Below are positions 1-64,000 of a DNA stretch of 64,000 bases, piece after piece. The stretch's first letter is position 1; each line of letters begins with the position of its first letter. The notes beneath the pieces were generated by a model. It searched no databases. It was not told where the DNA came from and saw only the letters and a list, made by a program, of their open reading frames with translations. Origin of the DNA: an uncultured SAR86 cluster bacterium (GTDB lineage Bacteria > Pseudomonadota > Gammaproteobacteria > Magnimaribacterales > AG-339-G14). The stretch covers positions 1,609 to 65,608 of the forward strand of contig CACBOY010000004.1 of assembly GCA_902540995.1 (NCBI GenBank), given 5' to 3'. A program made the translations under genes and the position numbers.

Positions 1-266
1 AAAGATAGACCCGCGGTGATATCAATATTTGAAAGCTTATTTGAATATTTAGCCAATAAGACACTGGTAACCAAGATTGTTGGTTGCGAGAATTCAGTAA
101 GATTTATCTTTTCTTCCGGTCCGTTTCGGAGTAAATCTTCTAAATCAAAATCTAGGGATTTGGAAACATCATCAATGGTTGATTTTACCTCAGAGATTTC
201 TTCGAAAAGTGAATTTAGCATACCAACTTTTTGGACGCCTTGACCAGGAAACAATAATGCTTTCAT
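1..266 (-). CDS. Malonyl-CoA:ACP transacylase (FabD)-like acyltransferase, N-terminal part only (gene runs off the left edge)
   Basis: Not in the ORF track. Reverse-strand ATG at 266-264. My translation MKALLFPGQGVQKVGML...GPEEKINLTEFSQPTILVTSVLL...ITAGLS matches the FabD N-terminus (FPGQGxQxVGM, TxxxQP, AG-x-S elbow). ATGA overlap with the stop of the upstream monooxygenase. Confidence 0.7.
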   Translation of the reverse strand, partial: MKALLFPGQGVQKVGMLNSLFEEISEVKSTIDDVSKSLDFDLEDLLRNGPEEKINLTEFSQPTILVTSVLLAKYSNKLSNIDITAGLS

Positions 267-1759
267 GTATTAAGAGAAAATTCTGTTTCCAAGGACTCAA
301 TCATTTCTGAAAGGGAAGAGATATCTTCTACGCCACCATAGGTATATTTATCTGGTCTAACTAAAACTGCCTTATATTTTTCAAAAACAGCTTTTAGTCT
401 TTCCTCTGAATCATCATTAGATTCTATTGTCACCAATTTAATACCAAGTAAATCGACAATAGATTTTGCTTTGTCAGATAAATCCAAATTTGATTCTTTA
501 GTTAAGACTGCAAAATTTCCATTAATAATTCTATCAAGCATTTCTTTTTTATTATTTTTTGACAGGACGGGTTGAGGAATTGGTACTCCAGTTATCATAT
601 CGGTAGGATCACTATAAATACCTGCTGGAATATGAGGAAAATTAACGTCGTAACTCGGACCCTTTGGCTCGTACTCTTTGCCTTCTGCAGCGGCACAAAA
701 TCCTTCAATTACCTGACCGATCGTGACTGTCTGTGCGATGGTCCACTTGGCATGAGAATGTCTTTCTTTTTGATAGGTATCTAGTATTCCTTCATTGGCT
801 TTATTTTTAAGTAAGAGATCCAACTTCCAAGAAATATTTGTTATATCTCTAATACCAGTTCCCATCCCAGCTCCCATAAATGGCGGCATTTGGTGAGCAG
901 CATCGCCGGCAATTAAGACATTACCTTTACGCCAAGTCTCAGCTATGCAAGCATGAAAAGAATAAACTTGAGCTCTTTCCAGTTTGGCATTATTTTCATT
1001 TATCCATGGCTTCAGAAGTTTCCAAACAGTCTCGTCTTTTTCTAATTCTTTTGAATTTTCTCCGGGCATTTTTTTGAATTCAAATCTAAGATGTCCACGT
1101 CTACCTGGCACATAAGTTCCAGGTCTTTTTGGATCACAAACTTGCATAGCTTCTTTTTCAGGAATGTTTATCTTTTTAGTTAAATGAGCATCACAAACTA
1201 GCCATTCTTGATTGTATTCAAAATCTTCCAAGTCAACATCCAACTCTCTTCTAACAAAGCTACTAGCTCCATCACACCCAATAAGATATCTTGAAAAAAA
1301 TGTTAATTCACCGTCTGAATTTTTACAGTTTAGTTCAACTCCTTCATCAGAATCATCAAAATTTAACAATTCTGTTCCTTCTTTAATCACAATATTGTTT
1401 TCTGATTCAACAGAAGCTCTTATGAATCCTTCTAACTCAGGTTGATAAAACAAAACTTGGTTAGGCCAGCCCATAGCTGAGACCCCGACCGGCTGTTCTA
1501 TTGTCTGAATGGGATTTAAGTTTGCATCGCCAAAATGAACACAATTAATTTCAGTTGAATTTTCTACAACTTTTTCTGCAATACCTAATCTATCAAAAGT
1601 TCTAAGTTGTTCTCCGTCAGTATTGATAGCTCTAGCTGTAGGAGAGGGACCATTATTCTTTTCAATAACTAAAACCTTATGACCTAACCTACCCATTAAG
1701 CCAGCAAAAGTAGAACCAACAGGTCCATACCCACAAATTGCTATATCAAATTGTTCCAT
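263..1759 (-). CDS. FAD-dependent aromatic-ring hydroxylase (MhpA/PheA-type flavoprotein monooxygenase)
   Basis: 498 aa. N-terminal GxGxxG (ICGYGPVGS), CDGASSFVRR and GDAAHQMPPFMGAGMGTGIRD motifs typical of group A flavoprotein hydroxylases. Confidence 0.85.
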   Translation of the reverse strand: MEQFDIAICGYGPVGSTFAGLMGRLGHKVLVIEKNNGPSPTARAINTDGEQLRTFDRLGIAEKVVENSTEINCVHFGDANLNPIQTIEQPVGVSAMGWPNQVLFYQPELEGFIRASVESENNIVIKEGTELLNFDDSDEGVELNCKNSDGELTFFSRYLIGCDGASSFVRRELDVDLEDFEYNQEWLVCDAHLTKKINIPEKEAMQVCDPKRPGTYVPGRRGHLRFEFKKMPGENSKELEKDETVWKLLKPWINENNAKLERAQVYSFHACIAETWRKGNVLIAGDAAHQMPPFMGAGMGTGIRDITNISWKLDLLLKNKANEGILDTYQKERHSHAKWTIAQTVTIGQVIEGFCAAAEGKEYEPKGPSYDVNFPHIPAGIYSDPTDMITGVPIPQPVLSKNNKKEMLDRIINGNFAVLTKESNLDLSDKAKSIVDLLGIKLVTIESNDDSEERLKAVFEKYKAVLVRPDKYTYGGVEDISSLSEMIESLETEFSLNT

Positions 1760-1822
1760 TAATGAGCGTTTAGATTTTCAAAAATTTATTATAATATTTT
1801 TTGTAAATTTGCGGAGAAAACC

Positions 1823-2830
1823 ATGGAACCAATTATTAAAGCAATCGATGTGCAGTACTGCACTTTGCAATGTCCTGATTTAGATATTCAAGAACAATTT
1901 CTCATTCATTTTGGAATGCATACTGTAGAAAAAACTAATGAAATGCTCTTAATGAAAGGAGACGGTCCACAACCCTTTATTGAAAAGGTTTTAAAAGGGG
2001 AAAAAAAGTTTATAAGTAATGCCTTTCTTGCAGCATCAATGCAAGATTTAGAAAAGATAAGTAAGACTGATTCATTCTCTGATATTGAGGAACTTAGTAC
2101 TCCTGGGGGCGGATTTGTTACTAAGGGGAAAGACTTAGATGGTTTTGGGGTAGAAATAGTTTTTGGAATCAAAGAACTTGAGAAAACTGCTGAAACCATC
2201 CCTACGAACGAAGGACGAACCGTTAATAGAGTTAACCAAATGAAAAGATTTGTAAAAGGTTCATATCCAAGAATTTTAAGATTTGCTCATTGTGGTTTGA
2301 ATGCAATTAATCCTTTAGAGTCTTTTAAGTGGTATCAGCAACATCTCGGTTTGTTAGCTACGGATAAATTGTTCATGGGCGACCCAAAAGAACCGCAAAC
2401 ACCCTTATTTGGTATATTTTCAAGACTTGATAAAGGGATGGATCCTGCTGATCATCACACTTTATTCTTCCTCTCAGCGCCATTCTTATCTGAAGGCAAA
2501 CCTGTAATGAATCATGTTTCATTTGAAATGTTTAATATTGATGATGTTTTTACTGGTCATGAAATGTTAGATTCTAAGAAAGAGGAATTTAATTATTTTC
2601 AAGAATGGGGTATCGGTCGTCATTATCAAGGTAGTCAGTTATTTGATTACTGGAGAAATCCCTTTGGCCAAACTCACGAACATCAAACTGATGGCGATAT
2701 GTTTGATAATACTTTTCCAACTAGAGAACTAAATGTTCAGAAGGACGAAATAGGCCTTGGCAATGAACCCAATGAGTCACAATGGGGTCCTGCAATTAGC
2801 AATACTTTTGGAAACGCAGAAAACGGCTAA
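1823..2830 (+). CDS. VOC-superfamily (glyoxalase / extradiol dioxygenase-like) protein
   Basis: 335 aa. The segments FAHCGLNAINPLESFKWYQQHLGL, HHTLFF and NHVSFEM resemble VOC/extradiol dioxygenase metal-binding modules. Divergent from the hydroxylase gene. Family level only. Confidence 0.5.
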   Translation: MEPIIKAIDVQYCTLQCPDLDIQEQFLIHFGMHTVEKTNEMLLMKGDGPQPFIEKVLKGEKKFISNAFLAASMQDLEKISKTDSFSDIEELSTPGGGFVTKGKDLDGFGVEIVFGIKELEKTAETIPTNEGRTVNRVNQMKRFVKGSYPRILRFAHCGLNAINPLESFKWYQQHLGLLATDKLFMGDPKEPQTPLFGIFSRLDKGMDPADHHTLFFLSAPFLSEGKPVMNHVSFEMFNIDDVFTGHEMLDSKKEEFNYFQEWGIGRHYQGSQLFDYWRNPFGQTHEHQTDGDMFDNTFPTRELNVQKDEIGLGNEPNESQWGPAISNTFGNAENG

Positions 2831-2833
2831 TCT

Positions 2834-3610
2834 ATGGAATTAGGTATTTCAGGAAAAAAAGCAATTATTTGTGCATCCAGTAGAGGCCTAGGAAAAGCAT
2901 GCGCTCATGATTTAGCAAAAGAAGGTGCTGAAATCATTATAAATGGGGTCAATGAAGAAAATTTAAAAAAAACTGAAGAAGAGTTTTTAAACAAAGGTTT
3001 TAAAGTAACCTCTGTATTAGGGGCAATGGAAGATTCTTCTACTAGGTCAGCTTTGCTTGAAGCTTGTCCTGATCCAGATATTTTGATTAATAACAGTGGT
3101 GGGCCACCACCTGGAAATTTTTTTGATTGGACTGAAGAAGATTTTCTTTCAGCAATTAAATCCAATTTCACTCAATCAGCTTTACTCATGCAAGCTGTGA
3201 TCCCAAAAATGAAAGAAAAGAATTTTGGACGTATAGTCAATATAACTTCAGCGATGGTTAAAAATCCTCATTTAATCATGGGACTTTCAACTTCGGCTCG
3301 TTCCGGTTTGCATGGATTATCAAAAGCCTTATCTCGAGAAGTTGCGCAATACAACATAACTATTAATAACGTTTTGCCAGAAAGAATTGATACCGATAGA
3401 CAGACTCAAATTTTAAACTTTCAAGCAAAATTAGCGGACTCAACATATGAAGAAGCAAAAAAAGAGCTTGAGGAGACTTTAACGGCTAAAAGAATGGGAA
3501 CAGTAGAAGAGTTTTCTGGTATTTGTACTTTTCTTTGTTCGGAACAAGCAGCCTATATTTCAGGACAAAACATTTCGGTAGATGGTGGAAATTCTACCAA
3601 CCTTATTTAA
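2834..3610 (+). CDS. Short-chain dehydrogenase/reductase (SDR) family oxidoreductase
   Basis: 258 aa. N-terminal glycine-rich dinucleotide motif (ICASSRGLGKA), NNSGG, C-terminal YISGQNISVDGG typical of classical SDRs. Starts 4 nt after the preceding gene. Confidence 0.85.
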   Translation: MELGISGKKAIICASSRGLGKACAHDLAKEGAEIIINGVNEENLKKTEEEFLNKGFKVTSVLGAMEDSSTRSALLEACPDPDILINNSGGPPPGNFFDWTEEDFLSAIKSNFTQSALLMQAVIPKMKEKNFGRIVNITSAMVKNPHLIMGLSTSARSGLHGLSKALSREVAQYNITINNVLPERIDTDRQTQILNFQAKLADSTYEEAKKELEETLTAKRMGTVEEFSGICTFLCSEQAAYISGQNISVDGGNSTNLI

Positions 3611-4634
3611 CGCCTAATTTTTCTTGTAGACCTTTATTTGAGGTCGTGTAACCAAAAGGCACCCGTTTTCCAGGATTAATTCTTTTGTAAGCCTCTTGAA
3701 CTGCAATTGTAGTTTCATGAAACCCGCATAAGATTAAATCTAGTTTTCCAGGATAAGTATTTATATCTCCAACAGCGAAAATACCTTCTTTGTTTGTTTG
3801 GTAATTTTCAGTATCAACGGCAATCTTTTTTCCATCCAAATCTATTTCCCAATCCAAAATGGGACCAAGTTGCTTGTTTAAACCAAAGAAAAATAGTGCT
3901 TCATCGCATTCTAAGATTTCATCTTCTTTAGTTTGAAAGTGCATGAGCTCAACGCCTTCAAAAGATGAATCTCCTTTTATTGATTTGATCACAAAAGGTA
4001 TTTTTAATTCAATTTTGCCATCCTTCACTAACTCTCTCATTTGATTTTCAGTATGTTCTGCTCCTCTAAAGTCGTCTCTTCGATGTACTAGGTAAATTTT
4101 CTTAGCGATTTTTGACAACTCAACTGACCAATCTAGAGCACTATCTCCACCACCAAAAATGACAATTTCTTTATCTTTGTATTTATCTTTTTCCTTAATT
4201 GCATAGTCGACACCCTTTGATAGGAATTTATCAGGATCTTCCACTGGTGGTTTTCTAGGTTCAAAGGCGCCAGCTCCTGCAGCTATAAAAACATTTTTCG
4301 TCTTAAATTCGGTATTTTCATTAGTCACAACTCTCCAGAAATTATCTGGTAGCTCTTCTAAAACATCCACTCTCTGGTTGAGATGCGTTTCATAGGAAAA
4401 GGGCTTAATTTGTTCTAGTAGGGCATCAATGTGTTCTTTTCCAGTTTGATTAGCAACCCCTGGTATATCGTAAATCGGTTTTTCTGGATAGAGTTCTATA
4501 CACTGTCCACCAACCTTATCTAGGTTATCAATCAAATGACAATCCAAACCCAAGAGACCAGCTTCAAAAACTGTAAACAGTCCAACAGGACCTGCACCAA
4601 TTATTACGATATCTGTTTCTATTATTTTCGACAT
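3603..4634 (-). CDS. Ferredoxin-NADP+ reductase, thioredoxin-reductase-like type
   Basis: 343 aa. IIGAGPVGLF...GGQCIELYPEKPIYDIPG, a second GGGDSALDW dinucleotide motif and GDINTYPGK are characteristic of TrxR-like FNR. Confidence 0.8.
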   Translation of the reverse strand: MSKIIETDIVIIGAGPVGLFTVFEAGLLGLDCHLIDNLDKVGGQCIELYPEKPIYDIPGVANQTGKEHIDALLEQIKPFSYETHLNQRVDVLEELPDNFWRVVTNENTEFKTKNVFIAAGAGAFEPRKPPVEDPDKFLSKGVDYAIKEKDKYKDKEIVIFGGGDSALDWSVELSKIAKKIYLVHRRDDFRGAEHTENQMRELVKDGKIELKIPFVIKSIKGDSSFEGVELMHFQTKEDEILECDEALFFFGLNKQLGPILDWEIDLDGKKIAVDTENYQTNKEGIFAVGDINTYPGKLDLILCGFHETTIAVQEAYKRINPGKRVPFGYTTSNKGLQEKLGVK

Positions 4635-4966
4635 TAACTTACCTTCATTCCTGGTAACGCATCAGCATCAGGTCCAACCAGATAAACACCACTATCTTCA
4701 TTACTTGCAGCTAAAATCATTCCTTCTGAGGTACCAAATCTCATTTCCCGAGGTTTTAAATTATTGACGCAAACCACCATTTTGTTGAGTAAATTTTCGG
4801 GCTCATAATATTTTTTGATTCCAGCAAAAACAGTTTTTTCACCCAGCTCACCAAGATCTAATTTTAATTGCACCAATTTATCAGCTTCCTCAATTTCACT
4901 AACCTCTACTACTTTTGCAATTCTTAAATCAACTTTAAAGAAGTCATCAATTGTAATTTCATCCAC
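4634..4966 (-). CDS. Stand-alone tRNA-binding (Trbp111/EMAPII-like OB) domain protein, equivalent to the MetRS C-terminal domain
   Basis: 110 aa, GTG start. [19 protein letters not shown]...[10 protein letters not shown]...[24 protein letters not shown] matches the C-terminal appended domain of E. coli-type MetG. Overlaps the metG stop by 8 nt. Confidence 0.8.
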
Positions 4967-6608
4967 TTTTACTTGCCTCTATAAGATTATCAATTTTATC
5001 GTCTTCAATCCTTTCAATTAAGGGCTTGAAAGATTGTATTTCATGATTTTTAACTGAAACTGTTATATGTTCAAAATTATCTTCAGTTAAATTCAAATAA
5101 TTTTTAATTTTAAATGCAGTTTCAGGGATTATGGGTTCTAAGCAAATATTTAATATCCTGAATAAATTCATCCCAGTACTAGAAATTTTTATAACTTCCT
5201 TTTCGTTAATTTCCTCTTTAGCTAACACCCAAGGTTGATTGTGATCGATATATTGATTTGCAGAATCTGCCAGTTTCATAATTCGTTTGCAGGCATTTGA
5301 GTAATCCAAATTTATATAGTCTTGGAAAATCAATTTTGCTTCTTTTTTGAATTCATCAATAAGATTTTCTTCTAAATCTGAACCCAATTTATTGCCATTA
5401 GTTTTCAAAAATTTCTGGACTCTACTAGCAATATTAATAAACTTTCCTACTAAATCGGTATTAACTTTTTTTTGAAAGTCTTTTAAATCAAAATCAATAT
5501 CATCGATTTTATTGGTGAGTTTTGATGCTAAATAATATCTTAAGTAATCAGAATCCAATTCTGTTGAATATTGATCTGCAAGCAGAAAGTTGCCTTTAGA
5601 TTTTGACATTTTATTACCATTCAAAGTTAAAAAACCATGTACGAAAACATTAGATGGTTTTTTAAATTCTGCTGCATGCAATAAAGCTGGCCAAAACAAA
5701 GCATGAAAATTGAGAATATCTTTTCCTATGAAATGATAAATTTCATACTTTGAATCTTCGCTCCAAAGATCTTTAGCTGATGCTTTATTATTTGAATCCT
5801 TTAAGAATTTTTCTAAAGTTCCAATGTAGCCAATAGGTGCATCAAGCCAAACATAAAAAAATTTATCTTCAAATCCCGGAATTTTAAAACCAAAATAGGG
5901 CGCATCTCTAGATATATCCCAATCCATCAAACCATCTTTGAACCATTCTTGAAGTTTATTAATGACACTTTCTTGTAAAGAGGACTCGTCTATCCATTTT
6001 TTTATTTCGGCTTCTAATTTTGTTAAGGAAAAAAATAAATGTTCACTATCTTTTATCACTGGAGGTTTTTTAGAAAAAATTGATAGAGGATTTATCAATT
6101 CGGTAGCTTCGTACTTAGCTCCGCAAACATCGCAGTTATCACCATATTGATCTGGCGCATTGCATTTTGGACAATTTCCTTGAACGTAACGATCGGCTAG
6201 AAATAATTTTTTATCTTCATCAAAGAGTTGCTTTATATTTTGTTTTTTAATGTAGCCATTTTCTAAAGCTGTATTGTAAATAAGCTCACTATATTTTTTA
6301 TTTTCTTCACTATGCGTTTGATAATAACAATCATGACTTACCTGAAAAGCGTCTAAGGTTTTTTTATGAGCTTTCATGTATTTATCAACCAATTTTTCAG
6401 GAGCAATATTTTCTTCTTCAGCTTTCATCATTATAGGAGTACCGTGAGCATCAGAAGCACAAAGATAAATGCAATGGTTTCCCAAAATACGCTGAGATCT
6501 AACCCAAATATCAGTTTGAATGTGCTCTAGTAAGTGTCCAAAATGAAGAGGACCGTTAGCATAGGGAAGGGCACTAGTAACAATTAGTTCTTTTTTTTTC
6601 ATTGTCAT
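4959..6608 (-). CDS. metG: Methionyl-tRNA synthetase, catalytic core plus anticodon-binding domain, without the C-terminal tRNA-binding domain
   Basis: 549 aa. HIGH-type motif ([15 protein letters not shown]), Zn knuckle [23 protein letters not shown] motif. Confidence 0.95.
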
Positions 6609-6625
6609 AGGAATAAGCTATTACC

Positions 6626-7366
6626 ATGGAGAGAAAACATTTTATCTTAAATGCTAAAAGTATTCTTTTGATTTTATTGTTGGTGACTACTGGTTGTGCA
6701 ACAACAAACAGCATGTCAGGTGATTTTAATCCTGAGGATCCCTATGAAAAAAGCAATAGAAAAGTTTTCGAATTCAATAACAAAATAGATAAATTGTTTC
6801 TAAGACCTGTTACTGACTTTTATGACAAAGCTACACCTGAATTTGCTCAAACTTCAATAACCAATTTCTTTGCTAATTTGGATGATATAAGAATTTCAAT
6901 AAATAACTTGTTACAAGGCAATGTTGTTGATTCCATGAGCGATATAACTCGGTTTTTCATAAATTCTATTTTCGGACTTGGCGGTTTCTTTGATGTTGCC
7001 TCGGAAATGGGGCTAGAAAAACACAGTGAAGACTTCGGGCAAACTTTAGGTAAATGGGGAGCAAAGCCTGGCCCATATTTAATGCTTCCCTTTCTAGGAC
7101 CAAGTACCACTAGAGATGCTTTTACCTTTGTCGGCGATACTGCTTTAGCTCCGGCTCTGTCATTGGATGATAACGCTGCAAGAGTGGGTCTTATTTCTCT
7201 TGATCTAATAAACACTTACTCAGCATTTACAGGTATTGCAGATATAGAAAGTAAAGATCAATATGCTTTTTTAAGAGATGCTTACTTAGAGAGAAGAAAA
7301 TACGAAATCAATGATGGATTATCGGAAGAAGATCTTTCTAATGATGAAGACTTTGAAGATTTCTAG
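6626..7366 (+). CDS. mlaA: MlaA/VacJ family outer-membrane lipoprotein
   Basis: 246 aa. Signal peptide plus lipobox (VTTGC). DPYEKSNRKVFEFN...FFINSIFGLGGFFDVA...GPYLMLPFLGPSTTRD matches the MlaA core. Confidence 0.85.
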   Translation: MERKHFILNAKSILLILLLVTTGCATTNSMSGDFNPEDPYEKSNRKVFEFNNKIDKLFLRPVTDFYDKATPEFAQTSITNFFANLDDIRISINNLLQGNVVDSMSDITRFFINSIFGLGGFFDVASEMGLEKHSEDFGQTLGKWGAKPGPYLMLPFLGPSTTRDAFTFVGDTALAPALSLDDNAARVGLISLDLINTYSAFTGIADIESKDQYAFLRDAYLERRKYEINDGLSEEDLSNDEDFEDF

Positions 7367-8617
7367 CTAGTCAATAAAAGCGCTATACACCATAGACTGC
7401 ATCTGTACTCTGATTGGATAGTAACCCGATGGCATTAACTGAGTCATTAAAATACAAATCAACTCTTCTTGAGGATCAACCCAGAAAAAAGTGCTAGCGG
7501 CGCCACCCCAGTTAAAGCTGCCAACCGAACCGGAATTTTGAGTATCAGCTAAATCAATATTGACACCAAAACCCAATCCAAAGCCAACACCTTTATATCT
7601 TATTTCACTAAAACTTCCTTCAGAACCCATGGTAACCATATCTTGATTTTCGGGCAGGTGATTTGAAGTCATCAATTCAATTGTTTTTCTTGATAAAAGC
7701 CTCTTGCCCTCAAAAGTTCCCCCATTTAATAGCATCTGACAAAAATTATAATAATCCTCGGTAGTGGAAACTAGACCTCCTCCTCCTGATAGATGTAAGG
7801 GGGAGCTTGAATAACCACTTTTACTATCTCCCGTATCTTGAAGTCTTAGATATTCCTTGGGAGTCCTTTCATAACATGCTGCAAATCTTTTAATCTTATT
7901 CTTCGGGACATAAAAACCTGTATCTTTCATCTTGAGAGGCTTAAAAATATATTTTGTAAAATAATCATCCAAAGTCATTCCACTCAAAACTTCTATCAAT
8001 CTTCCACAAATATCTGTAGCTACACTGTAGTTCCATTTATCTCCGGGACTGAATTCGAGAGGCAAGCTTGCAATGGACTGAGAAAAATTTTCTAGGTCAA
8101 GAGGAGGAAAACTAAAATCAGTGTTATCTCCTCGTGGACCACTCCAGACTTTACGATAGGCATGATCGATATTTGTTCGATAGTGAAATCCATAAGTTAA
8201 GCCAGCAGTATGAGTTAGTAGATCTCTAATGGAGATTTCTCTATCAGCAGGACGAGTCATGAAATGCGGATAACTTCCAGAAACAAAGACTTTGGGATTC
8301 TTAAATTCAGGTAAAAATTTTCCAACGGGATCAGCTAACTGAAAAAGACCTTGTTCGAACAGTTGCATTAAGGCAACACTGGTAATGGGCTTAGTCATTG
8401 AGTAAATTCTGAAAATAGTATCTTTCTCAATTTTTTTATTATTCTCGACATCTCTTAATCCAGTAGATTCGAAATGTACTACTTTTCCTTTTCTTGCAAT
8501 TAAAGTTTGAATTCCAGCAAGTTTGCCATTTTTGATGTATTTTTCTTTGAAAAAATTTTCCATCGCCATTAATTTGTCTTTTGAAAGGCCTAATTTATCT
8601 GGATTGATAGTTTTCAT
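7367..8617 (-). CDS. Serine hydrolase, beta-lactamase (class C / esterase) family
   Basis: 416 aa. SxxK nucleophile motif (YSMTKPIT) and general AmpC/EstB-like layout. Confidence 0.85.
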   Translation of the reverse strand: MKTINPDKLGLSKDKLMAMENFFKEKYIKNGKLAGIQTLIARKGKVVHFESTGLRDVENNKKIEKDTIFRIYSMTKPITSVALMQLFEQGLFQLADPVGKFLPEFKNPKVFVSGSYPHFMTRPADREISIRDLLTHTAGLTYGFHYRTNIDHAYRKVWSGPRGDNTDFSFPPLDLENFSQSIASLPLEFSPGDKWNYSVATDICGRLIEVLSGMTLDDYFTKYIFKPLKMKDTGFYVPKNKIKRFAACYERTPKEYLRLQDTGDSKSGYSSSPLHLSGGGGLVSTTEDYYNFCQMLLNGGTFEGKRLLSRKTIELMTSNHLPENQDMVTMGSEGSFSEIRYKGVGFGLGFGVNIDLADTQNSGSVGSFNWGGAASTFFWVDPQEELICILMTQLMPSGYYPIRVQMQSMVYSAFID

Positions 8618-9057
8618 ATTTGTTCCTTTGCTGAAAGTTTAGCTTTAATAAAATCAGAATGAGCTACATAAATTAAATTGGATACCTTTCTAATTATATG
8701 TTCTTCATACTTATCTATATTCCCATCTGCATAAGCAATTTTCCACATTGATTCTATGAGCTTTACTCTCTCAGCTGCATCAAAATTATCATTTATATCG
8801 CGGGTAAACTCATATAGTGAAGTTGAATCTTCTACATTGTCTTTAGCGAGATCTATTAATTCATCTATTTCATCTTCATTTATCTGAAAATCTTTTTGCA
8901 AAGTATTCTTCAAAGCCATCAATTCAGATTCGTCGAGAATTTCATCCGCCATACTTGTTTCTAGAAGAAGAGCAATACAAGCTTTGGTTGACGTTTTATC
9001 GTCTATAGTAGGATCTTCAGACTCTTCTGTTTGGAAAATTTTCTTAAAGAAATTCAT
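8614..9057 (-). CDS. TerB-family (tellurite-resistance-like) small cytosolic protein
   Basis: 147 aa, acidic. ...ETSMADEILDESE...ESMWKIAYADGNIDKYEEHIIRKVSNLI resembles TerB/COG4103 proteins. 4-nt overlaps on both sides. Confidence 0.55.
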   Translation of the reverse strand: MNFFKKIFQTEESEDPTIDDKTSTKACIALLLETSMADEILDESELMALKNTLQKDFQINEDEIDELIDLAKDNVEDSTSLYEFTRDINDNFDAAERVKLIESMWKIAYADGNIDKYEEHIIRKVSNLIYVAHSDFIKAKLSAKEQI

Positions 9058-10016
9058 GCTGCTTGATTTTCATTTGCCAATAAAATATTTTTTAACTCAC
9101 TTTTAATTTTGTCATTTTTTTCATTACTCAACAAAAGAAGTCTGGATTTTTTTGCATTTTTTAAACCTTTAAATAAATTTAACATATGAAATTTGGTTTT
9201 TATTTCGTCTTTAAAATCCAATGTATCTATATATTCAAACATTTGATCAATGACAGATATCAATGAGTTATTTGGTTCTGTGGAATTATAAAAAATACGA
9301 TCCACATCAAATAATTTGAAGGGTAAATCATAAGCAGCTCTACCGACCATGATGCCATCCAATTTTTGAAATTTATCTTTTGCCATTTTGAAATCTTCTA
9401 TACCTCCATTAATGATTACATTCAGATGTTTGAAGTCTTTTTTAATTTGAAAAACTCTTTCATAGTTTAAAGGAGGTATTGTTCTATTTTCTTTAGGATC
9501 CAGTCCCTTTAAGAGAGCAATTCTTGCGTGCACGTAAAAAGTATTTACACCAATTTTAGTTAATTCTTCTATGAAATAATCCAATCCCTTGTTGATATCA
9601 GAGTCATCAACTCCTAATCTAATTTTTACTGAAACTTCTTTTAATGAAACCTTCATCATTTCAGATAAACAGTTTTTAACCAGATTTACATCCTTCATTA
9701 AAACTGCGCCAAAATTTCCAGATTGAACTTTAGAACTAGGACATCCTAGATTTAAATTTATCTCAGAATAATTGTATTCATTAGCTATTAAAGTAGCTTT
9801 TTTTAACTCTTTTGGACAACTTCCTCCTACTTGCAAAACAGTAGCATTTGAAATATCTGAATTATTTAAAAATCTTTCAGGCTCATTTCTATTTATTGCA
9901 TTGGCATGAATCATCTCGGTAAAAAGGATGCCTTTTTTGGACAATAAACCAGACAGATATCTGAAATGACGATCCGTCCGTCTCATCATTGGAGCAATGC
10001 AGAAAGATCTATCCAT
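9054..10016 (-). CDS. dusA: tRNA-dihydrouridine synthase A
   Basis: 320 aa. N-terminal FCIAPMMRRTDRHFRY matches the DusA signature. TIM-barrel Dus motifs (NLGCPS, KIRLG). Confidence 0.85.
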   Translation of the reverse strand: MDRSFCIAPMMRRTDRHFRYLSGLLSKKGILFTEMIHANAINRNEPERFLNNSDISNATVLQVGGSCPKELKKATLIANEYNYSEINLNLGCPSSKVQSGNFGAVLMKDVNLVKNCLSEMMKVSLKEVSVKIRLGVDDSDINKGLDYFIEELTKIGVNTFYVHARIALLKGLDPKENRTIPPLNYERVFQIKKDFKHLNVIINGGIEDFKMAKDKFQKLDGIMVGRAAYDLPFKLFDVDRIFYNSTEPNNSLISVIDQMFEYIDTLDFKDEIKTKFHMLNLFKGLKNAKKSRLLLLSNEKNDKIKSELKNILLANENQAA

Positions 10017-11488
10017 TAGAGAAAATAAATTACCGAGAGAACCCCAACTACAGATAAAACAATAGTGTAGGGTAACGCCATCAAAACCATTCTTAAATAA
10101 GAAAGCCCTAAAAGAGGTGCAACAGAAGAAGTTAGAAGAAATAAAAATGCTGCTTGTCCGTTAGGAGTAGCAACACTTGGTAAGTTAGTTCCACTATTAA
10201 TTGCAATCGCTAACAAATCAAATTGTTCTCTTCCTATAGCTCCACTATCCAGGGCAGCTTTTACTTCGCTGATATAAATGGTAGCAACAAAAACATTATC
10301 ACTGATCATCGATAAAACACCATTCACCATGAAAAATACTGGAATTTGAATTTCTTGTTTAAGACTTAAGACGTAACTAATTACAGGGGTAAATAAATGT
10401 TGGTCATGAATAACTGCAACGACGGCAAAAAATACAACCAATAGCGCAGTAAAAGGAAGAGCTTCTTCAAAAGCTTTTCCTAGTTTTGGCTCCTCTATTA
10501 CTCCATTAAATGCAGTGAGCAATACAATGATCATCAAACCAATCAACCCTACAGCTGCAAGTCCAAAAGCTAGAGAAAAAACAAGCACCAAAGCAACAAT
10601 TGCTTGAGTAACGATTTTCATATTTTGAGCATCGGTTCTTTCTAGAGATTCTTGTTTATCAAAATCATAGAGTATTTGCCTAATATGACTTGGAAGTTGA
10701 ACACCAAAAGAAAACAAAGAAAATCTCTCTACGACATAACAAGTAATTAAGCCTGCTACAAAGACAGGAAAAGAAATCGGCAACATTTTCAAAAAGAACT
10801 CGATGAATGACCAATCTGCAACACTTGCAATCAATAAATTCTGAGGCTCTCCAACAGTAGTTGCAACTCCTCCCAAGGCAGTTCCGACAGCGCCATGCAT
10901 TAAGAGATTTCTGAGAAAACCTTTGAAAGTTTGAAATTCTTCAGAGTTCTCAGAAAATGATTCTTCCTTTGAGGCAACACTTTTGTAGACGTGATAAAAA
11001 CCTGCAGCTACTGCTATCAGAACGGCCATCACCGTTAACGCATCTAAAAAAGCAGACAGAAATGCTGCAGCAAATACAAAGAGCAAACACAAAAGCCTTT
11101 TATTTTTGATATTAATTAGAAGTTTGGTAAAGATGTACAAAAGAAAGTCTTTCATAAAATAAATACCAGCTACCATGAATACCAAAAGAAGAATTACCTT
11201 TAAATTCGCTTCAACTTCATAATAAATTTGTCCGGTATTCGTTAGACCCATCAAAATCGACTCTAACGCAATCAAGCCACCAGGTTGCAGGGGATAGCAC
11301 TTGATTGCCATCGCCAAAGTAAAGATAAACTCTCCTAAAATAATCCATCCAAGAATAAATCCTGCTGGCAAGCTCATAGCGTCGAATAAAACGTATATAA
11401 TCGGATTAACAATCAAGAAAGAAATGATTGTATTTTTATACCAATTAGGAGCAGCTCCCAAAAAATTATAATAAATCGAACTTATCAT
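10016..11488 (-). CDS. nhaB: Na+/H+ antiporter NhaB
   Basis: 490 aa polytopic membrane protein. N-terminus [24 protein letters not shown]...[21 protein letters not shown] closely parallels E. coli NhaB. Confidence 0.85.
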
Positions 11489-11499
11489 GGAGATTAAAC

Positions 11500-12330
11500 T
11501 TGTTTACCTTTGAACCAGCAAATTATATAGAAAATGAAGCCAAAGATTCAGTTTTCTTTGTAATATTTGATCAAAGCATCCTCTCGTTTTCAAATGAAAA
11601 TTTTATTAGACCCCTTACACAAGACGAATTGACTTGGTCTTACATTGAGGAAAAAGAAAGACATTTTTTAGGATATTTAAACAAACAACCATGTTATGTG
11701 ATTCTTGTTGAAAAAAATCAGTGTGAATTGGAACACTCAATTTTTATCGATATGCGTTCTGCTTTAGGTAGGATGCCTGATCAATTATTTGATGTCATTG
11801 CTAGATCGATTCAAATCATAAATTGGTCGAAAGACCATAAATTTTGTGGAAAATGTGGCGATGTATTGGAAAGACACCCATTAGAAAGGGCTTATCATAA
11901 AAAAGATTGTATTCAATGCAAAGGACAACTTGTGTATCCAAGAATTTCCCCATGTGTTATTACTTTGATATACAGAGAAAAAGAGTTTTTACTCGCGCAC
12001 AACAAAAATTTTCCTCCAAATTTTTATAGCACTCTGGCTGGTTTTATAGAGCCTGGAGAATCTGTAGAAAGTGCATTGAAAAGGGAAGTCAAAGAAGAAG
12101 TAAACATCAATATTAAAAATTTAGAGTATTTTTCTAGTCAAGCATGGCCATTTCCAAGCCAACTGATGTTGGGTTTTTATGCTGAATATGATTCTGGAGA
12201 ATTAAAACCCGATGGGGAGGAAATTGACGATGCTCAATGGTTTACTGTAGAAAGCATGCCAACAAATATTCCCCCAGCAAATATTTCAATTTCTGGAAAG
12301 TTGATAGAAAATTTTATTGATAAATCTTAG
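11500..12330 (+). CDS. nudC: NADH pyrophosphatase (Nudix hydrolase NudC)
   Basis: 276 aa, TTG start per track. Zn-ribbon cysteines (CGKCG...C..C) followed by the Nudix box [23 protein letters not shown] and downstream [11 protein letters not shown]. Confidence 0.8.
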
Positions 12331-12332
12331 AT

Positions 12333-14354
12333 TTATTTATTTCTTGGATCGTTTGCCGCTCGTTCTATAGTCTTCTTTTCTTCTATAACTTCTTTTTTAA
12401 CTTCTACTTCTTTTACTTTCTTAGGCCTACTTAACTTCCTAGGCTTTGGACTGACTTCATTTTTGACAATATTTTCCTTTTCTGAAGACAATCTAGTTTC
12501 AGTTATTTCCTTTGATTTGGATGTTTTGGTGTTTTCAGATTTTGGTTTTCTAGCATCTCTATGCTGTTTATCTTCAGATGAATTTTGAGATTTTCTCGAT
12601 TTAGAATTTGTCTTTTTATTATCCTTAGACTTAAAAGAATTTGATTTATTTCTGCCATCAAATCTATTTCTATTTTTTTGGTAAGGCCTTTTCCCTTGAT
12701 TCTTAGAATATTTAGATCTCTTATTTGATTTTTGAGATTTTTTCTTTGGCTTGTTGCTCTTAAAAAGTTCTAAAATTCTTTTAAATAATGATTTTTTTGG
12801 CCTACGTGATCTTTTAATATCTAAAAGAGGCTTTTCTTCAGAAGTTTTCTTCTTACTTTTCTTTTCAAAATGATCAGCAACAGAAATACTTGATCTATTT
12901 TTTTCAGGATCTATGACCTTGCCATCTTTTATTCTTATGACTTCAAACCTAGAATCGGGTCTGGTTGCATCAGAAATTACAACAAGTTTTACACTGCTTC
13001 TAGCTTCGATATCATTCAAGCGAACTCTTCTTTCATTTAGAAGTAGTGCTGACATATCGGGAGATACAATTGCTCTTACTTCACTAGTTTTTTCTTTACT
13101 TGACTCTTCTTCGAGCAATCTAAGAACCGCTGTCGAGAGGGTATTAATATCTTGAGTCCATCTTTCTTTCAGAGATGATCTAAGTCTTTGCCTTGATAGT
13201 TCGAGCAATCCAAACCTAGAAATACGTCCAATTTGAACTCTGGCTCTATCTTCAGAAAGCGCTTCTCTCATAGCATCTTCTACGGCACGTTTATTTTCAA
13301 GTTTCATCATATCGATGAAATCAATTACAACTAATCCTCCGATATCTCTGAGCCTCAATTGTCTTCCAATTTCTTCACAGGCTTCTATATTGGTTTTGAC
13401 TGCGGTCTCTTCAATATCCTTGCCGGAAGTAGCTTGTGAGGAATTTATATCTATTGCAACAAGTGCCTCCGCATCATCTATGACGATTGACCCACCAGAT
13501 GTAAGCTTTACTTCTCTTTGATAAGCAGTCTCAATTTGCGATTCAATCTGATATCTAGTGAAAAGAGGGAGAGTATTTTCATACTTATTAAGAATTTTAG
13601 CTTGATCGGGCATGACACGTTCAACAAACTCAGAAGCTTCTTCAAAAGCTTCTTCGGTATCAACCCAAATTTCCTCAATATCTTCTTTAAGATAATCTCT
13701 TAATGCTCTAATAATGATATCGCTTTCTTTAAAAATTAAAATTGGACTATTTTTTAAAGTATTTGCTTCACTGATGCCTTCCCAAACTCTTTGTAAGTAT
13801 TCTAAATCCCATTTAAGGTCTTCAAGGTCTTTTCCTTCTCCTGCAGTTCTAACAATTAATCCCATAGACTCAGGGACATTTAAAGACGCAATTCTTTCTT
13901 TAAGTTTATCTCTTTCTCTGCCCTCTAATCTTCTTGAGATTCCTGCTGCTTTTGGATTATTAGGCATTAAAACTAAATATCTACCAGCTAGACTTATATT
14001 AGTAGTAAGAGCTGCCCCTTTGTTACCTCGTTCGTCTTTTTCAACTTGAACAAGAATTTCTTGATCTTTTTTTAAACAATCTGAGACAGATAGTCTTGAA
14101 TTACGATTGTGTCTTTCAGGATAAAATTGGGGAGAAATTTCTTTAAAAGGTAAAAAACCGTGTCTTTCTGCACCATAGTTTACAAAAGCAGCTCCTAAAC
14201 TTGGTTCAATTCTACTAACTTTACCTTTATATATATTTCCTTTTCTACGGATTTCACTGATATTTTCAATATCCAAATCGTACAAAAGATTTCCTTCTGT
14301 TATGGCGACTCTCAGTTCTTCCGGCTGTGTAGCATTGATAAGCATCCTTTTCAT
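12333..14354 (-). CDS. rne: Ribonuclease E (short form with a Lys/Ser/Arg-rich C-terminal tail)
   Basis: 673 aa. MKRMLINATQPEELRVA..., S1 domain (GNIYKGKVSRIEPSLGAAFV), DNase-I-like IVIDDAEALVAIDINS, Zn-link region. Divergent from rluC as in E. coli. Confidence 0.9.
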   Translation of the reverse strand: MKRMLINATQPEELRVAITEGNLLYDLDIENISEIRRKGNIYKGKVSRIEPSLGAAFVNYGAERHGFLPFKEISPQFYPERHNRNSRLSVSDCLKKDQEILVQVEKDERGNKGAALTTNISLAGRYLVLMPNNPKAAGISRRLEGRERDKLKERIASLNVPESMGLIVRTAGEGKDLEDLKWDLEYLQRVWEGISEANTLKNSPILIFKESDIIIRALRDYLKEDIEEIWVDTEEAFEEASEFVERVMPDQAKILNKYENTLPLFTRYQIESQIETAYQREVKLTSGGSIVIDDAEALVAIDINSSQATSGKDIEETAVKTNIEACEEIGRQLRLRDIGGLVVIDFIDMMKLENKRAVEDAMREALSEDRARVQIGRISRFGLLELSRQRLRSSLKERWTQDINTLSTAVLRLLEEESSKEKTSEVRAIVSPDMSALLLNERRVRLNDIEARSSVKLVVISDATRPDSRFEVIRIKDGKVIDPEKNRSSISVADHFEKKSKKKTSEEKPLLDIKRSRRPKKSLFKRILELFKSNKPKKKSQKSNKRSKYSKNQGKRPYQKNRNRFDGRNKSNSFKSKDNKKTNSKSRKSQNSSEDKQHRDARKPKSENTKTSKSKEITETRLSSEKENIVKNEVSPKPRKLSRPKKVKEVEVKKEVIEEKKTIERAANDPRNK

Positions 14355-14564
14355 AGTTTCACCTCATGAAAATGCTTAAATATAAAACGTAATAACCCCT
14401 AAAGAGGTTTTTATTGATATAAATATTAGGTTTTACGCCCTAGCTACCTAACTTTAATAAATTCTTATATTTAAACTAAATTAAAATTCTTGCCCTAAAA
14501 TAATATTAATAAGGGTCTTTGAAGCGTATTCTAGAGAAAATATACAAAGAAATCTAAATTATTT

Positions 14565-15479
14565 ATGCCTGAAGTAAAGAAAATAATTATAAATGAAAAT
14601 ATTTCCGGCCAAAGATTGGATAATTTTTTATTGAATCAATTAAAAGGCGTTCCAAAGTCCAAGGTTTACTCCATCATCAGAAAAGGTGAAATCAGAATTA
14701 ACAGCAAGAGAAAAAAACCTTCTTATAAATTAGTAATCGGTGATGAAGTTAGAGTCCCACCAATTAAGACTTCATCAAAAGAAAGTCAATTTGTTCCTAC
14801 CAATGTTATTGCTTTGCTAAGAGCCTCAATCGTGGAAGAAAATGACGATTACATTGCTTTAGACAAACCCGAGGGTATTGCCTCGCATGGCGGAAGTGGA
14901 ATATCAATTGGCGTAATAGAAACGATTAGAAATTTCGGCAAATCCTATAGAGATGCAAAATTGGTTCATAGATTAGATAAAGATACATCAGGTTGCCAAG
15001 TAATTGCTAAAAACAATAAATTTTTAAGAAACTGCAATAAATTAATCTCGGAAAGAAAAGTTAAAAAAACCTACCAAGCTATTGTCCATGGAAACTGGAT
15101 TCATAAAGATGGGATCTATGAAATAAATATTGAAAAAAATATGCTTATTGGCAAAGAAAGAATGGTCAGGATTTCAGATGGAGGAAGAATTGCTAAAACC
15201 TTTTTTAAAGTTATTGAATCTTCAAAGCATTTTTCGCTCATTCAGTGTGAATTGATTACAGGAAGAACTCATCAATTAAGAGTTCATCTTTCAGAATTAG
15301 GATTTCCAATCGTAGGAGACAAGAAATATGGAATAAAAGAAAACAAGTTTCCAACAAGCTCAGGTCATAAAAAAAGGATGTACCTTCATGCAAACTCTTT
15401 TATTTCTAAGGATTTGAATATTCATATAAACGTAAAGCCTCCAAAAGAGTTTAAAAAAATACTTAAAAATGATGAATAA
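14565..15479 (+). CDS. rluC: 23S rRNA pseudouridine synthase RluC (RluA family)
   Basis: 304 aa. S4-like N-terminus, HRLDKDTSG catalytic Asp motif, GRTHQLRVH. Conserved position divergent from rne. Confidence 0.8.
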   Translation: MPEVKKIIINENISGQRLDNFLLNQLKGVPKSKVYSIIRKGEIRINSKRKKPSYKLVIGDEVRVPPIKTSSKESQFVPTNVIALLRASIVEENDDYIALDKPEGIASHGGSGISIGVIETIRNFGKSYRDAKLVHRLDKDTSGCQVIAKNNKFLRNCNKLISERKVKKTYQAIVHGNWIHKDGIYEINIEKNMLIGKERMVRISDGGRIAKTFFKVIESSKHFSLIQCELITGRTHQLRVHLSELGFPIVGDKKYGIKENKFPTSSGHKKRMYLHANSFISKDLNIHINVKPPKEFKKILKNDE

Positions 15480-15514
15480 ATTTTTAAATTGTCCTAGAAT
15501 TGCGTTTCTAAATT

Positions 15515-15721
15515 ATGGCTGTACAAAAAAGCAAGGTATCCAGAGCAAGACGGGGCGCAAGACGTGCTCATAACGCTTTAAAAAAAGAAGCTCTATCACT
15601 AGACCCTGTTACTGGTGAAAAGCATCTTAGGCATCATATGACAAAAGATGGTTTTTTTAAGGGAAGAAAAATACTGGATATAAAAACAAAGGATGATTCA
15701 ACCGAAGACTCCCCTAGTTAG
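15515..15721 (+). CDS. rpmF: 50S ribosomal protein L32 (with an acidic extension of about 11 aa)
   Basis: MAVQKSKVSRARRGARRAHNAL...GEKHLRHHMTKDGFFKGRK matches L32. Confidence 0.9.
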   Translation: MAVQKSKVSRARRGARRAHNALKKEALSLDPVTGEKHLRHHMTKDGFFKGRKILDIKTKDDSTEDSPS

Positions 15722-15724
15722 TTA

Positions 15725-16456
15725 GTGTCAAAAAAAACCGTTTTAATTACTGGAGCCTCAAGAGGAATAGGCAAGGCTATTCTTGAATCTTTAAATAACG
15801 AATATTTCATTGTTGGAACTGGAACTTCGGAAGCTAGTGTTCAAAGTATTTTAGAAAATATAAATTCAATGAATATTGATGGTAATGCCTTCAAATTAGA
15901 TCTAGGCGATAGAGATTCAATTAAAGATTTAACTTCTCTACTCGATTCGAAAGAAATTTATCCTGATATATTGATTAACAACGCTGGAATTACCAGAGAT
16001 AACATCATGTTAAGAATGAAAGATGATGAGTGGGATAATGTAATTGATGTCCACCTTAATGGACAATACTTACTCATTAAATCATTTATTAAAAAAATGG
16101 TTAAAAACAGGTGGGGTAGAATAATCAATATTTCTTCTACTTCAGCTGTTCTTGGAAACAAAGGACAAGCCAACTATGCTGCAGCAAAAGCAGGGATTGA
16201 AGCAATGTCTAGATCGCTGGCTAGGGAATTAGGTTCAAGAAATATTAATGTGAATTGCGTTGCCCCAGGCTTTATAGAAACAGACATGACAAAGGAAATA
16301 TCAGATGGAAATGAAGACTTTTTAGCCTCCCAAATCCCTCTAGGAAGACTAGGAAAACCCAATGAAATTGCTGAAGTAGTGAATTTCTTGGCTTCAGACC
16401 AGGCAAATTATATTACAGGGCAGACTATTCATGTTAATGGTGGCCTCTATATGTAA
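15725..16456 (+). CDS. fabG: 3-oxoacyl-ACP reductase
   Basis: 243 aa, GTG start. TGASRGIGKA, NNAGIT, YAAAKAG catalytic YxxxK, GQTIHVNGG. Sits directly upstream of acpP-fabF. Confidence 0.9.
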   Translation: MSKKTVLITGASRGIGKAILESLNNEYFIVGTGTSEASVQSILENINSMNIDGNAFKLDLGDRDSIKDLTSLLDSKEIYPDILINNAGITRDNIMLRMKDDEWDNVIDVHLNGQYLLIKSFIKKMVKNRWGRIINISSTSAVLGNKGQANYAAAKAGIEAMSRSLARELGSRNINVNCVAPGFIETDMTKEISDGNEDFLASQIPLGRLGKPNEIAEVVNFLASDQANYITGQTIHVNGGLYM

Positions 16457-16497
16457 CTTGACTTGCACAAAATTGGTACATTAATTTTACGATTATT

Positions 16498-16527
16498 TTG
16501 AAAAAAATTTTTTTAAAGGTATATAAT
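16498..16527 (+). promoter_or_regulatory. Candidate sigma70 promoter for acpP (TTGAAA-18 nt-TATAAT)
   Basis: TTGAAA at 16498-16503 and TATAAT at 16522-16527, about 28 nt upstream of the acpP ATG. Sequence match only, in AT-rich DNA. Confidence 0.35.
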
Positions 16528-16554
16528 TCACACAATTCTTAAATAGAGGTTCGT

Positions 16555-16788
16555 ATGAGCAGTACTGAAGATAGAGTTCGCAGGATAGTTTGCGAACAAT
16601 TAGGGGTTGGTGAAGAGGAAGTGACTCTTTCCGCTAGCTTTATTGATGATCTCGGAGCAGATTCATTAGATACTGTTGAATTAGTCATGGCTTTTGAAGA
16701 GGAATTTGAAATTGAAATTCCTGATGAAGAGGCAGAAAAGATAGCTACTGTTGAGGACGCAGTAAACTATATAGATTCTGCAGAATAA
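16555..16788 (+). CDS. acpP: Acyl carrier protein
   Basis: 77 aa. [20 protein letters not shown] phosphopantetheine-attachment motif. Confidence 0.95.
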
Positions 16789-16800
16789 GCTTTTTTAAAT

Positions 16801-18039
16801 ATGTCAGAACAAAGGCGGGTTGTCGTAACTGGTCTTGGCATTGTTTCCCCATTAGGAAATGACCTGGATTCCACTTGGTCAAATATAATAAACGGTAAAA
16901 GCGGCGCTGGTCGAATAACAAAATTCGATCCAGCAGGTTTCTCAACTACCTTTGCTGCAGAATTGAAAGGATATAATCAGGCTTCAGGACTTTCTCCAAA
17001 AGAAATTAGACGTATAGATCCTTTTATTCAATATGCACTAACTGCATCCGATCAAGCTATAAAAGATTCTAATTTGTCCCTAGATGATATTGAAAACACA
17101 AGAATAGGCGTTTCTATTGGTTCAGGTATTGGTGGATTGGGTAGTATTGAAGATAATGCTCTAATTCTAGGAGATAAAGGCCCAAGAAAAATTTCTCCTT
17201 TTTTTGTTCCAGGAGCAATTATTAATATGGCTTCTGGAAATGTTGCGATTAAATATAATTTACAGGGGCCTAACATCTCAATTGTTTCTGCATGCTCTAG
17301 CGCGGGTCACAGTATAGGCTATTCAGCAAGAACCATTTCTTATGGGGATGCAGATATTATGATCACTGGTGGCGCAGAAGCTGGAATCACTCCTTTAGGG
17401 CTAGCAGGGTTTAATGCCGCAAAAGCTCTTTCGACAAATAATGAAAATCCTGAGTCAGCAAGTTGTCCTTGGGATAAAAAAAGAGATGGATTTCTATTAG
17501 GTGAGGGCGCAGGAATATTGATTTTAGAAGAACTGGAGTCGGCAAAAAGTAGAAAAGCTAAGATTTATGGGGAGGTAGTAGGTTTTGGGCAAAGCGACGA
17601 TGCGTATCATATTACTGCACCTGCTGAAGATGGAAGAGGCGCCTACAATGCAATGATCAATGCTTTAAATGATTTCAAAGAAGATTATGACAAGATTGAT
17701 TATATAAACGCTCATGGTACATCTACTCCCTTAGGCGATGTAATAGAAGCCAAAGCAATAGCAGAAATATTCAAAGGCAGAAAAAACTTATCTGTAAGTT
17801 CAACAAAATCAATGACAGGTCATTTATTGGGTGCTGCAGGAGCAATTGAGGCTATTTTTTGTCTACTTGCAATGAGAGATTCTGTTATTCCTCCAACAAT
17901 AAATTTGAACGATCCCGATAATGAGTTTGATCTTGATTTGACTCCAAATAAATCAAAAACCAAAGAAGTCAATTTTGCCATGAGTAATTCTTTTGGTTTT
18001 GGCGGGACGAATGTATCCTTAATTTTTAAAAAACTTTAG
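16801..18039 (+). CDS. fabF: 3-oxoacyl-ACP synthase II
   Basis: 412 aa. RRVVVTGLG, active-site ACSS, HGTSTP, NSFGFGGTN. Confidence 0.95.
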   Translation: MSEQRRVVVTGLGIVSPLGNDLDSTWSNIINGKSGAGRITKFDPAGFSTTFAAELKGYNQASGLSPKEIRRIDPFIQYALTASDQAIKDSNLSLDDIENTRIGVSIGSGIGGLGSIEDNALILGDKGPRKISPFFVPGAIINMASGNVAIKYNLQGPNISIVSACSSAGHSIGYSARTISYGDADIMITGGAEAGITPLGLAGFNAAKALSTNNENPESASCPWDKKRDGFLLGEGAGILILEELESAKSRKAKIYGEVVGFGQSDDAYHITAPAEDGRGAYNAMINALNDFKEDYDKIDYINAHGTSTPLGDVIEAKAIAEIFKGRKNLSVSSTKSMTGHLLGAAGAIEAIFCLLAMRDSVIPPTINLNDPDNEFDLDLTPNKSKTKEVNFAMSNSFGFGGTNVSLIFKKL

Positions 18040-18959
18040 TGAAATACTTATTTTTTTTGATATTTTCTTTGAATATCATTTTTTATATTTTTTTAATTAA
18101 TAAGCCTTTAAATATCGAATCAGATTTTATGATTGAAGAAGGTAATAACTTAAATGAGATTTTTGCAAGTTTAGAAGAAAAAAATATATATTTTCCCAAA
18201 GCTATAAAACTAATTTTCAATGTTTCTGGAATAGATAAAAAAATTTATTTAGGGAAATACAAAATTGATATTAATGATTCGCTAATTGATATTTTTAAAA
18301 ATATTTATTTTGGGAAGATAATCTTAAAAAAATTTATTATTAGTGAAGGATCAAAAATAACCGATTTATTTTCAAATAAAATTATCAAAAGATTTTGTCA
18401 AACTGCTAATTTCCAAAATGAATGTGAATTAGAAGGTTATGCAAAACCAGATGTTTATCTCTATGACAGGGAAATCGAATTATTGTCTATCTTAAAAAAA
18501 TCCATAGAAAATCAAATGGCTGATTTAAATAAATCTTGGAATGAACGCAATAGTAAATTAGTCAACTTTTCCAAAAAAGAAATCTTAATCATTGCTTCTA
18601 TTTTAGAAAAAGAATCTTGTGCAAATGAAAGAGAAAAAATATCAGGAGTCATTTACAACAGACTAAAAAATAATATGCTGCTGCAAATGGATTCAACAAC
18701 AATATATGGTCTAAAAGATTTCAATGGTAACCTTAAGAAGAAAGATTTGAGAGATTCTTCCTTATATAATACTTATATGCACAAAGGATTACCTCCAGGC
18801 CCTATTTCAAATCCATCAAGAAACTCAATATTTGCAGCTGCTCAACCAGAAGAGCATGATTATTTATACTTTGTAGCCAAAGATAAATGTAGTCATGAAT
18901 TCTCAACTAATTACGACGATCATCTTAAAGCAGTAAAAAAATATCAGTTACGCCAATAA
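18039..18959 (+). CDS. mltG: Endolytic murein transglycosylase MltG (YceG family)
   Basis: 306 aa. N-terminal TM helix, ILIIASILEKE, SGVIYNRL, LQMDSTTIYG, YNTYMHKGLPPGPISNP motifs. Conserved position between fabF and tmk. Confidence 0.85.
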   Translation: MKYLFFLIFSLNIIFYIFLINKPLNIESDFMIEEGNNLNEIFASLEEKNIYFPKAIKLIFNVSGIDKKIYLGKYKIDINDSLIDIFKNIYFGKIILKKFIISEGSKITDLFSNKIIKRFCQTANFQNECELEGYAKPDVYLYDREIELLSILKKSIENQMADLNKSWNERNSKLVNFSKKEILIIASILEKESCANEREKISGVIYNRLKNNMLLQMDSTTIYGLKDFNGNLKKKDLRDSSLYNTYMHKGLPPGPISNPSRNSIFAAAQPEEHDYLYFVAKDKCSHEFSTNYDDHLKAVKKYQLRQ

Positions 18960-19570
18960 TGTTTATTACTTTAGAGGGTAGCGAAGGAGCAGGTAAATCT
19001 ACACTGATAGAGAGCTTAAAAAAATATTTTTTAAATAACAATATAGAATTCATTTTCACAAAAGAACCTGGTGCCACAGAAGAGGGTGCAGAATTGAGAA
19101 AACTTCTTCTAGACAAAACTATAGAGTTAGATCCAATTTCCGAAACCTTTCTTCTCCTTGCAGATAGAATTGAACACGTAAAAAAAATCATTAATCCAGC
19201 TTTAGAGGAAAATAAAAACGTTTTATCTGATAGATATTTAGATTCCACTTATGCTTACCAAGGAGCAGGAAGAAAAATTAACAAAGAAGAATTAGACAAA
19301 CTTATAAAACCACTAAAATTTCCAGTACCCGATCTGACTATTTATTTGGATTTACCTGTAGAAGAAGGACTTAATAGAGCAAAAGGAAGAGATGGGCTCG
19401 ATAGATTTGAAGAAGAAGAAATAGACTTCTTTGAAAGAATAAGAAATTCATATCTGAAGCTTGCAAAAGAAGATTCAAAACGAATAGTCACAATAGATTC
19501 AACAAAAAGCGAAAAAGAAGTTTTTGAATTGGCAAAAAACTATATAGAAAAAAAATTAAATGAAAGCTGA
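18959..19570 (+). CDS. tmk: Thymidylate kinase
   Basis: 203 aa. FITLEGSEGAGKST P-loop, DRYLDSTYAYQG. TAATG overlap with mltG. Confidence 0.9.
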   Translation: MFITLEGSEGAGKSTLIESLKKYFLNNNIEFIFTKEPGATEEGAELRKLLLDKTIELDPISETFLLLADRIEHVKKIINPALEENKNVLSDRYLDSTYAYQGAGRKINKEELDKLIKPLKFPVPDLTIYLDLPVEEGLNRAKGRDGLDRFEEEEIDFFERIRNSYLKLAKEDSKRIVTIDSTKSEKEVFELAKNYIEKKLNES

Positions 19571-20471
19571 TTTCTTTAAAGAATTAAATTTAAATAATAT
19601 TTCACATGCATATCTTTTTGAGTGTAAAGACTCTAATGAATCTCATAAGTTAATAGATAATTTCATTAAGAAAATTTTATGCACTTCCAATAAAGAAAAA
19701 CCTATTTTTTGTGATGAATGTAAATCCTGTAAATCTTTCAATGGAAATTCAAATCCAGATTATTTAGAGATATTTCCAGATGATAAAGACAAGATAGGAA
19801 TAGGATCTCTCAGAGGCGATTCCGATAAAAATCGAGGAATCATCAATGTTTTAAATGAGACCTCACTTATTTCTAATGCAAAAGTAATCAAAATTAATTG
19901 TGCCGAAAAACTCAATGATGAAGCTCAAAATTACTTATTGAAGATATTAGAAGAGCCGCCTAAAAATTCTCATATCATTATGCTTTCTTCAAGGCCTTTT
20001 AAATTAAAGAAAACTATTTTAAGCAGATTAGTAAAAATAAATATTCAAGAGACAGGATTAATAAATGAATTTAATGGAATAAAAATTGATCCATTATTTT
20101 CCGAAATTCTCTATAGAGAATATGACTTAGATGCAATGTCAGAAAAGGAATTTAATTTTTTATCGGATCTTTTTAAAAACACTATAGAGTCATTAGATAA
20201 CTTTAACTTTTCAAAAGAAAGGATACTAGATACTTGGAATGATGATTATTTAAACTTCAGATTAAATGTTTTAAAGCAAAATATTTTTCAGACAATTTTA
20301 GGGAAATTCAAAAAAACAAATAATAAAAATTTAGTAATAACTTCGTCACTTAATGAAGAAAGACTCTTTTTATTTTTAGAAGAAATTATTTCTCTTCAGG
20401 CTTTGTTGGCAAATAAGGTACCTATTAATAAGAAAGTCCAATTAGACGCTATCTTTGATTTCATCCAGTGA
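19560..20471 (+). CDS. holB: DNA polymerase III delta-prime subunit
   Basis: 303 aa. Cys-rich Zn module (CDECKSCKSF), NYLLKILEEPP, SR..K motif region. Follows tmk as in E. coli. Confidence 0.75.
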   Translation: MKADFFKELNLNNISHAYLFECKDSNESHKLIDNFIKKILCTSNKEKPIFCDECKSCKSFNGNSNPDYLEIFPDDKDKIGIGSLRGDSDKNRGIINVLNETSLISNAKVIKINCAEKLNDEAQNYLLKILEEPPKNSHIIMLSSRPFKLKKTILSRLVKINIQETGLINEFNGIKIDPLFSEILYREYDLDAMSEKEFNFLSDLFKNTIESLDNFNFSKERILDTWNDDYLNFRLNVLKQNIFQTILGKFKKTNNKNLVITSSLNEERLFLFLEEIISLQALLANKVPINKKVQLDAIFDFIQ

Positions 20472-21137
20472 TTGGTTTTTGTAAAAAACTAACATGGGAA
20501 AAGAAATTAGACATACCTGTATGTAAATTGCCAAGCTACTTGAAATAATTGTATAAGTTTGTGAGATTTGATTAATCTCCTCGTAACTTCCAGTAATTGC
20601 AGACAAGATAGTAATGGTTAGTATTGTGATGAACCAAAAAAAGCCTGCCATGAAAATGCATTGAAGAAAATTCAATTTTGATTTCTCCCAAGAAAGATTC
20701 AGAGATTCAAGCACTGTTTTATTCTCTAAGATTGCAAAATAATTTACAAAGATAAGTAATCCAGCAATTAATATTCCCGGTACAACAAATAAAAGCAGGC
20801 CAATTCCAATACAAAGGGTAGAAATTAAAGAAAGTACCAAAACTTTCAAAAGAAATTGCCATGAAATAGCGTAATAAACTAAAACATCTCTATCATTGTT
20901 TTCAATTAAGTCATTGGCTATGAAAATAGCAATTATAGTTAATAGGGGTGATATCAAAAAATTGTTTATCAACAACAGAAAAATATCAATATTTGATATA
21001 CCATCTGACAAGCTTGATGAAGAGCCAATACTTGCTAAAAAACCAAAAAGGAAAATTAATGGAAGAATCTTAATAGAAAAATTCAATCCAAATTTTTTGT
21101 AATACTCAAATCCTTTTGATATTGCTCGAAGTGTCAT
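20442..21137 (-). CDS. Polytopic membrane protein of unknown function
   Basis: 231 aa with about 6 hydrophobic segments. No motif recognised. The 3' end overlaps the holB 3' end by 30 nt (convergent). Confidence 0.45.
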   Translation of the reverse strand: MTLRAISKGFEYYKKFGLNFSIKILPLIFLFGFLASIGSSSSLSDGISNIDIFLLLINNFLISPLLTIIAIFIANDLIENNDRDVLVYYAISWQFLLKVLVLSLISTLCIGIGLLLFVVPGILIAGLLIFVNYFAILENKTVLESLNLSWEKSKLNFLQCIFMAGFFWFITILTITILSAITGSYEEINQISQTYTIISSSLAIYIQVCLISFPMLVFYKNQSLDEIKDSV

Positions 21138-21158
21138 AGAATTAATAAGAGGTTAATT

Positions 21159-21386
21159 ATGATAGAAATTTGGTCTAAACCGCAATGTCCATTTTGCGAC
21201 AAAGCAGAAAATTTATGCAAACAAAAAAACTTTGAATATAAGAAATATATGCTTGATGTAGATTTCACGAGAGAGCAAATGTTTGAAAAATTTCCTTCAG
21301 CAAGAACATTTCCACAAATTACTATTAATGGAGAGTTAGTTGGTGGCTATACTGAATTTGAAGCGAAAGTTAGATCCGAAGAATAA
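21159..21386 (+). CDS. Glutaredoxin
   Basis: 75 aa. CPFC active site, TFPQITINGELVGGYTEF. SD-like AGAGG upstream. Confidence 0.8.
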   Translation: MIEIWSKPQCPFCDKAENLCKQKNFEYKKYMLDVDFTREQMFEKFPSARTFPQITINGELVGGYTEFEAKVRSEE

Positions 21387-23021
21387 TTGGAGACCCTAAA
21401 CAATTATATTCTCTTAGTAGATAGCTACTTCGGAAGTGCTGCTTGGTTTCCTTTGCTTTTGCTCTCGGTAGGTGTTTTTTTCACAGTATTTTTAGGAGTT
21501 CCTCAATTTAAATATTTTCTACAAGGGTGGAAAATTCTTTTTTCATCTGGCAAAGGCAACGCAGGACAAACTTCTCCATTTCAAGCTTTGAGCACAGCTT
21601 TATCAGGAACTGTTGGGACAGGAAACATTGGTGGAGTGGCTATGGCTATTTTTATTGGTGGTCCGGCAGCTTTATTTTGGATGTGGATTACTGCTTTCCT
21701 TGGGATGACTACTAAATTTGTTGAAGTTTCTCTGTCTCATGCCTATCGAGAAAAAAATAATTCTGGGGAAGTTTCAGGTGGTCCAATGTTGTACATGGAA
21801 AAAGGTTTAAATATGAAATGGTTAGGAGTGATTTTTGCCTTTTCTCTTTTAATAAGTACCTTTGGATCAGGAAACATGCCTCAAATTGATAATATCTCAA
21901 GCACCATTGAATCGAGCTTTGGATTAGATCCTTTAGTAACGTCTATTGTAATGAGCTTTCTCGTGGCTCTTGTGATAATAGGGGGTATAGAAAGAATATC
22001 TTCTATAGCGGCTTCAATAGTCCCACTAATGGCTTTTGTATATCTCATTGGCGGATTGAGTGTCTTAATATTTAATTATGAAAATATCATTCCCTCTTTT
22101 CAAATAATCATTCTTGACGTTTTTGAAGGTACTTCAGTAGTTGGAGGTTTTCTTGGAGCATCTTTCTCGCTAGCTTTTACTTATGGGGTTGCAAGAGGTT
22201 TGTATTCAAATGAAGCAGGTCAGGGATCAGCCCCTATTGCACATGCAACTTCAAGAACTAAACATTCGGTAGAAGAGGGATTTGTCTCAATTTTAGAGCC
22301 GTTTATAGACACAATTATAATTTGTACTCTAACTGGCCTTGTAATTCTTTCATCGGGAGTTTGGACAGAAAAATTCAACAATAGCTTTGAAAGGACTTCA
22401 ATGTATGTTGTTAACGGTATTTTAGAAGAAGAAAGAGACGGTAAAGATATTTTAAATTTTTTAAATGGAAAAAATTCTTCTATTAGAAGCTTTTCAGGCA
22501 ACTTGAACATCGTTTCAGGCGAAATTCAAAATAAGGTAACAATTCTTAATAATAGATCTATAGCTGAAGAAGTTACTGTAAATAAAAATGGTATACCTTT
22601 TACTGGAAAAATTAGAATCGATGATTCTGAGTTTTCTCCCGATTATGAATTTGTTGGGAAATCGCTCGTAAAATCCGCTGTTTTAACAAGTAAGGCTTTC
22701 AATAAAGGATTTTTTGGAAGTTATGGTGAGTATATAGTCTCTATTGGATTATTACTATTTGCTTTTTCTACTGTTATCACATGGGCTTATTATGGCGATC
22801 GTTGTTCTGCCTACTTGTTTGGAGAGTCTTCAATACTTTACTACAGAGTTCTATATATTTTAGCTTTCTTTATTGCCGGGAGCGGATACATAGATACTGA
22901 AATAATATGGAATTTTGCTTTGATTACTGTCGCTGCAAGTACATTGCCAAACTTAATTTCAATTTTTCTTCTAAGAAATGAAATGAAAAGTCTTTTAAAT
23001 TCCTACAATAATAAAAATTAA
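21387..23021 (+). CDS. Alanine/glycine:cation symporter (AGCS family) with a long hydrophilic insertion
   Basis: 544 aa, TTG start per track. SPFQALSTALSGTVGTGNIGGVAMAI, GGPMLYM, GLYSNEAGQGSAPIAHA and LFAFSTVITWAYYG are AGCS hallmarks. Confidence 0.85.
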   Translation: METLNNYILLVDSYFGSAAWFPLLLLSVGVFFTVFLGVPQFKYFLQGWKILFSSGKGNAGQTSPFQALSTALSGTVGTGNIGGVAMAIFIGGPAALFWMWITAFLGMTTKFVEVSLSHAYREKNNSGEVSGGPMLYMEKGLNMKWLGVIFAFSLLISTFGSGNMPQIDNISSTIESSFGLDPLVTSIVMSFLVALVIIGGIERISSIAASIVPLMAFVYLIGGLSVLIFNYENIIPSFQIIILDVFEGTSVVGGFLGASFSLAFTYGVARGLYSNEAGQGSAPIAHATSRTKHSVEEGFVSILEPFIDTIIICTLTGLVILSSGVWTEKFNNSFERTSMYVVNGILEEERDGKDILNFLNGKNSSIRSFSGNLNIVSGEIQNKVTILNNRSIAEEVTVNKNGIPFTGKIRIDDSEFSPDYEFVGKSLVKSAVLTSKAFNKGFFGSYGEYIVSIGLLLFAFSTVITWAYYGDRCSAYLFGESSILYYRVLYILAFFIAGSGYIDTEIIWNFALITVAASTLPNLISIFLLRNEMKSLLNSYNNKN

Positions 23022-24109
23022 TGACTGACGTAATTATTATTGGTGGCGGTGTAATTGGGCTGAGCATAGCACGTGAACTATCTAGGTCCGGAAAAGATAC
23101 TATTGTTCTAGAAAGGAACGAAAGAGCAGGTGATGTAACCTCATCACGAAATTCTGGAGTGATACATGCAGGAATTTATTATCCTGAGAGTTTTTTAAAG
23201 ACAAAACTTTGTGTGGAGGGTAATAAATTAATTTATCAATACGCAGAAGAAAAAAATATTAATCATAAAAAATATGGAAAATTTATAATTGCCTCAAAAA
23301 AGAACGAATTATCAAATTTAGAATCAATTTTTATTCAAGGAAAAAAAAATCATGTTGAAATTTGTAAAGTAGATAATGAACAAGTTATAGAAAATAATCC
23401 TGGGTTAAGATTTTGCCAAGCTCTTTATTCTCCAAATTCAGGAGTTATTGATGTGCCAGAATATGTGACAGCCCTCGAAGGCGATATTCAACATTCGGGA
23501 GGTTTAATATCTTTAAGAACATCTTTTTTATCTGCAAAAAAAAAGAAGAATAAATTTATTGTTTCTTGTTCAGCAGAAGAAGAATTCTCAATTGAAAGTA
23601 AATATTTAATAAATTGCAGTGGGTTAAGTAATGAGATAACTTTAAAAAAAATAGAAAATTTCCCAACTAATAAAATATATAAAAATTACTTTGCAAAAGG
23701 TCATTATTTTAAATATTCTGGAAAATCTCCTTTTTCAAATTTAATTTATCCTGTTTCCGGTCAGCATAGTTTAGGTATTCATATTGGTTTTGATTTAGCT
23801 GGCGGGATGAGATTTGGACCAGATGTAGAATTTGTTGAAAAAATTGACTATACATTTGATCTGTCACTAAAAAGCAAATTTATTAATTCCATTATTCAGT
23901 ATTGGCCTGATATAAATCCAGAAAAACTTCATCCAGACTATACAGGTATAAGACCTAAGATTACAAAACCAAGTGAATCTATGCGAGATTTTAGTATCCA
24001 AATTTCCAAAGATCATGGAATTAAAAATTTCATTAATTTGCAAGGCATAGAGAGTCCAGGACTTACATCTTCATTGGCAATAGGAAAATTAGTCAATCAT
24101 CTTTTATAG
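23021..24109 (+). CDS. FAD-dependent oxidoreductase, L-2-hydroxyglutarate oxidase/dehydrogenase-like
   Basis: 362 aa. VIIIGGGVIGLSIA...SSRNSGVIHAGIYYP parallels the LhgO N-terminus. Shorter than E. coli LhgO, so function is family level only. Confidence 0.65.
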   Translation: MTDVIIIGGGVIGLSIARELSRSGKDTIVLERNERAGDVTSSRNSGVIHAGIYYPESFLKTKLCVEGNKLIYQYAEEKNINHKKYGKFIIASKKNELSNLESIFIQGKKNHVEICKVDNEQVIENNPGLRFCQALYSPNSGVIDVPEYVTALEGDIQHSGGLISLRTSFLSAKKKKNKFIVSCSAEEEFSIESKYLINCSGLSNEITLKKIENFPTNKIYKNYFAKGHYFKYSGKSPFSNLIYPVSGQHSLGIHIGFDLAGGMRFGPDVEFVEKIDYTFDLSLKSKFINSIIQYWPDINPEKLHPDYTGIRPKITKPSESMRDFSIQISKDHGIKNFINLQGIESPGLTSSLAIGKLVNHLL

Positions 24110-26132
24110 AAAGAGTTTTAAGAAATCCTAGCTCCTCTGCTGTTTCTTTCAAAGATGCAAGTCTTCCGCTTTTTCCAGCATGACCTCCGATCATATTCAT
24201 TTTTAAAAGAACCGGATTACCTGAAGTTGAATGCTCTCTTAATTTCGGTACATATTTTGCCGGTTCAAAATATTGAACTTGGGAGTCATATAAACTAGAC
24301 GTTACTAGTACTGACGGATATGGCTTAAAATCAATGTTGTCATAAGGAGAATATTTTTTTATGTAGAAATACTCTTTTTTCTTATTTGGATTACCCCATT
24401 CTTTATATTCAAAGGTTGTTAAAGGGATAGTTTCATCTAACATAGTTGTTAAAACATCTACAAAAGGCACTGCAGAAACAATACCTTTATATAATTTAGG
24501 CTCTAGATTTATGATCACCCCCATCAATAGACCTCCTGCACTTCCTCCCATTGCATATGTTTTATTTTTATCTCCTATACCCTTACTTAAAAGTTTTTTT
24601 GTGCAATCTATAAAATCAAAAAATGTATTCATTTTTTTCATCATTCTGCCCTCGTCATACCATTTTCGACCTAAATCTTGACCACCACGTATGTGAGCTA
24701 TTGCAAAAATAAATCCTGATTCAACCAATGGCATAAAAGATAACTTAAAAGAGGGTTCAACCATTAATCCATAAGATCCATATCCATATTGCAACAAGGG
24801 TGCCTTTTTTAAATTTATTCCTTTCTTGTAAATTAATGAAATAGGAACTTTAGCTCCATCCCTTGCATCAACATACATTCTTTTTGTTTCATATTTACCT
24901 TCTTTATGGTTTAAAACTTTTTGAGTCCAAAGTCTTCTTCTTTTTTTTGAGTATAAATTTTGAGAATAAATTGTTGAGGGAGATTTCAAGCTTGAGAACG
25001 TAAAGGAAAAGTATTTTGAGTTATAGTTATTATTATTTATTAAATTTAATGCATAAGATTCATCTTCAATTTCTATATAGACCTTTCTATAATCTTTTCT
25101 ACTACACTGCACTAAACAAGGTAAACCTTTTTTCCTTGTTTCTAAGATTATAAAGTCTTTAAAGCACAAGAAATCTTCAATTAATTCATTTTTTTGATGA
25201 GAAATTAAGACTTTCCAACTAGATTCAGACGTTTTTGTTAAATTTGTTTCATATAAAGCAAAGTTTTTTTGATTCCTTCTATTACTTAATATAAAGAATT
25301 TTTCTGGAGTATCATCAATATAGTAAAGATGTTTATTTTTCCTTTTCAGAAAACATATCAAATTAAGACTTGGTTTTCTAAGATCTAAAAACCAAGTTTC
25401 ATTTGATTCTGTCTTAGAAGATTGCAAAAAAAGGTATTTTTTTGTCCTACTTAATGAAATACTTAAATTAAATTGATTGTCTTTTTCCTTATAAATTAAT
25501 TTATCTTTTTTTACGCTAGTACCTAATTTATGAAAAAATAGAGAATTTGTGATTAGCGTATTAGGGTCTTTTTTTAAATAAAAGTATCCATCTGAATTTT
25601 CATTCCAGATAATATTGCCAGTAGAGAGGCATTCGTTCTTTTCATAATTTTTATTATTTTTTAAATCTTTAATAACAATAGAAAATTCTCTTCTACCATT
25701 ACAATCTTCTCCATAAGCAATATATCTGTGATTTTTAGAAGGATAAATAGCTGAAATATCATAATAATCCTTATCTTTTGCTAATTTATTTACATCTAAC
25801 AATAATTTTTTTGATTTTTTATAGAGTCTATAATATTTTCGATGTTCTTGATAAACAGACGATGTTGAGTAGTATTCGTATTGATCAATTTTTGTTTTGA
25901 ACCCCTCTTCAAATTTAGGAATTGCATCTATATAACTTTTAAAAATTTTATTTGAGCTTACTTTATGAGCTTTAAACCAATAATCAGTATACTGATTTTC
26001 ATCATTTAAATATTTTATAACTTCACTATCTTTTCTCTGATCATCCCTTAACCAATAATAATTATCTATTCTTACATCTTGATGAGTTATTAATTTTTTT
26101 GGTTTTTTTTTTGGAATTGGAGCTTTATTCAT
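24093..26132 (-). CDS. ptrB: Oligopeptidase B / prolyl oligopeptidase family S9A serine protease
   Basis: 679 aa. N-terminal ...DNYYWLRD, beta-propeller-length middle region, catalytic GGSAGGLL serine motif, C-terminal GGHAG. Confidence 0.8.
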   Translation of the reverse strand: MNKAPIPKKKPKKLITHQDVRIDNYYWLRDDQRKDSEVIKYLNDENQYTDYWFKAHKVSSNKIFKSYIDAIPKFEEGFKTKIDQYEYYSTSSVYQEHRKYYRLYKKSKKLLLDVNKLAKDKDYYDISAIYPSKNHRYIAYGEDCNGRREFSIVIKDLKNNKNYEKNECLSTGNIIWNENSDGYFYLKKDPNTLITNSLFFHKLGTSVKKDKLIYKEKDNQFNLSISLSRTKKYLFLQSSKTESNETWFLDLRKPSLNLICFLKRKNKHLYYIDDTPEKFFILSNRRNQKNFALYETNLTKTSESSWKVLISHQKNELIEDFLCFKDFIILETRKKGLPCLVQCSRKDYRKVYIEIEDESYALNLINNNNYNSKYFSFTFSSLKSPSTIYSQNLYSKKRRRLWTQKVLNHKEGKYETKRMYVDARDGAKVPISLIYKKGINLKKAPLLQYGYGSYGLMVEPSFKLSFMPLVESGFIFAIAHIRGGQDLGRKWYDEGRMMKKMNTFFDFIDCTKKLLSKGIGDKNKTYAMGGSAGGLLMGVIINLEPKLYKGIVSAVPFVDVLTTMLDETIPLTTFEYKEWGNPNKKKEYFYIKKYSPYDNIDFKPYPSVLVTSSLYDSQVQYFEPAKYVPKLREHSTSGNPVLLKMNMIGGHAGKSGRLASLKETAEELGFLKTLSIKDD

Positions 26133-26204
26133 AAAAAACTGTACACTGTGTCACTTGGTTAAAATACTTTTCTTTTATTTATGTAAAATACACCGCTTTA
26201 AAAA

Positions 26205-28106
26205 ATGCGTAAACAAGAATTAGTTATAAAAGATGAAATTGATTTAATATCAATGTTTTCCGTTATTCTGGATAATTTTAATTTTTTAATTTCAATTTTA
26301 TTCTCATCCTTATTTGTAATTTTTATTTATTATTTATCGGCTACAAATATATACTTATCTGAAACTTTACTCGAAATTAAGCAAGAAAAAGCTTCTTTTC
26401 TTCCTCAATCTCTTCTTAATCAAGGATCTATATCAAATGATTTAGAAGCTGAAGTAGAGATATACAAATCTAATTCTACCCTTCAAGATTCTCTTGAGTT
26501 TATTAAAAATACTAATAAATATGATGAAAGTGACATCCCAGAATCGGTAAATTCTATAAGAGAAAACCTCACAGTTTTCACAGATAAAAAGTCATTACTG
26601 TCCATAAGTTATCGATCATCCAGCAGTGAATTATCTGAAGATCTATTAAATCAATTCAATACAGAATTTATCAATGATAGAAAAAATTTTCAAAAAGAGT
26701 CAAGCGCAGCGGGTAGAGAATTTATTAGAAAAGAAATTCCAAAAATAAAGCTTTTATTAAAAAGTGCTGAAGATAGTTTGAATGAATTTAAAGTTTCTAC
26801 AAATACTTCAGATTATATTTTTGATACAAAAGCTACAAACGTAAAATTAGAACGTCTGAAAAATAGAATAGATGAAATTGAATTCAAAGAACTTGAACTT
26901 AAAGAGTTTTATAAAGAAACCCACCCGATTTATTTAACCTTAACAAAGCAAAAAAATTTGATTCAATCTCAAATTCAAGATATTGAAAATGATCTTCCTT
27001 CAATACCATCCACAGAAAGACAACTTGAAAATTTTAAAAGGGAAGTCGAAATATACTCGAATGTTTTACGAGAGTTATCTTCTCAAGAAATTTCTCTTGG
27101 CATGAAGGAGGCTTCGAGTATAAGTAATGTAAGAATAATAAATAGCGCTTCCAAGGGGGTTAAAGTTTCTCCAACAATTTGGATATTTTTATTTTCAATT
27201 GGTTTAACTTTCATTGCATATATATTTTTATTATTCCGCCATTTTTTAGGCGATCAAATAACTAATTTTGATGCTTTGTCCGATTACATAGGAAAAGAAA
27301 AAATAATAGGAGAGTTTCCCTTAATAAATTTAAATAAAAGTCATAAAGAATTAAATAAATTCAATATAGCAGATGAACTTATGAATAAATTTATTTATGA
27401 ACTAACAAATCACTTGGAAAAAGATCAAAGATTTATTGAGGTTATAGGGTCAAGAAAGGACGTTGGAAAGACAGACATATCACTTCGTATGTTTAATAAA
27501 TTAAAAACAAAATATAAAACTTGTTTAATAGACTTGGATTATAGAAAAAAAGGTTTATCCAAAGACTTATCTTTAAATACTTCGTATAAAAGTTTTAGTG
27601 ATTTCAGGCAAAATTCTAAAGATTCATCTCTTGAAAATGAAAGTATCATTATTCCTTCATTAGATATTGAGGATCCGGCTGATTTCTTTTCTTCAGAAAC
27701 ATTCAAAAGTGAAATTGAAAAATTAAAAAAAGAATTTGAATATATAATTTGTGACACACCTCCATGGAAACTTTTTGTTGACGCAAAAATAATTAGTAAG
27801 AATTTTTCTACACATCTTTATATTGTTTGTAATCAAATTACTACATTTCAAGATTTAGATCTTTTCATTTCAGATTTTCCAGAACAGGACTCAGTAAAAT
27901 TTTTCTATAATAAATTTAATCTTTATTTTAATTTTTTTGGTTATAAATATCAGTATCCTTACTACTCCAAAGATTTCTATTATGATTATGCTGGATATAC
28001 ATCTTTAGATAAAAGTGGTTTAAATTCTTATTTTCAAAAGTTTTACACATCTTTAAGTAAATTTATTTTTAAAATCAAACAAAATATTATGGGGCTTCTA
28101 AAATGA
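26205..28106 (+). CDS. Polysaccharide co-polymerase / BY-kinase (Wzc/GumC-like)
   Basis: 633 aa. TM helix, long coiled-coil periplasmic region, second TM helix, then P-loop domain (GSRKDVGKT Walker A, LIDLDYRKK Walker A', ICDTPP Walker B) and C-terminal Tyr cluster (YKYQYPYYSKDFYYDYAGY). Confidence 0.7.
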   Translation: MRKQELVIKDEIDLISMFSVILDNFNFLISILFSSLFVIFIYYLSATNIYLSETLLEIKQEKASFLPQSLLNQGSISNDLEAEVEIYKSNSTLQDSLEFIKNTNKYDESDIPESVNSIRENLTVFTDKKSLLSISYRSSSSELSEDLLNQFNTEFINDRKNFQKESSAAGREFIRKEIPKIKLLLKSAEDSLNEFKVSTNTSDYIFDTKATNVKLERLKNRIDEIEFKELELKEFYKETHPIYLTLTKQKNLIQSQIQDIENDLPSIPSTERQLENFKREVEIYSNVLRELSSQEISLGMKEASSISNVRIINSASKGVKVSPTIWIFLFSIGLTFIAYIFLLFRHFLGDQITNFDALSDYIGKEKIIGEFPLINLNKSHKELNKFNIADELMNKFIYELTNHLEKDQRFIEVIGSRKDVGKTDISLRMFNKLKTKYKTCLIDLDYRKKGLSKDLSLNTSYKSFSDFRQNSKDSSLENESIIIPSLDIEDPADFFSSETFKSEIEKLKKEFEYIICDTPPWKLFVDAKIISKNFSTHLYIVCNQITTFQDLDLFISDFPEQDSVKFFYNKFNLYFNFFGYKYQYPYYSKDFYYDYAGYTSLDKSGLNSYFQKFYTSLSKFIFKIKQNIMGLLK

Positions 28107-29215
28107 AATATTTATTTTTTATAATTTTGCAACTTACATTGATAAGCTGCTCAATAGGCACTTCTTTTAAGCTTAATGATATTAAATCTTTTAAGGGAAC
28201 TTTAATTCCTGAGTTATCTAAAGATCCAATACTAATAGAAAAAGTTTCTATAGACCTTATCAAAAAAGAAAAGGAAAAAGAGAGCTTAAACTTACCTTTA
28301 AACCTTTTAAATTATAGCCCTGGATCATACAAAGTAGGCTCTGGAGACGTATTATTTATTTATGTTTATGGAGAAACTGAAAGATTATCAGCTGCTTTAG
28401 CCAGAGGGGCTGCTATTAATCCGGTTTTTGAAAAAATTGTTAGGGATGATGGGACTATTTTCTATCCAAATGCCGGTATCTTGAAAGTTTCTGGTAAAAC
28501 AGTTGAAGAAATAAGATTAATGCTTACTAATTCATTATCCACAGTATTAAATAATCCCCAAATTGATGTATCTGTCACTGAATTTAAGTCTCAGAAAATA
28601 ATTGTATCTGGTAACTTCAAAAGATCGGGAACTATTCCAGTAACTTCTGTTCCAGTTACCTTGACTGAGATTATTGCAAATGCTGATCCATATGGAGAAA
28701 ACGGTCAAAGACCGCTTGGAGATTTGACTTCAGTAAAATTTAGTAGAGATGGTTACACTTATGATGTTGACTATGAATACTTGTCAAGAAACTCTCAAAT
28801 TCAAAATTATATTTATTTGAAAGATGGCGATGTTATCCATTTGCCAGATAATTCTGAAAACCAGGTGCATGTAATTGGAGAGGCTAGTAATCCAATTTCA
28901 ATAAATTTAACAAGGGAAACAATTCCATTATCACTTGCTTTGGCCAAAGCTAAAGGTTTAAATCAATCAACCGCAAGGGGTAAAGACGTTTACATATTAA
29001 GGCCTAAAGATATTGAAGGCAAACCAAGAATATTTAAATCAGATATGTCATCGCCGGCTGGTTATTTACTTGCAGGAGAATTTAATCTTCGATCAAAAGA
29101 TATAGTCTTCATTGGTACTGCAGGAGTTACATCTTGGAGCAGGTTTATAAATCAAGTTCTGCCATTTACAGATTTTATAAATTCTGCAGAAAATACTGAT
29201 TTGATAAAGAACTAA
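28103..29215 (+). CDS. Polysaccharide export outer-membrane lipoprotein (Wza/OPX family)
   Basis: 370 aa. Lipobox LISC, Poly_export-type motif YKVGSGDVLFIYVYG, SLBB-like repeats (GDVIHLP). ATGA overlap with the upstream Wzc-like gene. Confidence 0.8.
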   Translation: MKYLFFIILQLTLISCSIGTSFKLNDIKSFKGTLIPELSKDPILIEKVSIDLIKKEKEKESLNLPLNLLNYSPGSYKVGSGDVLFIYVYGETERLSAALARGAAINPVFEKIVRDDGTIFYPNAGILKVSGKTVEEIRLMLTNSLSTVLNNPQIDVSVTEFKSQKIIVSGNFKRSGTIPVTSVPVTLTEIIANADPYGENGQRPLGDLTSVKFSRDGYTYDVDYEYLSRNSQIQNYIYLKDGDVIHLPDNSENQVHVIGEASNPISINLTRETIPLSLALAKAKGLNQSTARGKDVYILRPKDIEGKPRIFKSDMSSPAGYLLAGEFNLRSKDIVFIGTAGVTSWSRFINQVLPFTDFINSAENTDLIKN

Positions 29216-29244
29216 ATTAAGTTTTTTTATCCTAAAATACTAAA

Positions 29245-29994
29245 GTGAGATTCTTCTTATTTTACTTATTATTTTCTTCAAGTTTACTTATGGAAATAAG
29301 TTTTGAAGAATTAGATTTTATTCGATCAATTTCGGATAAAGATTCAAAATCAATCATTTCGAATGGAACATCCTTTTGTAATGACTACTTTAGTAAAAAA
29401 ACCTCTTCATTAAAAAAAAACAAAGAATTCAAGAATATTTTTTTATGTAAGTTCTCAAAGAAAAGAAATAGATTTTATATCTACATGTTATCTGTTCAAA
29501 TGACAGAACCTAAATCTCTTAAAAACTTTTGCTCTGAAATTCTTAATAATTGGCCAAATATTTCTGATCATATGGATCCTAAATTAAATTATCAAAATAA
29601 AGAATATTTAGATGGTTTTTATATTGAAAATTTTTATTACGATAAAGTATTAAGTTTTTCTAAAGACTATCAAAATAATCAACGAACTATAAAAAATGAG
29701 ATAGATAATTTTATTATCAAGAACAGAAATAACTTTACTAAAAATAATCAACTCAATAATGAAATTTTAAAAAAAGAATATCTCAAAATAAATAAAATAT
29801 ACAAAAAAATGATAACTGGGAAATCTTCCGACTTAGATACTGTCATTAGTCAACAATTAAAAGAAATTGTTCGATATAAAATATTTGTAAATGATCTAAA
29901 TAAATATCAATCTTACAGTTGTAATTGGAAACCTGGCAAAGGAAAAATTCCTTATGTAAAAAGAGAAAAATTTAGTGAGTTTGAAAATATTTAA
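29245..29994 (+). CDS. Hypothetical exported protein, Asn/Lys-rich
   Basis: 249 aa, GTG start per track. Hydrophobic N-terminus. No recognisable motif. Confidence 0.4.
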   Translation: MRFFLFYLLFSSSLLMEISFEELDFIRSISDKDSKSIISNGTSFCNDYFSKKTSSLKKNKEFKNIFLCKFSKKRNRFYIYMLSVQMTEPKSLKNFCSEILNNWPNISDHMDPKLNYQNKEYLDGFYIENFYYDKVLSFSKDYQNNQRTIKNEIDNFIIKNRNNFTKNNQLNNEILKKEYLKINKIYKKMITGKSSDLDTVISQQLKEIVRYKIFVNDLNKYQSYSCNWKPGKGKIPYVKREKFSEFENI

Positions 29995-30005
29995 ATAGGA
30001 TTAGT

Positions 30006-30959
30006 ATGGGAAATTTATTAAAAGCAAATGGTATTAAAATCTGGTTTGAAGAGTTCGGGGAGTCTTCTAATGAAACAATCCTTCTCATAATGGGTGCAAA
30101 TGCAAATTGCAAACAATGGCCTCAAGAATTTATTGATGAATTAGTATCAAAAAATTTCAGAGTAATAAGATTCGATAACAGAGATGTTGGTAAGTCTTCT
30201 TGGCTTGGTAAGGAACCTACTTATAATAAATTTTTAAAAATCCTTCCAGCATTCTTTCTGAAGATTATTGTAAATAGAATTTTTGGTTTAGTAGTAGATA
30301 AAAAGGGAAAGTTTAAATTTAGTAAATCAGCTGTAGTTCAATACGATCTCTCAGATATGGCAAAGGATGCTGTATCACTTATGGATTCATTGAATATTGA
30401 AAAAGCCCATATAGTTGGAGCTTCTATGGGAGGAATGATTACACAAATCATTGCTCTTGATTATCCTGAGAGAGTAAAAAGCATTACTCCTATAATGACT
30501 ACTCCAGGAATACAAAATGAGTTCTTATCTGGACCTTCCAAAGAATTACTTAATGCAATGCAAAAATCTTTTGTCATGAATCTCAAAGGTAGAGTTGAAG
30601 ATGGCGTAGTAGAAATATACAAGCAACTTACAGGATCACGATTTCCCTTCGATGAGAAAGAGTTTAGAAAAAGGTTAGCTCCAATAGTCGAACATGGTAA
30701 CAATCCATTTGCTCTTCATGGAGCAGCAATTGGTGCAAGCCCTGATAGAACATCTAGATTAAATGAAATCAATGTACCGACCTTAGTAATTCATGGTACT
30801 GAAGATGCAATTCTACCTTTAGATCATGGGATAGCTTTGGCAGATGGTATTAAAAATTCCACAAGGATGATCATGGATAAAGTAGGGCATGAAATTCCAG
30901 AACAACTTTATTCTGAAATAGTAAACGCTATTGTAGAAAATATTAAAAGAGCTTCTTAG
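30006..30959 (+). CDS. Alpha/beta-fold hydrolase
   Basis: 317 aa. LLIMGANAN (oxyanion region), nucleophile elbow GASMGG, C-terminal VGHEIP His. Confidence 0.8.
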   Translation: MGNLLKANGIKIWFEEFGESSNETILLIMGANANCKQWPQEFIDELVSKNFRVIRFDNRDVGKSSWLGKEPTYNKFLKILPAFFLKIIVNRIFGLVVDKKGKFKFSKSAVVQYDLSDMAKDAVSLMDSLNIEKAHIVGASMGGMITQIIALDYPERVKSITPIMTTPGIQNEFLSGPSKELLNAMQKSFVMNLKGRVEDGVVEIYKQLTGSRFPFDEKEFRKRLAPIVEHGNNPFALHGAAIGASPDRTSRLNEINVPTLVIHGTEDAILPLDHGIALADGIKNSTRMIMDKVGHEIPEQLYSEIVNAIVENIKRAS

Positions 30960-30961
30960 TT

Positions 30962-31528
30962 TTAGTTTAAGTATTTCTTTGTATTTAAGATAAAAATTTC
31001 CTTTATTTGATCTTCGCTCAAACTCTGAACGATCTTAAGTCGTAAGAAAAAAATAAAAGACATACATTCAAAAATTATTTCTCTCTCAGGTTTCTTTTTT
31101 TCAAGTATTTCTGGAAGAATAGAGAAAACAAAATTTCTTAATATTTTATTCCACGAAAACATATTTTTTCTTAAGTTTTTATCTCGCCATATATTTCGAA
31201 GAGACCAGCGGATAATATTTTGATTTTTTGAATAGAGCTTTATTAAGATAGTCGAGAGATTTTCTATCCTTTTCTCTAAATTATCTTCTTTACTTATCTT
31301 TGCAAATGCATTAGAAAATTCTTCGCCTAGCTTTATGTCTAAATTTTCCTGAAGAGTTTCTTGATCTTTAAAATGACGGAATATTGTTCGAGTACCAATC
31401 TTTGCTTCTTTGGCAATTGAATTAAAGGACATATCGTCTATGTTGCCTTTTCTAGCAATTCTAATTGCTGTATTTAAGATGTGATCGGTTGTTGATTCAC
31501 TTCTTAATTTCCTTCCGTCTTTCTTCAA
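30962..31528 (-). CDS. TetR/AcrR family transcriptional regulator
   Basis: 188 aa. N-terminal HTH SFNSIAKEAKIGTRTIFRHFKDQETL. Divergent from the dehalogenase gene. Confidence 0.8.
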   Translation of the reverse strand: MKKDGRKLRSESTTDHILNTAIRIARKGNIDDMSFNSIAKEAKIGTRTIFRHFKDQETLQENLDIKLGEEFSNAFAKISKEDNLEKRIENLSTILIKLYSKNQNIIRWSLRNIWRDKNLRKNMFSWNKILRNFVFSILPEILEKKKPEREIIFECMSFIFFLRLKIVQSLSEDQIKEIFILNTKKYLN

Positions 31529-31547
31529 CGTATCCTCTTAAATATGG

Positions 31548-31586
31548 CAGTATCACTGTCAGAAGTTATTGACACTGTTACTGTCA
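31548..31586. promoter_or_regulatory. Candidate TetR operator(s): inverted repeats CAGT-ATC-ACTG and TGACA-N7-TGTCA, with the half-site ACTGTCA repeated 25 nt apart
   Basis: Read directly: CAGTATCACTG at 31548-31558 and TGACACTGTTACTGTCA at 31570-31586, lying in the TetR/dehalogenase divergent intergenic region and overlapping the predicted promoter. Confidence 0.35.
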
Positions 31587-31597
31587 TATTCTATATT
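31569..31597 (+). promoter_or_regulatory. Candidate sigma70 promoter TTGACA-17 nt-TATATT for the 31631 dehalogenase gene
   Basis: TTGACA 31569-31574, 17-nt spacer, TATATT 31592-31597. AAGGAG SD at 31616-31621, 9 nt before the GTG at 31631. Confidence 0.45.
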
Positions 31598-31630
31598 CAA
31601 TCAACAAATTAAAGCAAGGAGCTATAGTAA

Positions 31631-32731
31631 GTGAAGTTAATAATTGGTTTCTTTATCCTGTCTACGTTGAATCAATTTATTTCTATGAGCTTGTATGGCA
31701 ATGAAATCAAAGAGGGTGTTTTAAGAACTCCTGATGAAAGATTTGAGAATCTCAAAGATTATCCTTTCAAACCCAATTATATGATGATTGATGGTTTGCG
31801 AATCCACTATCTTGATGAAGGGCCAAGGGATGCTGATCCTATATTTCTTCTTCATGGTGAACCTGCATGGAGTTATTTATTTCGAAAAATGATACCTGTA
31901 CTCACTGCACAAGGACACCGAGTGATTGTTCCAGATTGTGTTGGTTTTGGGAAATCAGATAAGTTTCTTTCAAAATATGACTATTCATACAAACATCATG
32001 TGGATGTAATGAAAGAATTGGTTCAAAGATTAGATCTTAAGAATGCAACTTTCTTTGGCCAAGATTGGGGAGGCCTGGTCGGTTTAAGAGTGGTTGGGGA
32101 GTTACCAGATCGATTTAGTCATGTGGTTGTATCAAATACAGGATTGGTAGCTAGATCCGGTGTAACAGCATGGCTATTTGAAAAATTTGTACAATTTAGA
32201 GTTTGGTGGATAGGGCCCATAACATTTGAAGAGTTAATGGATAAAGCTAAAGAAGCATTAACAGTTGAAAATCCTTCTCCTACAACAGGAATCTCAATGT
32301 TTAGCAATTGGATAGCGTACTCATATTATGCAGATGACATGAATGTTGCTGGGATAATTAAAAATTTTGGTGGAATAGATTTATCAGAAGAGGAAGCTTC
32401 TGCTTATGAAGCTCCTTATCCTTCAGGTTTATATAAAGCTGGTGCACATGTTTGGCCTTATCTTATACCGACACAACTTCCAGAAAATGAAAAATTATGG
32501 AAAGAAGTCTATGAAAAATGGGACAAACCCTTTTTAGTAGCTTTTGGAGAGAATGAAAGAATTACTCTTCCGATGAAAGCTGATTTTTTGGAACGTATTC
32601 CTAATCCAACTGTCATAACTTTAGGAGGAGCAAGTCATTTTGTGCAGGAAGAAGTTGGTCCTGAGCTCGCACAAATTATTAGTGATTTTATTCAAGGAAA
32701 GCCAGTAGCGGATTTACCAGCTAAAAATTGA
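31631..32731 (+). CDS. Haloalkane dehalogenase family protein, DhlA-like (HLD-I), with an N-terminal hydrophobic extension (possible signal peptide)
   Basis: 366 aa. LRTPDERFENLKDYPFKPNY...LHGEPAWSYLFRKMIP...FGKSDK...FGQDWGG (Asp nucleophile + Trp)...GASHFVQEE aligns with Xanthobacter DhlA as I recall it. The first ~25 aa (KLIIGFFILSTLNQFISMSLYG) precede the homology. Confidence 0.8.
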   Translation: MKLIIGFFILSTLNQFISMSLYGNEIKEGVLRTPDERFENLKDYPFKPNYMMIDGLRIHYLDEGPRDADPIFLLHGEPAWSYLFRKMIPVLTAQGHRVIVPDCVGFGKSDKFLSKYDYSYKHHVDVMKELVQRLDLKNATFFGQDWGGLVGLRVVGELPDRFSHVVVSNTGLVARSGVTAWLFEKFVQFRVWWIGPITFEELMDKAKEALTVENPSPTTGISMFSNWIAYSYYADDMNVAGIIKNFGGIDLSEEEASAYEAPYPSGLYKAGAHVWPYLIPTQLPENEKLWKEVYEKWDKPFLVAFGENERITLPMKADFLERIPNPTVITLGGASHFVQEEVGPELAQIISDFIQGKPVADLPAKN

Positions 32732-32833
32732 AAATTTCTGTCAATACTTGAAGGTTGATTATTTAGATCTCCTTTCTTTAATAAAAATGATATAAATTTG
32801 GTAAGATAATTTTTCGATTCTAGGAGTATCTAC

Positions 32834-33859
32834 ATGACAGATCCAATAAAGCTCATAGGTAATGTAGCGTCACCATACACTAGGAAGATGGTTGCATATC
32901 TAAGATATAAAAGAATTCCATATGAAGTAATTTGGGGTCAACCAGAAGATATTCTTAAGAAGATGAATATTGAACCTCCAAAACCTATTCTTTTACCAGT
33001 ATTTATATTAGATCGAGATGGTCAAGCAACTGCAGTAACTGATTCAACACCTCTTATAAGAGAGTTTGAAGACAAATATCCAGATAGATCAGTTCTTCCC
33101 AATAACCCAGCACTTAATTTTATTAATTTTGTCTTGGAAGATTTTGGCGATGAGTGGTGTACAAAGTTCATGTTTCACTACAGATGGCATTTTGATGAAG
33201 ATGCAGATAACGCAGGAACTATTCTACCTCTGGGTATAAACAGTAATTTAAAAGACGATGAGTTAGCCTTTTTTAAAGAGCATTTTGCAAAAAGACAAAT
33301 AGATAGACTATGGGTTGTTGGTTCAAATAATGAGACTGCTGAATTTATAGATAATAGCTATAAAAAAGTACTTACTATTTTTGAAGAACATTTTAAAAAA
33401 CAACCTTTCTTGCTAGGTAATTTTCCATCGTCATGTGATTTTGCAGTTTATGGACAATTTACTCAATTAGTAGGGTTCGACCCTTCTCCTAGAAGAATAG
33501 CTCATGAAATTTCACCTAGAACAGTTGCTTGGGTAAGCACATTAGAAGATAGGGGAGGATTAAACTACTCAGAAGAAAATAATTCTCTAGATTCTCTTAG
33601 CGACTCAATCCATGATCTCTTTAAGGAATTATCAACCTCCTATATACCAACCATGATAGAAAATCATAAGGCCATTAAAGAAGGCGAAAAAGAATGGTCT
33701 GTTGATCTTGCAGGTTATCCTTGGAAGCAGAAATCTTTTCCTTATCAAGCAAAGTGCCTTGATTGGATAAGAGACGAATTCAAAAAATTGGATACTGAAA
33801 ATCAGGATAAAGTTTTAAATTTTTTAACGGTAACTAATTGTCAATCTTTAGTGGAGTAA
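32834..33859 (+). CDS. Glutathione S-transferase-like protein (thioredoxin-fold N-terminal domain), atypically long
   Basis: 341 aa. N-terminus IGNVASPYTRKMVAYLRYKRIPYEVIW...LPVF...DSTPLIREFE resembles a GST N-domain. C-terminal helical part not assigned. Confidence 0.45.
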   Translation: MTDPIKLIGNVASPYTRKMVAYLRYKRIPYEVIWGQPEDILKKMNIEPPKPILLPVFILDRDGQATAVTDSTPLIREFEDKYPDRSVLPNNPALNFINFVLEDFGDEWCTKFMFHYRWHFDEDADNAGTILPLGINSNLKDDELAFFKEHFAKRQIDRLWVVGSNNETAEFIDNSYKKVLTIFEEHFKKQPFLLGNFPSSCDFAVYGQFTQLVGFDPSPRRIAHEISPRTVAWVSTLEDRGGLNYSEENNSLDSLSDSIHDLFKELSTSYIPTMIENHKAIKEGEKEWSVDLAGYPWKQKSFPYQAKCLDWIRDEFKKLDTENQDKVLNFLTVTNCQSLVE

Positions 33860-33861
33860 TT

Positions 33862-34791
33862 ATGAATAGAATAACTGAAATGTTAGGTTGCAAATATCCA
33901 ATCATTCAATCGCCGATGGGCTGGATTGCAAGGAGCCAATTGGCTTCGGCTGTATCAAATGCTGGAGGTTTTGGGATTATAGAAACGTCCTCTGGAGAAG
34001 TGGATCAATGTAAAGATGAAATAAGAAAAATGGCTTCTCTAACGAATAGTCCTTTTGGAGTGAATCTCCCAATTCTATTTCTTTCCGATGAAAGTATGTT
34101 GGAAGTAGTAATTGAAGAAAACGTTAAGTTTGTGACAACCTCTGCAGGAGACCCGGCAAAATACATTCATAAACTTAAAGAAGCAGACATTAAGGTTTTT
34201 CATGCAGTTCCAAGCTTGGCAGGGGCTCTTAAGGCCGTAGCTGCTGGAGTAGATGGATTGGTTGTTGAAGGAACAGAAGGAGGGGGTTTTAAAAATCCTG
34301 AGGAAGTAGGCTTGCATGTCTTGATTCAATCTATAAGAAAGCATACTGATCTACCTATTGTTGCTGCTGGAGGAATTGTCGATGGTATTGGTATGGCAGC
34401 AGCATTTGCTGCAGGTGCTGATGGAATACAAATGGGCACAAGATTTGTTTCTTCTTTAGAAAGTCCAGTTCATGAAAATTTCAAAGGAGCAATTGTAAAT
34501 GGCTCTGAACAAGGTACGTACATACTTAATAAAAAAGCAAAACCATGTATTAGAGCTTTAAAGACAGAGTTAACTGATAAGATTTATGAAGAAGGGTTGA
34601 TGGATATGTCTGCTCTAAGCGGAATAAAAGATTTATATTTTGGAGGCGATATGAATGCTGCGCCTGCTTTAGCTGGTCAGTCTATTGGACTTATAAATGA
34701 AGTATTACCAGTAGAACAGATTATCAAACAAACTATGCAAGAATTTAATTCTGTATGTGAATCTTTATCCAACTCTAAATTTGAATTGTGA
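33862..34791 (+). CDS. Nitronate monooxygenase / FabK-like FMN oxidoreductase (NMO family)
   Basis: 309 aa from the ATG at 33862 (GGAG SD 7 nt upstream; the track start at 33838 overlaps the preceding gene). YPIIQSPMGWIA, GGFGII, AAGGIVDG...ADGIQMGTRF. Confidence 0.8.
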   Translation: MNRITEMLGCKYPIIQSPMGWIARSQLASAVSNAGGFGIIETSSGEVDQCKDEIRKMASLTNSPFGVNLPILFLSDESMLEVVIEENVKFVTTSAGDPAKYIHKLKEADIKVFHAVPSLAGALKAVAAGVDGLVVEGTEGGGFKNPEEVGLHVLIQSIRKHTDLPIVAAGGIVDGIGMAAAFAAGADGIQMGTRFVSSLESPVHENFKGAIVNGSEQGTYILNKKAKPCIRALKTELTDKIYEEGLMDMSALSGIKDLYFGGDMNAAPALAGQSIGLINEVLPVEQIIKQTMQEFNSVCESLSNSKFEL

Positions 34792-35876
34792 AAATTTTAA
34801 GAACTCCAGATAGCGCTTTTGAGAATGTAAAAAATTATCCTTTCGAGCCAAACTATACAACAATACAAACTCACGACGGATCTGAGTTGAGAATCCATCA
34901 CGTTGATGAAGGACCTAAAGATGGCCCAATTCTATTGGCCATGCATGGCCAACCGGTTTGGAGTTATTTATACAGCAGAATGATTCCTTTTTTAGTGGAT
35001 GCAGGAATAAGAGTTATTGCACCGGACTTACCTGGCTACGGAAAGTCTGATAAACCCGCATCCAGAGAAGACTATTCATATCAAAGACAAGTTGACTGGA
35101 TGACCGATTGGGTTAAAGCCAATGATTTTAAAGACTTAACTTTTTTTGGTCAGGATTGGGGAGGTCTTATAGGACTTAGAGTAGTAGCAAATGAGCCGGA
35201 CAGATTTCTCAAGGTTGCAATGGGAAATACAGGCCTTCCTTATAATCCTGATACTCCTCAAGACGTGATAGACAAAGTAAAAGCATTCAGAGCAAGCGAT
35301 AAAAAACTGACTGTGATGTCCATGCAAAAAGAAGTCAGTCAAATGGACGGTAAAAACCTTGTTGATGATAAAACATCTACCAGTCCAGCACTTAAATTTA
35401 TGTATTGGCAGAAATTTTGCTGGGATACAGAAGATCTCCCCATTGGCTTTTTGATGTCTAACATGATGGGAAAAAATTCTACCTTTAAGACACTTATCTC
35501 TTATTTATTCCTTCAAATGGGATTAAGAAAATTATTTCCTTTGAATAAAGTAATTGATCATGCGTATGAAGCGCCGTTTCCTGACCCATCATTTAAAATG
35601 GGTCCAAGAGCCATGCCAAGTCATGTTCCTACAATTCCAGATCAGTCTTTAAATGCAGTAAGAGAGGCTAGAGAAATATTTAAAAATTGGAATAAACCTT
35701 TTTTAAGTGTTTTTGCTGGAGATGATCCAGTAACCAATGGTGCTGAAAGAGATGTCTTGAATATGTGTCCTAATGCAAAAAGTGCGCCTCAAATAGGAGG
35801 AGGGCATTTTTATCAATGGACTCGACCCAAAGAACTATCTGACTTACTCACCAATTTTATTAAAAAGAATGATTAG
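34788..35876 (+). CDS. Haloalkane dehalogenase family protein, DhlA-like (HLD-I), cytoplasmic form
   Basis: 362 aa, GTG start overlapping the NMO stop (GTGA). ILRTPDSAFENVKNYPFEPNY...HGQPVWSYLYSRMIP...GYGKSDKP...FGQDWGG...YEAPFPDPSFK...GGGHFYQ. Confidence 0.85.
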   Translation: MKILRTPDSAFENVKNYPFEPNYTTIQTHDGSELRIHHVDEGPKDGPILLAMHGQPVWSYLYSRMIPFLVDAGIRVIAPDLPGYGKSDKPASREDYSYQRQVDWMTDWVKANDFKDLTFFGQDWGGLIGLRVVANEPDRFLKVAMGNTGLPYNPDTPQDVIDKVKAFRASDKKLTVMSMQKEVSQMDGKNLVDDKTSTSPALKFMYWQKFCWDTEDLPIGFLMSNMMGKNSTFKTLISYLFLQMGLRKLFPLNKVIDHAYEAPFPDPSFKMGPRAMPSHVPTIPDQSLNAVREAREIFKNWNKPFLSVFAGDDPVTNGAERDVLNMCPNAKSAPQIGGGHFYQWTRPKELSDLLTNFIKKND

Positions 35877-35878
35877 TT

Positions 35879-36331
35879 ATGTTAGAAATGCTTTTTCCTA
35901 AATCTGCAGATAATAATTACTTGGGTTATAAATTTGTTTTCTATGCTTTTATTCCATTCTTATTATTAATGACCTGGCGTTCTGTAATTCATATGTCTTT
36001 CGAAGAATTTGGATTACATAGTATCGCTCATGTAAAAGTATTCACTGGTTCTCCCGATCCAATGCCGCTAATCTATGCTTTCTTTTCTGCGTGGGGTTTA
36101 GTTCAACTTATATTTTGTGCTTTCGCCTGGATAGTCGTCATAAAATACAAATCATTAACACCTTTAATAATCTTAGCTTTTTTAGTTGAGTGGTCTGTTA
36201 GAGTATTAAATTCTAGTCCAATTGTTAATGATCCGATTTATTCTGACGGAGTAACTCCTGGAATGGTTTACGCACCTTTTATGACTTTGTTTTTATTATT
36301 ATTATTTCTATTGTCATTAATAAAAAAATAA
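35879..36331 (+). CDS. Small integral membrane protein, unknown function
   Basis: 150 aa, about 4 hydrophobic segments. Starts 2 nt after the dehalogenase stop. Confidence 0.5.
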   Translation: MLEMLFPKSADNNYLGYKFVFYAFIPFLLLMTWRSVIHMSFEEFGLHSIAHVKVFTGSPDPMPLIYAFFSAWGLVQLIFCAFAWIVVIKYKSLTPLIILAFLVEWSVRVLNSSPIVNDPIYSDGVTPGMVYAPFMTLFLLLLFLLSLIKK

Positions 36332-36391
36332 AAAAAATAAATACTTTTCAAAAATATTGAAATTTTTAATTTTTTTTAATATATTTTTTTT

Positions 36392-36538
36392 ATGAAATTT
36401 ACTTTAGTTTTTATTCTCTTTTCAATAATTTCGTGTGGGGCGGGTTATTCTGATAACTCTTCAAATCTTAATAATGATCAATCTGCAACAACAATAAATT
36501 ATAAAAATGTTCCAGAGAATCTTAATCTTTTGAAATAA
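36392..36538 (+). CDS. Small lipoprotein L1 (48 aa), not in the ORF track
   Basis: My translation: MKFTLVFILFSIISCGAGYSDNSSNLNNDQSATTINYKNVPENLNLLK. Lipobox IISC. The stop TAA is immediately followed by the ATG of the next gene. No clear SD. Confidence 0.45.
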   Translation: MKFTLVFILFSIISCGAGYSDNSSNLNNDQSATTINYKNVPENLNLLK

Positions 36539-38224
36539 ATGAAAAAAATATTTTTTATTCTTTTATTTTTTATAGGAAATTCTTTTTCTTTTCCAGATTT
36601 AAGTACTTTCGACATATCTAAACCCATCATAAGAAACTCTAAAATTACATACGTACACCAATATCAGGTTGATGTAGGTTTTGGCAGAATGAGTTCATAT
36701 TTGTGTTTATTTAGGGATACAGATTACAAAGATTTTATTAACTTGAACGATGGTGTTGGCTATAAAGCTATCATTGATAATGATAAATGCGAGAATCCTG
36801 AAAAAAATCTACCTTGGATTGTTAAAGCGACTCAAGCTTCAGATACTTCAGATTTAGTCATAGATATGTCTATGCCAGATGATCCAAATGGCGATGGAAG
36901 ATTTAAACTCATTATTAAAGAAAACGCTACGGAAGATAATCCTTTTGGCGAACTTACCATGGATTATAACTATGTGTTGAGGCCTTCAAATATTCCTATG
37001 TATAACGCTACATATGAATCGGTAAAACTACCTAATAATTTAATTAAATTTGAATCTTCAATATTTTTAGACTCTGTCGTTATAGACAATACATTTGGTG
37101 CAACAAATAGAATCTATTTTTATTCCTCAAAAATACTTCACGAACCAGGAGTAGGTGGTCATGGTACGGTTTCGGATTTCACTTTCAGCGATCTTGCAAT
37201 CTATGATGGTCTTATAAATTCCTATAAAGTTAGTGGTTATATCGAAGCAAGTAATAATGATCGTAATTATCCCGACGGTGCTCCTATCGGAGTAAGCACT
37301 GTTAACTTTGCTTACAACGATAATGTGGTTAAGTATGAAATTATTAATGGTTATGGCGGACAAAAATCTGGAGTTTGGATAGATGAAGGACCAAATGGCA
37401 CTGGTTCGTTTCAATCATCAGATATTTGCCTTAGCAGAAAAGATAGCTGGAATCATGTCCCTTGGGGTGGTTATGGTGTTTATAATGAATCTGGAGATAG
37501 ACTTCCCTATGACGCAAATGGAGATAATAACCCCAATACAGGAATAGCTGTTCCTTATGATCTTCAAGCAATAAACGGTATTACTACTTCAAATGTAACC
37601 TTTTCCGATGCTGTAATTATTTTCAGCGGCAGCAGAATAGGTATGGGTATACAATGCAGGAAGATTGCTGATGGTAGCAGTTATGGAAATACATTTTGTC
37701 CTGGAACTGGCTTAGGTGATATAAATACTATAGTAAGAATAAATGGAGAGGATTATCAAAATTTTCCTTTATTCGATATTCCTGAAGGTACTGTTTTAAC
37801 AGATTCAGGGGGAAATGAATATTACATAAGGCAATTAGGTCCAAAAAAGGTATTTAGTAGCAAGCCTTTGAGTGATCAAGAATGTACATCTTTAACTATC
37901 AAGTCTTCAGAAACTACACCAGATCATACTTTCTTTAACTATCCAACTATAAATATACCTAAATCTGGCGCTATTCTTGTTAATAAACTTGTCTCAAAAC
38001 CGTCTTTTGATACTCACTCTTCTGGTATTTCATTTTCAAAATTATTTGATACTGATGGAGACGGTATATTGAATTATTTAGATGCTTATCCTACTGATGC
38101 CTTGAAAAGTAAAGACGATGATTACGATGGCATAGAAGATTCTGAAGATTCTGATATAACTGTTTTTCAGCAAGTTTGGGAAAAGCATTTAAACAAAAGC
38201 TTGTTCTCAGGATACACAAAATAA
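36539..38224 (+). CDS. Secreted protein P3 (561 aa), short paralogue of the 46447 and 49871 proteins, with a C-terminal Asp-rich Ca2+-binding-type tail
   Basis: Signal peptide MKKIFFILLFFIGNSFSF. Blocks shared with P1/P2: YLCLF...C, FGELTMDY, YGVYNESGDR, IPEGTVLTD. DTDGDGILNYLDAYPTD...DDDYDGIEDSEDSD at the C-terminus. Confidence 0.7.
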   Translation: MKKIFFILLFFIGNSFSFPDLSTFDISKPIIRNSKITYVHQYQVDVGFGRMSSYLCLFRDTDYKDFINLNDGVGYKAIIDNDKCENPEKNLPWIVKATQASDTSDLVIDMSMPDDPNGDGRFKLIIKENATEDNPFGELTMDYNYVLRPSNIPMYNATYESVKLPNNLIKFESSIFLDSVVIDNTFGATNRIYFYSSKILHEPGVGGHGTVSDFTFSDLAIYDGLINSYKVSGYIEASNNDRNYPDGAPIGVSTVNFAYNDNVVKYEIINGYGGQKSGVWIDEGPNGTGSFQSSDICLSRKDSWNHVPWGGYGVYNESGDRLPYDANGDNNPNTGIAVPYDLQAINGITTSNVTFSDAVIIFSGSRIGMGIQCRKIADGSSYGNTFCPGTGLGDINTIVRINGEDYQNFPLFDIPEGTVLTDSGGNEYYIRQLGPKKVFSSKPLSDQECTSLTIKSSETTPDHTFFNYPTINIPKSGAILVNKLVSKPSFDTHSSGISFSKLFDTDGDGILNYLDAYPTDALKSKDDDYDGIEDSEDSDITVFQQVWEKHLNKSLFSGYTK

Positions 38225-38316
38225 AATAACTACCAAGTAGTCAATTTGACCTAATTTGATACACAAATTAAATATTTTCTCTTGTAATATTTAAATAAAT
38301 AATATGGGAGAAAATA

Positions 38317-39009
38317 ATGAAAATTATAAAAATATCTTTAATTTTTCTTTTAAGCTCTATATTTTCATTAAATCTTAGCGCTGTTCCAGAAGGAGCATTT
38401 ACCACTCTTATGGTTCAAGCAAAAGATATTAATAAATATGTTAATTTTTTAAAAGAAAACGTCGATTTTGATAACTTCGGATCTGAACAAGCTGGTTATT
38501 GCAAAACCAGAACAGGAGAGAGCTATGAGGGTCAAATGTTCATCTACAATGCTTTTACAAGCGTTGAAAAAGCTATAGGGTTTATTGAGTTATATGATCC
38601 AGCAAGTGCTAATTTTGACCTTAAACAATTAAGAACCATAAAATATTCATCAGCTTTTAAACCTTTAAAAGACTTTGAAGCCAGAGATGGCTATCACAGA
38701 CTTTGGAGAGTAAAGCTAAACGATTGGCAGGCTTTTTCAAATTCGATGACAAAACTTCAAAAAGAACTTGATGCTGCAGGCCACAATATGATGATTGGAG
38801 TATTTGCTCAACTTGGCGGTGGATTCGCTGAAACCGGCATGTTTCATATAAGAACTATTACTGAAACTGCGGCTGAAACAGGAAAAATAATTGATGAGTA
38901 TTTTAGAGGGGCAGGTTGGGCTGCAACTTGGGATGATGCTCAGCAATACATAGATGAAGAAGTTGAAGAAACTTTTGAGTACTGTGAAACTATCTATACG
39001 AGAAATTAG
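38317..39009 (+). CDS. Secreted hypothetical protein (230 aa), two-domain, paralogue of the next gene
   Basis: Signal peptide ending LNLSA. GGAG-type SD (GGGAGAAAATAATG). The segment GVFAQLGGGFAETGMFHI resembles GLYSRMGGGHSHIILV in the downstream protein. Confidence 0.6.
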   Translation: MKIIKISLIFLLSSIFSLNLSAVPEGAFTTLMVQAKDINKYVNFLKENVDFDNFGSEQAGYCKTRTGESYEGQMFIYNAFTSVEKAIGFIELYDPASANFDLKQLRTIKYSSAFKPLKDFEARDGYHRLWRVKLNDWQAFSNSMTKLQKELDAAGHNMMIGVFAQLGGGFAETGMFHIRTITETAAETGKIIDEYFRGAGWAATWDDAQQYIDEEVEETFEYCETIYTRN

Positions 39010-39018
39010 GAGTAAGTC

Positions 39019-39750
39019 ATGATAAACAAAATCATTTATTTATTTTTTACTGCTTTATTGTCTTTTAATTTATTTTCAAATGAGAATACATTAAGGCCTG
39101 GCAGTGGTGTTTATGAATTCCATTTTTTTAATGTAACTAATCCAGCAGGGTTTGTGGCTGCCATTGAGACCTTTGATTCTTCGTCTTGCGCTGCCAAATG
39201 GAGAAATGAATCTGGAGCAAATGTAGGTCTTTATTCTCGTATGGGAGGAGGACATTCACATATTATTTTAGTTGCATATGAAAATTATGACATGATGCAA
39301 AAAGGACAAAATATTTTTGCATCTTGTGCAGCATCTTCAGAAATGAATGTAGCCTTTGATAAAACTTCAATTAGTGAAGATTATTATAATTATGTTACCG
39401 AGCTAGTTTTAGAGGCTGGTGATTGGCGACTGAATACAGTTTTTTCTAACATTGAAGTTAAGGTAAAAACTGGAAGTCAGGCATCTTACTTAGAAGCTTA
39501 CAAACTGCTAACAAATTCCACTGCTGATTCATTTGGTTCGTATGGTATCAATAGAGTAGTTTATGGCAACAAATACGTATCTCATATGTTGTATAACGGA
39601 TCTAACTCTATTCAAGAACTAAATGATGCTCTAGATGAAGTTTACGCTTCAAATGAATTCAAGTCTTTCAATAGAAAGGTTGGAAACATAAGAAAATTAG
39701 TAAATTCTACACTCGCTCAATTGGTTAAAGCATATCCAGCTGAAAGATAG
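39019..39750 (+). CDS. Secreted hypothetical protein (243 aa), paralogue of the previous gene
   Basis: Signal peptide. AGGAG SD 9 nt upstream. No known motif recognised. Confidence 0.6.
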   Translation: MINKIIYLFFTALLSFNLFSNENTLRPGSGVYEFHFFNVTNPAGFVAAIETFDSSSCAAKWRNESGANVGLYSRMGGGHSHIILVAYENYDMMQKGQNIFASCAASSEMNVAFDKTSISEDYYNYVTELVLEAGDWRLNTVFSNIEVKVKTGSQASYLEAYKLLTNSTADSFGSYGINRVVYGNKYVSHMLYNGSNSIQELNDALDEVYASNEFKSFNRKVGNIRKLVNSTLAQLVKAYPAER

Positions 39751-39755
39751 TTGAT

Positions 39756-39787
39756 TTATTAGCCGCTCGTTTATGAGCGGCTAATAA
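39756..39787. terminator. Perfect 13-bp stem / 6-nt loop hairpin between convergent genes
   Basis: TTATTAGCCGCTC-GTTTAT-GAGCGGCTAATAA read directly. Followed by an A-run on the + strand, so it lacks a canonical U-tract in either direction. Confidence 0.5.
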
Positions 39788-39799
39788 ACAAAAAAAATA

Positions 39800-40537
39800 T
39801 TAACTATTATTTTCCCAGTGAAATTTTGGTAGTTTTTTTACTCCCTTATCTATTTGTTTAGCCCAAATATCAGATAATTCTTTAAAGAAAGGGGAATCTA
39901 GTTTTAATTGCTCTTGAAAATCTAAGTTTATTTGATCTTTTTTAAAGACAATTAAATCTATAGGAGGGCCAACAGTTAAGTCAGATCTCATTGTAGAATC
40001 TAAAGACAGGAGGGCAACTCTTGCTGCATCTCCTACGGATGTATCTGGATGAATCATTCTATCTAAAATAGGCTTTCCATATTTAGTTTCTCCAATTTGC
40101 ATATAAGGTTGCTCGTCGGACATATGTATATGATTTCCTTCAGGATATACAAGCATTAAATTTGGCTCTTGACCTTTAATTTGTCCTCCAACTATAAAAT
40201 GCGAACCTAAAACTACACTATTCTGAGAAGGATTTTCATTTGCTACTGACTGATACTCAACATTCAACTCTCCCACATAAGCAGCTACATCATCTAAATC
40301 TTCGCAGGTATTAAGGCTTCTTGATACTTCAGTTGATGACAGATCTTTCTCAATACGATGATATACCGCTTGGGAGGTAGCTAAATTTCCTGATGTAAGG
40401 ATGACAAAAGCCCTATCTCCCACGTTAAAAGTAAACATTTTTGAATACGTACTGACATTGTCTAAACCAGCATTGGTTCGGGAATCAGAAGCAAAGACTA
40501 AACCGTCTTCAATTTTTATTGCAACACAATAGGTCAT
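39800..40537 (-). CDS. Anbu-type proteasome-like peptidase (ancestral beta-subunit homologue)
   Basis: 245 aa. MTYCVAIKIEDGLVFASDSRTNAG... has Thr at position 2 as the putative N-terminal nucleophile, the typical Anbu start. Adjacent to ATP-grasp and alpha-E genes, as in known Anbu loci. Confidence 0.8.
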   Translation of the reverse strand: MTYCVAIKIEDGLVFASDSRTNAGLDNVSTYSKMFTFNVGDRAFVILTSGNLATSQAVYHRIEKDLSSTEVSRSLNTCEDLDDVAAYVGELNVEYQSVANENPSQNSVVLGSHFIVGGQIKGQEPNLMLVYPEGNHIHMSDEQPYMQIGETKYGKPILDRMIHPDTSVGDAARVALLSLDSTMRSDLTVGPPIDLIVFKKDQINLDFQEQLKLDSPFFKELSDIWAKQIDKGVKKLPKFHWENNS

Positions 40538-40572
40538 TTTGGGCTATAAATTGGACCTCAGTAATATTATAA

Positions 40573-42054
40573 ATGAATGATATATTGAGTTTTGGTAAAT
40601 ATACTAATAATTATATGAAATTAAAGTGGTCAAATTACGAATTGGCTAAATCTTTTGATGAATATATTAATTCTGATAATAAGGTAAGAAGCCACATTAG
40701 AAAGATTGGTAATTTTTTTGAATCTTTATCTCTAACAGAACTACAGGAACTTAATAGCTCTACCGAATCCGCAATTAAATCTCTTGGAATAAATTTCCGT
40801 GTTTATTCTGATACAGGTTCAGAGGAGAGGAATTGGCCTTTGGATTTTATTCCTAGAATTATTAAAAAGAGGGAATGGGATCAAGTAAGTAAGGGTCTTA
40901 TTCAAAGATCCAAGGCATTAAATTTATTTATCGAAGATTGTTATAACGAACAAAAGTTTTTAAAACAAAGTTCTATGAATGATGATTTGATATTCAAATC
41001 AAAAGCATATTTTTCTTTTTGTAAAAACGTAAAGCTGCCTAATTCTGCTTGGTCTCATATTTGTGGTTCGGATTTAATAAAAGATATAAAAGGTGATTTT
41101 CATGTATTAGAAGATAATTTAAGAATACCCTCAGGAGTTTCTTACATGCTTGAAAATAGATATGTAATGAAAAGAGTTTTCCCTGATCTTTTCTCTCACT
41201 ATGGTGTATCTAGAATTGATGAATATCCTCTTCGTTTATATGAAACACTAGTAGATTCGTCCTTTAGAAATACTAAGTCTCCAGAAATAGTATTGCTCAC
41301 TCCTGGAATTTATAACTCAGCATATTATGAACATTCTTATTTAGCTCAACAGATGGGAATAGATTTAGTAGAGGGAAGGGATCTAGTTGTAAAAAACGGA
41401 TATGTCTACAAAAAAACAATAGAAGGTTTGTCAAAAGTTGATGTGATATATCGTAGAGTAGATGATGCTTTTTTAGATCCTGAAGTTGGAAATCCTAAAA
41501 GTGTTCTTGGGGTAAGAGGATTGATCAAATGTTGGAAAAACAAAACAGTATCTATCGTTAATGCGCCTGGATGCGGCATCGCTGACGATAAAGCAGTCTA
41601 TAGATACGTTCCAGAGATGATTAAATTTTATTTGGATGAGGAATGCATTCTCCCCAATATAAAAACATATCTTATGAGTAAAAAGAAACATAGAAATTAT
41701 GTTTTTCAGAATATTAGAAAAATGGTTATAAAGCCTGTTGCTGAAGCAGGTGGGTATGGAATAGTTATTGGTAAAACCTTAAATAATGAAACAGAAGAAG
41801 AAATCAAAAAGAAGGTTTTAGGAAATACAAAAAATTACGTTGCTCAACCATTAATTGATCTATCCACAACACCAACTTTTAGTAGAAACGAAATTTCTCC
41901 ACGTCACTTAGATTTAAGACCCTTCATCCTTTCAGGAAAAAAAACTTACGTAACGGTGGGTGGATTAACTAGAGTAGCTTTAAAAAAAGGATCAACTGTT
42001 GTTAATTCTTCCCAAGGGGGAGGAAGCAAAGATACTTGGATAGTTGAAGCATAA
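40573..42054 (+). CDS. Circularly permuted type-2 ATP-grasp protein (COG2308-like)
   Basis: 493 aa. Size, the C-terminal ...GGLTRVALKKGSTVVNSSQGGGSKDTW motif and its pairing with an alpha-E protein fit this family. Confidence 0.75.
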   Translation: MNDILSFGKYTNNYMKLKWSNYELAKSFDEYINSDNKVRSHIRKIGNFFESLSLTELQELNSSTESAIKSLGINFRVYSDTGSEERNWPLDFIPRIIKKREWDQVSKGLIQRSKALNLFIEDCYNEQKFLKQSSMNDDLIFKSKAYFSFCKNVKLPNSAWSHICGSDLIKDIKGDFHVLEDNLRIPSGVSYMLENRYVMKRVFPDLFSHYGVSRIDEYPLRLYETLVDSSFRNTKSPEIVLLTPGIYNSAYYEHSYLAQQMGIDLVEGRDLVVKNGYVYKKTIEGLSKVDVIYRRVDDAFLDPEVGNPKSVLGVRGLIKCWKNKTVSIVNAPGCGIADDKAVYRYVPEMIKFYLDEECILPNIKTYLMSKKKHRNYVFQNIRKMVIKPVAEAGGYGIVIGKTLNNETEEEIKKKVLGNTKNYVAQPLIDLSTTPTFSRNEISPRHLDLRPFILSGKKTYVTVGGLTRVALKKGSTVVNSSQGGGSKDTWIVEA

Positions 42055-42965
42055 TGTTAAGTAGAAGTGCCAAACATCTTTACTGGTTAGCCAGATATAT
42101 CGAACGAACAGAAAATATAGCTAGGATGATAGACGTTAATTTAGAACTAATTCTTGATTATCCTGTAGATCATTCACTCAACTGGAAACCATTAATAGAT
42201 ACTCTAGATGCAAACCAATACTATGAAAAAAAATACAAAAAATATAACGAAGATAATGTTTTAAGTTTTCTTTTTGAGGGGGCTAATAATTCTAGTTCAA
42301 TAAAAAATTGTTTGGACATGGCCAAATACAATATTGAAACAGTTAGGGATGATTTACCAAAATCTGCAAGTATCAGTTTGAATCATCTTTACGATCATAT
42401 CTTTAATGAATCTTTTTTAAAGATTCATAAGAGAAAAAGATTGCCTTACATAACGAATATAGTGGACCTTACCCAAGAATTTTTTAGTTCGATAAATGAC
42501 AATCTTTCAAGAGGATACGAATTTGAATTTATAAGATTAGGTAGATTTTTAGAAAGGATTGATATGATATCGCGAATCATAGATTGTCTGTGTATTACTA
42601 AAAGCGATAAAAAGACCTATGACTTTTCTACTATGGAGTGGATAAGTTTGTTATCAATATTGTCAGCTCAAGACGCTTTTAGAAAGGTATCGAAAGGAGA
42701 GGTAGATAGAGAAGAAGTAATAAACTTTCTTTTACAAGATGATAGTTTTCCTAGATCAATAACAAGATGCCTTTCAGTATTAAGACTTTGTTTAGACAGC
42801 TTTCCTAAAAATGAAAAGATAATCCTTAAGATTAGAACTTTAAGATTAAGATTTGACACAGCATCATTTGAAAACTTTGATGATAATAGATTACATATAT
42901 TTCTAGATAAGTGTCAAAAGGATCTTATTGCAATAGATAAGCTAGTAGAAAAAACATATTTTTGA
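42054..42965 (+). CDS. Alpha-E domain protein (COG2307-like)
   Basis: 303 aa. MLSRSAKHLYWLARYIERTENIARMIDV is the typical alpha-E N-terminus. TAATG overlap with the ATP-grasp gene. Confidence 0.75.
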   Translation: MLSRSAKHLYWLARYIERTENIARMIDVNLELILDYPVDHSLNWKPLIDTLDANQYYEKKYKKYNEDNVLSFLFEGANNSSSIKNCLDMAKYNIETVRDDLPKSASISLNHLYDHIFNESFLKIHKRKRLPYITNIVDLTQEFFSSINDNLSRGYEFEFIRLGRFLERIDMISRIIDCLCITKSDKKTYDFSTMEWISLLSILSAQDAFRKVSKGEVDREEVINFLLQDDSFPRSITRCLSVLRLCLDSFPKNEKIILKIRTLRLRFDTASFENFDDNRLHIFLDKCQKDLIAIDKLVEKTYF

Positions 42966-43033
42966 TTATTTTTAGATAGGGAAGGCACTTAAAGCTTTAC
43001 AAATAAAGTATATCTATATTCGTATAATATATA

Positions 43034-43600
43034 TTATGTTAAATAAATATTAGACAAAAATAATGCTGAAGCGTATGAAATTACAACTAAGCTACCTGTA
43101 ATAGCTTGTATATTTCTGTCTATTTCATACTTTCTTCCAAGTATGTTAATAAAAACTGGGGGAACACCATTTATGTCATTTAATTCTCCATCGAAAAGCT
43201 TAAGACCAAAGACAGTCGCATAGAAAGAGAATATCCATAAGTAATTAAGAAGGATTGCTATTAAGTGATTTGTAACTGAATAAAAAAACCACAACAAAAC
43301 TATAGACAGCAAAGCTGTTATTATCATTGCATTAACCTGCCAAACTAAATGAAAACGTGCATGACCTGTCCATAATGGATTTGTAGCATGGGATTCATTG
43401 AAGTCTATTAAAGGAGTTAATGTGCCAAATCCAACACTAATTAAAGTTAATAAAACCTTTGAAATAAATATTAATTCAATTTGAGTAAAGATAAGGGCAT
43501 ATATAGACCAAATAATTGATAGTCCCACAACGTAACTAAAAATATCTTGCATTTTAAGGGCAAAGTTAAATGCCCTGCTTCTCTCTTGTGGATTAAGCAT
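43034..43600 (-). CDS. Integral membrane protein, unknown function
   Basis: 188 aa, about 5 TM segments. Conserved-looking loop ESHATNPLWTGHARFHLVWQ. GAGGAA SD. 37 nt downstream of the lipoprotein gene. Confidence 0.5.
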   Translation of the reverse strand: MLNPQERSRAFNFALKMQDIFSYVVGLSIIWSIYALIFTQIELIFISKVLLTLISVGFGTLTPLIDFNESHATNPLWTGHARFHLVWQVNAMIITALLSIVLLWFFYSVTNHLIAILLNYLWIFSFYATVFGLKLFDGELNDINGVPPVFINILGRKYEIDRNIQAITGSLVVISYASALFLSNIYLT

Positions 43601-43637
43601 AATTCCTCACGATTGTGACGGAAATTATAACTTAATT

Positions 43638-45371
43638 TTAATAGCCGCTTCCGCCGCCTCCTCCAAGACCACCTCCACCTAGACCACCACCTCCACTGGA
43701 TGCAGTTTGGTCTTTTATAACAATAGTACCTCCCATACCAGAGTGAATTTCACAATAATAATACAGAGCAGATATACCTGAGGAAGGAATTGTTATTGTG
43801 ACTTCAGTTCCAACTGTAGACACATTAGTTGTATATTCGTCACCTGGATTATTCGTTCCATCGATATTTGTCGAAAACTTAAAGGGATGATTAGCTATGT
43901 TGGGAATATTAAATTTATAAGTTTGACCAGCTTTTACTACTAAGGTTTTTTTAACTACACCATCAATAAAATATCTATTACCAGCTCCAAATGGATTGGA
44001 ATCAACTAGTACTTGAATTGTTTTTGAAGCTGCATTAGGAGTATTTACAGTTGTGGGAACAACATCTGCATGAATTATTTCATTTGAAGTTTTAGCAATT
44101 GTGTTCCAAAGGTTAGATTTGGTATCAGATCTAATCCATGTATTGAATTCCGTGACAAATTCAGAGAGCTTGTAGTACTCAGTACTATTTTTCCAGAAGA
44201 CATCCTCAAATGCGTCTTGCCAACCATTACCAGATCTTGCAAGTTCTGCTTCTTGCCAAGAGGTGTAATATTTAGACATAGCAGCATTGAAATTTCTTTC
44301 ATCTTTACTCCAAAGATAAAGCAAGGCACTAGCACCTGCTGAATATCCAACATTTCCAGTTAAATTAAAATCTGCCAGACTTCTTCCTGCATCACCTGCA
44401 AAATAATCGAATGCTGCTCCAAAATGATCTTCAAACTGTTGCGCTGGATTAGTAGTTATTCCGGTCTTTGTATTTGCATATTTAGCTGATAAAACAATAC
44501 CACCAAATTCAGCCCCACCCTCTTCTATGTACCATGGAAAATAAGCTGGGGTAGAAGCTGAAGCAGGATCTAACAAACTTGGATTAGAAAACCAAGCTTT
44601 TGGAAGAGAAATAGTTTTTGAGGTCTCGTTATAAAATTTTAAAGAATTTTGATATACGTGAAAATATTCATGTGCTATCACTTTAAAAGATTGTTGTATT
44701 CTTTCCGCATCACTTGCAAAGTTTGAATTACCTTCAGAATTTCTTTTATCCCAAACGAGCGCTTGAGGTATTTGAATATCAGCCCCATTTGGCGCTGCTT
44801 CATGAGAGTAGCCTCCTCCGGCAGACTCTAAAGGAAAACCATCGTAGTTTGCTAATGCATTATTATAGTTTGATAGTGGAGCTTGTACTGTTGCAAAATC
44901 TGTATTGTAAGCGTTCTTTTCCGTAGAATTTACATCGCTTGAGATAACTTTGTCATAAGGTGAACTACTATTAGCTCCTAGAACAAAAACATTAACAGGA
45001 ACTATTTGACCCAAAGTATTTTTTGAATATTCTAAAAGTTCATTAATATAAGTTTTCCAAGAGATACTTCCAGTTGATATTATTGTATTAGTCGCTTCGT
45101 AATAATTTTCACAAATAGGCATTGCCTCAAAGCTAGTTTCTTGCCAAAAAAAACTGTAATTGTTAAACACTGTGTTTGAAGATGAAGCATTTGGCATAGT
45201 TGTGTACCAAGCTTTTTTACAAGCATTTGCAGGATTTAAATTTGTGATAGTTGAGCTAGAACCACCTGAAGAGCTACTTGAAGAACTAGAGTAAGAACTA
45301 CTTCCACCTCCTCCTCCACAAGCTGTTATAAAAGATACTAAAAAGAAAACTAACCAAAATTTATTGTTCAT
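43638..45371 (-). CDS. Lipoprotein with Gly/Ser linker, HExxH motif, C-terminal cupredoxin-type domain and poly-Gly tail
   Basis: 577 aa. MNNKFWLVFFLVSFITAC-GGGGGSSSYSSSSSSSSGGSSS. HEYFH encoded at 44658-44672. C-terminal ...ANHPFKF...YYYCEIHSGMGGTIVIKD (His...Cys-x2-His-x2-Met, amicyanin-like spacing). Ends GGGGLGGGGLGGGGGSGY. Confidence 0.7.
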   Translation of the reverse strand: MNNKFWLVFFLVSFITACGGGGGSSSYSSSSSSSSGGSSSTITNLNPANACKKAWYTTMPNASSSNTVFNNYSFFWQETSFEAMPICENYYEATNTIISTGSISWKTYINELLEYSKNTLGQIVPVNVFVLGANSSSPYDKVISSDVNSTEKNAYNTDFATVQAPLSNYNNALANYDGFPLESAGGGYSHEAAPNGADIQIPQALVWDKRNSEGNSNFASDAERIQQSFKVIAHEYFHVYQNSLKFYNETSKTISLPKAWFSNPSLLDPASASTPAYFPWYIEEGGAEFGGIVLSAKYANTKTGITTNPAQQFEDHFGAAFDYFAGDAGRSLADFNLTGNVGYSAGASALLYLWSKDERNFNAAMSKYYTSWQEAELARSGNGWQDAFEDVFWKNSTEYYKLSEFVTEFNTWIRSDTKSNLWNTIAKTSNEIIHADVVPTTVNTPNAASKTIQVLVDSNPFGAGNRYFIDGVVKKTLVVKAGQTYKFNIPNIANHPFKFSTNIDGTNNPGDEYTTNVSTVGTEVTITIPSSGISALYYYCEIHSGMGGTIVIKDQTASSGGGGLGGGGLGGGGGSGY

Positions 45372-45506
45372 ATTTTCACCATATATTGATGTTATTTTGT
45401 CCTGGAAATCCCTCTCCGTTTTAGCACATTATTTTTAAATCGTGGCAATAGGATCAAATTACGATTAGTATAATGATATATATATTTCTGAATGGAGACT
45501 TGATAG

Positions 45507-46364
45507 ATGAGTAAAAATTATAAGGAAATTCTAGGTAAACAAATGGCTTTTTTAGACATTGGAGAAGGCCAATCTATTGTTTTTTTACATGGTAATCCCG
45601 CTTCCTCTTTTTTGTGGAGAAATATTACTCCCTCAGTAGAAGGTTTAGGTAGAATTGTAGTTCCTGATTTGATAGGCATGGGAGATTCAGAAAAACTTGA
45701 TGGGATAGACAATCCTGATTACCAATATCACGGACAATATAAATATTTATCAGCTCTTTTGGATTCTCTAGATTTGGGAGATGAAATTAATTTGGTAATA
45801 CACGATTGGGGCTCTGCTATGGGCTTTCAGTATGCAAGAGAAAATCCGGAAAGAATAAAATCAATTACTTTTATGGAAGCAATCGTGATGCCGCTTTCTT
45901 GGGACCAATGGCCTGAAAATGCTAGAAACATATTTCAATTAATGCGATCTGAGGCTGGAGAAGAAATAGTTCTTGAGAAGAATGTATTTGTTGAAAGAAT
46001 TCTATTGAATGATTCAGCTAATGGCTTTTCTGACGAAGAAAAAGCTGAATACATCAGACCTTTTAAAAATCAGGGCGAAGATAGACGCCCTACTCTAACT
46101 TGGCCTAGACAAATTCCTGTAGATGGTTCACCTCAAGCAGTTATTGATGAAGTAACTAAAAATGGGGAATTTCATAAAGAATCTAATATACCTAAACTCT
46201 TCATAAATGCCGATCCAGGAAGTATCTTGGTTGGCGACCAAAGAGAGTTTGTAAGAAGTTGGAAAAATTTAAGAGAAACAACTGTTAAAGGTAATCACTT
46301 TATTCAAGAGCACTCACCAAAAGAAATAGGTGAGGCAATAAAAGATTTTATTGAATCGCTTTAA
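45507..46364 (+). CDS. Haloalkane dehalogenase, DhaA/LinB-like (HLD-II)
   Basis: 285 aa. VFLHGNPASSFLWRNI, VIHDWGSAMGF (Asp nucleophile + Trp), FMEAIVMPLSWDQWPE (catalytic Glu region), GNHFIQEHSP (His). Confidence 0.9.
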   Translation: MSKNYKEILGKQMAFLDIGEGQSIVFLHGNPASSFLWRNITPSVEGLGRIVVPDLIGMGDSEKLDGIDNPDYQYHGQYKYLSALLDSLDLGDEINLVIHDWGSAMGFQYARENPERIKSITFMEAIVMPLSWDQWPENARNIFQLMRSEAGEEIVLEKNVFVERILLNDSANGFSDEEKAEYIRPFKNQGEDRRPTLTWPRQIPVDGSPQAVIDEVTKNGEFHKESNIPKLFINADPGSILVGDQREFVRSWKNLRETTVKGNHFIQEHSPKEIGEAIKDFIESL

Positions 46365-46400
46365 AGTTTTAATTTAGATTCGATAAGTTCAATAAAATTT

Positions 46401-46431
46401 AAAAAAAGCCTTCCGAAGAAAGCTTTTTTTT
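46401..46431. terminator. Bidirectional-looking intrinsic terminator between convergent genes
   Basis: AAAAAAAGCCTTC-CGAA-GAAAGCTTTTTTTT: 9-bp stem with one mismatch, flanked by an A-run and a T-run. Confidence 0.6.
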
Positions 46432-46446
46432 CTAAGTTCTAAAAAT

Positions 46447-49400
46447 TTAGTTTGCAGGCGGAGTCGCGATAACTTCTCCCATTAAAACGGATGGTTCACC
46501 TGAATTCAATAATGTCGTTGGCACAGTACCAATATAATTTTCAGATGTTCCATTTGGCCCAGTATCAACAAGATCTGTCGCAGGACCCATAATAGCTTTT
46601 GTTAAAGAAGAATAATCTCTTGCAGGTAAGGCATTTTTCTCAGATGTACTTAATACCTTCAAGAATTCATCACCTGATAATGCTTTAACAAAATAATTCT
46701 GTGCTGGACTCGCTGAATTGTCTGTTACAACTGAGCCTGTGGGAATAGTAAATTTTGAAGCCCATCTGTGGCAATTTTCACTCCAATTTCCATAGAAATA
46801 TTCTCCTAAAAACTCTCCTGTACAAGTATCAAAAACTCCGCCAGGTATATTAAAAAGGTTACCAAAGCCTTCAAACCACAGTGAATAAGTTTTACCAATA
46901 TCAGCTGCAGCAATACCTGAATTTGCAGTAGTGAATGAAGTTGTATCCAGTTCTAAAGTTTTCGGTTGGTCAATAACAACTGGCGTCCCACCATCGGATA
47001 ATTGATAATTACCATTCATCATAACCATAACTTCATAATAAGTTGAAACTGCACCTTGCCAAAGTTTATCTTCGCAGTATCTGGTAGCATTCATCAAAGA
47101 GGCATTTCCATCGTATCTAGGATGATCATCATCATAGAAGAAGTAATCGCCACCACCATCTTTGTCACATTCCAATAAGGCTAAATTTGCTGCAGAAACT
47201 AACTTACCAGTCCTCGCTGACCAACCTATATATTCAGTTGCCCAAGGATTGGTAGACGCATGATACTCAGGTAAGGCAGCTTGAAGACTTCCAAGTTGCC
47301 AGTCAATTGGTTCTCCTGTAGCAGTTTCAATTTGAGCAAACTTTGTTTGAACGGTAGATGAAATTGTCATTTCATTTGCACTGGAAACACTTTCAAAATA
47401 CATCTTGCCAGAATTTAAAACATAGTCGACTACATAAGATGAGGTAATTCCGTCTATTCGATCAAGAGTTCCACTATTATTAAACCATGGCGTTGCATCT
47501 GCATCATATATTGATGCGGCTACATCATTAAAAGCACCGTCATCGCCCGTTGCTTCCGTCAATTTTGCATCTGCCGCTGCTTCGTATCTGGCATTCAATA
47601 AATCGGGTTTAAGACAATTTGTAATACATTTAAGATTGTTTCCATCTAGATCTGTTGCTAATTGCGATACTGATATTCTGTTTATAGACTCAGATTTTAA
47701 ACCTACCCCAGCAGCAGTTGAAGTTGGTGCAGCAACTGCAGCTCCTGGTATTTGAAAACTTTGAAAAGTATCTGGTGACCAAGTCCACATATCAAGAGTT
47801 TGGCCATTTAATACCATCACCGTAGCATACTCACTTTGTGTAATAGTTTTTGGTGCTGGCGTTGTACCGTCAGCTGCAACTAATTCAATTCTTGGATCGC
47901 CATTATTCGACCACTTCATGCCATGAGTGATGACGAAAGCCGATTGAGCGCTATCCCAGTAACCTTCATAACTGTAAAAACAGACATGATTATTAGCATC
48001 GTTGAAGTCACTATTGTTACAAGTTCCTCCATTACCACCTACTTTTTTACCATTTACAGTAGCTGCAGCAGCCCCCCAGTTTAGAATAGCTGCATTTCCC
48101 CAGGCAGAAGCCCATTGAGAATCCCAGCCAACATCGATACTGAGTTTTATTTTGTTAATACTATCCAGAGGTTTATAGGTTGTTTCAAATTTTGTGATAT
48201 CTAAATAGGTTTTTGACAATGCACAGTTTCCTGTGGCACAAGGACCGGTATCTTTTCCATCATCTCGTTTCCAACTAAGCGCAGTAGGATCAAAAGATGC
48301 TCTACCATAGGTATCGACCCAAATACCCCAATAATCTGCCCAGCCGTAATAATCATCTCCAGAGCCAGGATTAGTAGCTCGCATTGGAAATGAGCCAGAA
48401 CTTTCCCCTACTCTTGCGCCACTCGAGTCGTAAACTCCATATCTCCAGACATTTTTATAAGCATCGGATTTTTTTGTGCTGTAACAAATTTCATCTGATG
48501 ACAATCCTGTATCAGATAGACTAACAGCAACTGTTTGCGCTGCCTGCCCTTCTGCTGCTCCCATTTTCCCGTCTGAATTATTAAAATCAAAAAAGGTACC
48601 AAAAAAAGATTGATTTACAGCTTCAGCGGCTAATACTTTTTCGCAATACCAATCACCTGCATCATTAATAATAAATTGCGTATAAACAACCAAGCCCCCA
48701 TCGCCACCTGTATTACTCGGAGAGGCAGACCAAGTACTATCCCAAAGTTCATGGGTATAAATCCCTTGGGCTCCTGTATCGTTATAGGAAATTGAAATTT
48801 CTTCTATTCCCATAATGCTTTCTTTGAAAAGAATTGTGTTGTTTTCGGATTTCACATACCCATTACCCAGACTAAAATTTTGTGCTTCAATTTTTTCTTT
48901 TTTAGTCATTGCTGTGGTATCTAATGCATCTGTAGGTGCAGTTACTCCAAATTGAGTAGCAAGTTTTGCAGCATCAGCATACAAAGAATAATTCATAGTA
49001 AAGTTTCCAAGAATATTGTCGGCTGTTGGATTGGAAGTTTGTTGATACTTAAGATAAACGGTCGCATCAAAAGGAAGACCATCTCCACCACCACCATCTT
49101 GAGCACCAGGACCTGTTGCTGCACCTGCTGGACCTGCTGCAGAATCATCTTTTGCAAGTTGAATCCAAACTTTTCCTTCCATCGGAGAAGAACCATCAGT
49201 TTGAGTAACAGTTAAAAAGGTTGTATTACCAGATTTACCTGTTTTCTTGTTTGAACCTCCGGAATTTCCTCCACCAGCTTGACCACCTCTAGACTTGGTA
49301 GCTTTATCTTTATCACCAGCTCTAGCTTTACCAAAATTACAATCGTCTTCAAAGATTGTTGCAACGTAAGATCCTTTATTTAAAAAAGTCACTGGTTTAG

Positions 49401-49575
49401 TATTTTCTAGATAACAAAGCAATAAATTAACTCTTTCTAAAGAATCATTTACCTTGTTTCCGGAAACAAAGTAGTCGGTTTCATCTGTAGTAAATGCACC
49501 AGACGTTGGTGGTGTTTGCGTAAAATTTAAGGTTGAAAAAAAACTTAAAATCAATATTTTCAAAAAAATCTTCAT
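46447..49575 (-). CDS. Large secreted protein P1 (1042 aa), unrecognised family, paralogue of P2 and P3
   Basis: Start taken at the ATG at 49575 (MKIFLKILILSFFSTLNFTQT signal peptide), not the track start at 49761. Gly-rich low-complexity inserts near the N-terminus. Ends ...VIATPPAN. Confidence 0.75.
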   Translation of the reverse strand: MKIFLKILILSFFSTLNFTQTPPTSGAFTTDETDYFVSGNKVNDSLERVNLLLCYLENTKPVTFLNKGSYVATIFEDDCNFGKARAGDKDKATKSRGGQAGGGNSGGSNKKTGKSGNTTFLTVTQTDGSSPMEGKVWIQLAKDDSAAGPAGAATGPGAQDGGGGDGLPFDATVYLKYQQTSNPTADNILGNFTMNYSLYADAAKLATQFGVTAPTDALDTTAMTKKEKIEAQNFSLGNGYVKSENNTILFKESIMGIEEISISYNDTGAQGIYTHELWDSTWSASPSNTGGDGGLVVYTQFIINDAGDWYCEKVLAAEAVNQSFFGTFFDFNNSDGKMGAAEGQAAQTVAVSLSDTGLSSDEICYSTKKSDAYKNVWRYGVYDSSGARVGESSGSFPMRATNPGSGDDYYGWADYWGIWVDTYGRASFDPTALSWKRDDGKDTGPCATGNCALSKTYLDITKFETTYKPLDSINKIKLSIDVGWDSQWASAWGNAAILNWGAAAATVNGKKVGGNGGTCNNSDFNDANNHVCFYSYEGYWDSAQSAFVITHGMKWSNNGDPRIELVAADGTTPAPKTITQSEYATVMVLNGQTLDMWTWSPDTFQSFQIPGAAVAAPTSTAAGVGLKSESINRISVSQLATDLDGNNLKCITNCLKPDLLNARYEAAADAKLTEATGDDGAFNDVAASIYDADATPWFNNSGTLDRIDGITSSYVVDYVLNSGKMYFESVSSANEMTISSTVQTKFAQIETATGEPIDWQLGSLQAALPEYHASTNPWATEYIGWSARTGKLVSAANLALLECDKDGGGDYFFYDDDHPRYDGNASLMNATRYCEDKLWQGAVSTYYEVMVMMNGNYQLSDGGTPVVIDQPKTLELDTTSFTTANSGIAAADIGKTYSLWFEGFGNLFNIPGGVFDTCTGEFLGEYFYGNWSENCHRWASKFTIPTGSVVTDNSASPAQNYFVKALSGDEFLKVLSTSEKNALPARDYSSLTKAIMGPATDLVDTGPNGTSENYIGTVPTTLLNSGEPSVLMGEVIATPPAN

Positions 49576-49577
49576 AG

Positions 49578-49748
49578 TTACCCCTCTGAATCTACTGGCT
49601 GAAAACTTCCAGGTACTTGATATCCTTGTGCGGCTCCACCACTTCCTGATGAACCAGAACTTGAACTGGAAGACGATGATCCACCTCCACCTCCACAAGC
49701 TGAAATAAAAATTAATATCGATAAAGTTAAAAAGAATTTCTTTGTCAT
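49578..49748 (-). CDS. Small Gly/Ser-rich lipoprotein L2 (56 aa), not in the ORF track
   Basis: My translation: MTKKFFLTLSILIFISACGGGGGSSSSSSSSGSSGSGGAAQGYQVPGSFQPVDSEG. Lipobox ISAC. GGGAGA SD. Stop is 2 nt before the P1 ATG. Confidence 0.6.
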   Translation of the reverse strand: MTKKFFLTLSILIFISACGGGGGSSSSSSSSGSSGSGGAAQGYQVPGSFQPVDSEG

Positions 49749-49822
49749 TTAAATCTCCCAATCGTTATATCCAAACTACTCTCATTTATCCTAAAAAACA
49801 ATAAAAATTAGAGATTGTTTTC

Positions 49823-49856
49823 AAAAAAAACCCCTACTTACAGCAGGGGTTTTTTT
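49823..49856 (-). terminator. Intrinsic terminator downstream of P2
   Basis: AAAAAAAACCCCT-ACTTACAGC-AGGGGTTTTTTT: GC stem flanked by A8 and T7, 15 nt after the P2 stop. Confidence 0.65.
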
Positions 49857-49870
49857 CGTAAACCTAAACT

Positions 49871-52855
49871 TTAGTTTGCAGGTGGTGAATGAACCGTTTT
49901 TCCGTGGATAACAGATGGATCATCACTTCCAGCAGAAGGTAAAGTAGTTGCTGGAACCGTTCCTATAGCATTATTTCCACTGAAAAGATTTTGAATGGTA
50001 TTTTCAGCTGGAAGATCACCAGCCAGTTTTGAATAGGATACTCCAGCAGGAATACTATCTAATTTTTTTAGGTACTCGTCACCTCTTAGAGCTCTTACCT
50101 TAAGATCTTCTCCAGAAGCATTTGTAAGAACAGATCCATCCGGAATGATAAATTCATGAATATAACGGTAACATTGGTTCCATCCACTATTTACATATCT
50201 TCCTAGTACTTGGCCAGTACAGGTATTGACAACTCTACCAGGTATATTATGGAGTTCACCATAACCTTCAAATTTTAGTTTATATTTTTTACCCGCCAAT
50301 GGCTGTGTATTTGCTGGTGCAAAATTATAAGTTACTCCACTTGCTGGAACAGTAAATATTACCGTTTCAGGAGCTGAAACGTTTACGTACTGACTGGTTG
50401 TAGCATTATAAAGTCTATAATCAGGCATTTGTTTAAAATTAATTTCATATTGAGTAGAAACTGCTCCTTCCCAAAGTTTATAGTCACAGTAATAAGCAGC
50501 AGTTCCACCGGTATGTATTACAGCATTGTTACTTTTAGCTTTTATCGAAGGCCTATAACCTCTAGCGTTTGTTCCATCGTGATCGCAAAGTAAAGCTGCC
50601 TTATTGGTATCAGAATTAATCACCGTGGTCATATGAAATGCCCATCCAAAAGCGTTTGAATAGTTATTGGGATATCCAGCAGGTTTATAGTAGAACTGAT
50701 AATTTGATAAGGCATCTCCATGTTGTCTAGCATCAACTTTAGGTTTATTGGTATTGTTGTATTCCAAATAAGTTGCACCAGCAGCTCCATCTCTTAATTT
50801 CTCGACCGATCCAACAGTAACAACAGTATAGATAGCAGCATCAGCTACTTTTATTCCACCTACAAGATTGTATTCTCCTGCAGCGATATCAGGCTCAGCA
50901 GGAAGGTTTTGAGAATTGTTTGCTGGAGACTCATCTTGATAAACTACCTGTTTCCACCATGGGCCAATGTTTTTAAAAGGAGATACATTTAACACTCCCG
51001 GATTTTCTGGAACGGCAGCAGCTGTAAAAGCAGCATCAATTGCAGTATTGATATTATTAGCGTCTAAACATTCTCTTATGCACATTAATCCAGTTGCATT
51101 GTCTCCTGATTCGGCAGCAATATCCGTTTTCAATTGTTCAATACTTATTTTTGTTTGTATACGAGTTCTTGCTTGAGTATTTAAAGCCGTTGAATCAACA
51201 TCACCAAAAGCACCGTGTGGTATCGTATAACTTTGATGAGAATCTGGATCCCAGAAATGCATTCTTCTACCATATCCACCGCTTATCATATCTGCATACC
51301 AATTTGCAGCAGTAAAAGATATTGGGTTATCTAAAGCAAAAGGAGTAGTTCCATTCCCCCAATCCATTCCATGTGTGATGGTGAAAGTTACTGCTGTACC
51401 AGCATCGTTCACGGTGATATTTCCAGAATACTCAGGACAATTAGCTTGAGCAGCATTACAAGACCCTGTAACTGGAATACCATCTCCTAGACTTGCGAGT
51501 TTAGCTTGATATGTTCCCCCATCTTTAAAATTACCTGCATACCATTGAAAAGAGACACCGCCTAATTGGTTTAAAGGCAAGCGTTCTCTCGTTTTTTTTA
51601 AGATTTCATAGTAATTCTTTCTTAAGTTATAGGAATTGTTATCGTTAGCATCTCTCTGATTTCTGAAAATTGTCGTATCTGTTACATTAGCCCTATCCGA
51701 TGGGTTGACGTGCGAACCCCAATAACTTGCGTGAGACCAGATTGAATTAGATAAGCCACCGTTATCAACCGTGTTTGCCTCTAAGGACATAGAAGGATTA
51801 GTTAAATCAGCTCTAGAACCATCGGAATTTTTATAAGTTCCATATTCGTAGATAACTCTTTTGGCTTCACTTCTGCTTGTATTCCAACAATGCTCGCCGG
51901 TAATTGTAGCCCCAGTACCACCATCAGTATTCACATAACCTCCGCCAGCCTCTGCGGCAGTAATAGCTGAGGCAAGATCTGTTCCGCTTATAGCAGTACC
52001 TTGTGACCAAATACCTGTTCCTCCTTGAGTGTATTCATTAGCACTCTCAAATTTCTGACAATATCTATCTGCACCTTCATTTACTTGAATTTGATGTCTG
52101 ACACCATAAACTGTTTGTCCTGCACCTGTTACTATTCTCAAGATTGTTTGCATGTATCCTTGAATATTATTTGGATCAGCCAAATCAGCTACAATAACTC
52201 TATCAGGACCTTGCATACCCGTTTCACGATATTGAATAGTTGTATTGTCCACATTTAAATAACCTTGATTTATAGGCAAATTAGCAAGAGGAAAACCAGC
52301 TGCATTATTGGCTTGTTTATTTCTTAAGTCATAACGCATGGTAAAACTACCAAATTTGTTTGTTGCACTTTTATCGGCAGTAATACTCATTGAAAGAAAA
52401 GCGGTAGTTGGTACTGGATCGCCATTAAATCCTTCAATTTCAATATCTACCCAACCTGTTCCAGAGACAGCACTACCTGAAGTAGTTCCTCTGTATATTC
52501 CTGGAGTATATTCAGTAGCGTCAACTTCATTGGCAGCTCCACCACCTCCTCCTGATGCAGCAGAAGAACCTGTTGCAGAAGCAGCTTCAGATGCAGCATC
52601 AGCACCAGAGGCTGTTTCACACTGTGCTTCATCTGTAAGAGCTTTGTAAACTCCTTTATCAATGAAGGTAGAAAAATTAGTGCTTTCTACAAAACATAGA
52701 AGAAAATTTACTTGTGACATGGCATCATTAGCCAAGATACCTGGTACATAATAATCCACTTCAGCAGCATCATCATCATATGCAGTTTGAGTGAAAACCG
52801 CGTTGACGCATAAAGTTGAAAATATAATCGCAAATAGTAATTTTTTTAAATACAT
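49871..52855 (-). CDS. Large secreted protein P2 (994 aa), unrecognised family, paralogue of P1 and P3
   Basis: Signal peptide MYLKKLLFAIIFSTLCVNAVFTQT. GGAGA SD. Many collinear conserved blocks with P1. Ends ...TVHSPPAN. Confidence 0.75.
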   Translation of the reverse strand: MYLKKLLFAIIFSTLCVNAVFTQTAYDDDAAEVDYYVPGILANDAMSQVNFLLCFVESTNFSTFIDKGVYKALTDEAQCETASGADAASEAASATGSSAASGGGGGAANEVDATEYTPGIYRGTTSGSAVSGTGWVDIEIEGFNGDPVPTTAFLSMSITADKSATNKFGSFTMRYDLRNKQANNAAGFPLANLPINQGYLNVDNTTIQYRETGMQGPDRVIVADLADPNNIQGYMQTILRIVTGAGQTVYGVRHQIQVNEGADRYCQKFESANEYTQGGTGIWSQGTAISGTDLASAITAAEAGGGYVNTDGGTGATITGEHCWNTSRSEAKRVIYEYGTYKNSDGSRADLTNPSMSLEANTVDNGGLSNSIWSHASYWGSHVNPSDRANVTDTTIFRNQRDANDNNSYNLRKNYYEILKKTRERLPLNQLGGVSFQWYAGNFKDGGTYQAKLASLGDGIPVTGSCNAAQANCPEYSGNITVNDAGTAVTFTITHGMDWGNGTTPFALDNPISFTAANWYADMISGGYGRRMHFWDPDSHQSYTIPHGAFGDVDSTALNTQARTRIQTKISIEQLKTDIAAESGDNATGLMCIRECLDANNINTAIDAAFTAAAVPENPGVLNVSPFKNIGPWWKQVVYQDESPANNSQNLPAEPDIAAGEYNLVGGIKVADAAIYTVVTVGSVEKLRDGAAGATYLEYNNTNKPKVDARQHGDALSNYQFYYKPAGYPNNYSNAFGWAFHMTTVINSDTNKAALLCDHDGTNARGYRPSIKAKSNNAVIHTGGTAAYYCDYKLWEGAVSTQYEINFKQMPDYRLYNATTSQYVNVSAPETVIFTVPASGVTYNFAPANTQPLAGKKYKLKFEGYGELHNIPGRVVNTCTGQVLGRYVNSGWNQCYRYIHEFIIPDGSVLTNASGEDLKVRALRGDEYLKKLDSIPAGVSYSKLAGDLPAENTIQNLFSGNNAIGTVPATTLPSAGSDDPSVIHGKTVHSPPAN

Positions 52856-52872
52856 TTTTTTCTCCGATAAAA

Positions 52873-53034
52873 TTAATCTGTTGCTTGAACTGGATCTACT
52901 TGCCCAGCAAAATTCCCAGTTGGGGCTGCTCCACTAGAGCTACTACCACTACTACTACTTGCTACAGAGGAACCTCCTCCTCCGCCACAAGAAATAAGAA
53001 ATACAACAAAAATAATGCTTATAAAATTTTTCAT
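52873..53034 (-). CDS. Small Gly/Ser-rich lipoprotein L3 (53 aa), not in the ORF track
   Basis: My translation: MKNFISIIFVVFLISCGGGGGSSVASSSSGSSSSGAAPTGNFAGQVDPVQATD. Lipobox LISC. AGGAGA SD. Stop is 17 nt before the P2 ATG. Confidence 0.6.
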   Translation of the reverse strand: MKNFISIIFVVFLISCGGGGGSSVASSSSGSSSSGAAPTGNFAGQVDPVQATD

Positions 53035-53223
53035 TTAACTCTCCTAAATACTTATTAATAATATACCTAATTATTATGAATAAAGTTACTTTTAATAAAA
53101 AAAGTCTATGAAATATGCAGCTATCGCTAGTAATACATTGACAAGAACTATAACTAGCAATAGCCCCTTTAAATTAAACTTTTTATCTTCTTTGCTCATA
53201 GGGCATAATTATGAACAAAATTT

Positions 53224-53442
53224 ATGGCAAAAGAAGATTTAATTGAAATGTCAGGCGAGGTAATTGATACCATGCCAAATACCACTTTTAAAGTTAAACT
53301 CGAAAACGACCACGTAATAACAGCGCATATTTCTGGCAAGATGCGCAAGAACTACATACGTATTCTAACTGGAGACAAGGTTAAAGTAGAAATGACGCCT
53401 TATGATCTCTCTAAAGGCAGAATTACCTTTAGAGAAAAATAA
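53224..53442 (+). CDS. infA: Translation initiation factor IF-1
   Basis: 72 aa. [53 protein letters not shown] is near-canonical IF-1. Confidence 0.95.
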
Positions 53443-53446
53443 TTTT

Positions 53447-55696
53447 CTAACTTGTAAGTTCTTTTTCTTCGTGAGGAAGAAATTTAATATCTAATTTTTC
53501 TTTTTTAACTGATACCTTTGCAACTCCGCCTTCTTTAGCTAGGTCGCCAAACAAAATAGATTCTGCAAGTTTTTGCTTGATTTCATCTTGAATGAGTCTT
53601 TGCATAGGACGTGCTCCCATTTTTTCATCGTAACCATTTTCTGCTAGCCAACTTCTTGCTTTGCTATCTACTTCAAGGACAACTCTTTTTTCATCCAATT
53701 GTGCTTGTAGCTCAGTGAGGAATTTATCAACTACAGTATGTATAACTTCTGTTTTTAAAGCACCAAATTGAACAATTGAAGTGAGACGATTTCTAAATTC
53801 AGGACTGAATGCCTTTTTGATTGCCTCAGAGCCATCGGTTGTATTGTCTTGTTTTTGAAAGCCCATGGATTCTCTAGACATTTCCATAGCTCCAGAATTG
53901 GTAGTCATAATCAAAACACAGTTTCTAAAACTTGCTTGTCTTCCATTATTGTCAGTGAGCATGCCATGATCCATGACTTGAAGAAGAACATTAAATACTT
54001 CTGGATGAGCTTTTTCTATTTCATCCAATAAAATCACTGAATGAGGATTTTTTGTTACCGCCTCTGTCAATAACCCTCCTTGATCATAGCCTACATATCC
54101 TGGAGGAGCACCAATCAGTCTTGATACAGTATGTCTTTCCATATATTCAGACATATCAAATCTGATAAGTTCCACACCAAGAATTTTTGCTAATTGACGA
54201 GAGACTTCAGTTTTACCCACCCCAGTTGGACCAGAGAATAAAAATGAACCGATAGGTTTTTCTTCTTCTCCTAAGCCAGCCCTGGACATCATGATGGAAT
54301 TTGATAATTTTTGAATTGCTTCATCTTGGCCAAAAATAACTCTTTTAAGATCTTCTTCTAATTTACCTAAAGATACTCGATCTTTGGTGGAGACGCTTTT
54401 TTCAGGAATTTGAGCCATCAATGATATAACTCTTTCCACATCTTGTTCATTCACCGTTTTTCTTTTGATATTTAAATTAAGTCTCAGTCTTGCTCCTGCT
54501 TCATCAATCACATCAATAGCTTTATCAGGTAAAAACTTATCATTGATGTGCTTTGCAGAAAGTTCAGCAGCAGCCTTTAAAGAAGCTTTGGAATATTTAA
54601 GTTCATGATGCTGTTCGTATTTCTTTTTTAGGCCTTCAAGTATTTTTATAGTTTCTTGAACAGAAGGCTCAACTAAATCAACTTTTTGGAATCTTCTGGA
54701 TAATGCTCTGTCTTGTTCAAAAATTGTTCTATATTCTTTAAAAGTTGTTGAACCAATGAATTTAATGCCTTCCTTTCCGAGTACTGGTTTCAAAAGATTT
54801 GAAGCATCCATTACTCCCCCGGAAGTAGCTCCTGCTCCAATAATTGTATGAATTTCATCAATGAATAAAATCGCATTAGGAATATTCGCAAGTTCTTTTA
54901 AGATTCCTTTTAGTCTCTTTTCAAAATCTCCTCGATATTTTGTACCTGCTAACAAGGAGCCCATATCCAATGAATAGATAACACTCTCTTGCAATGAAGG
55001 AGCAGCAGATTTCTCAACTATATTTTTTGCCAAACCTTCTATAAGAGCAGTTTTACCAACTCCCGATTCACCAACTAAAATAGGATTATTTTTAGATCTT
55101 CTGGCTAAGATTTGGGAGATTCTTTCAATTTCTTTATCTCTGCCTACTAGTGGATCAATTCTGTTTTCTTCTGCTTCTTTATTTAGGTTCAAAGCATATT
55201 TACCTAAATATCCCGATTCTTTCGAAGAAGAAGATTCTTGATTAAATTCATCAAAAGATTCATCTTCTGTAACACCTTCCCCATGACTCATGTAAGAAAC
55301 CGCATCAAGTCTAGTCATTCCTTGTTTCTTTAGTAAATAAACACTATGGCTTTCTTTTTCACTAAAAAGCGCAACCAAAACATTAGCCCCAGATACCTCT
55401 CCAGTACCAGAAGACTGCACATGAAAAACTGCTCTTTGTATAACTCTTTGAAAAGATAAGGTCGGTTGAATTTCTACTGCTTCATCTTTCTTTTCAGGAC
55501 AATTTTTTGATATAAATTCTTTTAATTCTGCTTCTAAAATATCGATATTTACATCACAAGCAAGAAGGACATTAAGAGCATCTTGATTATTTAAAATACA
55601 AAGCAACAAGTGTTCTGTGGTTACAAACTCATGATTGTTTTCATGAGCAAATTTAAAAGCATTATTTAGACATTCTTCAAGATTCTTTTCTAACAT
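53447..55696 (-). CDS. clpA: ATP-dependent Clp protease ATP-binding subunit ClpA
   Basis: 749 aa. Clp N-domain, two AAA+ modules (GESGVGKT, GPTGVGKTE Walker A motifs). Follows clpS. Confidence 0.95.
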   Translation of the reverse strand: MLEKNLEECLNNAFKFAHENNHEFVTTEHLLLCILNNQDALNVLLACDVNIDILEAELKEFISKNCPEKKDEAVEIQPTLSFQRVIQRAVFHVQSSGTGEVSGANVLVALFSEKESHSVYLLKKQGMTRLDAVSYMSHGEGVTEDESFDEFNQESSSSKESGYLGKYALNLNKEAEENRIDPLVGRDKEIERISQILARRSKNNPILVGESGVGKTALIEGLAKNIVEKSAAPSLQESVIYSLDMGSLLAGTKYRGDFEKRLKGILKELANIPNAILFIDEIHTIIGAGATSGGVMDASNLLKPVLGKEGIKFIGSTTFKEYRTIFEQDRALSRRFQKVDLVEPSVQETIKILEGLKKKYEQHHELKYSKASLKAAAELSAKHINDKFLPDKAIDVIDEAGARLRLNLNIKRKTVNEQDVERVISLMAQIPEKSVSTKDRVSLGKLEEDLKRVIFGQDEAIQKLSNSIMMSRAGLGEEEKPIGSFLFSGPTGVGKTEVSRQLAKILGVELIRFDMSEYMERHTVSRLIGAPPGYVGYDQGGLLTEAVTKNPHSVILLDEIEKAHPEVFNVLLQVMDHGMLTDNNGRQASFRNCVLIMTTNSGAMEMSRESMGFQKQDNTTDGSEAIKKAFSPEFRNRLTSIVQFGALKTEVIHTVVDKFLTELQAQLDEKRVVLEVDSKARSWLAENGYDEKMGARPMQRLIQDEIKQKLAESILFGDLAKEGGVAKVSVKKEKLDIKFLPHEEKELTS

Positions 55697-56046
55697 CAGT
55701 CTTCCTCATCTATTGGCTCAATATCACTTACTAAAGGATGTTCATTTTGTTTAGCAAAGTTATTAATTTGGTTTGATTTTGTTTCAGCTACTTCTTTTGT
55801 ATAAATACCGCAAACGCCCTTCCCTTTTGTGTGCACTGCGAGCATTATTTGCGTAGCTTTCTCTTTATCGTAACTAAAAAAGGTTTGTAAAACATATATT
55901 ACAAACTCCATTGGAGTGTAATCATCATTCAGTAGAATGACTCTGTACAAGGAAGGTTTCTTTAATTTTGGTTCTTCTAGCTCTACTAAAGAAGAAGAGT
56001 TAGATTCATAGTCTTCGGAATTATTATTAAGCTTGATATTTATCAT
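55696..56046 (-). CDS. clpS: ClpS adaptor protein
   Basis: 116 aa. [25 protein letters not shown] is the ClpS core motif. 1-nt overlap with clpA. Confidence 0.9.
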
Positions 56047-56062
56047 TCATTAAAAAGATTCA

Positions 56063-57322
56063 TTATGACATTCCATTACAGATTTGTTCCGCAAACTCAG
56101 AACATTTTAGTAATTTTGCTCCTGTCATCAATCTTTCTAAATCATAAGTTACTAACTTATTCTTAATTGCCCAACTTATACCTTTAATAATATTTTCAGA
56201 AGCTTCGTGCCAACCGATATGATTAAGCATCATTTCTGCAGATAAAATCAAAGAAGCTGGATTAACCTTATCTAATCCAGCATACTTTGGCGCCGTACCA
56301 TGTGTTGCTTCAAATAACGCAACTTTGTCACCTAAATTTGCCCCAGGCGCAAGGCCTAAGCCTCCTACTTTTGCTGCTAATGCATCAGAAATAAAGTCCC
56401 CATTTAGATTCATGGTTGCAATTACGTCATAGTCTCCTGGACGAATTAATATTTGTTGAAGGAAATTATCTGTGATGATGTCTTTTAAGATGATTAATCT
56501 TTTCGTAACTGGGTTTCTGAAGCTCATCCATTCGCCACCGTCAAGGGATGTTGCACCAAATTCTTTTGCTGCTAAAGAGTAGCTCCATTCCTTGAAGGAG
56601 CCCTCGGTGTATTTCATGATATTTCCTTTATGTACAATAGTTACCGATGAACGATCATTATCTATTGCATATTGAATTGCTTTTCTGACATGTCTTTCAG
56701 TACCTTCTTTGGATATTGGTTTGATGCCAATCCCACAAGCGTCTTCAAATCTGATATTTTTTACATCCATTTCTTTGGTTAAGAAATCAATTAATTTGGT
56801 AGCTTCATCAGAATTTGCTTCAAACTCTATGCCGGCATAGATGTCTTCTGAGTTTTCACGAAAGACTATCATATCTGTGGTTTCTGGAATTACGACAGGA
56901 CTTGGTACACCTTCAAAATACCTTATTGGTCTCTGGCATACATATAAATCTAATACTTGTCTCAATCGGACGTTTAAAGATCGGATCCCTCCTCCTATAG
57001 GAGTCGTTAAGGGTCCCTTAATTCCTACGATATATTTTTCTAGGGCATCAATCGTTTCATCTGGGAGCCATTCGTTTTCACCATATACACTTAAGGATTT
57101 TTCTCCACAAAATACTTCCATCCATGCAATTTTTCTTTCTCCGTTATAGGAAATATTTACTGCATGATCGACCACTTTAATCATGGCAGCAGTTACATCT
57201 GTACCAATGCCATCGCCCTCAATAAATGGGATTATTGGATTTGAAGGAACATTTAATTCACCGGAATCGGTTATTGTAATTTGTTCCCCATCTTCTGGAA
57301 TTTCTATGTGTTTATATGCCAT
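56063..57322 (-). CDS. icd: NADP-dependent isocitrate dehydrogenase
   Basis: 419 aa. [47 protein letters not shown]. Confidence 0.95.
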
Positions 57323-57384
57323 AAGAGTTATAAAAGTCCTTTGAAGCGCGGTATCATAGCATTTTTTACTTATCTATAAAAATT

Positions 57385-58443
57385 GTGAAAGTTCTAATAG
57401 GTTTATCAGGGGGTGTTGACTCTTCAGTGGCTGCATTCCTTTTAAAGCAAGAGGGTTTCGACGTTACAGCGGGATTCATGAGAAATTGGGAAGATGATGA
57501 TGGAAGCCCTTATTGTAGTGTAAAAGAAGACTTCTTAGACGCTGCACAAGTTGCTGACAAATTAGGCATAAATTTAGTGCAAATGAATTTTGCCAAAGCA
57601 TATAAAGACAAAGTATTCAGTTATTTCTTAGAAGAATTAAATAATGGAAAGACACCCAATCCAGATATTTATTGTAATAAATTTATTAAATTCAAAGAGT
57701 TTACAAATTATGCAATAGAGAATGACTTTGATGCCGTTGCAACAGGACATTACTCTAAAGTTCAAGTGATCGATAAAAAATATTTCTTATGTAAATCTTA
57801 TGATCAAAGTAAAGATCAAACTTATTTCCTGAGTCAGGTTGAAAAAGATGTTCTTAAAAATATTAAATTTCCCCTAGGAAACCTTTTAAAAACTGATGTG
57901 AGAAAAATTGCAGAAGCAGAAAATTTGATTACTTATGATAAAAAAGATAGCACTGGGATTTGTTTCATTGGAGAAAGGCCTTTTCCGGAATTCTTAAGAA
58001 ATTATCTTCCTGAAGATTATGGAGAAATTGTCGATGAAAATGATGAGGTTGTTGGGGAACATAAAGGTTTGTATTTTTATACCATTGGTCAAAGACAAGG
58101 TCTTGGGATTGGAGGAATGAAGAATAGACCAGAAAAAGCTTGGTACGTTGCTCAAAAGGATTTTTCAAACAACAAATTAATAGTCGTTCAAGAAAATGAT
58201 CATCCTTTGCTTTTCAAACAAAAACTTTCGGTATCAAATATAAATTGGTTAAAACAACCGTCTTCAAATAAAGTTTCGGCAAAAATTAGGTATCGTCAAA
58301 AAGATCAAGACTGTGAAATCGATATTCATGGAAACAAAGCTAAAGTCATTTTTAAAGAACCGCAAAGAGCAGTTACCCCTGGCCAATTTATTGTATTTTA
58401 TGAAGATGAAATTTGTTTAGGTGGAGGCGAGATAGATATATAA
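57385..58443 (+). CDS. mnmA: tRNA 2-thiouridine(34) synthase MnmA
   Basis: 352 aa, GTG start. PP-loop GLSGGVDSSVAA, TPNPDIYCN, KDQTYFL, DSTGICFIG. Confidence 0.9.
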   Translation: MKVLIGLSGGVDSSVAAFLLKQEGFDVTAGFMRNWEDDDGSPYCSVKEDFLDAAQVADKLGINLVQMNFAKAYKDKVFSYFLEELNNGKTPNPDIYCNKFIKFKEFTNYAIENDFDAVATGHYSKVQVIDKKYFLCKSYDQSKDQTYFLSQVEKDVLKNIKFPLGNLLKTDVRKIAEAENLITYDKKDSTGICFIGERPFPEFLRNYLPEDYGEIVDENDEVVGEHKGLYFYTIGQRQGLGIGGMKNRPEKAWYVAQKDFSNNKLIVVQENDHPLLFKQKLSVSNINWLKQPSSNKVSAKIRYRQKDQDCEIDIHGNKAKVIFKEPQRAVTPGQFIVFYEDEICLGGGEIDI

Positions 58444-58460
58444 TCCTCTTTTGAAAATTA

Positions 58461-59828
58461 ATGCCCAACGATAACCTGCTATCTGTAACTCCCATTGATG
58501 GGAGGTATGAATCTCAAACAAAAACTCTTGCAAACTATTTTAGTGAATTTGCTTTGATTAAAACTCGAGTAGAAGTCGAGATTGAATGGCTTGTGCTGAT
58601 ATCAAAAAATAAGTCTCTTAAATTTATTCCAGAAGTTTCAAACAGTCAGCAAAAAAAAATAACTAATATTTTTCAAGACTTTTCTCTCCAAGATGCCAGG
58701 CAAATAAAGAAAATTGAAAAGAAAACGAATCATGATGTCAAAGCAGTCGAACTTTTTATTGTCGAAAAACTAAAAAAATTAAAACTCAATAAACTCTGTG
58801 AATTTGTCCATTTTTGTTGCACTTCTGAGGATATCAATAATCTCTCTTACTCATTGATGTTGCAAAGATTTTTAGATATTGAATTTATACCAGAAGTTAA
58901 TGTTTTACAGAAAAATTTAAATTCTTTAGCAAAGAAATATTCAAAAGTACCTATGTTAGCTTTTACCCATGGGCAACCTGCTTCTCCAACTACACTTGGT
59001 AAGGAATTTTCTAACTACAGTTACCGATTAAAATTTCATTTAGACCTTATTAAATCTATCAAACAAAAAGGAAAATTCAATGGAGCCTCAGGAAATTACA
59101 ACGCTCATGTTGTTGCAGAAAAGAAGGTTAATTGGGAAAGTTTATCTAAAAAATTCGTAAATTCTTTTGGCCTAGATTTTTCTAGTCGTTCAACACAAAT
59201 TGAACTTAAAGATGCCATGGCATTTCAATTAGCAAATACTCATAATTTGAATAACGTGTTCATTGATTTTGCTCAAGATATTTGGCTTTTAATTTCAAAA
59301 AATTATTTAAAGCAAAATTTGAAAGTTGGAGAAGTTGGCTCTTCAACCATGCCTCATAAAGTGAATCCAATAGATTTTGAAAATGCAGAAGGAAATTTAT
59401 CCATGGCTAATGGCTTAATTATTGCCTTGAAAAATAAAATCCAAATATCTAGATTACAAAGAGATTTATCCGATTCAACTGTTTTAAGAAATATTGGCTC
59501 GTTATTTGCTTATATTGTTATTAGTCTTAATTCTTTGAAAAAAGGCATCGCTAAAATAGAGCCTAATAAGGAATTAATCCTCAAAGACCTAGATAACAGT
59601 TGGGAAATTTTAACTGAAGCTATCCAAACCATACTCAGAAAAAATGGTGTTGAGGATAGTTATGCAAAAATTAAATCCATTTCACGTGGAAAAAAGCTTG
59701 ATTATCATTCCTACATAAAGATAATTGACGACTTAAAAATAAATAAAGCAGATAAGGAACTTCTTTTAAGCCTTACTCCAAAAAATTACATTGGACTGGC
59801 AGATAAATTGGCTAAATCTTCTTTTTAA
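58461..59828 (+). CDS. purB: Adenylosuccinate lyase
   Basis: 455 aa. PIDGRY, GSSTMPHKVNP signature. Conserved mnmA-purB neighbourhood. Confidence 0.95.
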   Translation: MPNDNLLSVTPIDGRYESQTKTLANYFSEFALIKTRVEVEIEWLVLISKNKSLKFIPEVSNSQQKKITNIFQDFSLQDARQIKKIEKKTNHDVKAVELFIVEKLKKLKLNKLCEFVHFCCTSEDINNLSYSLMLQRFLDIEFIPEVNVLQKNLNSLAKKYSKVPMLAFTHGQPASPTTLGKEFSNYSYRLKFHLDLIKSIKQKGKFNGASGNYNAHVVAEKKVNWESLSKKFVNSFGLDFSSRSTQIELKDAMAFQLANTHNLNNVFIDFAQDIWLLISKNYLKQNLKVGEVGSSTMPHKVNPIDFENAEGNLSMANGLIIALKNKIQISRLQRDLSDSTVLRNIGSLFAYIVISLNSLKKGIAKIEPNKELILKDLDNSWEILTEAIQTILRKNGVEDSYAKIKSISRGKKLDYHSYIKIIDDLKINKADKELLLSLTPKNYIGLADKLAKSSF

Positions 59829-59844
59829 TCCTAAGGGGCACATT

Positions 59845-61449
59845 ATGTTTGATTACAAAAAAATCGTTAAAGAATATGAGGATCTAAAGAACCAAAGTCC
59901 AAATATTTATAAAAATATCAATCCGGTATCTGCTGCAAGAATGAGATTGCAAAATAGATTTCATACTGGTCTAGATATTGCTCAATACACAGCTGACATC
60001 ATGCATGCTGACATGGCTGATTATGATAAAGACTCTAGCGTTTACACTCAGTCTTTAGGTTGTTGGCACGGTTTTACAGCTCAACAAATGATGATGGAAA
60101 TCAAACGTTCTCACACAACAACTTCTAAAAGATATGTTTATTTAAGTGGCTGGATGATTGCTGCCTTAAGATCAGAGTTTGGCCCACTTCCTGACCAGAG
60201 CATGCATGAAAAAACTGCAGTTCCTAACCTTATCAAAGAGATTTACACCTTCTTAAAGAGAGCTGACTCTGTTCAATTGCAACATTTGTTCAACGAATTA
60301 GATGAAGCAGAAGCGGCAGGAAATAAAACTGAAGACATTATTAAAAAGATTAATAATTTTGAAACTCACGTTGTTCCTATCATTGCAGATATAGATGCTG
60401 GATTCGGGAATGAAGAGGCGACTTACTTGCTTGCAAAAAAGATGATTCAAGCTGGTGCTTGCGCTATTCAAATTGAAAACCAAGTATCTGATGAAAAACA
60501 GTGTGGCCATCAAGACGGGAAAGTAACCGTTCCACACGAAGACTTTTTATCGAAGGTTAATGCTGTTAGATATGCGTTCTTAGAATTAGGTATAAAAAAT
60601 GGAATCATTGTTGCAAGAACTGATTCTCTAGGTGCAGGTTTAACTCAAAAGGTTCCAGTTTCAAAAGAACCAGGAGATCTTGCTGATCAATACAACTCCT
60701 TTCTCGAATCTCATGAAATCAATGATTTGAGTGAATTAGAAGATAACGACGTAACCATTCATCAGGGAGGAAAACTTGTACAACCTGTAAGATTGCCAAA
60801 TGGTCTCTATCAATTCAAAAAAGATACCGGTTTTGATCGAGTAGTACTCGATTGTATAACCAGTCTTGAAAATGGTGCTGATCTTTTATGGATTGAAACC
60901 GAAAAACCAAATGTACAACAGATTGCGGAAATGGTTTCTGCTATCAGAGAAAAACAACCACAAGCAAAACTTGTTTACAACAATTCCCCTTCTTTTAATT
61001 GGACTTTGTCTTTTAGAGAACAGGTTTATCAAGAATGGGTAGAAGCTGGAAAAGATGTTTCAAATTATCCCGATCCTGCAAAGGATCCAAAAGGATTAAT
61101 GAATGAAAAGTTTGATGATTCAGAGCTTGCGATTGAGGCTGACACATACATCCAAAATTTTCAAAAAGACGCTTCAAGAGAGGCAGGAATCTTTCATCAT
61201 TTGATTACCTTACCCACTTATCATGAAACTGCTCTGGGTACTTCAGTTTTATCTGAAGGATACTTTGGCGATCAAGGTATGTTGGCGTATGTTAAAGAAA
61301 TTCAAAGACAAGAAATCAGACGTGATATGTCTTCCGTTAAACACCAGGATTTAGCTGGTTCGACTGTTGGGGATACTCACAAAGAATATTTCTCTGGAGA
61401 TAATGCTCTTAAAGCTGGTGGTGAAGATAATACAATGAATCAGTTTTAA
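59845..61449 (+). CDS. aceA: Isocitrate lyase (long, about 530-aa type)
   Basis: 534 aa from the ATG at 59845 (AAGGGG SD; the track start at 59791 overlaps purB). EKQCGHQDGK variant of the ICL signature, DIDAGFGN, YLSGWM. Confidence 0.85.
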   Translation: MFDYKKIVKEYEDLKNQSPNIYKNINPVSAARMRLQNRFHTGLDIAQYTADIMHADMADYDKDSSVYTQSLGCWHGFTAQQMMMEIKRSHTTTSKRYVYLSGWMIAALRSEFGPLPDQSMHEKTAVPNLIKEIYTFLKRADSVQLQHLFNELDEAEAAGNKTEDIIKKINNFETHVVPIIADIDAGFGNEEATYLLAKKMIQAGACAIQIENQVSDEKQCGHQDGKVTVPHEDFLSKVNAVRYAFLELGIKNGIIVARTDSLGAGLTQKVPVSKEPGDLADQYNSFLESHEINDLSELEDNDVTIHQGGKLVQPVRLPNGLYQFKKDTGFDRVVLDCITSLENGADLLWIETEKPNVQQIAEMVSAIREKQPQAKLVYNNSPSFNWTLSFREQVYQEWVEAGKDVSNYPDPAKDPKGLMNEKFDDSELAIEADTYIQNFQKDASREAGIFHHLITLPTYHETALGTSVLSEGYFGDQGMLAYVKEIQRQEIRRDMSSVKHQDLAGSTVGDTHKEYFSGDNALKAGGEDNTMNQF

Positions 61450-61604
61450 TCAACTGTTTTTCCACAGACCTTACAAGTATCGCCTTTTTCTAAATAAATT
61501 CCTCCGCAGCTTGGCTGGAGGGGTTTATTTTTAAGAATAAGTCCTATCGACATTCCGGCAATCGAAAGAATAATAATAGATATGGCTAATAAGGCTGTAA
61601 TCAT
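61446..61604 (-). CDS. nqrM: (Na+)-NQR maturation factor NqrM (DUF539), 52 aa, not in the ORF track
   Basis: My translation: MITALLAISIIILSIAGMSIGLILKNKPLQPSCGGIYLEKGDTCKVCGKTVD. One TM helix plus the SCGG...C..C cysteine motif. Directly downstream of apbE, as in nqr operons. Confidence 0.7.
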   Translation of the reverse strand: MITALLAISIIILSIAGMSIGLILKNKPLQPSCGGIYLEKGDTCKVCGKTVD

Positions 61605-61608
61605 TTAA

Positions 61609-62454
61609 CTATTGTAACAATTCCTTCCATTGTTTTGATTCAAAAGATTGTATTTTTTCATCACCTTTGTAGATTAGTAACGCAGGGATACCATTATCTC
61701 TAATATTATTTTTAATTAAATCAACTTTTCCTAAAGCAAATAAACCGGTTGCAAGAGCATCAGCATAGGCAGTAGATTTTTTATCCATGACAGAAATCGA
61801 AAGCACATTTTTGTCAATCTTACTTCCTTCAATTCCAACAATATGCCCAGGATTTCTATAATTGCCTGAAGTAGCTATTGAGAGGCTTTGTTTAATTTCA
61901 AAAGGTTTAAATATGCCTGGTTGATTTGGTAAAGGGTTTTCAATTCCAATTTTCCAAAAATTTTTATTTTTCATACCTTCTACCCTAATTTCGCCACCAA
62001 TATTTATAAAAAAATCTTCAATATTTAATTCTTTTAATTTAGAAGAAACGATATCTACCGCATAACCTTTTGCAACTGCATTAAAGTAGTCATAGTCATC
62101 AAATAATATAAATCCTTCAACAGTTTCATTAGCCTTTGCTGAAATTTGAAGAACCTCTTGAAAATAATTTTTAACTTCTTCATCAAATAAGTCAGTATTT
62201 TTACTATCTCTTTTGAATGAAACCAAAGAATCATTTTTGTATGTTGAACAACATTGATTGATTGAAATAAAAATATCATTTATTTCATCATTAATTTTTT
62301 TAATATTGTATTGAGATTTTTCGAACTTTATATCGTAGAACGTACCGAAGGTTTCACCAGATATGGAAAGAGCCTCTTCGTTACTGGAACAAGCTCCTAG
62401 AAAGAAAAGAAAAAAAAATAGAGATTTTTTTAAAAAATTAGCTACCAAAATCAT
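61609..62454 (-). CDS. apbE: FAD:protein FMN transferase ApbE (lipoprotein)
   Basis: 281 aa. Lipobox LGAC, ...AVAKGYAVD..., ...IATSGNYRN..., [12 protein letters not shown]. Position after nqrF. Confidence 0.8.
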
Positions 62455-63664
62455 CGAACATTATATTTTCTGGTTCAACACCTAGACTATCAAGCATTTT
62501 GAATGCCGCTGACATCATCATAGGAGGACCACAAAGATAGTATTCGCAATCTTCTGGTGAGGGATGATGTTGCAGGTATTCGTCATACAGGACATGACTT
62601 ATAAAACCTGTTAGGCCATCCCAATTATCTTCAGGCAAAGGATCAGATAAAGCTGCATGCCAAGAAAAATTCTCAAAGTCTTTTGATAACTTATCGAATT
62701 CTTCTACATAAAACATTTCTTTTAAGCTTCTCGCTCCATACCAAAAACTAATTTTTCTTGAAGAATTAATTCTAAGAAGTTGGTCAAAAATATGAGACCT
62801 CATTGGAGCCATACCAGCCCCTCCTCCAATAAAAACCATTTCAGCATCAGTTTTTTTGGCTTTAAATTCTCCAAAAGGACCAAAAATAGTAAGTTTGTCA
62901 CCCGGTTTTAAATTAAATAAATAAGATGATGCTTCTCCAGGAGGAACTGACATGCCTGGTGGTGGCGAAGCTATTCGTATATTAAATTTCATGATCCCTT
63001 TTTCTTCAGGATAATTTGCCATTGAGTATGCTCTTATGACTTCTTCTTTTACTGTAGAGACATTATTGAATACCTCAAATCTATCCCAATCCGATTGGTA
63101 CTCATCTTGAATATAAAAATCTTTGTAATCAGCTTGATAAGGTGGAATTTCCATTTGTACGTAACCACCAGCTTCAAATCCAACATCTTCCCCTTCAGGA
63201 AGCTCCAATACTAACTCTTTGATAAAGGTAGCTACATTATCGTTGGATCTAACTGTGGTTTCCCATTTTTTTACGCCAAAAACTTCTTCCGGTATGGTTA
63301 TTTTCATATCACTTTTAACTGGAACCTGACAAGAAAGACGCCAAAAGTCTTTTTTCTCTTTATTATTAAAGTGACTTTCTTCAGTGGATAAAATCGAACC
63401 GCCTCCGTCAAAAACTTGGCAGCGACATTGAGCACATGTCCCGCCCCCACCGCATGCCGAAGACAGAAAAAGATTATTTTCCGCTAAAGTTTGTAAAAGT
63501 TTACCTCCTGCAGGGACAGTAATTTTTTGAGTTGGATCATCATTAATTTCAATAGTTACATCTCCCGTAGAAACCAATTGAGATCTTGCCAAAAGAATTA
63601 TGGCAACCATGACATTAACAATAACTGTAAAAGATAAAATGCCTAAAACTATTTCAGTGACCAT
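62438..63664 (-). CDS. nqrF: Na+-translocating NADH:quinone oxidoreductase subunit F
   Basis: 408 aa. TM anchor, 2Fe-2S ferredoxin cysteines ([10 protein letters not shown]...C), [12 protein letters not shown] motif, [11 protein letters not shown]. Confidence 0.95.
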
Positions 63665-64000
63665 TATAAAATGATGCCTCCAAACGACATAAAACCAAAG
63701 CTCATCAAACCAACAATTATAAAAGTAGAACCGAGTCCTTGAAGCCCTTCAGGCATATCACTGTATTTTAATTTCTCTCTTATGCCTGCAAGTATTGTGA
63801 TTGCTAATGCCCAGCCAACCCCTGCTCCTAAGCCATAGGCAACACTTTCTCCAAAATACAGATCTTTTTCTACCATAAAAAGAGAAGCTCCTAAAATTGC
63901 ACAATTAACTGTGATGAGGGGTAAAAATATACCCAAAGCGTTATATAGGACAGGAACATATTTATCTAAAAACATTTCTAATATTTGAACGCAAGCAGCT
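63664..64000 (-). CDS. nqrE: Na+-NQR subunit E, C-terminal part (gene continues past the right edge)
   Basis: [20 protein letters not shown]...[19 protein letters not shown] matches the NqrE C-terminal half. The frame stays open upstream of the track's Met (..[13 protein letters not shown]..) to the window end. Confidence 0.9.

What the first reader, a model, noticed from the sequence alone, without database searches (positions are those of the whole stretch)
46447..53034. Tandem duplicated two-gene modules: a ~55-aa Gly/Ser-rich lipoprotein directly upstream of a ~1000-aa secreted protein of unrecognised family
Two consecutive minus-strand units share one architecture. Each begins with a short ORF below the track's size cut-off: L2 (49748-49578, 56 aa) and L3 (53034-52873, 53 aa). 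Both short ORFs have a good SD (GGGAGA, AGGAGA), a signal peptide, a lipobox Cys and a GGGGG-Ser-rich linker. They are followed after 2 nt and 17 nt by P1 (1042 aa) and P2 (994 aa), which carry their own Sec-type signal peptides. P1 and P2 are collinear paralogues. Shared blocks are LLC[YF]xE[NS]T...C, [LF]GxFTMxY, YG[VT]Y, ITHGM[KD]W, KLW[QE]GAVST, FEG[FY]GxLxNIPG..TCTG and a terminal PPAN. I recognise no catalytic motif, known repeat class, beta-barrel signature or known sorting signal in them. Each unit ends in its own hairpin/T-tract terminator. A conserved anchor-like lipoprotein paired with large cargo, with a third shorter copy at 36392-38224, suggests a functional pair rather than chance. 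One hypothesis is a lipid-anchored tether or partner for a surface or periplasmic protein. The function is unknown.
Basis: partly seen in the sequence, partly recalled or inferred. Interest (0 to 1): 0.78.

Follow-up and report, generated by a model that had tools for sequence, protein, structure and literature searches.

The report
Split lipid anchor for secreted protein
Three gene pairs in this SAR86 marine-bacterium window each encode a tiny lipid-anchored peptide and, right after it, a large exported protein of no known fold; the pairing recurs across marine and soil Gammaproteobacteria and is sometimes fused into one protein, so the small peptide most likely leashes the large one to a membrane.

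Summary
L3/P2, L2/P1 and a third pair, L1'/P3, are real at the stated coordinates. P1 and P2 are collinear paralogues (27% identity, E=1e-69). P3 shares their N-terminal ~330 aa.

P has no match in Pfam, NCBIfam, PHROGs, PADLOC or PDB sequences. Confident AlphaFold2 models (pLDDT 82) have no Foldseek match in PDB or BFVD.

In every P-family gene with upstream sequence except one domain-fused variant (35 of 35 in SAR86 loci plus the window, and six more distant loci up to 62% GC), a lipobox ORF lies directly upstream. Its constant parts are the lipid-attachment Cys, a Gly/Ser run and a conserved 10-15 aa acidic C-terminal motif (pN/pS 0.33). The middle is variable: nothing, a cupredoxin-like domain shared with marine phage tail fibres, or cadherin-like repeats.

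Three divergent relatives are natural L-P fusions. In one lineage the pair follows gspD-M. Cys-GGG matches the published sorting motif of type II secretion (T2SS)-dependent surface lipoproteins.

Best reading: L is a detachable lipid anchor for P, probably at the cell surface. The docking step is inferred, and an AlphaFold2 cis-fusion test did not show it. P's biochemical role is unknown, and its conservation pattern looks structural, not catalytic.

The parts
52873..53034 (-). L3: 53-aa prolipoprotein. It has a signal peptide, lipobox LISC, a GGGGGSS... Gly/Ser spacer and a conserved tail. It is the partner of P2.
   Evidence: sequence, SD AGGAGA. Orthologues lie upstream of every P2-type gene.
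52876..52926 (-). L3 C-terminal conserved motif APTGNFAGQVDPVQATD, the putative docking or complementing strand.
   Evidence: It is near-identical in 12 P2-type L ORFs despite synonymous changes; pN/pS=0.33.
49871..52855 (-). P2: 994-aa Sec-exported, beta-rich, Cys-rich protein of an uncharacterised family.
   Evidence: AF2 model pLDDT 82.2. No Foldseek or PDB match.
49823..49850 (-). Intrinsic-terminator-like hairpin (ACCCCT...AGGGGT) plus T8 after P2. It separates the two modules.
   Evidence: Read directly. The scan did not list it because the loop is 9 nt.
49578..49748 (-). L2: 56-aa prolipoprotein (lipobox ISAC, GGGGGSSSSSSSS spacer, tail). It is the partner of P1.
   Evidence: Orthologues in L017, L019 and L020 carry the tail GGAAQGYQVQEKIQAVD.
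49581..49634 (-). L2 C-terminal motif AAQGYQVPGSFQPVDSEG.
46447..49575 (-). P1: 1042-aa paralogue of P2.
   Evidence: BLASTP 27% identity, E=1e-69, collinear over the full length.
46401..46430 (-). Terminator-like hairpin plus T-tract after P1.
36392..36538 (+). L1': 48-aa prolipoprotein (lipobox IISC, then GAGYSDNSS..., tail INYKNVPENLNLLK at 36494-36535). It is the partner of P3.
   Evidence: P3-type L tails are conserved ([FIY]Q[FY]KNVP[ED]DLT[IF]L[DN]) in L013, L014, L018 and L023.
36539..38224 (+). P3: 561-aa short family member. It shares the N-terminal ~330-aa domain of P1/P2 and has a C-terminal Asp-rich, Ca-binding-like repeat.
   Evidence: hhalign 96.6%, E=6.6e-10. AF2 pLDDT 82.2, pTM 0.79. 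95 homologues found.
43638..45371 (-). Neighbouring 577-aa lipoprotein with the same ITAC-GGGGGSSS anchor type. It has an HEYFH motif and the same cupredoxin-like domain that long L variants carry. It is related context, not part of an L-P pair.

Best explanation
Each unit is a two-gene envelope module in which a lipoprotein anchor has been split off from its cargo.

L is made as a prolipoprotein. Signal peptidase II leaves a lipid-modified Cys, followed by a Gly/Ser run, a disordered low-complexity spacer and a conserved 10-15 residue acidic motif with alternating hydrophobic residues at the C-terminus. In other genomes the spacer also carries a cupredoxin-like or cadherin-like passenger domain.

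P is exported separately through Sec. It folds with several conserved disulfides into a beta-rich protein of unknown fold.

The L motif binds P, most likely as an added beta-strand on the N-terminal domain that P1, P2 and P3 share. P is thereby leashed to a membrane.

[quoted passage not shown] The most likely place is therefore the outer face of the outer membrane, where P acts as a structural or binding protein rather than an enzyme.

Shown: the gene pairing, its conservation, the modular build of L, natural fusions, and the lack of any known family or fold.

Inferred: binding through the tail, the location, the export route, and P's role.
For: Pairing:
- 35 of 35 P-family genes in SAR86 loci plus the window have a lipobox ORF 0-25 nt upstream.
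- The same holds for distant 746-787-aa relatives at 33-62% GC.

One functional unit:
- Three mutually divergent representatives (P0219, P0220, P0224) are single-chain fusions: lipobox, GGGG, linker, (A/T)(E/D)KISVV motif, linker, then the P domain. P0220 keeps a fossil of P's signal peptide.
- P0212 instead fuses Ig-like repeats directly to P.

Tail:
- It is conserved within each P orthogroup and is under purifying selection, pN/pS 0.33.
- The spacer varies freely in length and composition (G 30%, S 29%; poly-Q and poly-S variants).

Surface and T2SS:
- A GGG or Gly/Ser-rich P2'-P4' motif is required for GspN/T2SS-dependent surface localisation in A. baumannii and is a Lol-avoidance signal in Pseudomonas (PMC12802150).
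- In L027 and L036 the pair directly follows gspD-E-F-G-H-I-J-K-L-M on the same strand.
- The passenger domains are of extracellular types: cadherin-like repeats, and a domain shared with cyanophage and pelagiphage tail fibres.

Non-enzymatic P:
- Across 71 diverse members, the positions conserved at 90% or more are 7 Cys plus Gly, Tyr, Pro, Leu, Phe and two Asp.
Against: - The only direct test of docking failed. In an AF2 model of the in-frame L1'-X-P3 read-through, the L part stayed disordered (pLDDT 24-44, no strand). That segment had no alignment depth and P3's signal peptide was left in, so the result is weak evidence.
- No T2SS genes were found in the window or in any SAR86 locus held. 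Whether SAR86 has a T2SS was not established.
- L1' starts CGAG and the Steroidobacteraceae L starts CSSG, not GGG.
- The motif is retained in covalent fusions. Simple docking is therefore not its only possible role.
- No expression or localisation data were available.
Confidence: 0.55

Rival explanations
1. L and P form a periplasmic complex, or L is a secretion adaptor. [quoted passage not shown] L would then act like the membrane-associated T2SS chaperones LipB and CpaB. It would hold or present newly exported P near the membrane, after which P is released or stays periplasmic.
For: - T2SS chaperones are defined as membrane-anchored proteins encoded next to and co-regulated with their effector, 22-81 bp apart, with the C-terminal part in the periplasm (PMC4713064).
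- L is adjacent to P, upstream of it and membrane-anchored.
- GGG is an inner-membrane retention signal in Pseudomonas.
- The pair is adjacent to a T2SS operon in L036.
Against: - L has a lipobox, not a transmembrane helix.
- Short L proteins have no globular domain that could chaperone folding.
- Passenger domains of adhesin and tail-fibre type and permanent L-P fusions fit a lasting anchor better than a transient chaperone.
Confidence: 0.22
2. L and P are a redox pair. P is a periplasmic oxidoreductase with a protein-derived or unrecognised cofactor. The lipoprotein brings a type-1 copper electron carrier to it, as amicyanin does for methylamine dehydrogenase or lipid-anchored azurin (Laz) does in Neisseria.
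For: - Long L variants keep His...Cys-x2-His-x2-Met in 9 of 9 sequences.
- They give weak full-length matches to Pfam Copper-bind (E 0.05-0.08).
- The C-x2-H-x2-M spacing is that of amicyanin (my own knowledge).
Against: - Most L proteins, including all three in the window, have no such domain, and others carry cadherin repeats instead.
- P has no conserved His, Glu, Lys or Ser constellation.
- The same domain, with the same motif, sits in phage tail-fibre and baseplate proteins, where electron transfer is implausible.
- The cupredoxin assignment is itself not significant.
Confidence: 0.07
3. P is an outer-membrane translocon or assembly factor for its lipoprotein, working like Slam or a two-partner system. 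The L tail is the export signal.
For: - C-terminal signals and gene adjacency are typical of such systems (my own knowledge).
- The N-terminal third of P is a run of about 11 long antiparallel strands.
- The best, non-significant Foldseek hits of P3 are outer-membrane barrels and streptavidin.
Against: - No hit reaches significance (best E 0.1, TM below 0.3).
- P matches no DUF560, Bac_surface_Ag or other barrel family in Pfam.
- P ends in PPAN or GVVQ, not an aromatic beta-signal.
- P has conserved disulfides and soluble-looking domains.
- Fusing a substrate permanently to its translocon is unlikely.
Confidence: 0.06
4. The small ORFs are not functional proteins. They would be decayed remnants of a longer lipoprotein gene, or leader ORFs that only serve translational coupling of P.
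For: - They are tiny and largely low-complexity.
- They lie 2-17 nt from P.
- The homologous position holds a 161-185-aa gene in other SAR86 genomes.
Against: - The signal peptide, lipobox Cys and C-terminal motif are all kept across genomes from 33% to 62% GC.
- The tail codons change synonymously.
- The motif lies mostly outside P's ribosome-binding site.
- The motif survives in L-P fusions.
Confidence: 0.03

Closest known systems
T2SS/GspN-dependent surface lipoproteins of Acinetobacter baumannii (InvL and others) and pullulanase PulA (PMC12802150)
   Same: - A lipobox Cys is followed at once by GGG or a Gly/Ser-rich run.
- The passengers are adhesin-like.
- One lineage has the pair at the end of a gsp operon.
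   Different: - In those systems the lipoprotein is itself the cargo.
- Here the lipoprotein can be reduced to an anchor plus a peptide, and the large protein is a separate Sec-exported chain.
- T2SS dependence is untested, and a T2SS was not found in the SAR86 sequence held.
YdbH-YnbE of E. coli (PMC11126948)
   Same: A very small lipoprotein is encoded in one operon with a very large envelope protein. It is proposed to bind that protein by beta-strand augmentation.
   Different: - YdbH is an inner-membrane-anchored AsmA-like beta-groove lipid-transfer protein. P has a cleavable signal peptide, conserved disulfides and no AsmA-like match.
- YnbE is encoded downstream of ydbH (my own knowledge of the E. 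coli operon order), whereas L lies upstream of P.
- The gene order differs and there is no YdbL equivalent.
Membrane-associated T2SS chaperones LipB/Lif and CpaB (PMC4713064)
   Same: They are encoded directly next to their cognate exported protein, are membrane-tethered, and have a periplasm-facing C-terminal part.
   Different: - They are anchored by a transmembrane helix and have a globular chaperone domain.
- L is lipid-anchored, can lack any globular domain, and can be permanently fused to P.
Lipid-anchored cupredoxins with flexible linkers (Neisseria Laz, PMC6277709) and linker-bearing lipoproteins such as LpoB
   Same: The build is a lipid anchor, a long low-complexity linker and a small functional module. 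Long L variants carry a cupredoxin-like module.
   Different: - The module is optional here.
- The constant element is a C-terminal peptide tied to a specific downstream partner gene.
- The cupredoxin assignment is weak.

Membership tests
T2SS-dependent surface lipoproteins (GspN class, A. baumannii) | Type II signal peptide with a lipobox Cys | tested here: met
   LISC, ISAC and IISC lipoboxes follow a positively charged n-region and a hydrophobic h-region. The same is seen in all homologous L ORFs.
T2SS-dependent surface lipoproteins (GspN class, A. baumannii) | GGG or Gly/Ser-rich (more than 4 aa), or ND(N/D), motif at P2'-P4' after the Cys | tested here: met
   L2 and L3 start CGGGGGSS, and most homologues start CGGGG. 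L1' (CGAGYS) and the Steroidobacteraceae L (CSSGTS) fit only loosely. The motif definition comes from PMC12802150.
T2SS-dependent surface lipoproteins (GspN class, A. baumannii) | The genome encodes a T2SS, including GspN | tested here: inconclusive
   gspD-M lies directly upstream of the pair in L027 and L036, and GspN was not identified there. No gsp genes occur in the window or in the SAR86 loci held. Whole SAR86 genomes could not be searched.
T2SS-dependent surface lipoproteins (GspN class, A. baumannii) | Surface exposure that depends on the T2SS | not testable with these tools
   This needs fractionation or shaving in wild-type versus gsp mutants.
Membrane-associated T2SS chaperones (LipB/CpaB) | Encoded adjacent to, and co-oriented with, the cognate exported protein | tested here: met
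   Gaps are 0-25 nt on the same strand in all pairs.
Membrane-associated T2SS chaperones (LipB/CpaB) | N-terminal transmembrane helix and a globular periplasmic domain | tested here: not met
   L has a cleavable lipoprotein signal peptide. Mature short L is about 25-45 residues, with a Gly/Ser-rich spacer (30% Gly, 29% Ser).
AsmA-like bridge with a small lipoprotein partner (YdbH-YnbE) | The large partner is an AsmA-like repeating beta-groove protein with an inner-membrane anchor | tested here: not met
   No AsmA, TamB or DUF hits were found in Pfam or NCBIfam for P1-P3 or for 30 homologues. There is no Foldseek hit. P has a short cleavable-type signal peptide.
Cupredoxin (type-1 copper) domain, for the passenger in long L variants and in 43638-45371 | His, Cys, His, Met ligand set with C-x2-H-xn-M near the C-terminus of the domain | tested here: met
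   H104, C154, H157 and M160 are invariant in 9 of 9 sequences.
Cupredoxin (type-1 copper) domain, for the passenger in long L variants and in 43638-45371 | Significant sequence match to a cupredoxin family or structure | tested here: inconclusive
   Pfam Copper-bind gives E 0.05-0.08, below the gathering score, though the match covers the whole profile. The PDB plastocyanin match has E 0.64. The strong matches are to phage tail-fibre PHROGs instead.
Outer-membrane beta-barrel / Slam-like translocon (for P) | Membrane barrel domain family match and a C-terminal aromatic beta-signal | tested here: not met
   There is no Pfam match. The best Foldseek barrel hits have E 0.1 or worse. The C-termini read ...SPPAN...TPPAN and ...GVVQ.
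Braun lipoprotein (Lpp)-type small lipoprotein (for L) | Helical heptad-repeat body and a C-terminal Lys for peptidoglycan attachment | tested here: not met
   The body is Gly/Ser-rich and low-complexity. The C-termini are mostly acidic or polar (D, G, N, E, T, Q). Only L1' ends in Lys, and it too lacks a helical heptad body.

The most novel reading that the evidence does not exclude
This is a previously undescribed modular surface-display system of abundant marine bacteria. A lipopeptide 'leash' is exported to the cell surface. It captures a large protein of novel fold by donating its C-terminal strand, and it can carry plug-in modules (cadherin repeats, or a tail-fibre-type cupredoxin-like domain). 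P would then be a major surface or coat protein of SAR86, with three paralogous leash-cargo pairs per streamlined genome. It could serve as a substrate-capture device or a phage-contact layer. The domain shared with cyanophage and pelagiphage tail fibres would point to a common surface-recognition chemistry.
Probability: 0.3. Interest if true: 0.85.

Novelty: new variant of a known kind. Interest (0 to 1): 0.68.

Why it matters
SAR86 (Magnimaribacterales) makes up about 2-6% of the surface-ocean microbial community by metagenomic read recruitment and has streamlined genomes; the isolate's closed genome is 1.62 Mb (PMC11582366). This window alone spends about 8 kb on three of these pairs.

The profile search finds 673 representative proteins at 50% clustering. 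None has a name, a domain assignment or a known fold.

If the leash model holds, it would define three things:
- a new way to lipid-anchor a protein in Gram-negative bacteria, with the anchor and cargo on separate genes joined through a short peptide;
- a new protein fold family;
- a likely major envelope or surface component of one of the ocean's commonest heterotrophs, relevant to nutrient capture and phage recognition.

It also shows that gene callers miss the small partner in high-GC genomes. The system is therefore invisible in current annotation.

Tried and rejected
- **Family searches for P1, P2 and P3.** Pfam, NCBIfam, PHROGs and PADLOC gave nothing above noise. A Pfam scan of 30 homologues gave one stray hit.
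- **PDB profile searches.** Searches with the A1 and A3 profiles found nothing.
- **Foldseek.** The P2 model against PDB and BFVD, and the P3 model against PDB, gave no hit at E of 0.001 or better. The best TM-score normalised to the query was 0.17. The sialidase, GH43, outer-membrane-barrel, streptavidin and amine-oxidase top hits are noise.
- **AF2 docking test.** I used the natural in-frame L1'-stop-P3 read-through, with X at the stop. The L part stayed disordered. I count this as inconclusive, not as disproof.
- **T2SS genes.** tblastn with the L027 gsp proteins found none in the window or the SAR86 loci. Papers on SAR86 genomes say nothing about secretion.
- **Taxon of L027 and L036.** It could not be settled.
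- **Contexts of the fusion proteins.** They were uninformative.

Readings considered and rejected:
- Programmed frameshift or a single split gene. Each P has its own Shine-Dalgarno sequence, ATG and signal peptide, and the L stop codon is conserved.
- A defence or phage origin for P. There are no PADLOC or PHROG hits.
- A genomic island. Synteny is conserved across SAR86 genomes.


Full report
**1. The observation**

On the minus strand, L3 (53034-52873, 53 aa) is followed after 17 nt by P2 (52855-49871, 994 aa). After a hairpin/T8 terminator, L2 (49748-49578, 56 aa) is followed after 2 nt by P1 (49575-46447, 1042 aa) and a second terminator.

Both L ORFs have a Shine-Dalgarno sequence, a signal peptide, a lipobox (LISC, ISAC) and a GGGGG-Ser run. 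P1 and P2 are collinear paralogues (27% identity, E=1e-69).

The third unit is on the plus strand. It is a 48-aa lipobox ORF (36392-36538) abutting P3 (36539-38224, 561 aa). A profile-profile comparison shows that P3 shares the N-terminal ~330 residues of P1/P2 (96.6%, E=6.6e-10). A short C-terminal block also matches weakly.

A lipobox scan of both strands of the window finds seven candidates. Three of them sit directly before the three P genes.

**2. What P is**

P1, P2 and P3 hit nothing in Pfam, NCBIfam, PHROGs or PADLOC. Profiles of the family hit nothing in PDB sequences.

AlphaFold2 gives confident models:
- P2: mean pLDDT 82.2, pTM 0.65.
- P3: mean pLDDT 82.2, pTM 0.79.

The models are beta-rich. 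They begin with a short helical cap that holds a conserved Cys pair. A disordered Gly/Ser/Ala loop follows, and then a run of long antiparallel strands.

Foldseek finds no match at E of 0.001 or better in PDB or BFVD.

The family is large:
- 82 close homologues of P2 and 95 of P3.
- 673 representatives at 50% clustering, including 750-830-aa forms that keep the N-terminal, middle and C-terminal blocks.
- Larger forms with an inserted Calx-beta domain.

The genome scan, whose search patterns came from the P2-type alignment, returned 19 loci. Seventeen are titled SAR86, and two are titled only as Gammaproteobacteria MAGs. More distant members occur in a Steroidobacteraceae MAG (62% GC) and other high-GC contigs.

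Across 71 diverse members, the positions conserved at 90% or more are seven Cys plus Gly, Tyr, Pro, Leu, Phe and two Asp. That is a structural pattern, not a catalytic one. I infer a binding or structural role rather than an enzyme.

**3. What L is**

A script looked upstream of every P-family gene in the loci held. Thirty-four of 35 had a lipobox ORF ending 0-25 nt before P. The one apparent exception had a 174-aa lipoprotein that my pattern had missed.

L comes in several forms:
- Short forms of 39-66 aa, as in the window.
- Forms of 161-185 aa, which insert a ~100-aa domain between spacer and tail.
- In the 777-787-aa P subfamily, forms of 347-821 aa with cadherin-like repeats.

Two high-GC relatives have uncalled ORFs directly before P:
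- MKRLALLFVVSVFAGGLASC-GGGGGGSSPPPSSGSTTGVATPASVSVVTAKE
- ...ALAGC-SSGTS...GISTPKAVSVVTAN

The constant parts of L are the lipobox, the Gly/Ser run and a C-terminal motif. The motif is specific to each P orthogroup:

| P type | L tail motif |
|---|---|
| P2 type | APTGNFAGQVDPVQATD |
| P2 type with cupredoxin-like L | QVEFTETN, GQVELVETT |
| P1 type | GGAAQGYQVQEKIQAVD |
| P3 type | FQFKNVPEDLTILD |
| 777-787-aa type | IQLVETQEGT, LNLVETQKEAE |
| high-GC type | VSVVTAKE |

All share an alternating hydrophobic/acidic pattern near the end.

In 12 P2-type L ORFs the tail codons show pS 0.54 and pN 0.18, a ratio of 0.33. The spacer varies freely (30% Gly, 29% Ser, with poly-Q and poly-S versions). 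The small ORFs are therefore real genes. Their selected parts are the anchor and the tail.

**4. Evidence that L and P are one unit**

Beyond the invariant adjacency and the co-diversification of tail and P, there are natural fusions. Three mutually divergent representatives (P0219, P0220, P0224) have this order in a single chain:
- lipobox
- GGGG run
- Thr/Ser/Ala linker
- (A/T)(E/D)KISVV motif
- a further linker
- the P domain, starting at its usual mature N-terminus

P0220 still shows a signal-peptide-like remnant where P's own signal peptide would have been.

P0212 instead fuses Ig-like (InlB B-repeat) domains directly to the N-terminus of P and has no upstream lipoprotein.

These are classic Rosetta-stone arguments for a physical complex in which L supplies the lipid anchor.

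**5. Where and how**

In Acinetobacter baumannii, T2SS-dependent surface lipoproteins carry a GGG (Gly/Ser-rich) or ND(N/D) motif at P2'-P4' after the lipidated Cys. The motif is required for GspN-dependent surface localisation. In Pseudomonas, GGG is a Lol-avoidance signal (PMC12802150). L2, L3 and most homologues start CGGGG.

In one low-GC marine lineage the pair lies directly after gspD-E-F-G-H-I-J-K-L-M on the same strand.

The optional passengers are extracellular in character. One is cadherin-like repeats. The other is a domain that matches phage tail-fibre and baseplate families strongly (phrog_27200 E=1e-23, phrog_677 E=3e-14). It occurs in tail-fibre or virion proteins of Synechococcus, Prochlorococcus and Pelagibacter phages. 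The phage copies carry the same HPLR...YYYCxxHxxMG motif.

Together these favour a surface-exposed lipoprotein that leashes P outside the outer membrane.

Against this:
- I found no gsp genes in the window or the SAR86 loci, and I could not search whole SAR86 genomes.
- The AF2 cis-fusion test did not dock the L1' tail onto P3 (residues 1-49 at pLDDT 24-44). That segment had no alignment depth.
- Retention of the motif in covalent fusions means it may be an integral strand of the fold or have a second role, such as sorting.

**6. Rivals**

- **Periplasmic complex or T2SS-chaperone-like adaptor.** This fits the adjacency and the membrane anchoring (PMC4713064). It does not fit the lack of a globular domain, the passengers or the fusions.
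- **Redox pair.** This fits the invariant His/Cys/His/Met set. It fails because most L proteins lack the domain, P lacks catalytic-type conservation, and the domain sits in phage fibres.
- **Translocon role for P.** It has no significant support.
- **Non-functional leader ORFs.** This is contradicted by the conservation pattern.

**7. Comparison with known systems**

The module works most like a T2SS-type surface lipoprotein whose cargo has been moved to a separate gene. It also resembles the YdbH-YnbE pair, in which a tiny lipoprotein binds a large partner by strand augmentation (PMC11126948).

It is a member of neither family. P is not AsmA-like, L has no transmembrane helix or chaperone domain, and T2SS dependence is untested.

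I rate it a new variant of a known kind, a lipoprotein-anchored envelope complex, built from an undescribed protein family and fold.

**8. Verdict**

| Claim | Confidence |
|---|---|
| L is the lipid anchor of P | about 0.75 |
| Full model (tail docking plus T2SS-type surface exposure) | about 0.55 |
| The surface/T2SS step taken alone | about 0.4 |

P's biochemical role is unknown. The conservation pattern points to binding or structure. Interest is 0.68.

Noticed in passing
window 43638-45371 (-), and long L variants in L001, L004, L005, L013, L015, L018, L021 and L023: A ~100-aa domain has invariant His...Cys-x2-His-x2-Met (YYYCEIHSGMGG at 43763-43728). It is only weakly cupredoxin-like by sequence (E 0.05-0.6). 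It matches phage tail-fibre and baseplate PHROGs strongly (E down to 1e-23). tblastn finds it in 36 cyanophage and pelagiphage records, and the two phage copies I translated (S-B68 and Mosig) keep the same motif. A possible copper site in virion fibres and in bacterial surface lipoproteins is unexplained.
   Followed up: partly
window 43638-45371 (-): This 577-aa lipoprotein has the same ITAC-GGGGGSSS anchor as L2 and L3. It also has an HEYFH (HExxH, metalloprotease-like) motif at aa 234 (44672-44658), the cupredoxin-like domain, and a Gly-rich C-terminus (GGGGLGGGGLGGGGGSGY). It matches no family.
   Followed up: partly
L029 about 6580-6755 and L031 about 9833-9991: The small lipoprotein partner of P was not called as a gene in the high-GC MAG and metagenome records. 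The pairing is therefore invisible in existing annotation.
   Followed up: yes
L027 1-10340 and L036 1-12334: In a 34% GC marine lineage of uncertain taxon, a cadherin-repeat lipoprotein and a 777-779-aa P relative sit at the 3' end of a gspD-M type II secretion cluster. One cluster member is labelled as a Neomarinimicrobiota MAG.
   Followed up: partly
window 39800-42965: A proteasome-like (Anbu-type) subunit gene on the minus strand lies next to circularly permuted ATP-grasp and Alpha-E domain genes on the plus strand. This is a known conserved gene trio of unclear function.
   Followed up: no
window 38317-39009 and 39019-39750 (+): Two adjacent secreted proteins (230 and 243 aa) lie just downstream of P3. 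They match no Pfam family and show no detectable similarity to each other.
   Followed up: partly
window 37990-38130 (P3 residues about 485-530): The C-terminus of P3 carries an Asp-rich DxDGDGxxNxxD stretch. It resembles thrombospondin type 3 calcium-binding repeats, below threshold in Pfam, and it is conserved in P3 homologues.
   Followed up: no
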